Source: Octopus sinensis
Lineage: Eukaryota
Assembly (NCBI RefSeq): GCF_006345805.1
Contig: NC_042998.1
Coordinates: 3,844,001-3,908,000, forward strand
Direction: 5' to 3'
Length of the DNA: 64,000 bases
Shown: positions 1 to 64,000 of the stretch, one piece after another
Position numbering within the stretch: position 1 is the first letter of the stretch
Layout of the letters: each line of letters begins with the position of its first letter
Notes under the pieces: generated by a model
What the model was told of the DNA's origin: nothing
The model's database searches: none
The model's input: only the letters and a program-made list of their open reading frames with translations
Made by a program: the position numbers and the translations under genes

Positions 1-1129
1 TACTCCTTTTTGGATGTTATATTAATACACATTACTTGAAATTTCAGGGTTGCTGTTTAAGTTTTAGCTTTTGTAACTTCTCTGGACAGTGCTTGACAAA
101 TTATGGAGAAGAGTATATGAATTAGTGAATGCTTGTTCACAAATGAAGAATAAAAATTCTTCCAGATATTTCTGTCAATATTTATTGGGGAATTTCCAAA
201 TATCAACTGCTTAAAATCATATCCACATCTTAGTTTTGCCATACAGTGAAAGATCATTAATAAAAAAAATAATTAAAAAATTCAGATTTTCATTAACTTG
301 AGGATGGCTTAAACAATAATCTCATTCCTGTTTGGTGTGTTTCTCACATATAATCCTGGAAAACATGAAAACCTGTTTTGCGACTGAATAAACATATAAT
401 TCATGCTTGACAAAAAATAAAAAAATTGAAAATTGAATAAATCAATGATTCATACATTTTTTAACACTTTTTGGCAATCAATCAAATCACAGTGACTTAT
501 CATATTTCAAAGAGTTAATGAGCATTTTTACTTGTACATAGTCACGCTGCTTTTTTCTATTGTTTTGAATAATCAACAGTATGAAGCTCACACAAATCAC
601 CCTAGGAGCTCCATTTGCTAACAACAGTGAAAGTGTGTGCATGTGATGGTGTATATATATATATATTTACTTATATGTATATATATATATATATATACTT
701 ATATGTGTATATATATATATATATATTACATTAGATATAATTTAAAATTATATATGTAATCAACATGATGGACTCTCCTCCCATCAAAGACAACATATGA
801 ATGTTCAGCTTTTGCTGAACAACTTGCACAAAGGGTTTGTTTATAATGATCAAACACATGTGCCATACATTAGCTCACTCCGTCCATCAAATCAACATTG
901 CCTGAACTGAACAGGTGCACAGTGTACCTCGTGTCAGGTGTCAAAGTGATTGCAGAGCAACATGAGACAAAGCATTTTGCTCCAGAACACAATGCACCAC
1001 CTGGTCTAAGAATTGAAACCATGATCTTCCGATCATGAGTGCGACATTCTAACCACTAGGCCATGATTCCTCACATAAACAATATATACATATATCATTA
1101 TATATGTGTGTATATGCATAATCACAAAT

Positions 1130-1166
<37 letters not shown>

Positions 1167-1518
1167 ACACACACACACACATCATGATCATGATCATGTA
1201 TGTTGTTAGAAGTGATTAAAAGGTTTAGAAACAGGAAGGGAATCAAACCATAAAAGAGTTTCTCAAACAATTCCTCCAACCCCTGTCAATATGGATAAGT
1301 TTGACAATGACATTCATAGATACGTAAACTGAGAATAGTTGTTCCAAGCATATTTCATGTCATACCTGTGTGCAAGTTTAAACATATTTATTGTGGAGTT
1401 TTAATATTTCTGTATTAGTTCTTTATGATTAGTTTAGTCTAATATATCTGGGTATAATGTGAGGGTAATTTCTCTATTAATTCTAGTAGATCAGGTGTCA
1501 ATATAGAGGCTTCATTAA

Positions 1519-1860
1519 AGGCACATGGTGCAGTGGTCAGAGTGTTGAGCCCACAATCATGAGATAGTGAGTTTGATTCCTGGACCAGGTTGTGTCTTGT
1601 GTTCTTGAGCAAGACACTTTATTTTCATGTTGCTCTAGTTCACTCAGCTGTAGAAATGAGTTGTGATGTCACTGGTGCCTAGCTGCATTGGCATTTGCCT
1701 TTCCCTTGGATGACATCAGTAGTGTGGAGATAGGAGGCTAGTATGCATGGACGTCTGATAGTCTTCCACGAACAACCTTGCCTAGACTTGTGCCTCAGAG
1801 GGTAACTTTCTAGGTGCAATCCCATGGTCATTCATGACTAAAGGGGGTCTTTATTCTTTT
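1519..1860 (+). mobile_element. tRNA-derived SINE family C
   Basis: GGCACATGG.GCAGTGGT.AGAG (A box)...GAGTTTGATTCC (B box). Body shared with 12749-13445 and 26775-27105. Confidence 0.8.
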
Positions 1861-1943
1861 ATCCTTTTGTTGGCATACATCTTTGGTAAATCCCAATGAA
1901 AGACCAAGAATTATTTTCAACCTTTTCTGGTTTACTGCTTCAT

Positions 1944-2240
1944 TCTTCTTCTTGTCTTGAGACAGCATTCACCCGGGGTGGGTTGAGCTGGCTTCATTCA
2001 TCCTCAATGCTGCATCTCTCTCAAACGCCAACCAGGCCTGGCAATTTGAGGCTAATGACCGCATGATCTCCAACCACTCCCTATTCTAGCGGCGAATGCC
2101 ATAGACATGGGGGCCTAGGTTGGGTTCCAGATCAACCTTGACTGTCATCAGCCAGGTTTTTCATTGTCCACCACATCGCCTTCGCTAACCCTTCGCCTTC
2201 ATTGGCATAACACTTTGTCTCTCTTGCCCTTTAATCATAT
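1944..2240 (-). mobile_element. 3' end of a second RTE-like LINE family
   Basis: The minus strand reads as an ORF end (...KTWLMTVKVDLEP...REWLEIM...EASSTHPG*) followed by a CAAGA/AAG tail. 25 of 30 nt match the 3' end of the element at 13004-13393. Confidence 0.65.
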
Positions 2241-2589
2241 CGCATTACTTAGAAGAAAGACATACACAATGTCACCTTTAAGATACTTTTATTCAGAACT
2301 AATATCTATATTTGGCCTTGTCATTTATTTTTATCTAAAATAAATAAAATAACATGATTTCACTATATTTTGGATTAAATTGCCTTTAAGAAGATGCTGA
2401 TAAACTTTGATTAATCCTGGGATGTTGATTAACTCAATAGTTGAATCAAAGCAATTATGTTTTTAGAAAATATCAGAAAAATCAGATTATAGCTTACAAT
2501 CAACTTGTAAAGATGTACATCTATGTAAAATGTTAGCTACCTTGGTGCAAAACTATAGCCTATAGTTTGGAACATGTATGTACATATAT

Positions 2590-4745
2590 ATCATCATTTA
2601 ACCCTTTCGTTACTGTATTTATTTTGAGATGCTCTGTATTTCTTCAAATTATTTAAATATAACAAAGACTTTAGTAAAATAATTTCGTTATCATTAAGCT
2701 AGTGCTAGGAACATAAATTGTGACTAAGGTTTGGTGGAAGATTTTAATTCAAAACTTATGAAAACAAGACATTTGTACGCCAGAGCCAGTTTCAGCCGGG
2801 TTGGTATCAAAAGGGTTAATGTCTGTTTTCCTGGCATGGTTTAGACAGTTTGACAGAAGTTGATAAGGCTAGGGGTAGCACCAGGTTACATTGTCCATTC
2901 TGGTATGGTTTCTATGGCTGAATGCCCTTCCTAATTCCAACCACTTCATGGAGTGTATTGGGTACTTTTTATGTGGCACCAGAACCACTGCTTTTAATGT
3001 GGCACCAGCATGAGTGATTTTTATGTGATATCAGCACCAGTATCAATTCTGCAGTGGTGGACATGTCTTCTCGAGTACAGCAAGGTGCTAGATATCTCAG
3101 TTTTTTATCATCTCCTTTGTAAAGCTCAGTGTCTTGAGATCAGCCTTCAATACTTCATCCCATGTCTTCCTGGGTTTCCCTCTTCCACAAGTTCCATCTA
3201 CTTTAAGTGATTGGCACTTCTGTCTACATCACATGACCAAACCAGTGCTGTCTTCTCTCAAGCATATTGCATCTAATTTCTCCTATGTGCAACTTTTCTT
3301 CCAACACACTAACACTCTGTTACACACGTACATTTGTATTGCACATCTAGCAGAGTATACTCACTTCATTCCTCTCTAGTCTTCACATGTCTTCTGCATT
3401 CAGGGCCCATGTCTCACTACCATGTAGCATTGCTGTTCATATGCATACATCATACAATCCTCCTTTCACTCAGAGAGAGAGAGAGAGAGAGAGAGCTCTT
3501 TGGTTGCCAACAGAGGTAGAAATTTTCCATCCTATTTGAATTCTAGTGATTACACTTTCTATTCATCCTCCCCAACAGCTAATTAGGTCCTCTAGGTAGC
3601 AGAAACTATCCACACCCTCTAAAGAGCATCTGGAACATTTGAAAAAATTGATTTCATGAGCATCTGTAGCTTTTATGGTCTCTGTGCATCTTCCATATAC
3701 AAACACTACTTTCTCTGATAGTCTTCCTATTATTTCTCTACACTCTTGCGTGTTCATAAATTGCTCTGGGTACACCTTACAGAGTTCTTGCTAATACCTT
3801 TCCTACATATCAAGCAGGGCCATTTACCTGATGGGAGAAGGGTCCTGTCTGCTTCTGCCTTACTAAAACCTTAGTCTTTGCTATGATAACCTTAAAGCCC
3901 CAGATTTTGCTTCTACACCTGAAATTTCTTTCCTACGAGTAGTTCTGTTACAGAATCTGCTATGAGAGTAAGATCATCAACATGTAGCAGTTCCCAGGGG
4001 AAGGTGGTCTTGAATTCCTCTGTTATAGCCTGGAGGACAATGATGACTGAGAACCAAGCACTGATGAACACTTCCCTCTACACTAAATTAACACGTGGTT
4101 AAATCTCATCTTATGTGACAGAACCTTTGTGCATGGCTTGTATGGCTTTTAGAAGCCACTCATCTACCCCCAGCTTTCTCAGAGCCCACCATATCATTCA
4201 GTGAGATACTCTATCAAAAGCTTTCTCCAAGTCATCAAACTCCAAGTACAATGTACATTATTTACATTCGACGGGTATATTTGTCCTCATCTTGTTTGTT
4301 GTTAACAATGTAAATAATGTACATAATTCCTCATCTCTTAAATATAAATCTGCATTATCCAAGTACAATGGTTTATTCTTAACCAAATACTTCTCCTGCA
4401 GTTGTCTCACTATAAACATAACATCAGTAGTGCTTCTCTCCAGCACAATGTCAAGTTGTATTTCATCTAATCCTGTTTCTGATTCATTGGGCAATAGCTC
4501 TTCCCATAACTTCCATCACTTGGTCCAGTAATTTGATGTCTCTGTAATTCCATCTAGCTCCCTTATCTTTGTAGTAGCTGTCTATAATGCTGCTACACTA
4601 GTCAGGGATGACACCTTCCTGGATAACTCGATTAACTATGCTAGTGACAAGGCTATATTCTGTTCCATCAGATATTTTAAGGGTATCAGCAGTGACACCC
4701 AATGAACCAAAGTCTTTCTCTGTCTTCATATCCTTAGCTAAATTT
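2590..4745 (-). mobile_element. 5'-truncated, degenerate RTE-clade LINE (RT region plus 3' UTR)
   Basis: Minus-strand remnants include NYRDIKLLDQV, RSTTDVMFIVRQLQEKYL, PWELLHVDDL, FCYLEDLIS and MLHGSETWALN, with frameshifts and stops. The 3' UTR ends in a (GAT)n tail. Interrupted by a MITE (2602-2815), a (GA)n run and a 104-bp insert (4254-4357). Confidence 0.9.
2602..2815. mobile_element. piggyBac-type MITE, family 1
   Basis: TTAA|CCCTTTCG...CAAAAGGG|TTAA: TTAA duplication and CCC/GGG termini. Inserted into the TTAA of the RTE 3' tail. Confidence 0.8.
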
Positions 4746-4948
4746 GGTGTAGTTAAATATTTACAGAAAAAGATTTAGTAAGCGTACAACTATATATATA
4801 TATATATATTCATATAAGCACAAATACACAAACACACATATGTACATAAATGCATGTATATATATATATATATATATATAAGTTCATATACATATGTGCA
4901 CATATTTATAAATGTATAAATATATAATACAAATCTACACATGCATGC

Positions 4949-4994
<46 letters not shown>

Positions 4995-4995
<1 letters not shown>

Positions 4996-5397
4996 TTAGG
5001 TGTCTCAACCATTTGATTGTGCCCATGCTGGAGCACTGCCTTTAGTTGAACAAATCGACCCCAGGACTTATTTGTTGTAACCGTAGTTCTTATTTTATTA
5101 GCCTCTTTTTCTGAACCTTTAAATTACGGGTACATAAACACACCAACATCGGTTGTCAAGTGATGGTGGGGGACAAACACAGCCACACAAGTACACACAC
5201 ACACACACATATATACATACATATATATATATACGACAGGCTTCTTTTAGTTTCTGTCTACCAAATCCACTCACAAGGCTTTGGTCAGCTCAAGGCTGTA
5301 GTAGAAGACACTTGCCCAAGGTGCCATGCAGTGGGACTGAACCCGGAACCATCTGGTTGGGAAGTGAGCTTCTTGCCACACAGCTACTCCTGTGCCT
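4995..5397 (-). mobile_element. tRNA-derived SINE family A
   Basis: Family consensus: head GGCGCAGGAGTGGCTGTGTGGTAAG (A box)...GGTTCAGTCCC (B box), internal TA/TG microsatellite, AAAAGAGT tail. More than 12 copies in the window. Confidence 0.85.
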
Positions 5398-5643
5398 TAT
5401 AAATATATATAAGTGCAACTACATGCATGCACACATGTATGTGTATAGGTGTGTGTATGTGTGTATACATACATATATGTACATGCACATATATTTCATG
5501 CATAAATCTCTGAAGGTCCTTTTATCTTAATTGTATATCTGCATCACTACATACATATATATATATATATATAATGCTTGTGTTTGTATATATATATATA
5601 TATACATATAATGCTTGTGTTTGTATATATATATATATATATA

Positions 5644-5820
5644 TGTGGCACGTAAAAAGCACCCACTACACTCACGGAGTGGTTGGCGTTAGGAAGGGCA
5701 TCCAGCCGTAGAAACACTGCCAGATTTGACTGGGCCTGATGAAGCCTTCTGGCTTCACAGACCCCAGTAGAACCGTCCAACCCATGCTAGCATGGAAAAC
5801 GGACGCTAAATGATGATGAT
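5644..5820 (+). mobile_element. RTE 3'-UTR fragment
   Basis: TGGCACGTAAAAAGCACC...TAGGAAGGGCATCCAGC...(GAT)n. Homologous to the 3' end of the RTE at 2590-4745. Confidence 0.75.
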
Positions 5821-5860
5821 GTATGTATATATATATATATATATATATAATGCTTGTGTT

Positions 5861-5910
<50 letters not shown>

Positions 5911-6099
5911 TAATGCTTGTGTTTATGTATATATATATAAAATACAAAATGGGACAAGAACACAAAACATCTGGACATGTGTGTATGTGTGTGTATATAT
6001 ATACATTTATATGTGCACATATATATACATATGCTTCAAATGTTTATGTATATGTGCATTTCCATTTTATGTATATATATGTACATACACGTGTGTGTG

Positions 6100-6137
<38 letters not shown>

Positions 6138-6599
6138 TGTGGGTGTTTGTTTATGTATGTGGGAGCCTGTATGGGAAAAGGGAAAAGAAAGGCTCATAAT
6201 AAGTTAGTTGGCAATTGATCAGAAATCTACTGAGATATTAGTGAAAACCAAAACCTTTTGATACTTTCAGATCAACACTTCTTCAAAGGGATGTCACTGG
6301 CAAGTTTGTTGCCATAATGGCTATCTTGTGGGTAGGGAGGTGCTTCTGTGTCTGCCTTTGTTAGAATCAGTTCTGCATATTGACTAGAGATGGTGCAAGA
6401 ACAAGCTGGATCTTACCTGCTGTTTGTGCATGTGCAGGTGAGCATGCATGCTTGTGTGTGTGCATGTGTATGTATATGCACATGTGGTATGAGAGGCAAG
6501 AAGTGTGTTGTTGCTGATGGCAGCTAGAAGGACACATACCAAAGTGATGAGAGAAGAATTATGGTGGCAATTGTAATCAGTCATGAAAATAGCACTGAT

Positions 6600-7310
6600 A
6601 ATGGCAGTGAAAGAAAGTGATGGAGATGATGACAATTTAGCATTGATGACGACGATGATGATAATGATGTTGATAATGACGACAATAATGATAATGATGT
6701 CGATGATGATGTTAATAATTATGAAAGTGATGGTGGTGATAATTATGATGAAGTTGGTCGTAGTGATATTGACTAAGATGACAAATAGTGATGCTGCTGG
6801 ACATGATGTAAATAGTGATTGTGATGGTGGAGTAAAGTAGGAAAAGGATAAATGATGGTGATTATGATAGCAATAATAATGACGATGATGATGATGATGA
6901 CGATGATCATCATTTTAATGATGCAGGTAATCTTAGTGTACTAGTGATTATTAAACATTTTTGTTATGTTACCGCTAGTGGTGACAATTATGATGAGCAT
7001 GAGGTCATTAGAATAAATGTGATAGTTCTGTAAACATCTTGATTGTTATTCTCAGAATGGTAGATAAAAGAGAAGAAGAGGAGGAGGAGGAAGAGCTATT
7101 GATAAAGTGGTGGAGAGGAAGAAATTCTCATCACCAAGCTTTCAGTTGCTGGGAACTGTAAATCTGATATTATAACAAGTGTTGTCAGGTAGTTCAGTGA
7201 GATTCTGATTATAAGTACACGTATGATGATGGTGGTGGTGATGATGGTGGTGGTCCTGATGATGGTGGTGGTGGTAATGGTAGCAGAGGGATGGATGTAA
7301 GGGAGTGATG
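6600..7310. repeat. GAT/GGT/GAG trinucleotide low-complexity tract
   Basis: Directly visible. It explains the Met/Ile-rich and His-rich pseudo-ORFs. Confidence 0.85.
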
Positions 7311-7449
7311 GGTGATGAATGAAAGGACATGGATTAGGCTTGTGTGATTAATTGTGGTGATAGAAGTAATGTTGGTGTTGATGTGGGATTAAATACGGTA
7401 GTGGTCAAGATGGTGGATTAGAGGAATCTGTTAAGCTGGCACATTAAAT

Positions 7450-7590
7450 CATCATCATCATCATTTAATGTCCGCTTTCCATGCTAGCATGGGTTGGACG
7501 GTTCAACTGGGGTCTGGGAAGCCCAAAGGCTGCACCAGGCCCAGTCTGATCTGGCAGTGTTTCTACAGCTGGTTGCCCTTCCTAACGCCA
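7450..7590 (-). mobile_element. RTE 3'-UTR fragment with 7-bp TSD
   Basis: ATTAAAT at 7443-7449 and 7591-7597. The paralogous empty site is at about 7995. Confidence 0.85.
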
Positions 7591-8214
7591 ATTAAATGGC
7601 TTAATGTATTTGGTTACACTCTTTAATAAATGCGTTCAAGATCAACATTATCTTTTTCTCATTCTGGGTCAAGAATATGAAATACCAGTTATATACTGGG
7701 AGTGGACATACTTATAATCTACTGCAGTAGATAGATATAAACAGGGCAAATTTAACTATTTCTCTGTAAATTGAAAAAAAATCACTTTCAAACCTTATTG
7801 AGTTCTTATCAGGGGTGTCTATGTCGTTTTCACCAATCCCAGAGAAATAAGGGGCCAGTGTGTTTATATACACAGCAAACCCAATGACTTCAGAAAACTG
7901 GAGTTATTAATTTCCATGCTGTATGTTGGTGTTGATGAGAGATTAAATACGACAGTGGTCAGGATGGTGGATTAGAGGAATCTGTTAAGCTGGCACATTA
8001 AATGGCTTAATGTATTTAGTTACTCTCTTTCATAAATGAGTTCAAAAATCAACATTCTCTTTTTCTCATTCTGGGTCAAGAATACAAAATACCAGTTAAA
8101 TACTGGGGTGACATACTTGTAATCTACTGCTTCCTTTCCCCTCTAAATATTTATGGACTTCAACTGTTGGAAATAATCAGCTGTCAGAAAGAGATTGGCT
8201 CTTTATACTCTCTC

Positions 8215-8580
8215 TCTTTTTACTCTTTTACTTGTTTCAGTCATTTGACTGTGGCCATGCTGGAGCACCGTCTTTAGTCAAGTAAATCGACCCCAGTACT
8301 TATTCTATCGTTTTTTTTTGCTGAACTGCTAAGTTACAGGGGCATAAACACACCGGCATTGGTTGTCAAGTGATGTTGGGGGACAAACACAGACACACAC
8401 ACACATACATATACATACATATATACGATTGGCTTCTTTCAGTTTCTGTCTACCAAATCTACTCACAAGGCTTTGGTTGGCCCGAAGCTATAGTAGAAGA
8501 CCCTTTCCCAAGGTGCCACGCAGTGGGAATGAACCCGAAACCATGTGGTTGGTAAGCAAGCTACTTACCACACAGCCACT

Positions 8581-8584
<4 letters not shown>
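8215..8584 (-). mobile_element. SINE family A
   Basis: Collinear match to the other family A copies. Confidence 0.85.
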
Positions 8585-8628
<44 letters not shown>

Positions 8629-9268
8629 TATATATATACATACATACATATATATTCCAAGAAACCTTTATAGTCCACTGCAGGACACACAGAATTACCC
8701 AAGTGACTAACAGCTTATAGTAAGTAGACACAGACATTGGATACTGATCATTGTCGTTAACTGGCATCTGGAACCCAACTGAGAGCTAACATGGTATCCA
8801 TCCAGATTATATATCCCTAAACTCACTTTTATATATGTGTGTGTGTCTTTGTGTTTGTTTTCCTACCACTGCTTGACAAGTGGTGTTAGTGTGTTTATGT
8901 CCCTGTAACTTAGCAGTTCCACAAAAAAGAAACCAATAGAATAAGTACTTGGTTTGACAAAATAAGTCCTGGGGTCGATTTGTTTGACTAAAGTAGTGCC
9001 CCAGCATGGCTGCAATCAAACAACTGAAACACATAAAAAAGTAAAAGGTAGTGTATCTAGGATTGTATTAACCAACGTGACCCTCCCTTTTTAAAAGAGG
9101 AGCATTGGATTCAATGATGACTCTGCTGCTATCTTTAGCAGACTATAGATGCTTCCTCACTGATTCATCACTGTGGTATTATTGTTTGTTGGTGATGGTA
9201 TGGGAATGGTGGAAATAATATTAATGCCATTGTTGCTGATAGTATGGAAATGGTAGAATTACTAATAA

Positions 9269-9608
9269 CCCTTTTTAGCATTTAAACCGGCCACATCCAA
9301 CCCAAATATTCTATCTGTTTTATGTGTAAATTGACCAGATCTGACTCCTCAGACCTAGCCTACAATGTCATGAAAATAAACAATCACATCATTGGAAACT
9401 TGAAGGGACAAGATAATGCATGATTAAAATTAAAAATACGTAGGCACAGGAGTGGCTGTGTGGTAAGTAGCTTGCTTCCAAACCACATGGTTCCAGGTTC
9501 AGTCCCACTGCATGTCACCTTGGGCAAGTGTCTTCTACTATAGCCTCAGGCTGTCCAAAGCCTTGTGAGTGGATTTGGTAGACGGAAACTGAAAGAAGCC
9601 CGTCGTAT

Positions 9609-9660
<52 letters not shown>

Positions 9661-9925
9661 ATGTTTGTATGTCAGTGTTTGTCCCCCCAAAATCGCTTGA
9701 CAACCGATGGTGGTGTGTTTACGCTCCTGTAATTTAGCATTTCAGCTAAAGTGTCCGATAGAATAAGTACTAGGCTTCCAAAGAATAAATCCTGGGGTCG
9801 ATTTGCTCGACCAAAAGGCGGTGCTCCAGCATGGCCGAAGTCAAATGACTGAAACAAGTAAAAGAGTAAAAAGGGCAAGAGTAAATAAGCATTGCATTTG
9901 ATAGAGTAATCTGAATGCTAATGGG
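9269..9925. mobile_element. piggyBac-type MITE, family 2, split by a SINE
   Basis: Imperfect termini CCCTTTTTAGCATT...AATGCTAATGGG with degenerate TTAA flanks. SINE A inserted at 9442-9880. Confidence 0.55.
9442..9880 (+). mobile_element. SINE family A (inside piggyBac-type MITE family 2)
   Basis: Full-length match. The flanks rejoin into the MITE. Confidence 0.85.
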
Positions 9926-10499
9926 TCAATGGTATTGTTGGGTGATGGTATAATTGATAGTGCTAGAAGTGTAGCACATAGTATTGTTAATGATGGCATG
10001 GTAGTAGAAGAACTCTGTTAACAGCAGTGTTAACCATGGCATCAGAGTGGTGAAAATGATATCAAGATTCTTGTTAAAATTGGTACGAATGTAGTTGTAG
10101 TAATGTTAACGGTATTGCTCTTCATAGTATCAATAACCAGAATACTGTTATTATAAGAAGTAATGTACATTTTTAGAAATAAATCTATTATGTGCGGGCA
10201 TGGCTGTGTGGTTAGGAAACTTATTTTACAACCACATGGTTTCAAGTTCAGTACCTGTGCATGGCACCTGGGGTAAGTATCCACTACTATAACCCTGGTA
10301 TTGGTTTGTTTATATCCCTGTAACTTAGTGGTTCAGCATGAGACCAGTGGAATAAATACTAGAGTTAGAAAAATAAGTAATGGAGTCTATTTGCTCAACT
10401 AAACCCTTCAAAGTAGGTGGTACCCTAGCATAGCTGCAGTTCAGTGACTGAAACAAGTAAAAGATAAAAAGTATGTTTACATGAACGTAGAAAGAATAT

Positions 10500-10802
10500 A
10501 GAGGAGGCACATGGCCTAGTGGTTAGAGCAGCGGATTCACGGTCGAGGAATCGCGGGTTCGAATCTCAGACTGGGCGATGTGTGTGTTTATGAGCAAAAC
10601 GCCTAAGCTCCATGCGGATCTGGCAGAGGGTAATGGCAAACTTCTGCTGACTCTTTCACCACAACTTTCCTCCTGCATCTAGCAGCTCACCTGCGACAGA
10701 CTGGTGTCCCTTCAGGTGGGGAACCTATAGGCCAAGGAAACTGGGAAACTGACCCTTATGAGCCTGGCGTGGCTCGAGAAGGAACAAACAACAACATATA
10801 TA
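10500..10802 (+). mobile_element. tRNA-derived SINE family D
   Basis: TGGCCTAGTGGTTAGAGC (A box), GGGTTCGAATC (B box) and an (ACA)n tail. 12-bp TSD TAGAAAGAATAT at 10488-10499 and 10803-10814. Confidence 0.8.
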
Positions 10803-11252
10803 TAGAAAGAATATCCTCTTGAGAGCTTTGCAAATATTTATATTCATAACAGTGGTGATATATATCTACAATTATGAAGGAATTATTTAACAAGGAATGC
10901 TCTTTTTAATCGATATAAATCCTATTAACTTCTGTAAATCTACTCTCCTTTTCCAGTCAGGTGCTATGTGTAATTATTTTATTCATGTAAGATTAAATGT
11001 TCAGTTTCTGATTATGCATTAGGTATTAAATGTTTAAACTTCAGTTCTTTTAATATGCAAACGTACACACTGATACATTGTCATTGCTGTTATTGTTGTT
11101 GGATAATCTCAGGTATCTCTTGTAGAGCAGGTCTTTGACATGAAGTTAATCAATTTAACGCTAAAGAAATACACAGATTCCGCACACTGGCTTTTTATTC
11201 TGCCTCACTAAAAACCATGCCATGCTTTGCACAAATGTAATTAATTCTGAGT

Positions 11253-11760
11253 CATCATCATCATCGTTTAATGTCCGTTTTCCGTGCTAGCACAGGTTGG
11301 ACGGTTCGACCGGGGAGGCGGCGAGCTGGCAGAAATGTTTGCAATCCGGGTGAAATGCGTAGCTGTATTTTGTCTGTCTTTATGTTCTGAGTTCAAATTC
11401 CGCCAAGGTCGACTTTGCCTTTCATCCTTTTGGGGTTGATAAATTAAGTACCAGTTACGCACTGGGGTCGATGTAATCAGCTTAATACCCTTGTCTGTCC
11501 TTGTTTGTCCCCTCTATGTTTAGCCCCTTGTGGGTAATAAAAGAAATAGGTTCAACCGGGGTCTGGGAAGCCAGGAGGCTGCACCAGGCTCCAGTCTGAT
11601 CTGGCAGTGTTTCTACAGCTGGATGCCCTTCCTAACGCCAACCACTCCGTGAATGTAGTGGGTGCTTTTTACGTGTCACTGGCATAGGTGCTAGGGGAGG
11701 CTGGCAGTGGCCACAATTAGTTGGTGCTTTTTATGTGCCACCGGCACAGGTATCACAACT
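11253..11760 (-). mobile_element. RTE 3'-UTR fragment split by SINE B
   Basis: The two halves rejoin across the SINE TSD. Confidence 0.8.
11316..11548 (+). mobile_element. tRNA-derived SINE family B inserted in an RTE 3' fragment
   Basis: Head GGCGGCGAGCTGGCAG...GAGTTCAAATTCC (B box) and tail AAAGAAATA. 13-bp TSD GGTTC(G/A)ACCGGGG at 11303-11315 and 11549-11561. Confidence 0.88.
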
Positions 11761-12748
11761 ACAATTTCCATTTGATATTTATTTTGATGTTGATGTACTT
11801 GACTCAATAGGTCTCCTCAAGCACAGCAGGTCACCCTACGAATATCATATATCTAGGTTTGTTGTAAAATAATTTGGCAATTAAAATCTCTATACAGTGA
11901 GGGTAATATAAGTGTAATAACTGAGGTATAATGATTTTAAACCGTTTATATCAGACCAGATTTATAATAGTGCTGATTATATTCAGGCTAATCTGTACTA
12001 CTATAGTCATACTAAAGATATCCAGTGTTTAGCATGTCTGATATAATTCTGATGGAAAAACAGGTAACAATATGATGTGACACAACTGAGTCAGTCAGAA
12101 GAGTTTGGTGGTTTAAGCACAATCGTATTATTGTTTGTAATATGAACAAAGGATGAATGTATGTATGACGTTAGTCAAATCTAATAATTTTACCAAAATT
12201 TAGAAAATTATATACTTTTCAAGACTATTTTTAATGCAAAACTTTAAAATATAATGCTTGTTCGTTTCTAAAGTTATCACCTCATTCAAAATTAGTAAAG
12301 CTTAAAAACATTAATAACGAATCCAGGTAATATATTCTTATTTATTTCTTTATTTGTTAATCTGGCAATTATTTTAATGATTGATAATTATTTTAATAAA
12401 TAATAATCTGGCAGTTATTTTACATCTTTGCAGTCAGTTATTGAAAACTCCCTATTCTATATAATGGAAAACTACAAATGATTCCAATAATGTGTTATCC
12501 ATATTAAATTGTGTTAACATATTGAACTAGAATAGTAATATGCCAAGGATGTCAGTCAATAGGAAGAAGATCTTAAAACCATTTGATTAATTGTGGGATG
12601 ACCTAAAAATAAGTGTAATGCTGTTTATTATTTTACAAGGCCTGTATCACACATACAAGCTTATATGTAATACACATACATAGAAAGATAGAAAACATAA
12701 GTAGAAGAACATCTGCCCAATGAGGAAACTAGTTTACTAGTTCTCTCA

Positions 12749-13445
12749 CATGGCTCACTGGTTAGAATGTCAGGCTCAAATCATGAGGTAGCAAGTTCGA
12801 ATCCCAAAACAGGCTGTGTGTTGTGTTCTTCAGCAAGACACTTTATTTCATGTTTTTCCAGTTCACTCAGCTGTATCGGCCTTTGCCTTTCTCTTGGATA
12901 ACATTGGTGGTGTGGAGAGCGGAGGCTGGTATTCATGCGTGACTGCTGGTCTTCCATAAAACAGCTTTTCTTGGACTTGTGCCTTGGAAGGTAACTTTCT
13001 AGGTACTTACCTACTTGTACTTGTGGCAACATTCACCCTTGGCGGGTTGAATTGGCTTCTTCCTTGGAAGAAGTTTCGTGGGAATATGTGGATTTCACAA
13101 GCAATCCCCTATGTAGAGACATCCTGTTTGCCACAGATTGTCCCCGCAGACGCAGGGACAGAATGACCGAGGAACCACCGGTTGCCAAAACAGACACTCC
13201 GAGGATTTTCACCAGAGCCCGGTATCAGAGCACCTGATACCACTCGGTGTCAGACCAATCTGCCTTGGGTGGCCCTACCGGGAACCGAAGTTCCCAACAG
13301 CATAGCTCTGACACTACCTGTTGCCAGCGTCCCCACCACGGCGAGGAGGGGATGGACTTTGGGGATTATGCCTAGAAAGTTCACCTTACCCTGAACTTTC
13401 TAGGCGCGATCCTATGGTCATTCATGACCAACTGGTGTCTTTACC
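12749..13445 (+). mobile_element. SINE family C split by the 13004-13393 insertion
   Basis: Removing the insert and one TSD restores GGTAACTTTCTAGG.GC.ATCC.ATGGTCATTCATGAC, as in the other C copies. Confidence 0.8.
13004..13393 (-). mobile_element. Non-autonomous RTE-derived element (5' leader plus 3' tail), highly structured
   Basis: 11-bp TSD AACTTTCTAGG (12993-13003 and 13394-13404). CAAGTACAAGTAGGTAAGTA tail. The 3' 30 nt are shared with the LINE end at 1944-2240. The leader motif GAGCTATG...AGGGCCACCCAAG resembles RTE 5' ends (recalled, not searched). Confidence 0.7.
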
Positions 13446-13949
13446 AATGTTCATGTGCTTACTTATTAACTAGCCAGGTAGTTGTTCTGTGAGAAGCCAA
13501 ATACACTTTTGGTTATAAACAAATTATTACTTTACAACAATATCACAAAATCATTTTATGTATATTAGTATATCCTAAACATTTAATATGAATTCACATA
13601 CTGAATGGTAAAAAGAATACTGTAAAAACAATATTGGACTGATAGTCATAACAATAAATATACCAATATGTGGAATGACATTTTTAGGCACCACATTGTT
13701 ATTGACGAAAATTTCAAAATCTTATTTGTAACAATATAGATATCTGTCTGAGGAAATATGACACTAAATAATTGTATATATTTTCTTTAAGATCAAAAGT
13801 TATTTGTATTATGACATGATTAATTATAAAGTTTAATATAAAATGCAAAGAGAGCGGAATTGTTAATAAGCCTGACTAGAGACCAAAGGTTATTAATATA
13901 GTAACTATTATTCGTTTTGATTATACACCTAGCTAAGTGAGATCGTTAC

Positions 13950-14351
13950 CAGAGCAACAAGCTGGCCTCCATGCTGATGGCACGTTAAAAACACCATTTG
14001 AGCGTGATTGTTACCTGTGTTGCCTTACTAGCACTTGTTCTGGTGGCACGTGAAAGAAAACATTCGAGCGAGGTCATTGCCAGTGGACTGGCTCCTGTTT
14101 AAGTGGCACATAAAAAGCACCATTTGAGCATGGTCATTGCCAGTACCACCTAACTGGCCGTCATGCTGGTGGCACATAAAAGCACCCACTACACTCTCAG
14201 AGTGATTGGTGTTAGGAAGGGCATCCAGCTGTAGAAACTCTGCCTGATCAGATCGGAGCCTGGTGCAGCCACCTGGTTCGCCAGACCTTAGTCAAATTGT
14301 CCAACCCATGCTAGCATGGAAAGCGGACGTTAAACGATGATGATGATGATG
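13950..14351 (+). mobile_element. RTE 3'-UTR fragment
   Basis: Several TGGCAC(G/A)T sub-repeats and a (GAT)n tail. Confidence 0.75.
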
Positions 14352-14433
14352 TAAATTATGTGAAGAATAGAAAGCAACATAGAATATGCTGAAAACAGGA
14401 CAGTTTCAATTCTTAGTTGGGATTATTATTTAA

Positions 14434-15028
14434 CTTCTTATTACTATTTCATAACCAGATTATTGCTGAAATACATCTTTTGTGATTAATTTTGGAAATA
14501 ACGAAGAATTTAGTAAAATAACTTTTATTATCAAGCTGGTGTTAGGAATATAAATTAACATGAAATTTTTATGGAGTGGCTGTGTGGTAAGTAGCTTGCT
14601 TACCAACCACATGGTTCCCGGTTCAGTCCCACTGCGTGGCACCTTAGGCAAGTAGCCTCAGGCCGACCAATGCCTTGTGAGTGGATTTGGTAGACAGAAA
14701 CTGAAAGAAGCCTGTCATATATATGTATATATGTGTGTATATGTTTGTGTGTCTGTGTTTCTCCCCCCAACATCGTTTGACAACCGATGCTGGTGCATTT
14801 ATGTCCCTGTAACTTAGCAGTTCGGCAAAAGTGTCCGATAGAATAAGTACTAGGCTTACAAAGAATAAGTCCTGGGTTTGATTTGCTTGACTAAAGGTGG
14901 TGCTCCAGCATGGCTGCAGTCAAATAACTGAAACAAGTAAAAGAGTAAAAATTTTTAAGCTAATTTAAAAATATGAAGTTTATATTGGAGAACCATCGAT
15001 GGTCTCGACAAGGTCGTTACCAAAAGGG
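14434..15028. mobile_element. Diverged relative of piggyBac-type MITE family 1, split by a SINE
   Basis: Shares the internal AAGAATTTAGTAAAATAAC...GTTAGGAA segment and ends AAAAGGG|TTAA. A SINE A copy lies at 14573-14950. Confidence 0.55.
14573..14950 (+). mobile_element. SINE family A (inside a MITE)
   Basis: Near full-length match. Confidence 0.85.
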
Positions 15029-15800
15029 TTAAGGGCTTCAGATTAATATGATTCTGTTTTACCTTCTATATTACCTCCTTAATTGAGGGCAATAGCATAT
15101 CACTACTAAACAATAGTCAAACATTTCATATTTGATTCCAGTTTATTTTATCAGTGTATGAAATACATAAATAAATAACAGAATTCACCTTCTTTGAATT
15201 ATTGGCACTTATTTTATCAAAACAGTAAGCACCAAAAATTTTAGTCTCTCTCTCTCTCTTTCATGCAGCTAAATGAAGCTAATAAATATTACATGTACTA
15301 ATTTCTGAATCAAAAATTACAAGCAGTAAACAATGTTTACTTATAAATCAAATTCCAAATGAATATCACAATGCAAAGTGTGATAAACATAATTTTTATT
15401 GACACTCTTTTTCGAAAAAAGAGAAAATTTATTTCCTATAAAATTTGAATTATGAAATGATTGTAGAAGTTTTTATCGGTTTTTAAATTACAAATATTGT
15501 TATGTTTTATGTAATGTTTAAGAGAGCTCAGTAGTTAGAAAACCAAACTAGAAACTGAAGTTCGTGTGTTAGAAAACTTGCATTTATTAAATACTATAAC
15601 ACTTTCTTGATACATTAGCTAGTTCTTGATTTTCTTGTTTTCACTATAACATAAAAGCAACAATACGTTTGATGAGAATCTTTTGCTAATAACTATCAAA
15701 AGTATTTCAATGTACACTAAAGACAAGTACTCAGAAATACTGAATGAGGAGAAACACATTTCTGATTGCTATCAATAATTAAAAATAAATGTAATACTTA

Positions 15801-16033
15801 TTTCTTTACTACCCACAAGGGGCTAAACACAGAGGGTGGCAAACAAGGACAGACAAACGAATTAAGTTGATTATATCGACCCCAGTGCGTAACTGGTACT
15901 TAATTTATTGACCCTGAAAGGATGAAAAGCAAAGTCGATCTCGGCGGAATTTGAACTCAGAACGTAACGGTAGACGAAATACGGCTACGCATTTCGCCCG
16001 GCGTGCTAACGTTTCTGCCAGCTTGCTGCCTTG
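15801..16033 (-). mobile_element. SINE family B
   Basis: Full-length, with a 16-bp TSD ATAAATGTAATACTTA (15785-15800 and 16034-16049). Confidence 0.9.
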
Positions 16034-16289
16034 ATAAATGTAATACTTATAAAGGACTTGTAATATACAGTCCTTATATATAATATTGGTGCACAACTCA
16101 TAGGGAAAGGGTGTACAACACGTGGGGACAGAAAGTAGCAATAAGTTAGGTAAGAAAAAGGTAGCAATAATTATCAAATGTATTCTTATGTATATCTCAA
16201 TCAGCATAAGGAAGTATATTTATCTAATCATCTCTATTTACCTACTTACGTATCTATAATCAAAAGTAAAGGCACATTAAGGGTGACAC

Positions 16290-17050
16290 AAAAGAAATTA
16301 AATGAGTTGGCCTCAACAGCTGCAGTTAGGGATTACTCCAAACTACGTGGGTTAAAATAAATCAATGAGAGTTCCTGAAGTTTCAGAGAGTCTCTCCAAC
16401 ATAGGACTCCAAGACTTTGGTGATACAACTAGTGAGACAAATAGAGCAATTGCTTGCAGATGGTGTGTTGTAACCCATTTTGAACAAGGAAACAACACTG
16501 GCAATTTTCAACAGTTTTGCAGGGGAACACTATTATTAACCCTTTCGTTACTGTATTTATTTTGAAATGCTCTGTGTTTCTTTCAATTACTTTAAATATA
16601 ACAAAGAATTTAGTAAAACAACTTAGTTATCATTCAGCTAGTGTTAGGAACATAAATTGTGTCTAAGGTTTGGTGGAGGATTTTAATTCAAAACTTATGA
16701 AAATAAGACATTTGTATTACAGAGTCAGAGCTGGTTTCAGCCGGGTTGGTATCAAAAGGGTAGGATTGGAAGAGGAGTGAAAGCTGGTGCAGAAGAAATA
16801 GGCAGCTGTATTTAAGAAGCAGATAAGTAATACCAACAAGATCAGGGGAAGTGTAGTTGTACATATTCTTAAGGTGGCTGTTATGAAATTTGGTGCTAGT
16901 GGCAATGAAGCTGGTACATTTGGATTTTCAACAGTAAGAACATCAGCGTAACATCTAGCAATAAACTCTGTGTACTTTTTGGATCATCTATAATCTGGCC
17001 TGGAGGGTCTTGTGGAAAAGGCCAACTGAAGAGTGAGGGTTCTGTTTCAA
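16290..17050 (-). mobile_element. Old CR1/Jockey-type LINE RT remnant interrupted by a MITE
   Basis: Frameshifted minus-strand peptides: YTSPDLVGITYLLLKY, then SVFP.KLLKIASVVSLFKMG, then SICLTSCITKVLES. These are collinear with the LINE RT N-terminal motifs (KSPGPDGI, FP..WK.A.V, YRPISLTS..SKVLE). Confidence 0.65.
16540..16760. mobile_element. piggyBac-type MITE, family 1 (second copy)
   Basis: Near-identical to 2602-2815 along its length. Left TTAA is intact and the right one is lost. Sits inside a LINE RT remnant. Confidence 0.75.
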
Positions 17051-18403
17051 ATACACGTGATTTATAAAAAGAAAATGCATGCACATGCACACACACACAC
17101 ACACAAGTATATATATGTGTGTGCATATATGCATAAATGTATTCTTATGTATATCTCAATCAGCATAAGGAAGTATATTTATCTAATTATCTCCGTTTAT
17201 CTACTTACCTATTTATCTGTCTACCTATCTAATTATCTACCTGTCTATCTACCTATCAAATTATCTTCCTACCTATCTGTCTATCGATCTCTAGCTATCT
17301 GCCTACCTATCTGTCTATAATTATCTACCAACTCATCTACCTGCCTGTGTGTATATATTATGTGTATATATGTATATATATATATAATTTTTTTTTTTTT
17401 ACTTGTTTAAATTTATGTGGACTGCTTCAATGATCAAATATTTCATATTAAATTGCAGAATATCTGGTCATCTCTGGCATGATGGTGTTGATGTTGGTCA
17501 CATTAGTAGTGGTAATGGTGTTATTGGTGTTGTTGTTACTGTTATAGTTGCTATGTTGTTGTTGGTGGCAGTGATTGGGCTATTTAAACAGTAAAGCTAT
17601 TAATGAGACACTAGTGCATTTAGTAGAGGAAAGCATTTGTTGTTAGGGAATGCTAATATTTTAATATTAGTTGATGTTTTAGCTCCAAATCATTCCTGAT
17701 AGAGCAGACCTAGAATCAAAGGCACTCCACCCATAACCATCAATATTTTTGAGGGTATATTTAGGGCTGTATTATCTGTTATACCAGAAATTACATTGCT
17801 ATTTAAGAAAGTAAGGTGTAATTCAAGAGAACTTTGGCTGCTATTTCTTGCAGGGTTAGTGACCATGAAGAGACTTCCTTGTTGGCTCACTTTCTATAAA
17901 TGTTGATATTTGAGGTAATATACAAGTGCAGGAAAGAGGGACAAAGATTTATAGATTTTTGTCAAATAGCTGTGGGTGGATGAAAATAGCAGATGCAAGA
18001 GTAAGAAATTCCAAAAAGAAATATTTCAAATGGTATTTGTGAAATGTTGCCCTGGGATGAGTAATATGATGTAAATAGTTTCTGTTATCGCTAATCTTTG
18101 ATTAATAGTGATGTTAATTGTATAATAGAAAAGTTAATTTAGCTGTTGCAAGATTCAAATTCAGATTACAAAGGCTATAAATTATTCAGCCTATCTTGGA
18201 TTTCCTTTCAAGATTTCTCAGCTAATGCCGTTAATGAAAGAAGGCAGGGATAATGGTAACAGTATTATTTGTAGAGGTAGAACAAGATGGTGGTTTTAGG
18301 CCTGTGTAGTAAACAATAATGGTGCACAATAAGCTGTGAGTAGTAAGGCTTTGAAATAACCAACTGAATTTCTTGGTATTCTACAGAGAAATGGCAAATT
18401 AAT

Positions 18404-18628
18404 ATCCTAAAGCTTTATAATGATGACTTATGGCAATTTAAAATCCTAAAGCTTTATAATGATGACTTATGGCAATTTAAAATCCTAAAGCTTTATAATG
18501 ATGACTTATGGCAATTTAAAATCCTAAAGCTTTATAATGGTAACTAATATCTATTTAAAATCCTAAGGCTTTATGCTGATAACTTATGGCAATTTAAAAT
18601 CTTAAAGCTTTATAATGGTAATATATGG
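18404..18628. repeat. 39-bp minisatellite, about 5.5 copies
   Basis: Unit ATCCTAAAGCTTTATAATGATGACTTATGGCAATTTAAA starting at 18404, 18443 and onward. Confidence 0.9.
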
Positions 18629-19149
18629 CTGACTTTTAATCCATGTTTTACTGTTGTTGCTTTTTTTACTCAAAGAATGGTGATTCTATCTACCCTTTTA
18701 TACTTTTTGTTCCCTTGTTATTATTATTTTTTTTTGCTGCACAACCAAATCACCTTACTAAATATTTTCTTTTGTAATACTTTAGAATTACAAGTTTCTG
18801 GAATTGTTATACTGCATATGATTACCAATCTGTTTACTAATCTGGAGCAATTCAAATAAAATTCTAACAACACTAATCTCAGGGAAATGTTTCATTTTTA
18901 TTCTTCTATATATAGATTAGTTAAATCCATTTAGTCTTTATGGACCTGAATTTAAAAAAAGGCCTGGAAAAGAAAGGAAAAAGAATGAACCATAAGTAAA
19001 AAATATATTAAATCAAACAAACCCAGTTTAATACTATTTAGTTCTGAGCTAGGTTTGGTTAGTATTAAAGGTAATGTCTCTGCTATGATAGGTCAGAGGT
19101 AAGAGTATCAGAGCTATTTATATTGGCAGTGTTTTATGTCACAGTCTTA

Positions 19150-19520
19150 ATAGTTGTAGTGACAATGTGTCATCATCACCATTGTCATCATCATCATCAT
19201 CATCTTCATCACTATCACTATCATTGTTGTTGTCAATATTAGCAGCACCACTATATCATCATCATCATCATCATTAGCACCACCACTACTACAACCACTG
19301 TTGCCATTATCACTACCAACATTATGACCTCCACCACCATCACTAACATCATTGTCATTATCATCCTCGCCACAAACATCATTACCATCATCACCACCAC
19401 CACCAACCCAACCCAACCCCCACCGCTATCGTCATCATTGTTTTCATTTTCCATAATTATCATAACCACTCCACTGCTGCTATCATCATCATTGTCATCC
19501 CCATCATCACTATCAACACA
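19150..19520. repeat. CAT/CAC trinucleotide low-complexity tract
   Basis: Directly visible. Confidence 0.85.
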
Positions 19521-19564
19521 CATATTTGTATGTCATTCTTTATTAGTTTGAAAGTTTGAATAAT

Positions 19565-19966
19565 AGGCGCAGGAGTGGCTGTGTGGTAAGTAGCTTGCTT
19601 ACTAACCACATGGTTCCAGGTTCATTCCCACTGTGTGGCACCTTGGGCAAGTGTCTTCTACTACAGCCTTGGGCTGACCAAAGCCTTGTGAGTGGATTTG
19701 GTAGATGGAAACTGAAAGAAGCCCGTCGTATATATGTGTGTGTATGTATATGTTTGTGCGTCTAGGATTCCCCCCCCCACCACCATCGTTTGACAACCAA
19801 TGGTGGTGTGTTTACATCCCCGTAACTGAGCGGTTCAGCAAAAGAGACCGATAGAATAAGTACTAGGCTTACAAAGAATAAGTCCTGGGGTCGATTTACT
19901 CAACTAAAGGCGGTGCTCCAGCATGGCCGCAGTCAATTGATTGAAACAAGTAAAAGAGTAAAAGAG
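19565..19966 (+). mobile_element. SINE family A
   Basis: Full-length match with A/B boxes and tail. Confidence 0.85.
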
Positions 19967-20234
19967 CAATAGATAAATTGTTAGTAAGACTTTAATATCA
20001 AGGATTATGAAATAGAAAATCATGGATAAGGGCAAATATGAATTTGTTAAGGCATTCCTCACCTCATCATCCTACTTAGGATGTAATGAATTTTCTTACT
20101 TCCAATTTTTACCAACACTGTTGGTCAATATACTTTTCAAAGTAACATTGGTGAAACAGAAGTACTGTCACTGAAATTGGAAGCACTAAGATGGTTCCTG
20201 TAAATCCAGTCAATGGAACAGCCTGCCGGCAGAA

Positions 20235-20688
20235 TTAATGTGCAGGTGGCTGAGGGTGGCACGTAAAAAGTACCATCCGATTGTGGCTGTTTGCCAGCCT
20301 CGTCCGGCCCCTGTGCCGGTGGCACGTAAAAAGCACCATCCGATTGTGGCCATTTGCCAGCCTCATCCGGCCCCTGTGCTGGTGGCACGTAAAAAGCATC
20401 ATCCGATCGTGGCCGTTGCCAGCCTCGTCCGGCCCCTGTGCCGGTGGCACGTAAAAAGCACCATCCAATCGTGGCCGTTTGCCAGCCTCATCTGGCCCCT
20501 GTGCCGGTGGAACGTAAAAAGCACCCACTACACTCACGGAGTGGTTGGCATTAGGAAGGGCATCCAGCTGTAGAAACACTGCCAGATCAGACTGGGCCTG
20601 GTGCAGCCTTCTGGCTTCCCAGACCGCAGTTGAATCGTCCAACCCATGCTAGCATGGAAACGGACGTTAAACGATGATGATGATGATG
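20235..20688 (+). mobile_element. RTE 3'-UTR fragment with a 63-bp tandem expansion
   Basis: Unit starts at 20255, 20318, 20381, 20443 and 20506, then the terminal region and a (GAT)n tail. Confidence 0.8.
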
Positions 20689-20699
20689 AAATATATATA

Positions 20700-21348
20700 T
20701 ATGTGTGTGTGTGTATGTTTGTGTGTCTGTGTCAGTCTCCCAACATTGCTTGATAACCGATGCTGGTGTGTTTACATCCCCATAACTTAGTTTGGCAAAA
20801 GAGACTGATAAAATAAGTGCTAGGCTTACAAAGAATAAACCCTGGGATCGATTTCTTCGAGTAAAGGTGGTGCTCCAGCATGGCCACAGTCAAATGATCA
20901 AAACAAATAAAAGAGTATATATTACATACATACATATATGTATGGCGCAGGAGTGGCTGTGTGGTAAGTAGCTTGCTAACCAACCACATGGTTCCAGGTT
21001 CAGTCCCACTGTGTGGCATCTTGAGCAAGTGTCTTCTGCTATAGCCCCGGGCCGACCAATGCCTTGTGAGTGGATTTGGTAGACGGAAACTGAAAGAAGC
21101 CTGTCGTATATATGTATATATATATATGAGCGTGTGTGTATATGTTTGTGTGTCTGTGTTTGTCCCCCTAGCATTGCTTGACAACTGATACTGGTGTGTT
21201 TACGTCCCCGTCACTTAGCAGTTCGGCAAAAAGTGACCGATAGAATAAGTACTGGGTTTAGAAAGAATAAGTCCCGGGGTCGATTTGCTCGACTAAAGGT
21301 GGTGCTCCAGCATGGCTGCAGTCAAATGACTGAAACAAGTAAAAGAGT
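20700..21348 (+). mobile_element. SINE family A: a 3' half followed by a full copy
   Basis: 3' half at about 20700-20915 and a full copy at about 20944-21348. Confidence 0.85.
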
Positions 21349-22384
21349 AATATGTGTGTATAGATAGAAAGACAGATACATTCGCACAGTTTTTTTCTTT
21401 CTCCAAAGCAAATGAATGAGACCTAAACAAAAAACAAAACTGAAGCAAGCTAGTTGTATACATTTTACGTGTGTTTAAAAGTAATAATAATGGTGAAGAA
21501 AGTGGTGGTGGTGGTGGTAGTTATTGAGGATGGTAATGGTTGTGAGGATGATGGTGATGACGTTTATTAGCAGTTTCTTACGATACAGTTGTAATTGAGA
21601 AAAAAAGATGTAGTTAAGCTATGTTCTCACAGTTCATTATTTGTATTTTCTACAATAATGAACAGTAAAGATGGAAGAGGAAAATAGCAAGAAGGAAGTC
21701 TGGATGATATGTTTAGGAAAGAGAGAGAGATATATATAAAACATATATGTGTATACACACATATATATATATATATATATGGACGTATATATGCACACAC
21801 AAAGATAGAGAGGGAAAGTGAGTGATAAGGTGGTCTGAGAGAACAGAAATATGAACAAGTTAATTAATAGGAATGAGACAAAGTAAACTAGTAAATTTTT
21901 TCCCAAGGTCTTTACTATTGCTTTGTTAAATGATCTTTCTGATTAGTAACCAGAAACTGTCAACTCTTCTGCTTGGTAATTAAGCTGCATGGGGCTTGCA
22001 TATGTCTTTATTTATAATCAGTAGTTCTTTTGTTCTTAGTATTGTTGTTGCTGTGGTTACTGAATGTATAGCTTTGAATGGCAATCTCTGTAGACTCATG
22101 CATACTCACATCCACACCCACACATACCATGCACCAATCTGTGCAGTTTCTAGTTCCTATAGAATATATATATATGTATATATGTATGTTCTGTCTTTTA
22201 CTTTTTTCAGTTATTAGACTGTGGCCATACTGGGGCACAGCTTTGAAAGAAATTAGTTGAACAAACTGGTTCGAGTAATTAAAATTAAGTCTGGTACTTA
22301 CCCTAGTAGCTGAAGGACTTATATATGGAGATATAAACAAACTAACACTGGTTGTGAATTGGTGCTGGGGGACAAACACAACAC

Positions 22385-22416
<32 letters not shown>

Positions 22417-22420
<4 letters not shown>

Positions 22421-22657
22421 GTAACTTAGGGTATCTACGAGATACTGCCATGCTGAAAATAGCAACCAGGATCTGACTCTAAAACCACCTTAAGTGTTCC
22501 TATAGCACAAGGAGAGAAGACAAATTAAAACTAGTAAAACATTACTGGATATGTCTTCTCTCCTTGTGCTATATGAACACTTAAGGTGGTTTAAGAGTCA
22601 GATCCTGGCTGTTATTTTCAGCATGGCAGTATCTCATAGATACTCTAAGTTATAATT
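22417..22657. mobile_element. Fold-back element/MITE: about 105-bp arms, 29-nt spacer
   Basis: AATTGTAACTTAGGGTATCTACGAGATACTGCCATGCTG...GAGAAGACA is the near-perfect reverse complement of TGTCTTCTC...CAGCATGGCAGTATCTCATAGATACTCTAAGTTATAATT. It lies in a TA-rich context. Confidence 0.75.
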
Positions 22658-22754
22658 TTAATAATAATTATTACCTTTTGAAGGATTTTATTTCCATGCT
22701 GGCCACTTGATAAGATCGTTAATTTAAATTAATGATCTTATCCTAATTTTTATA

Positions 22755-24280
22755 CTCACACACACACATACCCAGAACCATAATAGCTTTGGAGTGAAAT
22801 TTAGGATTTCTTGATTTTCTGTGAATTGATTTTGGTAAAATTTCCCCCAGCTGGTCTGCACACTATGACAACACCATTGTTATGTTTTCATTATTCTGTG
22901 TAACATCCTCTCCTTTTTATTTCAGATTCTTCAGGTTTTGGGGGAACCACGCTTTTGAATGAAAATTGTCCATCTAGACATTTTTTTTCAGAAATTGAAG
23001 TGTAATGATAGATATTAAGCAGGCATTGAGTACATATTTAACAGAAAACCATACTAATATTATAACATTTATTGATGTAATGAATTATTTAGGTACATGA
23101 GTGCCATTTTGAGGGATAACTTCAAAAACCCTGTTACTCATGGAATCTGTCAATTTCTTTATAGGAGCAGGCAGGACTGCTTCTGCAACAGTTTTTGATG
23201 GTCATCCATAAGATATCTTTTGATATGGATTGGCATCCATTGGCATAAACATCTACTTTAATGATGGACCAAAGATTTTTGACAGGGTTGAGATCTGGAG
23301 AGGCTAGTGGCCACATCATTAACCTTTGACCTTGTATGCCATTAGACTCTAGGAATGTTTGGGTGGTCCTGGCAGAGTGGGAGGGAGCGTTGTTGTACAC
23401 GAATATGAGATTCTTTAGAAGTGACAGCTGTATGTCATCAAGTCAGGGATCCAAGACCTCCTTCAGGAGATTGCAGAAGGCAGCTGCGGTCACTTTAACC
23501 TCTTCAGGTACCCTGACTGGGCCAACAAGTCTGTCCCCAATGATACCAGCCCACAACATGACGACTCCTCTACACTGTTGTTGATGTCATAAATATTGGT
23601 GATGCTCATCCCCAAAATAGTCTCAACCTTTTGCCAAACTGTCAGGTTCGTCAAGGTTTGCTCTGGTTTGGTTGGTGAACAGAACACAACTCAAGTCTAA
23701 TGTCATGTACTTTTGGGGCCATTGAACCCTCAAACTCCTGTGAGGAGGCTGTTTTTGCACAGAAGCCATGGTCTCGAGGATGCAATTTCTTGTGGTTTTC
23801 AAAACATGAGAAATTCCAGAGATGGTGAAAATGTCTTTGCTTGTTTGTCCAGGTTTCCCTTGTAACTCACGGCCAATATTCTTTAAACCCCTAGCTGTCA
23901 CAGTCTTGGAGGTCTCATAATCAGATCATTTTCCTTTGGTGCTCATGTGGCTAGATAATTCATTACGTCAATAAATGTTAGAATATTATTATAGTTTTCT
24001 GTTAAATATATACTCAGTGTATGCTTAATCTATATCATTACCCTTCATTTTCTGAAATATAATGTCTAGATAGGCTATTTCCATTCAAAAGCTATTAGCA
24101 TGGTTCAACCAAAACCTGAAGAATCTGAAACAAAAAAGAGAAGACATTGCACAAAATAATGGAAACATAAAGATGGTGTTGCCATAGTGTGGCAAACCAG
24201 CTGGGAAAAGTTTTATCAAAATCAATTCACAGAAAACCAAGAAATCTTAAATTTCACTCCTAAGCTATTAGTATGGTTCT

Positions 24281-24314
<34 letters not shown>
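22755..24314 (-). mobile_element. Tc1-family DNA transposon, about 1.56 kb, with about 350-bp TIRs
   Basis: Imperfect inverted repeats at about 22755-23105 and 23938-24314 (e.g. CCCAGAACCATAATAGCTTTGGAGTGAAATTTAGGATTTCTTG vs CAAGAAATCTTAAATTTCACTCCTAAGCTATTAGTATGGTTCTGGG). TA flanks. Transposase remnant inside. Confidence 0.9.
23130..23905 (-). pseudogene. Tc1 DD34E transposase pseudogene
   Basis: LRVQWPQKYM..VLFTNQTRA, YNNAPSHSA and WPLASPDLNPVKNLWSIIK. All three catalytic positions are altered (D>N, D>N, E>K) and the frame is broken. Confidence 0.85.
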
Positions 24315-24333
<19 letters not shown>

Positions 24334-24824
24334 CACACATACACACACACATATTTATATTCTCTCTGTAGAGGTCTGATGGCCACTTTCTTCCATCTTT
24401 TTAAATGTATTTACTTGATTTTCTCAGCTGTCTTCACAGCCATCCTGTGTTCAAGAATTCCTTTATTTTGTATAGAATATCAATTCACTCACCACTTCTG
24501 AAACCTGTTTACAAGGTATTGAGTTCACTTCTCTGTAGATGCTTGCTGGCCAATTTTTTACCATCTTCTAAAGGGTATTTGCTTGATTTTCACAGCCATC
24601 CTGCATTCAAGAATTCCTTTATTTTCTGTAGAATAAATATATGCAGAGTATGCACAAAAAACAGAAAATGTATACACACTTCAGGAAAGGAAAAATCTAT
24701 ATAAATATTTAACTTGTATAAGTACCTCTATAAATACAGATACCTCCTTCAATGTTTTATGAAACTGTCATAACACTGAACGAAAATATCTATACAGGTT
24801 TTACCTTTTCTGAAGTTTGTATAC

Positions 24825-24882
<58 letters not shown>

Positions 24883-24954
24883 TTATTTATTAGGGAATAA
24901 AAATTCTGGCATCACAGGGGTTCAAATTATTCTCAATGAGGAAATATATATTTT

Positions 24955-25859
24955 TTATTTAGAGATAGTAGTCCCCTTCATCCCACCATATAAAAGAATT
25001 TTAATTTAATTTAATACTTACATCTCATTTCTCAGCTATATGTATTTCTTTAGGTTCTTCTACGGTTCCTTAATCATGCAGTGTTTTACAGGAACCTTTC
25101 TTAGAATGTAACTCCAATCATCAGGTCTCTAAATAACTTTATCATAGTTCGATACCAAATACTATATTTTAATTTTAACATATAAGTATGTGTATGAGTA
25201 AATAGATTCACCAGACCTTACTGTGCAAGCCATGATTTAATTCAAATAAAAAATAAATAAAAATAAAAATAAAAATTTACAAAAACTAAATTCTCACGTA
25301 ACTTATGTCTGTAAACATTCATATAAAATTAATAATATGTAGGGATAAAAATGAAATATATACTTGTGATGATATAATAATGAAAGCAAGGACAAGTAAA
25401 TATATATTCGAATAAAAATGAAAGCAATGACAAATAAATATTCTCGAATAAAAACTACAGTACGAATGACAAAATGCGAAAAGAAAATTTACAAATGATA
25501 CGAATGATAAAAATTAAAAATTTACGAAGTAAAAATAACTTAAGGGTAACGTAAAAGAAATGTAAAAAATATGTACAAGCTACCGTTGACTACCATTGTC
25601 CTACTATGTATTAATTTTGGCTTGACGTTGCAAGGTTCAGCGAACAACTAGTATTTGGTATCGAACTATGATAAAGTTATTTAGAGGCTTGATGATTGGG
25701 GTTACATTTTAGGAAAGGTTCCTGTAAAACACTGCGTGATTAAGGAACCGTAAAAGAACCTCAAGAAACACGTATAGCTGAGAAATGAGTAGTAAGTATC
25801 AAATTAAATTAAAAATTCTTTTATATGGTGGGATGAAGGGGACTACTATCTCTAAATAA
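24955..25859. mobile_element. Non-autonomous DNA transposon with about 210-bp TIRs
   Basis: Arms 24955-25164 and 25649-25859 are inverted copies (TTATTTAGAGATAGTAGTCCCCTTCATCCCACC... / ...GGTGGGATGAAGGGGACTACTATCTCTAAATAA). The interior is A-rich and non-coding. Confidence 0.8.
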
Positions 25860-26774
25860 TATATATATATATTTGATGATCTATATAGATGATGATGATT
25901 ATATATATATATATATGTATGTATATATATATAAGGTATCCTCATAGTTTCTCTCTACCAGGTTCACTCACAAGCCATTGCTTTGCTAGAGAATATAGTA
26001 GAAGACATTTTCCCAAGGTGCCACACTGAGGAATTGAACCTGGAACAACATGACTTCAAGGCAGGTTTCTTAAGCAGACAGTTATGTCTGCACCTGTCTT
26101 GCCTACCACCCTATATATCATTACAGGAGAGTGGTAGAAAAGGAAATGAAAGAGAGAATGCTAAATTAATGTTCTATTGTATTCAGTTTCATCTCTCCAC
26201 TTTCTGTGTTCAAAGTTTCAAGCCCCCATTGTGATTGACTTCAGATATTATGCCTCAAAAGCAAGCAAAATATATCAGGCATGTACTGAGTTTGTTTCAG
26301 ATTCAATTGATTATATATTTTCACTAGAAGTATTTCTTTTTAGATTTGTGTGTCAGTATTAGAAATCAATATTTCTTGAGGAAGGAAGCATATGTGAGCA
26401 GAGTAAGAGCTGTGATTCTGCAAAACCAAGATTGTGAAGTAACTTCAGTCTGCATGCACTTGAAGCCATTTTATTTCTTTTTGTGGTTTTGTGTCCATTT
26501 TTTCATGCTACCAGCTGTCAGATGAAATTTGCTGAGGCAGATTTTCTATGGCTGGTTAGTCTTCCTTTTGCCAATTCATACCTGTTTTCCAAGGTATTTT
26601 TTTTATTCTACTGCTCTTTGCACACTGAAAGCTGAAACTACTAGTGTCTTTACTTGGTGGTAATTGTAAACAAAGAAACCTCCTTTGATCAGGAGATGTG
26701 AATGAGAACTTCCGGGATAATTTTCATGTACCCCAACCACACATGTATGTATGTGTGTATGCATGTATGTGTGA

Positions 26775-27105
26775 AGGTGCATGGCTCAGTAGTTAGAGCA
26801 TCGAGCATACGATCGTGAGGTTGTGAGTTTGAATCTTGGACCAGGCTGTGTTGTGTTCTTGAGCAAGACACTTTATTTCACGTTGCTCCAGTTCACTCAG
26901 CTGTAGAAATGAGTTGCGATGTCACGGGTGCCAAGCTGTATCAGCTGTTACCTTTCCCTTGGATAACACTGGTGGCGTGGAGAGGGGGGGCAGTATGTAT
27001 GGGAAACTGCTGGTCTTCCATAAACAACATTGCCCGGACTTATGCCTGGGAGGGTAACTTTCTAGGTGCAATCCCACGGTCAGTCATGACCGAAGGGGAT
27101 CTCAG
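26775..27105 (+). mobile_element. SINE family C
   Basis: Full-length match with A/B boxes. Confidence 0.8.
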
Positions 27106-27619
27106 CTCAGTATGTATGTATGCATGCATGCAAGCTACTTTTCAGTTTCTACCTATGGGTTCCACTTAGAAAATTTTGGCTGATCCAGTGCTATATTAGA
27201 ACACACTTGCTTAAGGTGTCTTGCAGTGAGATCGAATCTGGAACCATGCATTTTCAAAGCTAACTTTGTAAGCTACACCTGTACATCAATGTATGCTGAT
27301 AAAGCTAATAGGTATTATGCTTCTCATTTCTTTACTTTGTGCCTCGTGAGAAACTAATACCTTTTTGCTTGAATTTATTCAACATCTGGAAGATATTAAA
27401 TTTGTTGTTGTTGCTGTTGTTTAGCTTAAGATTTCTCTTCATTTTGAATTTCTATGATCAAAGACATTTCAGCTATGACCATTCCATATTTTCAGACAAA
27501 GTGAAATGTGAGATAGACTATGTAATATGCTCTTACCCTTTTTTTTAAAAAAAAAACAAAACAATCAAATGAATATCTGCATACCTTACATATTTTTGTA
27601 TTTCCTTATCTAGTTTAGA

Positions 27620-28170
27620 AACTTTACCTTTCAAATGTCCCAAGTAAAATGTTGATACCAGGCAGTGACTCTCATGGCTCCTGATCTCAACTAATTGGAA
27701 GTGTTATCAAGTACATGATTTGCCTCAGTATAAAAGATGGGCTACAGCAAATATTCTGTGCAGTACCACAGATTTGCTTGTCACTTGCTTGACCATAACT
27801 AGTTGAGCATGTGCATTAGTTGCTGATGATATGTACATCTGTGATCATGAGCAGGAGTAGTGGGAGGAGTATCATAGCCATGTTGAGAAGAATTCTTTGT
27901 GGTTTGAATAATTCACTCCTGGAAACATGGGTGTTTTATTCATCACCCTTAAACAAACCTTATTCAGAAACCTTTTGATTGGGATGGGCATCTCGACCTG
28001 AAGAAAATTCCAGTAGGATCCTACCTGCAAGGCAATGTGCTGTTTACCTTGATATGAGATCACCTGGTGTACCCTTATCAGAAGGGTAGCCATGATGGGT
28101 ATTTTGGGCTTTGTATATTTGTACCCCAGTGTCACTTTGATGACATGAATTGCTCTCATGATAATAATAA
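27620..28170 (+). mobile_element. Unclassified retroelement 3' fragment with (TAA)n tail
   Basis: GC-richer island ending in ATAATAATAA. It resembles a recalled octopus dispersed repeat; the classification is not verified. Confidence 0.35.
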
Positions 28171-28174
28171 TTGT

Positions 28175-28605
28175 TTCAAATTTTGGCACAAAGCCAGCAA
28201 TTTTAAGGATTTTAAGGGATAGGGAGGCTAGATGATTACATCAACCCCAGTGCTCAACTGGTACTTATTTTATCAATCTCAAAAGGATGAAAGGCAATGT
28301 CATCCTTGGTATAATTTGAACTCAGAATGTAAGGTGCTGGATGAAATGCTGCTAAATAATTTATCCAGTGTACAACCTTAATAATAATGATTTCAAATTT
28401 TGGCAGAAGGCCAGTAAGTTTAGGGAAGGGAAGGAGTCAATTACATCAACTCCAATTCTCAACTGGTACTCATTTTATTGACCCCAAAAGGAGGAAAGGC
28501 AAAGTGGATATTGGTGGAATTTGAACTCAGAATGTAAAGACAGATGAAATTCCACAAAGCATTTTGCTTGGCGTTTTAATGATTCTGTCAGCTTGCTGCC
28601 TTAAT
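28175..28605 (-). mobile_element. Two older SINE B-type copies in tandem
   Basis: Two degenerate matches (GAACTCAGAATGTAA...TTCATCCTTT in the reverse sense). Confidence 0.7.
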
Positions 28606-28864
28606 AATAATAATTATTTTTATTATAATGATAACTAAATGAACGATCAAATCAAGTGAACAAACATTTGAAATTTTGCATTTTAGATGAAATCATTTAA
28701 AACAACTAAGAAAGTAATAAATAATTTTTTTTCTTTTTCTGAAAATCATTGAAATTAATTTAGAACATATCCTTTTGACCCTCAAACAAAAACTGTTTTA
28801 TTTATAATTTAATTAATTTTTTAAGATCATTTCTGTATATTCTTTTCTCTTTCTTTATTAACAG

Positions 28865-29028
28865 GCAATTCTTTTAAATGTGGGAAACCTGAAAACGAAA
28901 ATCTTAACTTATGTCGCAAGCTCAGGGAAAGAGGTCGCTGCAAGCATGTCTTCGTCAACCAAATCTGCTGTAATACATGTCAAGGAATCAGCATAAATTC
29001 TAGAAAGCGCAACCGTATACGGTCATGA
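28865..29028 (+). CDS. Terminal coding exon encoding a PLAC domain (C-terminus of an ADAMTS/ADAMTS-like/papilin-type secreted protein)
   Basis: Long polypyrimidine tract plus acceptor (ttcttttctctttctttattaacag|GC), phase-1 start. Translation: NSFKCGKPENENLNLCRKLRERGRCKHVFVNQICCNTCQGISINSRKRNRIRS*. The spacing C-x10-C-x8-C-x8-CC-x2-C fits PLAC (the CCxxC end distinguishes it from ShK). TGA at 29026-29028 and an AATAAA about 200 nt downstream. No upstream exons were recognised in the window. Confidence 0.8.
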
Positions 29029-29639
29029 TGGCCCAAATCTTTTCCTTTTTTTTTATTTTCAATTAGTTTTTGTCACAGATTTATTGCAAAAAAATTGGTG
29101 AAAAATATTTAAAAAGTTAAAATATAAAATTGAAAAAAAAAAAAAAATCAAACTTAAATTTCAAAAATATATGATATTCACTATATCACAGACAAAATGT
29201 GAACAAAAAATTGAAAACATTGGAAAGAAAAATAAAACAATTGACTAAATCATTTTAGGATGCAAAACGGAAAAGGAAAAAAAAAGAAAAATGTCTATTT
29301 ATAGAAACATTGCTAAAGTAAATGTCATGTCAAAAATAAGTTAAATATTGGAGAAAAATATGGAGGAAAAAAAAATGAGAAAGGACTCCAGTAACGGACT
29401 CCATTTTGGAGCAATCCAGATATGAACACTAAAATACATATGCATCATACATATGTATTTAAACATGTTTTCTCATGTGTGTGTGGGTATAAGATATCTA
29501 TAATATATATATATCATATGTATGATATATCATGTGTATGATATATATCATACATGTGTATAATATATATGATATGTGTATGATATATATGTATATAGTA
29601 TATATCATAATATATATATAATATATTTATATACACATA

Positions 29640-30010
29640 TATATACTATATACAAATAGATTTGATATATATATATATATACCTACATATATATGTACAT
29701 TTGATATATATATACATACATATATATGTACATTTGATATATATATATATACATACATGTGTACATTTGATATATATATACACATAATACAGACATTTGA
29801 TATATATATACATATAATACATAGACATTTGATAATATATATATACACACACATACATTTGATATGTATATATACGTATATATATATATATTTATATACA
29901 CATATATATATACATTTAATATATTCACACATATATATATATACATACACACATTTGATATATATATATTTGCACACACACATTTGATATATATATATAT
30001 ATACACACAC
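29640..30010. repeat. CATTTGA(TA)n compound minisatellite
   Basis: Recurrent CATTTGATATATATA anchors. Confidence 0.85.
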
Positions 30011-30597
30011 ACAGCTAGTTGCCTGCATCCAGTAAAAGAATGTGTATAATATACACATTCACTCACATATTATATTTTATATATATATCAATATATATAT
30101 ATATAAGTCTTTGTTTTACATTTAATTTTATTTTGTCGACATGCATTTCGCACTGTATTAACACAACAATATATACAGTAAGCATGCTCTGGCACTCTAT
30201 CCAGCATTGGTATATGGGTGTCACTCTCTTTTGCTCCCTATGTATTGCCTCACATTTATCTCACATTTTCCTTTCTTTTATTATTGAAATTGTTTTTGAT
30301 ACTATTAATGCTGTTGTCATTATTATTTTTAGTCATTATAATTATTATCATAATTATTATTATTATTATTATTAGACATGTGATGGTTCAGAATCAGTAA
30401 TGTGCTGGATAAATATGCTTTGCAATACACAGTTATGTCTCAATGCTTTTATATCTTTGGACACTGTTGTTGAAACTTGCCTTTCGTACTTGTGCTTCTA
30501 GTACTGGGGTTAAATAAACTGGCTACACCCGCCTCTTTGAAATTTGTGGTTTTAGACAACATGAAAGAAATTATTATAATTACTGTTATTATTATTT

Positions 30598-30790
30598 CGT
30601 GGTGAGCTGGCAAAATCGTTAGAACACCAGGACAAATGATTAGCAGCATTTTTGTCCATCTTTAAATCCAGCTGAGGTGAACTTTGCCTTTCATCCTTTC
30701 CGGGTTGATAATATTAGTACCAGGTGAGAACCGGGGTTGATGTAACTGACTTACCTTTCCCCTAAACTTGCTGGCCTTGTGCCAAAATTT
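30598..30790 (+). mobile_element. Older SINE B-type copy
   Basis: GTGGTGAGCTGGCAAAATCGTTAG head and CTTTGCCTTTCATCCTTTC body. Confidence 0.7.
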
Positions 30791-32699
30791 CAATCATTAT
30801 TATTATTATTATTATCAAATATATGTTTGGCTTTTGCTTTGTACAAGTTAACTTGAAGTCTCAGCCAGAGAGCTCAATTTAGAAATTCAAGTTGGTGTTA
30901 TGACTAGGGAGCCATATTTTTGGTTTTGCTCAAAGTATTGTTCTAGGGAATGTCTGTAAAAACATAAGACAATTAGAAGTTTCTTCTAAAAAGTAATTTT
31001 ATTATAAGATGATAGAGTGATATTAAAGTTACAGTATTATATTAAAATTCCACCAAGGTCAACTTTGCCTTTCATCCTTTTGGGAGTCAATGAAATAGGT
31101 ACCAATTATGCACTGGGGTCGATGTAATCGACTAGCATCCTTCCCCAGAATTTCAGGCCTTGTGTCTAGAGTTGAATTACTATTATTCATTGCTATTAGA
31201 TTGATGGCCTTGATTGTGTTAGTGAAGTTATACCGAGTGGTTTACCTGATCCAAAGTTTGACAGCTTTGCAGGTTTAAGCTTAAATTGTTTTGAATTTTC
31301 ATTCTGCCAAGCTGTATTATATTTAAGTCAGTCCTATATGCTACAAGCTTACATGCGTAATTTTACTTTATGGTTTTTGTCTAAAGAGAACAATCCTGAT
31401 ACAATCATCCTTATATTCACCATAACTTTTTTTGAACACTGCTAACTTAGCACAAAGTGGCTTTGAAAATAACCATAACATGTATGATATATAACTTGAA
31501 AGTTGCAAAATATTCTCATTGATTTTAAGAAAGCATCAATACAACAACTAAAATATTGATAATTGTCCACTTAGAGCTTGAAATAACATATCAAGTAGAA
31601 TAATGTCTATGAGAAACTAAAAGAAGACAAAATGAAAGAAAAAAGATGATGTGATGTCTCTCAAGTATGCACACATGTATAAATACGTATAAACTCAGAG
31701 AAACAGTTGAAGATATAACGATATCAAAATAAATATACCTAAAGCCATGAGCAAACTAATCTAAAGACTACGTTTACAAACAGATTTGTAAAATGCACAG
31801 ACACTTGCGAGCATTGACAAAATGCTCACACAGACAAGTTTCAATACTCAAAGAAACTCATTGAAAATATGCTATAGAAATATCATTACTATATGTACAA
31901 AAATATTGGCTGGTGCACTGTAGAAATATGAAAATGTGTTTAGCCATCCATGAAGGAAGGAAATGATCAGAGCAATGTTCAGACAATCAAATGGCTAGAA
32001 TCACCCAGAGACCAATAAAATGTCTACAACTATCAACAAATCAATGAAATGTTTACTACCATCAAATTGTTGTTATTATTAATAGCCCTGTTACATCATT
32101 CGAGGCTAGGTCTTTGAATTCACTTGTGTAATATTACTGGCAATAACACCTACCAATTCTTTTAATTGTAATTCAGCTTTTTTGGGTAAAACAAATCTGT
32201 TTTTGTATGTGTGTGAATATATATGAATATATATATGTGTGTGTGTGTAGGTTTATATTTTCTGCTAGAACATAAAAAAAAGAACATTACAAGTGAGTTG
32301 CTTAACAGTCTTTAAAATAATGTCAAAACCAACAAAGAATTGACGTTTTAAGTCATAAACCAAGGGAATATTTACGAACTTCAATAGACCAATGAAATGC
32401 CACCTTTGATTGATCAATCAACTGTTTCCAATGTTTGACGAGCTAAAGAAATGTTTAGAACCACAAAATGATGAATAAAACATCATCAGTCTATGTGTCT
32501 AGTCAGGAAGGACCATTATTCTCCACTGCTCTGGTTTACTTGTTTGTTTCAAGAGGAATGGTTTAAAGAGATTCAACAATATTAGTAAACTCTTTGATTC
32601 AGTACAGGTGCAATTGAATGAAATAACTATATATATACGTACACACACACACACACACATACATCTACATATATACAATTATATACATACACTATATAT

Positions 32700-33055
32700 A
32701 TATACATATATATATATACACATATATACTTATATACATTCATTATATATATATACGTATATACTTATACATTCATTATATATATATATACACGTATATA
32801 CTTATATACATTCATTATATATATATACGTATATACTTATACATTCATTATATATATATACACGTATATACTTATATACATTCATTATATATATATATAT
32901 ATATTTACACATGTATATACTTATATACATTCATTACATATATATACACACGTATATACTTATATACATTCATTATATATATATATACACACGTATATAC
33001 TTATATACATTCATTATATATATATATACACACATATATACTTATATACATTCAT
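32700..33055. repeat. About 37-40-bp TA-rich minisatellite
   Basis: Unit ACGTATATACTTATATACATTCATTA(TA)n repeated about 8-9 times. Confidence 0.9.
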
Positions 33056-33495
33056 AATATATAAATGAAAAGAAAATGGAGATTTACAATTGACACATTT
33101 TAATTTATTAACATATATTATTACTACTACTATTATTATTATATAGCATAAAAATTATAATCCTACAATTGTTTCAATTCAGCCCTAATCATCACACACA
33201 GACATACACACACACGTATGCATGTATTAATAGCAAAATTAGCACCTAATACAATTGTGGCAAGAATATAATCTTCTGGTGGATGACTGACTGCTTTAGT
33301 TGTGGCCATATAACACAGCAGCAACTGGTGATGTTGCTATGGAACTGAATACATCCATAACAAGAGACATTGTATTCCTGAAGTAGAACTTTTAACTGAT
33401 GGCGAAAATTACAAAAAATTTGACAAAGCAGTTGCTACAATACATTACTGTCTTGCAAATAAATAGCTATGATATTGTCATTAAATATATCCCTG

Positions 33496-36400
33496 TTATT
33501 ATTATTATGCTTATTATTATTATTATTATTATTCGTATTATTATTATGCTTATTATTATTGTTATTCATATTATTATGCTTATTATTATTCGTATCATTA
33601 TGCTTATTATTATTATTCGTATCATTATGCTTATTATTATTATTCGTATCATTATGCTTATTATTATTATTGTTATTCATATTATGCTTATTATTAATAT
33701 TATTCGTATTATCATTATGCTTATTATTATTATTATTCGTATTATTATTATGCTTATTATTATTCGTATTATTATGCTTATTATTATTATTCGTATTATA
33801 CTTATTATTCATATTATTATGCTTATTGTTATTCATATTATTATGCTTATTATTATTATTCGTATTATTATTATGCTTATTATTATTATTCATATTATTA
33901 TGCTTATTATTATGCTTATTATTCATATTATGCTTATTATTATTCGTATTATACTTATTATTCATATTATTATGCTTATTATTATTATTCGTATCATTAT
34001 GCTTATTATTATTATTCGTATTATTATTATGCTTATTATTATTCGTATTATACTTATTATTATTCGTATCATTATGCTTATTATTAATATTATTCGTATT
34101 ATGCTTATTATTCGTATTATACTTATTATTCATATTATTATGCTTATTATTATTATTCGTATTATGCTTATTATTCATATTATTATGCTTATTATTATGC
34201 TTATTATTATGCTTATTATTATGCTTATTATTATTCGTATTATTATGCTTATTATTCGTATTATGCTTATTATTATTCATATTATTATGCTTATTATTAT
34301 GCTTATTATTCGTATTATTATGCTTATTATTCGTATTATTATGCTTATTATTATTATCGTATTATGCTTATTATTATTCATATTATTATGCTTATTATGC
34401 TTATTATTATTCGTATTATGCTTATTCGTATTATGCTTATTATTCACATTATTATGCTTATTATTATTCGTATTATTATTATGCTTATTATTATTATTCG
34501 TATTATGCTTATTATTATTCATATTATTATGCTTATTATTATGCTTATTATTATTATTCGTATTATGCTTATTATTCATATTATTATGCTTATTATTATT
34601 CGTATTATTATTATGCTTATTATTATTATTCGTATTATGCTTATTATTATGCTTATTATTCGAATTATTATTATTATGCTTATTATTCGTATTATGCTTA
34701 TTATTATGCTTATTATTATTCGTATTATGCTTATTCGTATTATGCTTATTATTCACATTATTATGCTTATTATTATTCGTATTATTATTATGCTTATTAT
34801 TATTATTCGTATTATGCTTATTATTATTCATATTATTATGCTTATTATTATGCTTATTATTATTATTCGTATTATGCTTATTATTATGCTTATTATTCGA
34901 ATTATTATTATTATGCTTATTATTCGTATTATGCTTATTATGCTTATTATTCGTATTATTATTCGTATCATTATGCTTATTATAATTGTTATTCATATTA
35001 TTATGCTTATTATTATTATTATTTCGTATCATGCTTATTATTATTCATATTATTATGCTTATTATCATGCTTATTATTATTCATATTATTATGCTTATTA
35101 TTATGCTTATTATTATTCGTATTATTATTCGTATCATTATGCTTATTATTATAATTGTTATTCATATTATGCTTATTATTATTATTCGTATCATTATTAT
35201 TATTCGTTATTCGTATCATTATGCTTATTATTATTCATATTAGTATGCTTATTATTATTATTGATATTATTATTCGTATTAAGCTTATTATTATTATTCG
35301 TATTATTATTATGCTTATTGTTATTCATATTATTATGCTTATTATTATTCGTATTATTATGCTTATTTTTCTTATTGTGCTTATTCTTATGCTTCTCCTT
35401 ATTGTGCTTATTCTTATGGTTATTACTATGCTTCTTATTATGCGTCTTCTTATTGTCATGTTGCTTCTTATCGTTATGCTTCTTCTTATGCTTCTTATTG
35501 TCATGTTGCTTCTTATCGTTATGCTTCTTATTGTTATGCTTCTTCTTATGCTTCTTATTGTTATGATTCTTATTGTTATGCTTCTCCTTATGCTTATTAT
35601 TATGCTTCTTAATGAGAAGAAGCATAACAATAAGAAGCATAAAAATAAGAATAAAGCATAAGAAATAGTATAAAAAGAAGCATAACAATAATAAGAGGCA
35701 TAATAATAATAATCATAATAATATTGAGAAGCATAATAGGAAGCATAAGAAGCATAATAAGAATAATAATACCCCAAAAAATAATAAGTATAATGATAAT
35801 AAGCATAATAAGAATCATAAGAAGCATAATAATAAGCATAACAATAAGAAGCTTAATAATAAGCATAATAATCATTATAATAATAAGCATAAGAGGAAGC
35901 ATAATAAGAAAAAGCATAACAATAAGAAGCATAACAATAATCTTATTGTTATGCTTCTTCTGAATGTTATGCTTCTTATTATAATGCTGCTTCTTATGCT
36001 TATTATTATACTTATAATGCTTTTTCTTATTATGGTTATTATTTTTATGCTACTTATTATTATGCGTCTTCTAAGAAGAAGCATCATAATAATAAGCAGC
36101 ATAACAATAAGAAGCATAATCAGAAGCATAACAAATAGTATAAGCATAAAAATAACCATAAGAAGCATAACAATAAAAAGAATAAGTATAAAAAGAAGCA
36201 TAAGAAGTATAATAATAATAAGCATAACAATATTAAGAAGCATAACAATAAGAAGCATAAGAAAAAGCATAAAAAGAAGCATAACAATAACAAAAAGCAT
36301 AAGAAGCATACAATAAGAAAAGGCATGATAATAAGCACAATTAGAAGAACCATAAGAAGAAGCATAAGAAAAAGCAGAACGATAAGAAGCATAACAATAA

Positions 36401-39400
36401 GAAGCATTATAATAATTACCATAACAATAATAGGAAGCATAATAATAAGAAAAAGCATAATAATAAAAAGAATCATAACAATAATAATAAAAAGAATCAT
36501 AAGAAGCATTATAAGAAGCATAACAATGATGAAGCATAATAATAAGTATAACAATAAGAAGCATAATAATAAGGAACATCACAATAAGAAGCATAACAAG
36601 AAAAGAAGCATAACAATAAGAAAAAGCATAAGAAAAAGCATAACAATAAAAGAAGCATAATAATAAGCATAATAAACATCACAATAAGAAGCATAAGAAG
36701 TACAATAAGATGCATAACAATGAGAAGCACAATAATAATAAACATAAGTAGCATATTAATAAGAAGCATAACATTAAGAAGCATAACAATAAGAATTATA
36801 ACAAGATGAAGCATAATAATAAGCATAACAATAAGCATGACAATAAGAAACAATAAAAAGAATAACCATAAAAAGAAGCATAACAATGAGATGAAGCATT
36901 ATAATAAGTATAACAATAAGAAGCATAAGAAAAGAGGCATCACAATAAGAAGCATAATAAGAAGCATAATAATAAGCATAACAATAAGAAGCATTATACT
37001 AATATGAAGCATAACAATAAGATGCATAATAAAAATAAGCATAATAATAATAAGTATAATAATAAGCATAATAAAAAGCATAACAAGAAGGAACACTATA
37101 AGAAGAGCATAACAAAAAGAAGCATAACAATAAGAAGCATAATAAGGAACATCACAATAAGAAGCATAACAAGAAAAGAAGCATAACAATAAGAACCATA
37201 ACAATAAGAAGCATAATAATAATAAGCATAACAATAAGAAGCATTATAATAATTACCATAACAATAATAGGAAGCATAATAATAAGAAAAAGCATAATAA
37301 AAAGAATCATAACAATAATAAAAAGAATCATAAGAAGCATTATAAGAAGCATAACAATGATGAAGCATAATAATAGTAAGTATAACAATAAGAAGCATAA
37401 CAAGAAGGAACACTATAAGAAGAGCATAACAAAAAGAAGCATAACAATAAGAAGAAGCATAATAATAATAAGCATAACAATAAGAAGCATAATAATAATA
37501 AGGAACATCACAATAAGTATAACAAGAAAAGAAGCATAACAATAAGAACCATAACAATAAGAAGCATAATAAGAAGCATAATAATAATAAGCATAACAAT
37601 AAGAAGCATAATAATAATAAGGAACATCACAATAAGAAGCATAACAAGAAAAGAAGCATAACAATAAGAACCATAACAATAAGAAGCATAACAATAAGAA
37701 AAAGCATAAGAAAAAGCATAACAATAAAAGAAGCATAATAATAAGCATAATAAACATCACAATAAGAAGCATAAGTACAATAAGATGCATAACAATGAGA
37801 AGCACAATAATAATAAACATAATAAGTAGCATATTAATAAGAAGCATAACATTAAGAAGCATAAAAAGAATAACCATAAAAAGAAGCATAACAATGAGAT
37901 GAAGCATTATAATAATAAGTATAACAATAAGAAGCATAAGAAAAGAGGCATCACAATAAGAAGCATAACCATAAGAAGCATAATAAGAAGCATAATAATA
38001 ATAAGCATCACAATAAGAAGCATAACAATAAGAAGCATTATACTAATATGAAGCATAACAATAAGATGCATAATAAAAATAAGCATAATAATAATAAGTA
38101 TAATAATAAGCATAATAAAAAGCATAAGAAGCATAACAAGAAGGAACACTATAAGAAGAGCATAACAAAAAGAAGCATAACAATAAGAAGAAGCATAATA
38201 ATAATAAGCATAACAATAAGAAGCATAATAATAAGGAACATCACAATAAGAAGCATAACAAGAAAAGAAGCATAACAGTAAGAACCATAACAATAAGAAG
38301 CATAACAATAAGAAGCATAATAATAATAAGCATAACAATAAGAAGCATAATAAGGAACATCACAATAAGAAGCATAACAAGAAAAGAAGCATAACAATAA
38401 AAGCATAATAAGAAGCATAACAATAAGAAAAAGCATAAGAAAAAGCATAACAATAAAGAAGCATAATAATAAGCATAATAAAAAGCATAATAAGAAGCAT
38501 AACAAGAAGTACAACAAGATGCATAACAATGAGAAGCACAATAATAATAAACATAATAAGTAGCATATTAATAAGAAGCATAACATTAAGAAGCATAAAA
38601 AGAATAACCATAAAAAGAAGCATAACAATGAGATGAAGCATTATAATAATAAGTATAACAATAAGAAGCATAAGAAAAGAGGCATCACAATAAGAAGCAT
38701 AACCATAAGAAGCATAATAAGAAGCATAATAATAATAAGCATCACAATAAGAAGCATAACAAGAAGCATTATACTAATATGAAGCATAATAAGATGCATA
38801 ATAAAAATAAGCATAATAATAATAAGTATAATAATAAGCATAATAAAAAGCATAATAAGAAGCATAACAAGAAGGAACACTATAAGAAGAGCATAACAAA
38901 AAGAAGCATAACAAAAAGAAGCATAACAATAAGAAGCATAACAATAAGAAGCATAATAATAATAAGCATAACAATAAGAAGCATAATAATAAGGAACATC
39001 ACAATAAGAAGCATAACAAGAAAAGAAGCATAACAGTAAGAACCATAACAATAAGAAGCATAACAATAAGAAGCATAATAATAATAAGCATAACAATAAG
39101 AAGCATAATAAGGAACATCACAATAAGAAGCATAACAAGAAAAGAAGCATAACAATAAGAACCATAATAAGAAGCATAACAATAAGAAAAAGCATAAGAA
39201 AAAGCATAACAATAAAAGAAGCATAATAATAAGCATAATAAACATCACAATAAGAAGCATAAGAAGTACAATAAGATGCATAACAATGAGAAGCACAATA
39301 ATAATAAACATAATAAGTAGCATATTAATAAGAAGCATAACATTAAGAAGCATAACAATAAGAATTATAACAAGATGAAGCATAATAATAAGCATAACAA

Positions 39401-42400
39401 TAAGAAGCATGACAATAAGAAGAAATAAAAAGAATAACCATAAAAAGAAGCATAACAATGAGATGAAGCATTATAATAATAAGTATAACAATAAGAAGCA
39501 TAACAAGAAAAGAAGCATCAGCATAAGAATCATAATAAGAAGCATAACAATAAGAAGCATAAGAAACATCACAATAAGAAGCATAACAAGAAGTACAACA
39601 AGATGCATAACAATGAGAAGAAGCACAATAATAATAAGCATAAGAAGCATAACAATAAGAAGCATAATAATATGAAGCATAACAATAAGTAGCATAACAA
39701 TAATACGAAGCTTAACACAAGAAGCATAATAAAATGTGGCATAACAATAAGAAGCATATTAATTATAAGAAGCATAATAATAATAAGCATAACAGTAAGA
39801 AGTAGCATAAAAATAAGCTTAATAATAATAATAAGAAGCATAACAAGATGCATAACAATAAGAAGATGCATGAAAATAAGCATAACAATAAGATGTGGCA
39901 TAACAATAAGAATATTAATAAGTAGCATAACAATCCGAAGCATAACAATAAGAAACATCACAATAAGAAGCATAACAAGTACAACAAGAAGATGCATAAC
40001 AATAAGAAGCATAATAAGAAGCATCATACTGAGAAGCATAATAATAATAATCATAAGATGCATAACAATAAGAATCATAACAATAAGATAAAGCATAATA
40101 ATAAAGAGCATAATAATAATAAGCATAACATTAAGAAGCATAATAATAATAAGAAGCATAACAATAAGAAGCATAATAATTATAAGAAGCATAACAAGAA
40201 GAATCATAATAATTAGAAGAAGCATAAGACGCATAATAATAATAACCATAATAATAATAAGAAGCATAACAATAAGAAGAATCATAATAAGATGCATAAC
40301 AATAAGAAGCATAAGAAGAATCATAATAATTAGAAGAAGCATAAGACGCATAATAATAATAACCATAATAATAATAAGAAGCATAACAATAAGAAGAATC
40401 ATAATAAGAAGATGCATAACAATAAGCATAACAATGAGAAGAAGCATAAAAAATAAGATGTGGCATAACAATAAGAAGAATAACAATCAGAAGAAGCATA
40501 ATAAGAAACATAATAAAAAGAATAACCATAAAAAGCATAACAATGAGATGAAGCATTATAATAATAAGTATAACAATAAGAAGCATAAGAAAAGAGGCAT
40601 CACAATAAGAAGCATAACCATAAGAAGCATAATAAGAAGCACAATAAGAAGCATAACAATAAGAAGCATTATACTAATATGAAGCATAACAATAAGATGC
40701 ATAATAAAAATAAGCATAATAATAATAAGTATAATAATAAGCATAATAAAAAGCATAATAAGAAGCATAACAAGAAGGAACACTATAAGAAGAGCATAAC
40801 AAAAAGAAGCATAACAATAAGAAGCATAACAATAAGAAGCATAACAATAAGAAGAAGCATAATAAGCATAACAATAAGAAGCATAATAATAATAAGGAAC
40901 ATCACAATAAGAAGCATAACAAGAAGAAGTACAAGTAGAAGATGCATAACAATGAGAAGCACAATAATAATAATAAACATAAAGAAACATAACAATAAGA
41001 TGAAGCGTAATAAGAAACATAATAAGAAGTAGCATAACAATAAGAAGCATAATAATAATAAGCATAACAATCAGAAAAAGCATAACAATAATACGAAGCT
41101 TAACATAATAAGAAGCATAACAATAAAAAGTGGCATAACAATAAGAAGCATATTAATAACAAGAAGCATGAAAATACGAAGAAGCATAACAATAAGAAGC
41201 ATAATAATAATAAGAACCATAATAAGCATAACAATAAGATGTGGCATAACAATAAAAAGGAGCATATTAATAAGAAGAAGCATAACAAGAAGAGGTACAA
41301 CAAGAAGAAGCATAACAATAAGAAGAATTATAACAATAAGAAGAAGCATATAAGAAGAAGCATAACATTAAGAAGAAGCATTATAAACATAAGAAGCATA
41401 ACAATAAGAAGCATAACAATTAGAATCATAACAATAAGAAGCATAATAATAAGAAGCATAACAATAAGATGAAGCGTAATAAGAAACATAACAAGAACTA
41501 GCATAATAATAAGAAGCATAATAATAATAAGAAGCATAATAAGAAACATAATAAGAAGTAGAATAACAATAATAAGAAGCTTAGCATAAGAAGCATATTA
41601 ATAACAAGATGCATGACAATAAGACGAAGCTTAACAATAAGATGCATGACAATAAGCATAACAATAAGAAGCATAATAATAAGATGTGGCATAACAATAA
41701 GAAGCATATTAATAATAAGAAGCATGATAATAAGATGCATAACTAATAGGCATAACAATAAGAAGCATAAGAATAAATGTGGCATAACAATAAGAAGCAT
41801 AATAAGAAGCATAACAATAAGCATAACAATAAGAAGAAGCATATAAATAATAAGAAGCATGGCAATAAGAAGAAGCATAACAATAAGAAGATGCATAATA
41901 ATAAGCATAACTAAGAAGAAGCATAACAATAAGATGTGGCATAACAATAGGAAGAAGCATATTAATAAGAAAAAGCATAACAATCAGAAGCATAACAATA
42001 AGAAACATCACAATAAGAAGCATAACAAGAAGAACAATAAGAATTATAACAATAAGAAGAAGCATATTAATAAGAAGCATAACATTATGAAGAAGCATAA
42101 TAATAAGAAGCATAATAAGAAGGAGCATAATAATAATAAGAAGCATAACATTAAGAAGTAGCATAACAATAAGAAGAAGCATAATAATAATAAGTATATA
42201 AGAAGCATAACAATAAGAAGGAACACTATAACAAGAGCATAGCAAAAAGCATAACAATAAGAATCATAACAATAAGAAGAAGCATAATAATAATAAGCAT
42301 AATAATAATAAGAAACATCACAATAAGAAGCATAACAAGAAGAAGAAATACAACAAGAAGAAGATGCATAACAATAAGAAGCACAATAATAATAATAAAC

Positions 42401-45400
42401 ATAAGAAGCATAACAATTAGAAGCATAACAATTAGAATCATAACAATAAGAAGAATTATAACAATAAGGAGAAGCATAACATTAAGAAGAAGCATAATAA
42501 TAAGAAGCATAACAATAAGATGAAGCGTAATAAGAAACATAATTAGAAGTAGCATAACAATAAGAAGCATAATAATAATAAGAATAATAATAAGAATCAT
42601 AAGAATAAGAAGTAGCATAACAATAATACGAAGCTTAACATAAGAAGAAGCATAACAGTAAGGAGAAGCATAACATTAAGAAGCATAAGAAGCATGACAA
42701 TAAGAAGAAGCATAACATTAAGAAGCATAATAATAATAAGAAGCATAATATTAATAAGAAGCATAACAATAAGAAGTAGCATAACAATAATAAGCTTAAT
42801 AATAATAAGAAGCATAACAATAGGAAGAAGCATAATAACAAGAAGAAGCATAACAATAAGATGTGGCATAACAATAAGAGGCATATTAATAATAAGAAGC
42901 ATGACAATAAGAAGAAGCATAACAATAAGATGCATAAGAATAAGAAGATACATGACAATAAGCATCACAATAAGAAGCATAATAAGATGTGGCATAACAA
43001 TAAGAAGCATATTAATAATAAGAAGCATGACAATAAGAAGAGGCATAACAATAAGAAGATGCATAACAATAAGAAGATGCATAACAATAAGAAGATACAT
43101 GACAATAAGCATCACAATAAGAAGCATAATAAGATGTGGCATAACAATAAGAGGCATATTAATAATAAGAAGCATGACAATAAGAAGAAGCATAACAATA
43201 AGAAGATGCATAAGAATAAGAAGATACATGACAATAAGCATCACAATAAGAAGCATAATAAGATGTGGCATAACAATAAGAGGCATATTAATAATAGGAA
43301 GCATGACAATAAGAAGAGGCATAACAATAAGAAGATGCATAGCAATAAGAAGAGGCATAGCAATAAAAAGCATAACAATAAGATGTGGCATAACAATAAG
43401 CATAACAATCAGAAAAAGCATAATAAGAAGATGCATAACAATAAGCATAACAATAAGAAGAAGCATAATAATAAATTGTGGCATAACAATAAGAAGCATA
43501 TAAATAATAAGAAGCATGACAATAAGAAGCATAACAACAAGAAACATCACAATGAGAAGAAGCATAACAAGAAGAAGTACAACAAGAAGATGCATAACAA
43601 TAAGAAGAATTATAACAATAAGAAGAAGCATATTAATAAGAAGAAGCATAACATTAAGAAGAAGCATACTAATAAGAAGCATAATAATAAACATAATAAG
43701 AAGCATAACAATAAGAAGAAGCATAACAATTAGAATCATAATAATAAGAATTATAACAATAAGAAGCATAACAATCAGAAGCATAACAATCAGAAGCATA
43801 ACAACAAGAAACATCACAATGAGAAGAAGCATAACAAGAAGAAGAAGTACAACAAGAAGAAGCATAACAATAAGTAGATGCATAACAATGAGAAGATGCA
43901 TAACAATTAGCATAACTAAGAAGAAGCATAACAATAAGATGTGGCATAACAATAAGAAGAAGCATATTAATAATAAGAGGCATAACAATCAGAAGCATAA
44001 CAACAAGAAACATCACAATGAGAAGAAGCATAACAAGAAGAAGAAGTACAACAAGAAGAAGCATAACAATAAGAAGAATTATAACAATAAGAAGAAGCAT
44101 AACAATTAGCATAACTAAGAAGAAGCATAACAATAAGATGTGGCATAACAATAAGAAGAAGCATATTAATAATAAGAAGCATAACAATCAGAAGCATAAC
44201 AACAAGAAACATCACAATGAGAAGAAGCATAACAAGAAGTACAAGAAGATGCATAACAATAAGAAGAATTAAAACAATAAGAAGAAGCATATTAATAAGA
44301 AGCATAACATTAAGAAGAAGCATAATAATAAACATAATAAGAAGCATAACAATAAGAAGAAGCATAACAATTAGAATCATAACAATAAGAATTATAACAA
44401 TAAGAAGCATATTATTAAGAAGAAGCATAATAACAAGCATAACAATAAGTAGATGCATAACAATGAGAAGATGCATAACAATTAGCATAACTAAGAAGAA
44501 GCATAACAATAAGAAGAAGCATAACAATTAGAATCATAACAATAAGAATTATAACAATAAGAAGCATATTATTAAGAAGAAGCATAATAATAAGAAGCAT
44601 AACGATCAGAAGCATAACAACAAGAAACATCACAATAAGAAGCATAACAAGAAGAAGACGTACAACAAGAAGCATAACAATAAGAAGAATTATAACAATA
44701 AGAAGAAGCATAACAATTAGCATAACTATGAAGAAGCATAACAATAAGATGTGGCATAAGAATAAGAAGAAGCATAATAATAAACATAATAAGAAGCATA
44801 ACAGTAAGAAGCATAACAATTAGAATCATAACAATAAGAATTATAACAATAAGAAGCATATTATTAAGAAGAAGCATAAGAAGAAGCATAATAATAAGCA
44901 TAACAATAAGAAGCATAACAATAAGAAGCATAATAATAAGAAGCATAACAATAAGAAGCATAATAATAAGCATAACAATAAGAAGAAGTATAATAATAAG
45001 AAGCATAACAATAAGAAGAAGCATAATAAGCAGAAGCATAATAATAAGAAGACGCATAATAATAATAACCATAATAATAATAAGAAGCATAACAATAAGA
45101 AGAATCATAACAATAATAAGAAGCATAATAATAAGAAGTATAATAATAAGAAATATAATAAGAAGCATAATAATAAGAAGAAGCATAACAATAAGAACCA
45201 TAATAACAAGAAGAAGCATAACAATAAGAACCATAATAACAAGAAGAAGCATAACAATAAGATGTGGCATAACAATAAGAAGAAGCATAACAATAAGAAG
45301 AAGCATAACAATAAGAAGCATGACAATAAGAAGAAGCATAATAATAATAAGCAAAATAATAAGCATAACAATAAGTAGAAGCATAATAATAATAAGAAGC

Positions 45401-46845
45401 ATAACAATAAGCATAATAATAAGCTTCTTATTGTTATGCTTCTTATTATGGTTATTATTATTATTATGCTTATTCTTATTGTTATGCTTCTTATTGTTAT
45501 GCTTCTTATTAATATATTTCTAATTGTTATGCTTCTTATTGTTATGCTTCTTATTAATATATTTCTAATTGTTATGCTTCTTATTATTATGGTTCTTATT
45601 GTTATGCATCTTCTTATTGTTATGCTTCTTATGCTTATTATCATTATGCTTCTTATTATGCATCTTATTATTCTTATTATTATGCTTCTTGTTATACTTA
45701 TGCTTCTTATTGTTATGCTTCTTATGCTTTTCATTATTATGCTTCTTATTATGCTGCTTATTGTTATGCATCTTATTATTGTTATGCATCTTATTATTGT
45801 TATGCTTCTTATTGTTATACTTATCATTATGCTTATTATAATTCTTTTAATTGTGCTTATTATTATTATGCTTGTTATTTTTATGCTTCTTATTATGCTT
45901 TTTCTTATTATGCTCCTTATTGTTATGCTTATTATTATGATGTTTCTTATTGTTATGCTTCTTATTATGCTTCTTATTATCATTATGCTTATTCTTATGG
46001 TTATTATTATGCTTCTTATGCTTCTTATTTTTATGCTTCCTCTTATACTTCTTATTGTTATGCTACTTCTGATTGTTATGCTTCTTATTGTTATTCTTAT
46101 TATGCTTCTTATTGTTATGCTTCTTATTATCATTATGCTTATTCTTATGGTTATTATTATGCTTCTTATTGTTATGCTTCTTATTGTTATTCTTATGCTT
46201 CTTATTGTTATGCTTCTTATTATCATTATGTTTATTCTTATGGTTATTATTATGCTTCTTATTGTTATGCTTCTTATTGTTATTCTTATTATGCTTCTTA
46301 TTTTTATGCTTCTTATTATCATTATGCTTATTCTTATGGTTATTATTATGCTTCTTATTGTTATGCTTCTTATTGTTATTCTTATTATGCTTCTTATTGT
46401 TATGCTTCTTATTATCATTATGCTTATTCTTATGGTTATTATTATGCTTCTTATTGTTATGCTTCTTATTGTTATTCTTACTATGCTTCTTATTGTTATG
46501 CTTCTTATTATCATTATGCTTATTCTTATGGTTATTATTATACTTCTTATTGTTATGCTTCTTATTGTTATTCTTATTATGCTTCTTATTGTTATGCTTC
46601 TTATTATCATTATGCTTATTCTTATGGTTATTATTATGCTTCTTATTGTTATGCTTCTTATGTTTTTTCTTATTTTTATGCTCCTTATTGTTATGCTTCT
46701 TATGCTTCTTATAGTTATTATCATTATCCTTCTACTTATTGTTTTGCTTCTTATTGTTATGGTTCTTATTGTTATGCTTATTATGCTTCCTATTGTTATG
46801 CTTCTTATTATGCTTTGTATTATTATGCTTATTCTTCTTATTATA
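33496..46845. repeat. 13.3-kb compound satellite of AAGCAT/AAT/AAC/AAG words with internal inversions and higher-order repeats
   Basis: Directly visible: the units are (AAG)AAGCAT(AAC)(AAT)n and AAGCAT(AAT)nACG. Orientation switches near 35612, 35941, 36073 and 45423. Confidence 0.97.
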
Positions 46846-47012
46846 ATGTGTTGGATGTGCTTATCTTTGTCTTGTAAAAGGTTAGCTGATTTTGTTGGAA
46901 ATACTTTGTTTTGTTTGATTTTTTTTTCATATTTCATTCAATGGAGATCCCTTCTTCACTCTGTGAAATGGGGTGGAGCAATAAATGTAGGGCCTAAGAG
47001 CACCTCACTTAC

Positions 47013-47061
47013 AGCAATAATTTCATCATAGCTTAATTTTTCCATGCTAAATTCACGCCCA
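47013..47061 (-). CDS. Candidate internal exon of an unidentified minus-strand gene
   Basis: tactttag|T GGG CGT...ATT GCT|gtaagtgag, open as GREFSMEKLSYDEIIA. A phase-compatible 77-nt intron lies upstream (GAG|gtaaga at 47138). No homology recognised. Confidence 0.3.
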
Positions 47062-47599
47062 CTAAAGTATATGAAGTGGTGGGAGGGGAAATGATTTCTC
47101 TGACTAAGAGACTGATTAATGGCAGATTTACCTCTTACCTCAAGTTAAACACGACCAACTTGACTGCCACATGTAAGCAGTGAAAATGGCAAAACTGACA
47201 AATATTGGAACAGCAATCACAACACTAACAACAATAACTATAGAAAAAACAGCAACTGTAGCAGCAACAACAACATGGCAACAGTAATAACAACAGCAGC
47301 AACAAATTGACAGTAGCAAAGCAACAATAATAATGACAAGAAGGTAAGTGGTGGGTGTGATTCCATGTGTAGAAAGTATTTTGCTGGGAATGTGGTAAAG
47401 TGAATAAAAATACTTCACATTCATTCTTATAAGAATCATGCCTAATCAGGTAGAAAAACTTGTGAAAGGAAAAGGGAAGAAAGCTAAGATGAGATTTTGG
47501 CAACAGCTGCCTGGAAAATGGTGCTGTATTACTGTGCATTGGTAAACATTTGATGCCTAAAAATAGCAACATACACCCAAGTGGAATGAGCCTTCAAAG

Positions 47600-48060
47600 A
47601 TATATGGGCAGATATTGAACATGTGACTAAAACAAGGTAGTTAGGGAGCATGGAGGTTCTCTTCTAGAGAAAAACCCTCACATTGAAGCACTCAATAGCT
47701 CTCAAACACAATAGAGAGCTTATCTTCTATCCAACATATTCAGGATGACGGACCTCTTGCCTTAAGATGAAAATATTTCTACCAGGGCTAGCCATCTTGA
47801 GGCTGTTAGCCTGTGTTGTATTGAAAGGCAGCAACACCTTCCTTGACATTAAATGAGCTGAGGAGTTTTAACTTAAGACCACACTGAAGGTCCTTCTAAT
47901 CAAACTGGATGATGTGGAGAAAAGTAACAGACTTCATTGACATGCCCAATAGATTGGAAATATGTGTTGTAGTTGAGGGTAGAAGGCCAAGATGTCACTT
48001 CTGTGGTGCAGAAAACTATAAGAACATTCTGCGCTAAACAGAAAAAGGGAAGAGGAAGCC
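47600..48060 (+). mobile_element. Degenerate LINE ORF1 (gag-like zinc knuckle) remnant
   Basis: TDFIDMPNRLEICVVVEGRRPRCHFCGAEN then, after a frameshift, IRTFC: a decayed CX2CX4HX4C knuckle preceded by the V.VEGR.P motif. Confidence 0.4.
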
Positions 48061-49203
48061 CCTGCTGCTGCCAACACCACAGCAGCAAAGAGAACATGAG
48101 CAATGGCAGCAGTACCAACAACACAAACAATTACTGTTGCTGCAGTGTCTTCAATAATGGCAGCAATATCAAACACCAGAAGCATGTCTAGTAACAACAA
48201 CAACACTAACAATAGGACCAAAACCCACAACTCAGGATAATTTCCAACCTAACTCCCTCTTTATTACTCTCCTTCACAACCCTTTTTTCAAGTACAAAGT
48301 GACATAGATACACATGAAAACACAACTCCACATATCACTGCAGTGGATCTTTTTGATATGGAAATCTTATCTTGTGAGAAAGAGAAACAACAAAAAAATT
48401 AATAATGATAATAAATAAAACCCACACCAGCATGAAAAGATGCAAATCAACCTCGAACAGAACTGATAATTTATTCGTCAATCCCAAAATGATGGAAGAT
48501 GAAGTTAAGTTTAGTAGGATTTGAACTCAGGATGCAAAGAACCTGAACAATCTTCCCAATATTCTGATTCTGCCAACTGGCTGCTGCCTTTTAATGCTTG
48601 GCTGACAGAATCAGTAAAGTCATCACCATCCAGTGTTTTAAATCTGGGTTTTGTCCCTGTTAATGAGGGTGGCCGAATCTACCTCAATGCCATAGCAACC
48701 AAGGAAGGTAGGTGCAGCCCACCCCGAACTTTGGGCTGGATGGTGCCCATTCTCCTATGCTATCATGAGGCGTTTTTGGAGCTAGATTTTCTATGGGTAG
48801 CATGCCCTTGCTTATCCCCAACTTCAATTTCTAGACATGAGTGGTCGTGAGACCAAGGCCTCTACCACGATTTTTAAGAAATGTGGTGGAAAACTAGTTC
48901 AGGAACGCAGGGACACAACTCTCTGACACCCCTTTCAGAGCCCCCATACCTACACAATACTTTCGATATTTATTTTATGTTCTGAGTTCCAGTCCTGCTG
49001 GTGGGGGTCTTTTTAATTGACTTCCAAGCTTTAAAACTTGTAGCTTTCTGTCAATTTTAAAAGTCATTAGGACAGAAAGAGAACTATATCGGCAGTTTCA
49101 TTGAAATATATGCATTGCAATATTTAGTTATGGAGCTTTACAGTCAATTCAAATCTCACAGAGATTGACTTTATTCATTATCTTTCTGGTTGAGTAAATA
49201 AAA

Positions 49204-49274
49204 TAAAATTTTCGTTGTGTCTTGCAACCTTTTCAATAGTCTTGAAAAGGTTGCAAGATGCAACGAAAATTTTA
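49204..49274 (+). other. 71-nt near-perfect hairpin (33-bp stem, 5-nt loop)
   Basis: TAAAATTTTCGTTGTGTCTTGCAACCTTTTCAA-TAGTC-TTGAAAAGGTTGCAAGATGCAACGAAAATTTTA. The only two DNA mismatches are U-G and G-U pairs in + strand RNA. Confidence 0.85.
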
Positions 49275-49594
49275 GGAAAATAAAAATAAGAAATAAGTGG
49301 AAATTTTACTGGTGAATGTGTTACATTATAAGGCACAAAAAAAATGATTTTCCCCAGACAACAGAATATGCTTTAACACACGAACTCATATAAAGAATCT
49401 TCCAAACCAAGTCTAAAAACAAAAAATAAAATAAAGTTCCAGTAAAATTTTAGGAGGAATATACATATCTGTTCCTTTCTTCATTTTTCTGACCTCTCTC
49501 TTAAAAGAGAAATTATCATTATTTTTATAATTAGTGTATTGTGGAAGGCAGTAGGCAGGTAGAGTCGTTAGCACACCTGGCAAAATGCTTTACA

Positions 49595-49850
49595 TTCATC
49601 ATCATTTAGCACCTGTCTTCCATTCTGGTATGGGTTGGACAGTTTGACTGAAAGCTAATAAGCTGCACCAGATTCCAACCTGATTTGGCATGTTTTCTAC
49701 AGCTGGATGCTCTTCCTAATGCCAACCACAGCAAGAGTGTAGTGGGTGTTTTTTACATGCCACTGGCACAGATGCCAGTTATAAAACACTGGCATCGGCC
49801 ATGATTATGATCTCACTTGGCTTGATTGGGCTACTCGAGCGTGGCATATT
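49595..49850 (-). mobile_element. RTE 3'-UTR fragment
   Basis: Reverse match to the family. Confidence 0.7.
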
Positions 49851-50904
49851 GCCAAAGGTCTCAGTCGCTTGTCATTGCCAGCACATTTCCTGTGTCCTTA
49901 TGTTTACAAGAGGGAGAGAAGCACCTCCACTCAGCTAAGCCGGCATCCAGGAAATGTGTCAAAGCTGACAGGAAGCGTTGCTGCTTCCTAGGGCTAAATA
50001 GCAGTAGTGTGATTCCCTTCATGGGACTGTCACATTAAGTTGACAGTATACAACTACTCTATCGTACCACTACTGCATATATCTCTCTGAGGTATTTAGA
50101 AATGTAATATTTCTATTTTTGTAATCAGCGGATTTATTTCACTAGAATTCTTATATGTTTAAAAGAGCTAGCAGGCCATGCTACTAGAGTGGATGTAAAC
50201 AGCTATCCTCTCCCCACAATTTTCAGGTTTTGTGCCTAGAGTAGAAAGGATTATTAGTATATTGCTGTCCTTTAACTCCAGCTCATGCCTACCTGAGTAG
50301 ACCTATGATGAAATGTACGCTATCCATGACCATGTTATTTCTTTTGCTCAGGTTCAGTATATCTGAAACAAAATCTAAAACGTCACACATTATAAGATGT
50401 GTGATTCCTCACAGGTTTAACAACCTCCAATAGTGTTTGTAGTGGTGTAATGGCTGTGAACGTTTTAATGTTATCAACACTGTGCTAAGCTCCAGGTAAT
50501 TTGCAGGATGCCTCTAAGTCGAAAGTGATATAAATAAGAAATTGCGTATATTACCAAAATGGATTAAATGAAAAATCCCTGTCCAACATCCAATCCTTTC
50601 CTGTATTACACACCTGATGTTGACTGGATGATAAGAAATGATAATATGCTGCAAGCAACTTTGCCTCTAATTTTTCCCCAACCACTGAGGGAGTATTTGA
50701 TGCTCTAAGCAAAAATATTTTAAGTTCAAAGCTATGCTACCTATTAAGTATATGTTTGCAAATTAAAATGATTGAAAAATGTTTCAGTGTGTGCAGTACT
50801 TCAAAATGCAAGTACAAGTGGTGCACTGAGACTCAAAAGTACACTAAATACTATTTGATAAAATTAAAGACCTAATCCTAATATAAGAATTCTATTGATG
50901 TTAT

Positions 50905-51400
50905 CATTGTTAGCACGCTGGGCGAAATGCTTAGCAGCATTTTGTCCATCTCTACGTTCTGAGTTCAAATTCCGCCGAGGTCGACTTTGCCTTTCATCCT
51001 TTCGGGGTCGATTAAATAAGTATCAGTTACGCACTGGGGTCGATATAATTGACTTAATCCGTTTGTCTGTCCTTGTTTGTCCCCTCTGTGTGTAGCCCCT
51101 TGTGGGTAGTAAAGAAATAGGTATTTCGTCTGCCATTACATTCTGAGTTCAAATTCCGTCGAGGTCGACTTTGCCTTTCATCCTTTCGGGGTCAATTAAA
51201 TAAGTACCAGTTACGCACTGGGGTCAATATAATTGACTTAATACGTTTGTCCCCTCTGTGTGTAGCCCCTTGTGGGCAGTAAAGAAATAGGTATTTCCCC
51301 CATTGCTATGTACTGAGCTCAAATGTTGCCAAGGTCGACTTTGCTTTTCATCCTTTTGGGGTCGATAAATTAAGTACCAGTGAAACACTAGCATCTATGA
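50905..51400 (+). mobile_element. Head-to-tail trimer of SINE B units
   Basis: Three successive GAGTTCAAATTCC...CTTTCATCCTTT units, joined where the tail AAAGAAATAGGTATTTC runs into an internal GGTATTTC site. Confidence 0.8.
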
Positions 51401-51539
51401 AATCAACTAGTCCTCTCCCTACAAATTTCAGGATTATTCTCTCTAAGGTTGCGAGCTGGCAGATTTATTAGCATGTGTGACAAAATGCTTAGTAGCATAT
51501 TTTCTTGCCTTTTGCGTTCTGAGTTCAAGTTCCACTGCG

Positions 51540-51852
51540 AGGCACCTTGGGCAAGGGTCAAAGCCTTGTGAGTGGATTTGTTAGATGGAAACTGAAAGAA
51601 TCCCATCGTATATATGTGTATATATATATGTGTGTGTGTGTGTATGTTTGTGTCTGTGTTTGTCTCCCCAACATTGCTTGACAACCGATACTAGTGTGTT
51701 TACGTCCCCGTAACTTAGCGGTTCGGCAAAAGAGACTGATAGAATAAGTACTAGGCTTACAAAGAATAAGTCCTGGGGTCGATTTGCTCGACTAAAGGCG
51801 GTGCTCCAGCATGGCCACAGTCACATGACTGAAACAAGTAAAAGAGTAAAGA
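51540..51852 (+). mobile_element. SINE family A (5'-truncated, internally deleted)
   Basis: Matches the family body and tail. Confidence 0.8.
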
Positions 51853-52998
51853 GAATATCTACTTTCATGTCCAAATTCTGCAACAGTCAATCTTATCTTT
51901 CCTTCTTCTGGGGCAAAGCAGTGAGTTGGCAGAATTGTTAATATGCAAGGTGAAATGTTTTAGCACAATTTCGTTCATCTTCACATTCTGAGTCAGTTTT
52001 GCCTTTCATCCTTTTGGGGTTAATAAAATAAGTACCAGTTGAACACTGGAACTGATGTAATCAACTTAATCCCTCCCCTGAAATTGCTGGCCTTGTGCCA
52101 ACATTTTAAATTAATAATTATTCAGTGAAGAGAGGATGGTCATATGGTTAAGATGTTTACTGTACCACCATGTGGTTCTTGGTTCAGCATTCTCTGGCAT
52201 AGCTTTGGTTGGCCTCTGTCTTGTGAGTTAAAAATTACAAGACAACACCTGTACAGAAACATTTTACATATGTATGTATATCCATGCGTCTGTATATATG
52301 AACGTATGTAAATAGGTATTTCAAACAAAGATACTTTATATTGAATTTCATCCTACGACATGAATTAGCCATTTGATAAATAGAGATTGTCAAAATAAGT
52401 GCCAGAATTTGTATTGAGGCTGATAAAATCTACTAAAACCTCAATAACATGCTGCTACAACATGGCTGAAGTCCAAAGTCTGAAACCCATAAAGGAATAA
52501 ATGAATAGTTGATTGCCTATATTGATTCAAGGCATAAACTTGTTTCCTGCTGCGGTAACAGAAATTATTATTTGCTCCATTTCAGTTCTTGATTGTTTTC
52601 TATTCATTTCAAGTTCGTTGTTAAGGTCCTTATGAAAACATGGTTTGTGATGTGCAAACCATTCTCAAGAGAAGGAATCATATAAGTAATGTGGAATGAC
52701 GTTATCTGCAAATTTAAAGTGTCAAATGAAATTTTATCATTGAATATTTATCCCCCTTCTCAAAGGAATATTTTGTAGAAATGGTACAGTGTCAAACTAA
52801 ATGCCTGGTTGTAATTAACTTTATCATTCCAAAGTGGAAAGAAGTTTGCATTCCAACTACATTGTTTAGTTCCACTGTGTGCCACCATGGATAAGTGTCT
52901 TCTGCTATAGCCTCAGGCCAATCAAAGCCTTGTGAGTGGATCTGGTAGATGGACCACTGAATAAAAAAATAAATAAATAAATAAGTGTGTGTGTGTGT

Positions 52999-53041
<43 letters not shown>

Positions 53042-53310
53042 TTCTCTCTCTCTCCTTTCTTTGGCATTACACAATAGTTGTAAAATGATTGGCATCATAA
53101 AAGCAGTGTCATTCCTTTCCAATATTCAGTGGAAATATTACCTTGCCTGTAATCAGATGAGAGTTGGCAACAGGAAGAGCATCAGGCTGTAGAAAAATCT
53201 ACCTCAATAAATTGTTTGACCTTTGCAAGCATAGAAAAGTGGATGTTAAAATGATGATACCACATTCAAGTCCTGTCTGCTTTACATGTAGCAGGATTCA
53301 ATAAATACCT

Positions 53311-53665
53311 ATTTCTTTACTACCCACAAGGGGCTAAACATAGAGGGGACAAACAAGTACAGACAAACAGATTAAGTCGATTACATCGACCCCAGTGCGT
53401 AACTGGCACTTAATTTATTGACCCCGAAAGAATGAAAGGTAAAGTCGACCTCGGCTGAATTTGAACTCAGAACGCAGCGGCGGATTAAATACCACAAAGC
53501 ATTTCGCCTGGTGTGCTAACGATTCTGCCAGCTCGCCGCCTTTAAAAGGATGAAAGGCAAAGTCAACCTTGGCAGAATTTGAACTCAGAATGTGATAGAC
53601 GGATGAAATCTCGCTAAGCATTTTGCCTGACATGATAACAATTCTGCCAGCTCACCACATCTCAA
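53311..53665 (-). mobile_element. Dimeric SINE B (old head plus young full copy) with one TSD
   Basis: 17-bp direct repeat GGATTCAATAAATACCT at 53294-53310 and 53666-53682 flanks both heads. Confidence 0.75.
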
Positions 53666-53883
53666 GGATTCAATAAATACCTGTAATACACTATAGTTAA
53701 TTCAGTACACTATACCTCTTCTCTATAAATCTTGATATTGTACTCAAGTCATTATTATCAATATTGTTATTTCAGTAATAAAGTAAAATTATTATAGTTA
53801 TTTTTAATAAGGTGGTAACTTTGTAGAATAAAACTTAGTAAATTAGCTAGCTAGAAAATTTCTATAAGAGATGAAAGCTGATA

Positions 53884-54282
53884 GGTAATGTTTATTGCTA
53901 TTTGAACATGGCTGTTCCATAGGAACCAATGTTACTGTTATTTTTAACCCCAGGAGAACACCTCCAGCTGGTTATTCAATGCAATCAGTACCTGATATAT
54001 ATTGCAAGCAGGGGAGTGAACCCCTACCGTCTTTCAGCTATGAGACCACTCATTGTGAACTACTGCTATCTGTAGTGGATGAGTATCAACCACTGAGGAT
54101 GACCATGGTCAGATGGTCACGTGGATGGAAGATGCTTGGGGTTTGCTCCTCTGCTTGCAATATATATTTGGTGCAGATTGCATCAAACAGCCAAGCTGGA
54201 GGAGGCATTCTCCTGTGGTTAAAAACAGCATTAACATTGGTTCCTATGGAACAACTATGTTTAAGTGGCAATAAACATTACC
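53884..54282. mobile_element. MITE with about 135-bp imperfect inverted arms
   Basis: GGTAATGTTTATTGC...GCAATAAACATTACC termini. Internal arms match (TGTTCCATAGGAACCAATGTTA / TAACATTGGTTCCTATGGAACA). No TSD identified. Confidence 0.75.
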
Positions 54283-54804
54283 TCTCAGAACTTTTAGTGT
54301 CTGACAAAATGCTTTGTAATTTTTATTCTGTTACTATGGCAGCAAGTGGCAGAATTGTTTGCATGTCAGGCAAAATGCTTGTCAGTATTTCACTGAGGTC
54401 AACTTTGTGTTTCATCCTTTAGAGGGTCATTAAAATAAGTACCAGTTAACCACTTGGGCTGATGTAATAGACTTAGCCCCACTCCTGAAATTGCTGGCCT
54501 TGCGCCAAAATTTGAAACCAATATTTGTTCTATCTCTTTGTGTTCCCTTCAAATCTTATTGAAGTTAACTTTACCTTTCATTCTCATGGAATTGATAAAA
54601 TGAAACAGAAATCAAGATTTAATCAACCAACACTTACACCTAAATTTCTGACCTTCTGCCTGTATAATAAATTTAATTGATTATTTTCTGCCCCATACAT
54701 TTTTAGCTTAGTGCTTATGAGAAAATTGATTATCATTTTCATAACTGAAAGGCAGAAATAGTTGAACAATACAAAAATACCTTATATTTCTCCTTTCTCA
54801 TAAG

Positions 54805-55121
54805 CAGAAAGTGTAACCTCTCGAAAGAGCTGTTCTTCACTCCTGCTCCAGATCGTCAGCTGCGGGATCACTCTGAAAAGCTCTATCTGCGACGATTTCA
54901 TCTCAATCGAAGGAGAGGGGCTTTCTCCGTCCGGGTTGCGGATCCGTGGAATAAGCTGCCGGACGAGATAGTGAAGATGCCGATGACTGCTCGGTTCAAA
55001 GTCTCCCTTGACCACAAATGACCTGAACTCTTTGCATGAACACCGCCCTGTACATAACTCCATGTCCCCCTACATGGCCTTGCTTTTTGCTTTTTGAGCC
55101 AAAAAATTAACTTAACTTAAC
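54805..55121 (+). mobile_element. 3' end of a CR1-clade LINE
   Basis: ELFFTPAPDRQLRDHSEKLYLRRFHLNRRRGAFSVRVADPWNKLPDEIVKMPMTARFKVSLDHK* is the canonical CR1 ORF2 C-terminus (RGH..KL, FS.RV...WN.LP, FK..LD), followed by an (AACTT)n tail. Confidence 0.9.
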
Positions 55122-55589
55122 ATACTGGTTTCAAATCCACTACACCAAGACCTTCTCCAGTTTTTGCAACAAAATAATTACCATTAGTATACTGATGCTG
55201 GGTTAAGTAACTATACCCTCACCAAAAAATTATGACCTTATATCAATGTTAGGAATCATTATGACCAATATTATTATTTAAAGAGCCATAGAATTGAGTA
55301 AAAAAAAAAAGAAAACAGTAAAATGTGGAACTAGAGGCTTGCAGCATGCAGTTATTTCTCTTTGCTGTATTTTCCAGCATTCAAGTCAGCCTTGCATATA
55401 GAGTTAACATTCAAACATCATCACTATCTTTTCAAATCCTGGTGCATTTCACATGAAATTTTTGGTGTTCCAAAGTCATCTTGATGTATAAGTTGACCTG
55501 CGTTGCCCAACTGTGAATTTTGGTCTGAAAAAGTTGCCTTGTATGCCAGAAAATACAGTGTATTTTCTCTTTCAAATTGTGTGTAATTT

Positions 55590-55980
55590 GACGTAGGAGT
55601 AGCTGTGTGGTAAGTAGCTTGCTTACGAACCACATGCTTCTGGTTCAGTCCCACTGTATGGCATCTTGGGCAAGTGTCTTCTACTATAGCCGCAGGACGA
55701 TCAAAGTCTTGTGAGTGGATTTGGTAGATGGAAACTGAAAGAAGCCTGTCGTATATATGTATGTATATATATATATGTATGTGTGTGTATATGTTTGTGT
55801 CTGTGTTTGTCCCCCCAAACCGATGCTGGTGTGTTTACATCCCCGTAACTTAGCGGTTCGGCAAAAGAGACCGATAGAATAAGTACTAGGCTTACAAAGA
55901 ATAAGTCCTGGGTCTATTTGCTCGACTAAAGGCAGTGCCCCAGCATGGCCACAGTCAAATGGCTGAAATGAGTAAAAGAG
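55590..55980 (+). mobile_element. SINE family A
   Basis: Full-length match. Confidence 0.85.
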
Positions 55981-56169
55981 TAATTCAACTTTTCCATCGA
56001 ATATTCTATGGTCGATAAAAATAAATATCCATAGCATACAATGTGTTTATCCAGTTATCTATAGATTGCTCCTATACTTCTATCCTCGTGCCACTGTAAC
56101 AGACCATTATTAGTCAAAAAAGAGCAAAAGATGATGGAACTGATAAAATGGACAAATTGCCCATAATAA

Positions 56170-56572
56170 ATTAATTCTGTCTGCCCGTGCTAGTAGGGTG
56201 CCAAGAGCACCATCTGAGCATTATCGTTGCCAGAGCGGCTAACTGGCTTCTGTGCCAGTGGCATGTAAAAGAGTACCATTCGAGAATAATCATTACCAGT
56301 GTCACCTAACTGGCACCTGTGCCCCTGGCATATGTAAAAAGATTTGAGCAAGGTCATTGCCAGTACCGCCTGACTGGCCCCTGTGCTGGTGGCACGTAAA
56401 AAACACCCACTACACTCTCAGAGTGATTGGCGTAAGGAAAGGCATCCAGCTGTAGAAACTCTGCCAGATCAAGATTGGAGCCTGGTGCAGCCATCTGGTT
56501 CACCAGCCCTCAGTCAAAATCGTCCAACCCATGCTAGCATAGAAGGCGGACGTTAAATGATGATGATGATGA
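56170..56572 (+). mobile_element. RTE 3'-UTR fragment
   Basis: Collinear with 13950-14351, with a (GAT)n tail. Confidence 0.75.
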
Positions 56573-57100
56573 TTTTACATGCTTTTAAGAATTATGTTTT
56601 AGCTGTTCAAAGATAAGCAAAAACTATTTTTCTGTTTTCATAAGTCAAATAAGAGAGAAGTAACAGGTTCCACCTGAATGATGCTGCTGATGTCCAGCCT
56701 GAACAGAGTAATCTCTAGATGACAATAAATATACAGGGGGAGAAGAATCCAGAGGAGGGAGGGGCTGGACCTTCTGCTTGTAGTTAAATGAACTTTGCCA
56801 AAGACAACCAAAGGACCAGGTGCTGTGGTTTTAAAACAAATAGAGTAATTGGTCAGCTAGCCATATTAAAAAAAACTAATTTATTATTGCTGTAGAAAAT
56901 TATTTTTATCTCTTACGTTGTTGACAAAACGATTCCAAACTTCTCATTAAATAAAAAAAACTTTAAAACAGCACCATACATGCACTAACAAACAAACAAA
57001 AATACTCTGAGAAGAAAACTCTTCCTAAATAACAACAGCAACAACAACAAAAAGCAAAATGTCTAATAATAGGTGAGGTTAATCAAATACTGTTTTCCAG

Positions 57101-57144
57101 ACAATCCTTCCTTTACAACGAAAAACAAATGGAATTACATTGCT
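57101..57144 (+). CDS. Candidate small exon of an unidentified plus-strand gene
   Basis: ctgttttccag|ACAATCC...ATTGCT|gtaagt. One frame reads QSFLYNEKQMELHC with an A-rich context at the ATG. Confidence 0.3.
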
Positions 57145-57532
57145 GTAAGTTGATGTTTTGCTAATTTTCACTAGTATCAGACAGAGCTTGTTTACAAATA
57201 GTGGATTGATGTCCCACAGTGAACGTGGAGCATTTGATCAGTGTAAAGAAAACAAAATCAAAAAAAATTTATACGTTAATTGGAGGTAGTGTTGTGTTTG
57301 ATTATGCATGAATATGTACATCAGGTTATATTAATGCACTTGTGTACATGTGTGTCTAACACCATCATCATCATATATGAATACGTATGTATATATGTTG
57401 CGTGTGTGTGTGTGTACTGATGGACATTTATGCATAAATATTATGTATATGTGTGTATACATACATTCATACACCTCTAAATATACATACATACACACAC
57501 CTCTAAATATACATACATACACACACCTCTAA

Positions 57533-57597
<65 letters not shown>

Positions 57598-58744
57598 TTT
57601 ATGCATAAACATTATATGTATGTGTGTATACATACATGCGCACGCAAACATGTGGACATTTATAGGCATTTATGTGTAAACATTATGTGTATGTGTGTAT
57701 ACATAAACACACACACATACATATATAAGTGTGGTCATATTTATACATAAATATTATGTGTATGTGTATACATGTGTGTGTATATGTATGTATATATATA
57801 TATATATATATATATAAATATGTATGGGCATATTTATGCATAAATATTATGTAATGAGACCTATCTCAGGATGTTGGGCCTCACAGAGGAGATGACAACG
57901 GACTGAGATGTCTGGTGATATATGGTTCTAGAGAAGACCTGCCCACTTCAGCAAAACTGAGTTCTGGGAGCACTGTGCATTTCACCTACATGTAACAATA
58001 AAATTTTTCACACACCCCACCTTAACAAACCAAACTACATCTCTCTTCCTCACGTTTCTTCTTTTTCATTCACTATGCTTATCCTTCACCAATTCTTTCA
58101 TCTCTTCTCTATTCGCTCTATCATTGCTATCCTGTTGTCTCCCATCTCCTCTATATATCTAAATTTCACCGGTTACTGCATTTCCAACCCCTACAATCTT
58201 TGCATCCACGTGAAGTCCCTACTCCCTACTCATGCACCCTTGGCAAAACTCTACCATCCCATTTATATTCCGATCCCCATACCTTGAGAGTATATCCTAG
58301 CATTTTCACCACCATCTGTCTCTCTCTCGTTCTATTCTACCATCTCATTTATATTCCAATCCTTGTACCTCGAGGGTATATCCTGGAACTTTACAACCAT
58401 CACTCTCCTGCTCTCTTTTGGGAGTGATAAAAATAGTAATGTTATACGTAGTTAAAATTTAAGGTATTGCTATATATATATATATATATATATGCATGTA
58501 TGTATATAGTTAAGTAGATACTCATCATCATCATCATTTTAATGTCTACTTATTCATGCTTGCATAGGTTAAATGGAATTTATTTAGGAGGATTTTTCTA
58601 TGGTTGGATGCTCTTACTATTGGTAATCTTTACCTGTTTCCAAGCAAAGTAATATTCCCCTACACTAGATATATTTTCACAGAAAATTTGAAGTAAATGA
58701 CATTCATTTACAACAATCATGAGAAGTCAAGACAAGGAGACACA

Positions 58745-58920
58745 AACATACACACACAATCTGTCTCTCTTGCTTCTTTCAGTTTCCACCTACCAAACCC
58801 ACTCACAAGGCTTTGGTTGGCCCAGAACTGTAGCAAAAGCCATTTGCTCAAAGTTCCACACAGTGGGACTGAACCTAAAACATTTTGACTGGAAAGCAAA
58901 CTTCTTAATTGCAATACTTG
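58745..58920 (-). mobile_element. SINE family A, 5' part
   Basis: Degenerate match to the head region. Confidence 0.7.
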
Positions 58921-58949
58921 TATGCATATAGTGTTGTAAACAAAGCTAC

Positions 58950-59018
<69 letters not shown>

Positions 59019-59874
59019 ATATCTCCACAATCACACACAAATATGTATACATATATACACAATGAGAAAGTGATCAGAAGTTTTTCAAATTCAGCAGCAT
59101 AAATAGCATATCCTTTCTTCTACAGTCTCTGTTCACTATTGGATTGGTTTGGGATATTCAGAGAAGTTTGATAAATTTAATTGTTCAGAAACAAAATTTA
59201 TAGAATATTAAAATATTTCAAAGCGAAGCAAAAAAAAAAAGAAAAAAAGAAAGGCCACTTTTCCAATAACTACTTATAAGCCATTGTTTGTGAAATCTAT
59301 TGTGAATTGGAAATATTCATCTTAAATGTCAGGAATGTTAACACAAAAGGTAGTTGAATACACAAACTTTAAAAAGAAGAAACAGTCAACAGAAACGAAA
59401 CACATGTTGATGATAATGATGATCAGATAACAGAATATTATTAAATTTACAAACACATGTATATATACTACAGTGCACGTGCTATCTTATTGACAGCACA
59501 TTTCATAGTGATATTAGCCTTTGTATCAGATGCTTATTTAGTTTAATGTTTTCGATTACAATGAAAATAAATAAATAAAATAAATTCTACACACACACAG
59601 AAATACATACATACACACACGTGCGTTTGTATAACATACGCATGCATCTTTTTATTCAGGTTGTATGTATTTTGCTGTCTATCTAGATCTATCTATCTAG
59701 TAAATGTGTGTGTATTATTTAATAATAGCTTGACTCACCCTCATGGCTTTTGTACGCTCATAGAAAGATCCCATCTTATCAGGTAAAACGATTATTCTCT
59801 TGGCATTTGACAAAATAGGTTCATTTTATGAGCCGATGAAACTTCAGTTTGTATGGAGCTGAGTCTAACTGTTA

Positions 59875-60275
59875 TCTCTCTCTCTATATATATATATAAA
59901 GCTGAAGTTGTCTGTGTATGGCAGGTTTGGTAGCCTTCAACTAACACTGTCGCCTCCGAGACCTGCAGTGCAAGTTGACCAAAATTGAGAGAATGATAGA
60001 AGAATGCTTGTTCTTCCTTCCTTAGAAGCAAAAATTCAAATCGCACCATGTTAACACCAAAAATTGTTTACATCAAAAAGGTGCTTTTTTTCTATGAATA
60101 TCACTATTTTGTACGAAATTTTGACTGCTGTGTCGCCATTTTTCAGTGTATTTCAACCAGAAAAATGTTCACTTAAAGAGAATAACAAGCTACATAATGC
60201 AAAATATTTACTTTTCAAAAATTTCAATTCTAAAGGGTCGAAATAAACCTGAGCAACGCCGGGTGATACTGCTAG
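59875..60275 (+). mobile_element. Non-autonomous Helitron-like element
   Basis: A|TC(TC)nTATATATAAAG start. Subterminal GC-rich hairpin CCTGAGCAACGCCGGG, then CTAG|T end. No TSD, as expected for a Helitron. Confidence 0.75.
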
Positions 60276-60469
60276 TTAAATAATATATGTAGTTCCAACG
60301 AAATATGCTCAGTGTCATTTTCTTTCATTTGTCCACTCACTCACTCATATATATATGTATGTCTCTTCTATTTTTTAATTATTATAAATCTTTCACTGAG
60401 GAGGGAGCTGGTTTCCAACAAAGATACAAGGCATCATTGTATGTATGTAGGTATTATGCATTATTTGCA

Positions 60470-61130
60470 GAGGCCAACTTTACGTTTCATCCCTCTGGAA
60501 GTCAATAAAATAAAGTGCCAGTCAGATACTGTGTTGATGATATTGACTGACCCCTCACATCAAAATTGCTGGCCTTGTGCCTGAATTAGAATCAAAGACT
60601 TAAAGTAGTTGGGTGGCAGAAGCATTAAAGCATTAGACAAAATACTTTGCAGTATTCTATCTTTCTACATTCTGAATTCAAATCCTGCCAAGATCAACTT
60701 CACTCTTCATTTCACTTGGTTTGAGAAAAAAGAAGTACCAGTCTAATACTAGGTCAACGGTATCTACTTATCCTCTCTCCTTAAAACTGTTGGCTTTGTA
60801 TTTAAATTAGAAATATTATTATAAGGGTGGTATGGTAAAATGCTGAGTGGTATTTCTTCTGGAACCTTGCATTCTGAGTTCAAATTCCACCAAAATTGAC
60901 TTTACCTTTAATTTTTTTCAGGATTGATAAAAATAAGGAACTAGTTCTGGGGGTCAATGTAATCAACTTGATCTTTTTCCCCAAAATTACTGGCTTTGTG
61001 CCATGCTTAGAAAGAATGATTACAAAATGTGGCAGATCGGTAAAATTGTCAGGGTGTCTAACAAAATGCCTTGTAATATTTCTTCTGACTTTTACATTCT
61101 GAGTTCAAATCTATCCAAGGGAACAAATCC
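60470..61130 (+). mobile_element. Cluster of degenerate SINE B-type copies
   Basis: Repeated CATTCTGAGTTCAAAT and GCTGGCCTTGTGCC motifs. Confidence 0.65.
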
Positions 61131-61871
61131 ACTTTACATTCTGATGGGGAGTCATTAAAAAATACTCATCATGAACTAGATTCAATATAACCAACAGTTC
61201 ATGCCCCACCAAATCCTGGCCCTGTGTCTATGTAAGAAATTATTATTTGTTTTCTTTTTTCTCAAAACCATTTTGTGTTTCTTAAAATTATGAGGAATTT
61301 TAAAATTTAGAATTGAAATGTAATTTGCATTCGGGTATTTTTTCTATATTTCAAATATTTCTTTTTTTTTTTGTTGATTGAAGTATCATATACATTAAAG
61401 ACAGTTAGTTAAAATATCATCTTTATAATATTTTATGCTTTTTGAACTCCTAAATTAGTGAATTAACATTAAAAGAAATTATTTTGAATTCTATTAAGTT
61501 ATTTTGATATCAAGATATATTCTATAGCGACATTAATTTAATTTTTAACTTCAAAGAATTAGTAAAATTTGTGTCTTAAACCGGCAGAGTAGTCTTAATA
61601 ATAAAATATAAATACATCAAATTTAAGCAAGCAAAAACTTTACTCAACATCCCTGTTTACACTCCTCTTCTTCATAAACATGAAAATGTATAACAAACCA
61701 TTAATTAGCATGGCAAAAATGTGTTATAAAATGTACTTAAAATCATCATAATACATATAAGACAAGCTTGAAAATGGAGAAAAACTCTAAATGGAATTTT
61801 TCTACTATTTTATTTTATTCAATACTCCAATATTTTATATTATGGAATTAAGGTGTGTGTGTATATATATG

Positions 61872-61916
<45 letters not shown>

Positions 61917-62920
61917 TAGAGAAAAACCACTATTATGCAATATTATATATATATATATATAATATTACAGAGTTCACTCATGTTAAAAAATATTTAAGAT
62001 AAATAAAAAAAGAATGGTAAAAAGAGAAAATGGGGAATTATAATAATTTCAATTTTGCCAAATTAAAAACTAAATTTTTAGAAGACTTCGAAGAAGGCTA
62101 CTAATTTCTCTCTTCTTAGAAACTCATATTATTTATTAATATATTTTGTTTTGTTTTTGCATTTCAGTTTCTTTGCAAACATATAAGTTATTTTGAGAGA
62201 AAAAACAACAAAAAAAAAAAGAATGACTGGTAATTAATTCCTTGAAAATTTGAAGCACTAATATAATCCATTGATTAAAACTGGTTTAAAAAGTAACATC
62301 AAATTATACTGGTTTTTTTTTTGTAATATATGAGAAAGAAACAATTTTTTGTGGTATTAGGTACGTCATTACATTAACTACATCTTGACAATGCTTAACA
62401 AATGTATCAGTAATCTGCTGTACACATTTGAGAGATTGCCACAGGTTACTTAAAAAGTACTGGTTACCCCAGGAATTACAAAACTGAAATATAAGGATGA
62501 TACGTTTCAAGATCTAACTACATTCTATATATATTTTAAAAATAATTATAACAAGATATATTTCCAAAGGAATGATTCTAAAGAATTCCTCAGTATAATT
62601 TGTCACCATGTGGATGATGAGGATCATATTATCGGAATACCCTCTATTATAAAAAATAATTAATATATATGAATAAGGAAGTACTTTTTAAGTTTAAGTG
62701 GTAAAATTATGTTAATTTATTAATATATTTTGTTTTTTGATTTTGCATTTCAGTTTTGCATTTCAGTTTCTGTGAAAGGTAAAAATAAGAAGAATGACTT
62801 GTAATTAATTCCTTGAAAATTTAAAGCACTAATATAATCCATTGATATAAGAGAAATAATGTTCATAATCTTAATTGAGAATATAAAAACTCGATGATTA
62901 CAAGAGATATGGTTATTGTT

Positions 62921-63277
62921 ATCTCTTACTTGTTTCAGTCGTTTGACTGTGGCCATGCTGGAGCACTGCCTTTAGTCGACCAAATCGACCCCAGGACTTA
63001 TTCTTTGTAAGCCTAGTACTTATTCTATCGGTCTCTATGGCCGAACTGCTAAGTTACAGGGGACGTAAACACACCAGCATCGGTTGTCAAGCGATGTTGG
63101 GGGGACAGACACAGACACACATACACATATATAAAATGGGCTTCTTTCAGTTTCCATCAACCAAATCCACTTGGAAGGCTTTGATCGGCTTGAGGCTATA
63201 GCAGAAGACAGTGGGACTGAACCCGGAACCATGTGGTTCGTAAGCAAGCTACTTACCACACATCCACTCCTACACCT
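62921..63277 (-). mobile_element. SINE family A
   Basis: Near full-length match with an internal deletion. Confidence 0.85.
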
Positions 63278-63453
63278 ATCTAAAAATACTAGATTAGCAG
63301 ATTGGGTATGAGTGACAAAAATAAGAAAGCCTTATTAGTCTTAAGGCACATAGTCAAATATATCTTTATACCTCTATCCTTATAGTTTGAAAATTATATG
63401 TGGTATGGGATACAAACATCTAGATGTTTTCAAGTACATTCTTAATTCTGCAG

Positions 63454-63496
63454 CTAAATCTTTGATGACAGACAATTGTGTTCGTCAAGAACAATA
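63454..63496 (+). CDS. Candidate small exon
   Basis: ttcttaattctgcag|CTAAATC...CAATA|gtatgt. Reads KSLMTDNCVRQEQ and is phase-compatible with the candidates at 57101 and 62767. Confidence 0.28.
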
Positions 63497-64000
63497 GTAT
63501 GTAAATGGATTAATTAAGATATTTTCATTATATATTTAAATAATTGATTTAATGATTGAGTTATACACTCTGAGATAAAAGTTTGTTTTCTCATTTAGAA
63601 ATATTATTGACATTGATACAATATCAAATAGACTTGAGTTTCTAAAATTTTTTTTTCAAATTGTTGTTATTTTTAACAGATTGGGAATTGATATTATCAG
63701 TATATTGTCATATAAAATAACTCATATAATTAAAAAAAAAAAGCTAAGTTATTGACACCTATAATAAATAAAGGTGATTTGAACTTGAATGTTTTAATCA
63801 ACATGATTTGCAGGCTTGATAAAAATGAGATATAAGCTTTTCAAAAATTTGATAGACAAATATCATAGAGATTTGGCATCAAGATTGTTTAACCAAAGTA
63901 AATGTATACACAAAAAGAAATAAAAAAATCTACAGTGATCAACAAATATCCCACTTGATTATCAATATGAATGATAAAATCTTTTTAGTATCTTAAACTA

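What the first reader, a model, noticed from the sequence alone, without database searches (positions are those of the whole stretch)
33496..46845. 13.3-kb satellite written almost entirely in triplet words, with alternating orientation blocks
Seen: the array is assembled from a tiny vocabulary (AAGCAT anchor plus AAT, AAC, AAG, ACG). Most length variation is therefore in multiples of 3, and stop-free frames run 300-600 codons. It has a T-rich left arm (33496-35610), a mainly A-rich 9.8-kb core (35613-45423) and a T-rich right arm (45424-46845). Inference: this resembles iterative slippage or templated synthesis plus strand switching more than ordinary unequal crossover. Any transcript through it could form kilobase dsRNA between arms and core. 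That would be a large ADAR or small-RNA substrate in a lineage with established extensive A-to-I editing. It could also act as a heterochromatin seed or fragile site just downstream of a gene end.
Basis: partly seen in the sequence, partly recalled or inferred. Interest (0 to 1): 0.7.

Follow-up and report, generated by a model that had tools for sequence, protein, structure and literature searches.

The report
Triplet-word AT-rich satellite with inverted blocks
This is a real but ordinary 13.3-kb stretch of non-coding satellite DNA that grew out of an AAT-type trinucleotide repeat by 3-base slippage, block duplication and a few inversions, and nothing in the sequence shows that it has a function.

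Summary
Window 33496-46845 is one uninterrupted 13,350-bp tandem array. It has five orientation blocks: (-)33496-35611, (+)35613-35940, (-)35941-36070, (+)36071-45423, (-)45424-46845. Five triplet words (AAT, AAG, CAT, AAC, ACG) cover 84-91% of it, against about 45% in shuffles. 92.5% of GCAT-anchor spacings are multiples of 3. Stop-free runs of 460-580 codons exist, but they follow trivially from the vocabulary.

- Triplet slippage is supported. Between recently duplicated copies, 60 of 80 indels are multiples of 3.
- Ordinary block duplication also acts. Higher-order repeats of 96, ~270 and ~750 bp are 93-98% identical.
- Only one junction (35940/35941) shows fold-back mirror symmetry.
- The arms are 72-78% complementary to the core, not exact copies. 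A read-through RNA would fold into a long imperfect hairpin (right arm plus core). The main left arm pairs poorly.
- Transcription, editing, lineage and genome-wide abundance cannot be tested with these tools.
- No gene end was found nearby. The flanks hold SINEs, transposon fossils and microsatellites.
- The frame shifts 45 times in the core, so it is not coding.

Closest known: simple-sequence-derived satellites such as human HSat2/3, with higher-order repeats, domains and inversions. Low interest.

The parts
33496..35353 (-). Left-arm domain of 'L-type' units. Read on the A-rich (minus) strand these are AAG CAT (AAT)n ACG/ATG (AAT)n, with 12/24/27-nt spacing. GC is 16%. It is the most diverged domain.
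   Evidence: TRF periods 12 and 27. Words: AAT 57-60%, ACG 7-8%. Internal duplications are only 83-86% identical. CpG o/e is 4.09 because ACG is a repeat word, and 34 ACG against 20 ATG occupy the same unit position.
35354..35611 (-). Core-type units (AAG-rich) in inverted orientation. This is the end of the left arm.
   Evidence: Sequence. TRF periods 15/27/42/45. Word shift to AAG 30%.
35602..35625 (.). Junction J1: ATGCTTCTT / AATGAG / AAGAAGCAT, 9-nt perfect arms with a 6-nt spacer. No mirror symmetry beyond that.
   Evidence: The ssDNA hairpin is -17.9 kcal/mol, z = -6.7.
35613..35940 (+). Short forward block of core-type units.
   Evidence: 15 forward anchors. TRF period 15.
35941..36070 (-). 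130-bp inverted block, a diverged mirror copy (~80% identical) of the ~120 bp immediately to its left (35819-35940). Junction J2 at 35940/35941 is a spacer-less 17/18-nt palindrome.
   Evidence: Mirror alignment 35943-36070 against 35940-35819 is 80.5% identical. Mirror score 71 against background 54.2 +/- 4.3, 0 of 85. Hairpin -25.5 kcal/mol, z = -10.5.
36071..45423 (+). Main core of 9.35 kb. The consensus unit is CAT AAC AAT AAG AAG (15 nt, dimer 30 nt), with 12- and 18-nt variants. 201 distinct unit types fill 459 intervals. The triplet phase shifts 45 times.
   Evidence: TRF periods 15/30, scores 5014/5863. Unit census. Phase runs and spacing. Stops are evenly spread over the three plus-strand frames: 483/383/400.
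37388..39355 (+). Higher-order repeat of ~740-760 bp inside the core (about 2.6 copies). Further partial copies lie at 36603-36976 and 40513-40925.
   Evidence: 37388-38353 against 38124-39081 is 93.2% over 983 bp. 38159-38598 against 38920-39355 is 96.8%.
42855..43366 (+). Local higher-order repeats of ~130-145 and ~273 bp. This region carries the ATG TGG word variant.
   Evidence: 42855-43090 against 43128-43366 is 96.7%. Offsets of 129/144/273 bp. Unit CAT AAC AAT AAG ATG TGG occurs 9 times.
45424..46845 (-). Right arm: core-type units inverted, in a single triplet phase across 1389 bp. Junction J4 sits at AAG|CTT (45423/45424).
   Evidence: 67 reverse anchors. 70 of 70 spacings are multiples of 3. 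Complementary to the core at 77-78% anywhere in the core, not specifically to the adjacent part. Mirror test z about 2.
46066..46703 (-). 96-bp (32-triplet) higher-order repeat. It is the youngest part of the array.
   Evidence: TRF period 96, 14.5 copies. Copies are 96-98% identical at offsets 96/189/285.

Best explanation
This is a non-coding, AT-rich (16-25% GC) complex satellite or minisatellite that descends from an (AAT)n-type trinucleotide microsatellite.

Proposed history:
1. Point mutations turned AAT into its one-step neighbours AAG, AAC and CAT, and into ACG in the left domain.
2. Composite 12-18-nt units such as CAT-AAC-AAT-AAG-AAG were then amplified.

Three processes shaped the array:
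1. Replication slippage in 3-base steps inside the short AAT/AAG runs. This keeps nearly all length variation in multiples of three. Shown.
2. Tandem duplication of larger blocks (96 bp, ~270 bp, ~750 bp) by unequal exchange or replication-based duplication. This gives local homogeneous domains. The duplications are shown; the exact mechanism is inferred.
3. A few orientation switches. At least one is a short fold-back copy (35941-36070). The mirror symmetry is shown; the template-switch mechanism is inferred.

The long open frames and the K/H/N-type 'peptides' are by-products of the vocabulary.

The array most likely has no sequence-specific function. Its consequences are structural: hairpin-prone junctions, and the capacity to form a long imperfect RNA hairpin if it is ever transcribed through.
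For: - Tandem structure and significance.
- Vocabulary coverage is 84-91% against ~45% in shuffles. The main words are single-step neighbours of AAT.
- 589 of 637 anchor spacings are multiples of 3.
- Since duplication, 60 of 80 indels are multiples of 3, and the indel-to-substitution ratio is 0.67.
- Higher-order repeats are 93-98% identical.
- Domains are graded by age: left arm 83-86%, core 93-97%, right-arm higher-order repeat 96-98%.
- There is no long-range reading frame. The core has 45 phase runs, and stops are spread evenly over its frames.
- Translated array pieces have no protein relatives.
- Six other, shorter triplet-word tracts with different vocabularies lie in the same window, and an (ATT)18 microsatellite lies 3 kb upstream. 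Trinucleotide-derived simple DNA is therefore a recurrent product here.
- There is no SINE in 13.35 kb although the flanks carry 13 copies per 50.6 kb (P about 0.03). This indicates expansion or turnover younger than the SINE burst.
- Precedent: large simple-sequence satellites with inversions, homology domains and higher-order repeats are documented in the human genome (PMC2588610, read).
Against: - No reads were available, so the assembled length and the inversions are unverified.
- No second copy of the family could be retrieved from any collection. 'Satellite' in the sense of a multi-locus genomic family is therefore unproven.
- The runs of identical triplets are short (mostly 1-3 copies in the core), near the lower limit at which slippage is usually thought efficient.
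- Counts of 3-bp indels between overlapping higher-order pairs are not fully independent.
- A function (RNA hairpin, protein-binding sink, chromatin seed) cannot be excluded from sequence alone.
Confidence: 0.8

Rival explanations
1. Assembly artefact. The length and/or the orientation switches come from mis-assembly of a low-complexity region, for example from fold-back chimeric long reads or mis-joined repeat contigs.
For: Long AT-rich arrays are among the hardest regions to assemble. No reads were available to check. All junctions are hairpin-like, which is also what a fold-back read would give.
Against: - A fold-back read artefact predicts near-identical mirror images over kilobases. J1 and J3 show no mirror symmetry, J4 only z about 2, and J2 only ~80% over 120 bp.
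- Each block has its own subfamily or higher-order repeat. The ACG word occurs only on the left, and the 96-bp repeat only on the right.
- The triplet phase is kept in 92.5% of intervals, and in 70 of 70 in the right arm. Uncorrected indel errors would destroy it.
Confidence: 0.1
2. Functional hairpin-RNA locus. Read-through transcription yields a long imperfect dsRNA (core plus right arm) that is hyper-edited by ADAR or diced into small RNAs, acting as an editing sink or a silencing source.
For: - A modelled transcript across 45423 folds into an almost continuous hairpin: -608.7 kcal/mol for 1400 nt.
- For 800 nt the value is -354 against -165 +/- 7 for shuffled halves, with five helices of 20 bp or more.
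- Oppositely oriented repeats are the general source of ADAR substrates across Metazoa, and octopus has an exceptionally high share of such loci (PMC5625713).
Against: - There is no evidence of transcription, no promoter or gene context, and no conservation data.
- Complementarity is generic at 72-78%. The 1.9-kb L-type arm pairs hardly better than shuffled sequence.
- The core outweighs the arms 9.4 kb to 1.4 kb, so most of it would stay single-stranded.
- By the cited study such repeat-derived dsRNA would be one of very many, so it would be unremarkable even if true.
- The lineage of the window could not be verified.
Confidence: 0.07
3. Protein-coding low-complexity exon or exons. The triplet periodicity reflects selection on a reading frame that encodes a Lys/His/Asn-rich (or Ile/Val/Met/Leu-rich) repeat protein.
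For: Strong period-3 structure. Open frames of 290-610 codons with ATG starts. The right arm keeps one phase for 1389 bp.
Against: - The core changes phase 45 times in 9.35 kb and has about 400-480 stops in every plus-strand frame.
- Orientation flips four times.
- Openness is a trivial consequence of the vocabulary and appears in several frames at once.
- The single phase of the right arm is explained by its young 96-bp higher-order repeat.
- No relatives were found in 5.8 billion proteins, nor by exact look-up.
- The same 3-bp indel bias is expected from slippage alone.
Confidence: 0.02
4. Templated synthesis. The array was written by a reverse-transcriptase- or telomerase-like activity copying a short template repeatedly, with strand switches.
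For: The short unit, tiny vocabulary and orientation switches are superficially compatible with it.
Against: - 201 unit types fill 459 intervals, and the commonest unit makes up only 9%. That is not what a fixed template gives.
- Nested higher-order repeats and domain structure point to duplication of existing DNA.
- No RT gene or template RNA is nearby. The only RT-like remnants are distant LINE fossils.
Confidence: 0.01

Closest known systems
Simple-sequence-derived satellites such as human satellites II/III, built from diverged CATTC/GAATG pentamer words
   Same: Arrays longer than 10 kb written in a few short words derived from one microsatellite motif. They show higher-order repeats, local homology domains and orientation inversions within the array (PMC2588610). 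The array here shows all three.
   Different: - The word length here is 3, not 5, so length variation comes in triplets and mimics coding periodicity.
- Only a single 13-kb locus was seen, against megabase multi-locus families.
- Chromosomal location and chromatin state are unknown.
Cryptically simple sequence (scrambled short motifs produced by slippage; concept of Tautz, Trick and Dover 1986, cited from my own knowledge)
   Same: A tiny motif vocabulary in scrambled order. Indels come in motif-sized steps. Several smaller examples lie in the same window.
   Different: Classic cryptically simple regions are tens to hundreds of bases long. This one has additionally been amplified into a 13-kb hierarchical tandem array.
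Expanded AT-rich minisatellites at rare fragile sites (human FRA16B 33-bp and FRA10B ~42-bp repeats; from my own knowledge)
   Same: An AT-rich (75-84% AT) minisatellite-scale unit expanded to more than 10 kb, with hairpin-prone sequence.
   Different: Fragility is a cytological phenotype not testable here. The units here are less AT-pure (longest AT-only run 23 nt) and strongly strand-asymmetric, so only the junctions are self-complementary, not the body.
Hairpin-RNA (hpRNA) endo-siRNA loci of Drosophila, and inverted-repeat ADAR substrates
   Same: Tandem repeats in inverted arrangement that could fold back as RNA. Repeats in opposite orientation are the usual ADAR substrates (PMC5625713).
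   Different: Known hpRNA loci are transcribed, have highly complementary arms and target specific genes. Here the arms are 72-78% complementary, their lengths are very unequal, and no transcription or target is known.

Membership tests
Satellite / minisatellite tandem array | Head-to-tail repetition of a unit over a long uninterrupted stretch | tested here: met
   TRF periods 12/15/27/30/96 over 33496-46841. The largest anchor gap is 88 bp.
Satellite / minisatellite tandem array | Local homogenisation and higher-order repeats | tested here: met
   Higher-order repeats of 96, ~270 and ~750 bp at 93-98% identity.
Satellite / minisatellite tandem array | The family is present at many loci or abundant in the genome | not testable with these tools
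   There are no copies outside the array in the 64-kb window. No eukaryotic genome collection is available. Scans of metagenome and prokaryote collections were empty.
Microsatellite-derived cryptically simple DNA | Sequence reducible to a few short motifs related by single substitutions | tested here: met
   Five triplet words cover 84-91% against ~45% in shuffles. AAG, AAC and CAT are one-step neighbours of AAT.
Microsatellite-derived cryptically simple DNA | Indels predominantly in multiples of the motif length | tested here: met
   589 of 637 spacings are multiples of 3. 60 of 80 post-duplication indels are multiples of 3.
Protein-coding repeat exon | One reading frame kept open over the whole feature | tested here: not met
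   45 phase shifts, and 383-483 stops in each plus-strand frame of the core.
Protein-coding repeat exon | Detectable protein relatives | tested here: not met
   No hit at E <= 0.001 among 8000 scored candidates. The exact sequences are absent from the collection. Caveat: the HMMER bias correction penalises low-complexity queries.
Fold-back (palindromic chimeric read) assembly artefact | Near-identical mirror images extending far from the junction | tested here: not met
   Mirror scores at J1 and J3 are at or below background. J4 is about 2 sd above background. J2 is ~80% identical over ~120 bp only.
hpRNA / ADAR dsRNA substrate locus | Inverted arms able to form a long RNA duplex | tested here: met
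   -354 kcal/mol per 800 nt across J4 against -165 +/- 7 for shuffled halves, with helices up to 34 bp. The L-type arm pairs poorly.
hpRNA / ADAR dsRNA substrate locus | Transcription through both arms, and A-to-G clusters or small RNAs mapping to them | not testable with these tools
   No RNA data are available. Rfam found nothing.
Fragile-site AT-rich minisatellite (FRA16B/FRA10B type) | Expanded AT-rich minisatellite with cytologically demonstrable breakage | not testable with these tools
   AT richness (GC 16-25%) and junction hairpins are present. The body of the array has no self-structure (z about 0). Fragility needs cytology.

The most novel reading that the evidence does not exclude
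The locus is transcribed through the core and the right arm in some tissue and folds into a hairpin of more than 1 kb, imperfect, with helices up to ~34 bp. This hairpin serves as a high-capacity ADAR substrate or sponge, or as an endo-siRNA/piRNA source. Triplet-step slippage would then let the two arms stay mutually complementary in any register. A lesser variant: the ~270 AACAAT motifs (core consensus of SOX/HMG-box sites, from my own knowledge) make the array a sink for an AT-hook or HMG-box protein.
Probability: 0.06. Interest if true: 0.5.

Novelty: new member of a known kind. Interest (0 to 1): 0.2.

Why it matters
As it stands it matters little. It is a clean example of how a trinucleotide microsatellite matures into a hierarchical satellite. 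It is also a caution for genome scans: period-3 structure and open frames of 500 codons can arise without any coding constraint.

It would matter more in three cases:
- RNA data showed that it is a transcribed hairpin in an animal with heavy A-to-I editing.
- Population long reads showed exceptional instability.
- The family turned out to mark a chromosomal landmark such as a centromere.

Tried and rejected
- Exact 24-mer (one degenerate position) scans of metagenome contigs and genome contigs returned 0 hits.
- A degenerate back-translated scan of metagenome contigs gave 37 pattern matches, none confirmed.
- A protein search with the 290-aa K/H/N-frame ORF scored 8000 word-sharing candidates, none significant. 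The low-complexity bias correction makes this search insensitive, so I did not repeat it with other frames.
- An exact look-up of five array ORFs and five flank ORFs found none in the collection.
- I tried to fix the taxon through a SINE-derived ORF (no hits) and through a literature search for SINE sequence strings (irrelevant hit).
- Pfam on 20 flank ORFs found only one DDE_3 transposase fossil. Rfam and ARAGORN on the whole window found nothing.
- The flanks were tested for direct or inverted homology, as a TE or duplication origin would predict. None was found above shuffles.
- Triplex-forming (GAA)n-like behaviour was considered and rejected. The longest purine run in the core is 12 nt.
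- Literature searches on cephalopod satellites and trinucleotide microsatellites gave nothing specific.
Full report
**1. What is there**

Window 33496-46845 is a single uninterrupted tandem array of 13,350 bp.
- TRF reports contiguous arrays with period 12/27 at 33496-35611, 15/30 at 36085-45423 (scores 5014 and 5863) and 15/96 at 45423-46841. Short arrays lie between them at 35617-35940 and 35941-36070.
- GC falls from 33-37% in the flanks to 16% in the left domain and 25% in the rest.
- With one mismatch allowed there are 323 matches against 0.05 expected from shuffles.
- The largest gap between GCAT/ATGC anchors is 88 bp and is still made of repeat words, so no foreign DNA is inserted.

**2. 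Orientation blocks**

Runs of AGCAT versus ATGCT anchors define five blocks:

| Block | Coordinates | Strand |
|---|---|---|
| Left arm | 33496-35611 | (-) |
| Short forward block | 35613-35940 | (+) |
| Short inverted block | 35941-36070 | (-) |
| Core | 36071-45423 | (+) |
| Right arm | 45424-46845 | (-) |

- The A/T counts flip in step with these blocks.
The 'core' contains one 130-bp inverted block.
- The left arm is not uniform.
  - 33496-35353 is a distinct AAT-rich subfamily carrying the ACG word.
  - Only its last ~260 bp (35354-35611) are core-type units.

**3. Triplet vocabulary**

I parsed the sequence from the CAT of each GCAT anchor.

| Domain | Main words | Sum |
|---|---|---|
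| Core | AAG 32.2%, AAT 23.4%, CAT 17.9%, AAC 10.5% | 84% |
| Right arm | same four words | 89% |
| Left arm | AAT 53.5%, AAG 16.6%, CAT 13.3%, ACG 6.5% | 90% |

- An optimal parse with the five words covers 91% of the left arm, 84% of the core and 89% of the right arm. Composition-matched shuffles give 43-46% and the flanks 26%.
- Anchor-to-anchor spacing is a multiple of 3 in 589 of 637 intervals. By block this is 84/87, 14/15, 6/6, 415/459 and 70/70.
- The array is nevertheless very heterogeneous. 201 different unit types fill 459 core intervals, and the commonest, CAT AAC AAT AAG AAG, accounts for only 43.

**4. The open frames are not evidence of coding**

- Stop-free runs of 552, 495, 492, 489, 579 and 463 codons exist.
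- They sit mainly on the T-rich strand. Its words (ATT, CTT, ATG, GTT) cannot spell TAA, TAG or TGA in any frame.
- On the A-rich strand two of the three frames of the consensus are open by construction.
- In the core the triplet phase shifts 45 times. The three plus-strand frames carry 483, 383 and 400 stops.
- The orientation also flips four times.
- A 290-aa translated piece found no relatives, and none of five array ORFs exists in the protein collection.
- Coding is rejected.

**5. How it grew**

*Triplet slippage.*
- I aligned twelve pairs of recently duplicated segments, so the differences are mutations that arose after duplication.
- They show 120 substitutions and 80 indels. 51 indels are exactly 3 bp and 60 are multiples of 3.
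- This indel rate and spectrum are what slippage in short AAT/AAG runs predicts.

*Block duplication.* A stringent self-comparison shows large direct duplications:
- 37388-38353 against 38124-39081 (93% over 983 bp), with related copies at offsets ~750, ~1500, ~1900 and ~2600;
- a 96-bp unit repeated across 46066-46703 at 96-98%;
- ~130/273-bp units at 42.9-43.4 kb;
- older 147/300-bp periodicities in the left arm at 83-86%.

This is the ordinary signature of unequal exchange or replication-based tandem duplication. The claim that the array looks unlike unequal crossover is therefore not supported. The identity gradient suggests that the left domain is oldest and the right-arm higher-order repeat youngest.

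*Word origin.* The main words are single-substitution neighbours of AAT. An independent (ATT)18 microsatellite lies 3 kb upstream. Six shorter triplet-word tracts with other vocabularies occur in the same window. The array is thus the amplified extreme of a common local process.

*Age.* The flanks carry 13 copies of one SINE per 50.6 kb, and the array carries none (P about 0.03). This argues that expansion or turnover is younger than the SINE burst.

**6. The inversions**

- All four junctions are short hairpins. Arm matches are 17-24 nt within 19-26-nt arms, counted with up to 2 mismatches. ssDNA folding energies are -18 to -25.5 kcal/mol with z of -6.7 to -10.5. The interior of the core has no structure, z about 0.
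- Any junction between oppositely oriented 15-nt repeats will look like this. I therefore tested for mirror symmetry beyond one unit.
  - J2 (35940/35941): significant, score 71 against 54.2 +/- 4.3, with 0 of 85 background windows as high.
  - J4: marginal, z about 2.
  - J1 and J3: none.
- So the 130-bp block 35941-36070 is a diverged fold-back copy of its left neighbour. This is consistent with a template switch.
- The origin of the large arms is not recoverable from sequence. Reverse-complemented, they match the core at 72-78% equally well anywhere, and the best near-exact inverted matches are at most 82 bp.
- The lack of mirror identity, the block-specific subfamilies and the preserved triplet phase argue against a fold-back-read assembly artefact. 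Length and order still need read support.

**7. dsRNA potential**

- A hypothetical transcript of 1400 nt centred on J4 folds into an almost continuous imperfect hairpin of -608.7 kcal/mol.
- For 800 nt the energy is -354 kcal/mol, against -165 +/- 7 when the two halves are shuffled separately. The longest helix is 34 bp and five helices reach 20 bp or more.
- Distant core and right-arm pieces pair as well (-336), so the register is free.
- The L-type arm pairs poorly with the core (-199, longest helix 16 bp), and the core alone is unstructured (-34).
- The physical premise therefore holds for about 1.4-1.8 kb of arm sequence, as an imperfect duplex.
- Whether any transcript exists cannot be tested here.
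- Oppositely oriented repeats are the general ADAR substrate across animals, and octopus has an unusually high fraction of dsRNA-forming loci (PMC5625713). Even if true, this locus would be one of very many.

**8. Surroundings**

No gene was found.
- Twenty flank ORFs gave one Pfam hit, a DDE_3 (Tc1/mariner-type) transposase fossil at 23137-23442.
- Rfam and ARAGORN found nothing.
- The flanks are full of SINE copies and (TA)n-rich microsatellites, with CpG o/e of 0.35.
- The left and right flanks are unrelated to each other.
- The 'gene end' and the cephalopod origin remain unverified.

**9. Comparison and verdict**

- The architecture is short words from one microsatellite motif, higher-order repeats, homology domains and inversions. 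It matches what is documented for large simple-sequence satellites in the human genome (PMC2588610), with a 3-nt word in place of a 5-nt word. It also matches the concept of cryptic simplicity.
- I file it as a new member of a known kind. Interest is low (0.2).
- The one reading that would raise interest is a transcribed hairpin locus. I give it about 6%.

Noticed in passing
window 6472-7432, 19045-19586, 21451-21692, 47129-47437, 47964-48281: Six shorter (240-670 bp) tracts have strong period-3 structure but other triplet vocabularies: ATG/GTG/GAT; ATC/ACC/ATT; AAC/AGC/GCA. Two of them lie 0.3-1.4 kb to the right of the array. Trinucleotide-derived cryptically simple DNA is recurrent in this window.
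   Followed up: partly
window 31042-31133 and at least 12 further copies (e.g. 11392-11478, 15865-15952, 28216-28522, 50964-51432, 53375-53580, 54387-54477): An abundant SINE-like element is present at 77-88% identity between copies. Some copies form short tandems: a 170-bp repeat at 51075-51381 and a 119-bp repeat at 53427-53653. None lies inside the 13.35-kb array.
   Followed up: partly
window 20255-20525: A GC-rich 63/125-bp tandem repeat (4.3 copies, 91% identity) lies in the only >45% GC kilobase of the window. It may be part of a composite SINE.
   Followed up: no
window 23137-23442 (-) and 23626-23925 (-): A Tc1/mariner-type transposase fossil. It gives a DDE_3 hit at E = 2.8e-9 and is broken into pieces.
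   Followed up: partly
window 4261-4515 (-) and 54749-55018 (+): Open frames whose translations look like LINE reverse-transcriptase and C-terminal remnants, by eye and from my own knowledge. No Pfam hit at E <= 0.01.
   Followed up: partly
window 32659-33063 and 29494-30003: Large degenerate (TA)n-based arrays with 41-bp and 33-bp higher-order units. The first ends 430 bp left of the satellite. An (ATT)18 microsatellite lies at 30319-30374.
   Followed up: no
window 33496-35353: In the L-type domain the word ACG alternates with ATG at the same unit position (34 against 20). That is the pattern expected from CpG deamination. CpG o/e is 4.09 here, 0.11 in the rest of the array and 0.35 in the flanks.
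   Followed up: partly
window 35470-46845 (core-type units): AACAAT occurs 268 times in the array (20 per kb against 1.3 per kb outside). From my own knowledge it is the core of SOX/SRY-type HMG-box sites. It may be a coincidence of the vocabulary.
   Followed up: no
window 18391-18617: An unrelated 39-bp tandem repeat, 5.8 copies at 89% identity.
   Followed up: no
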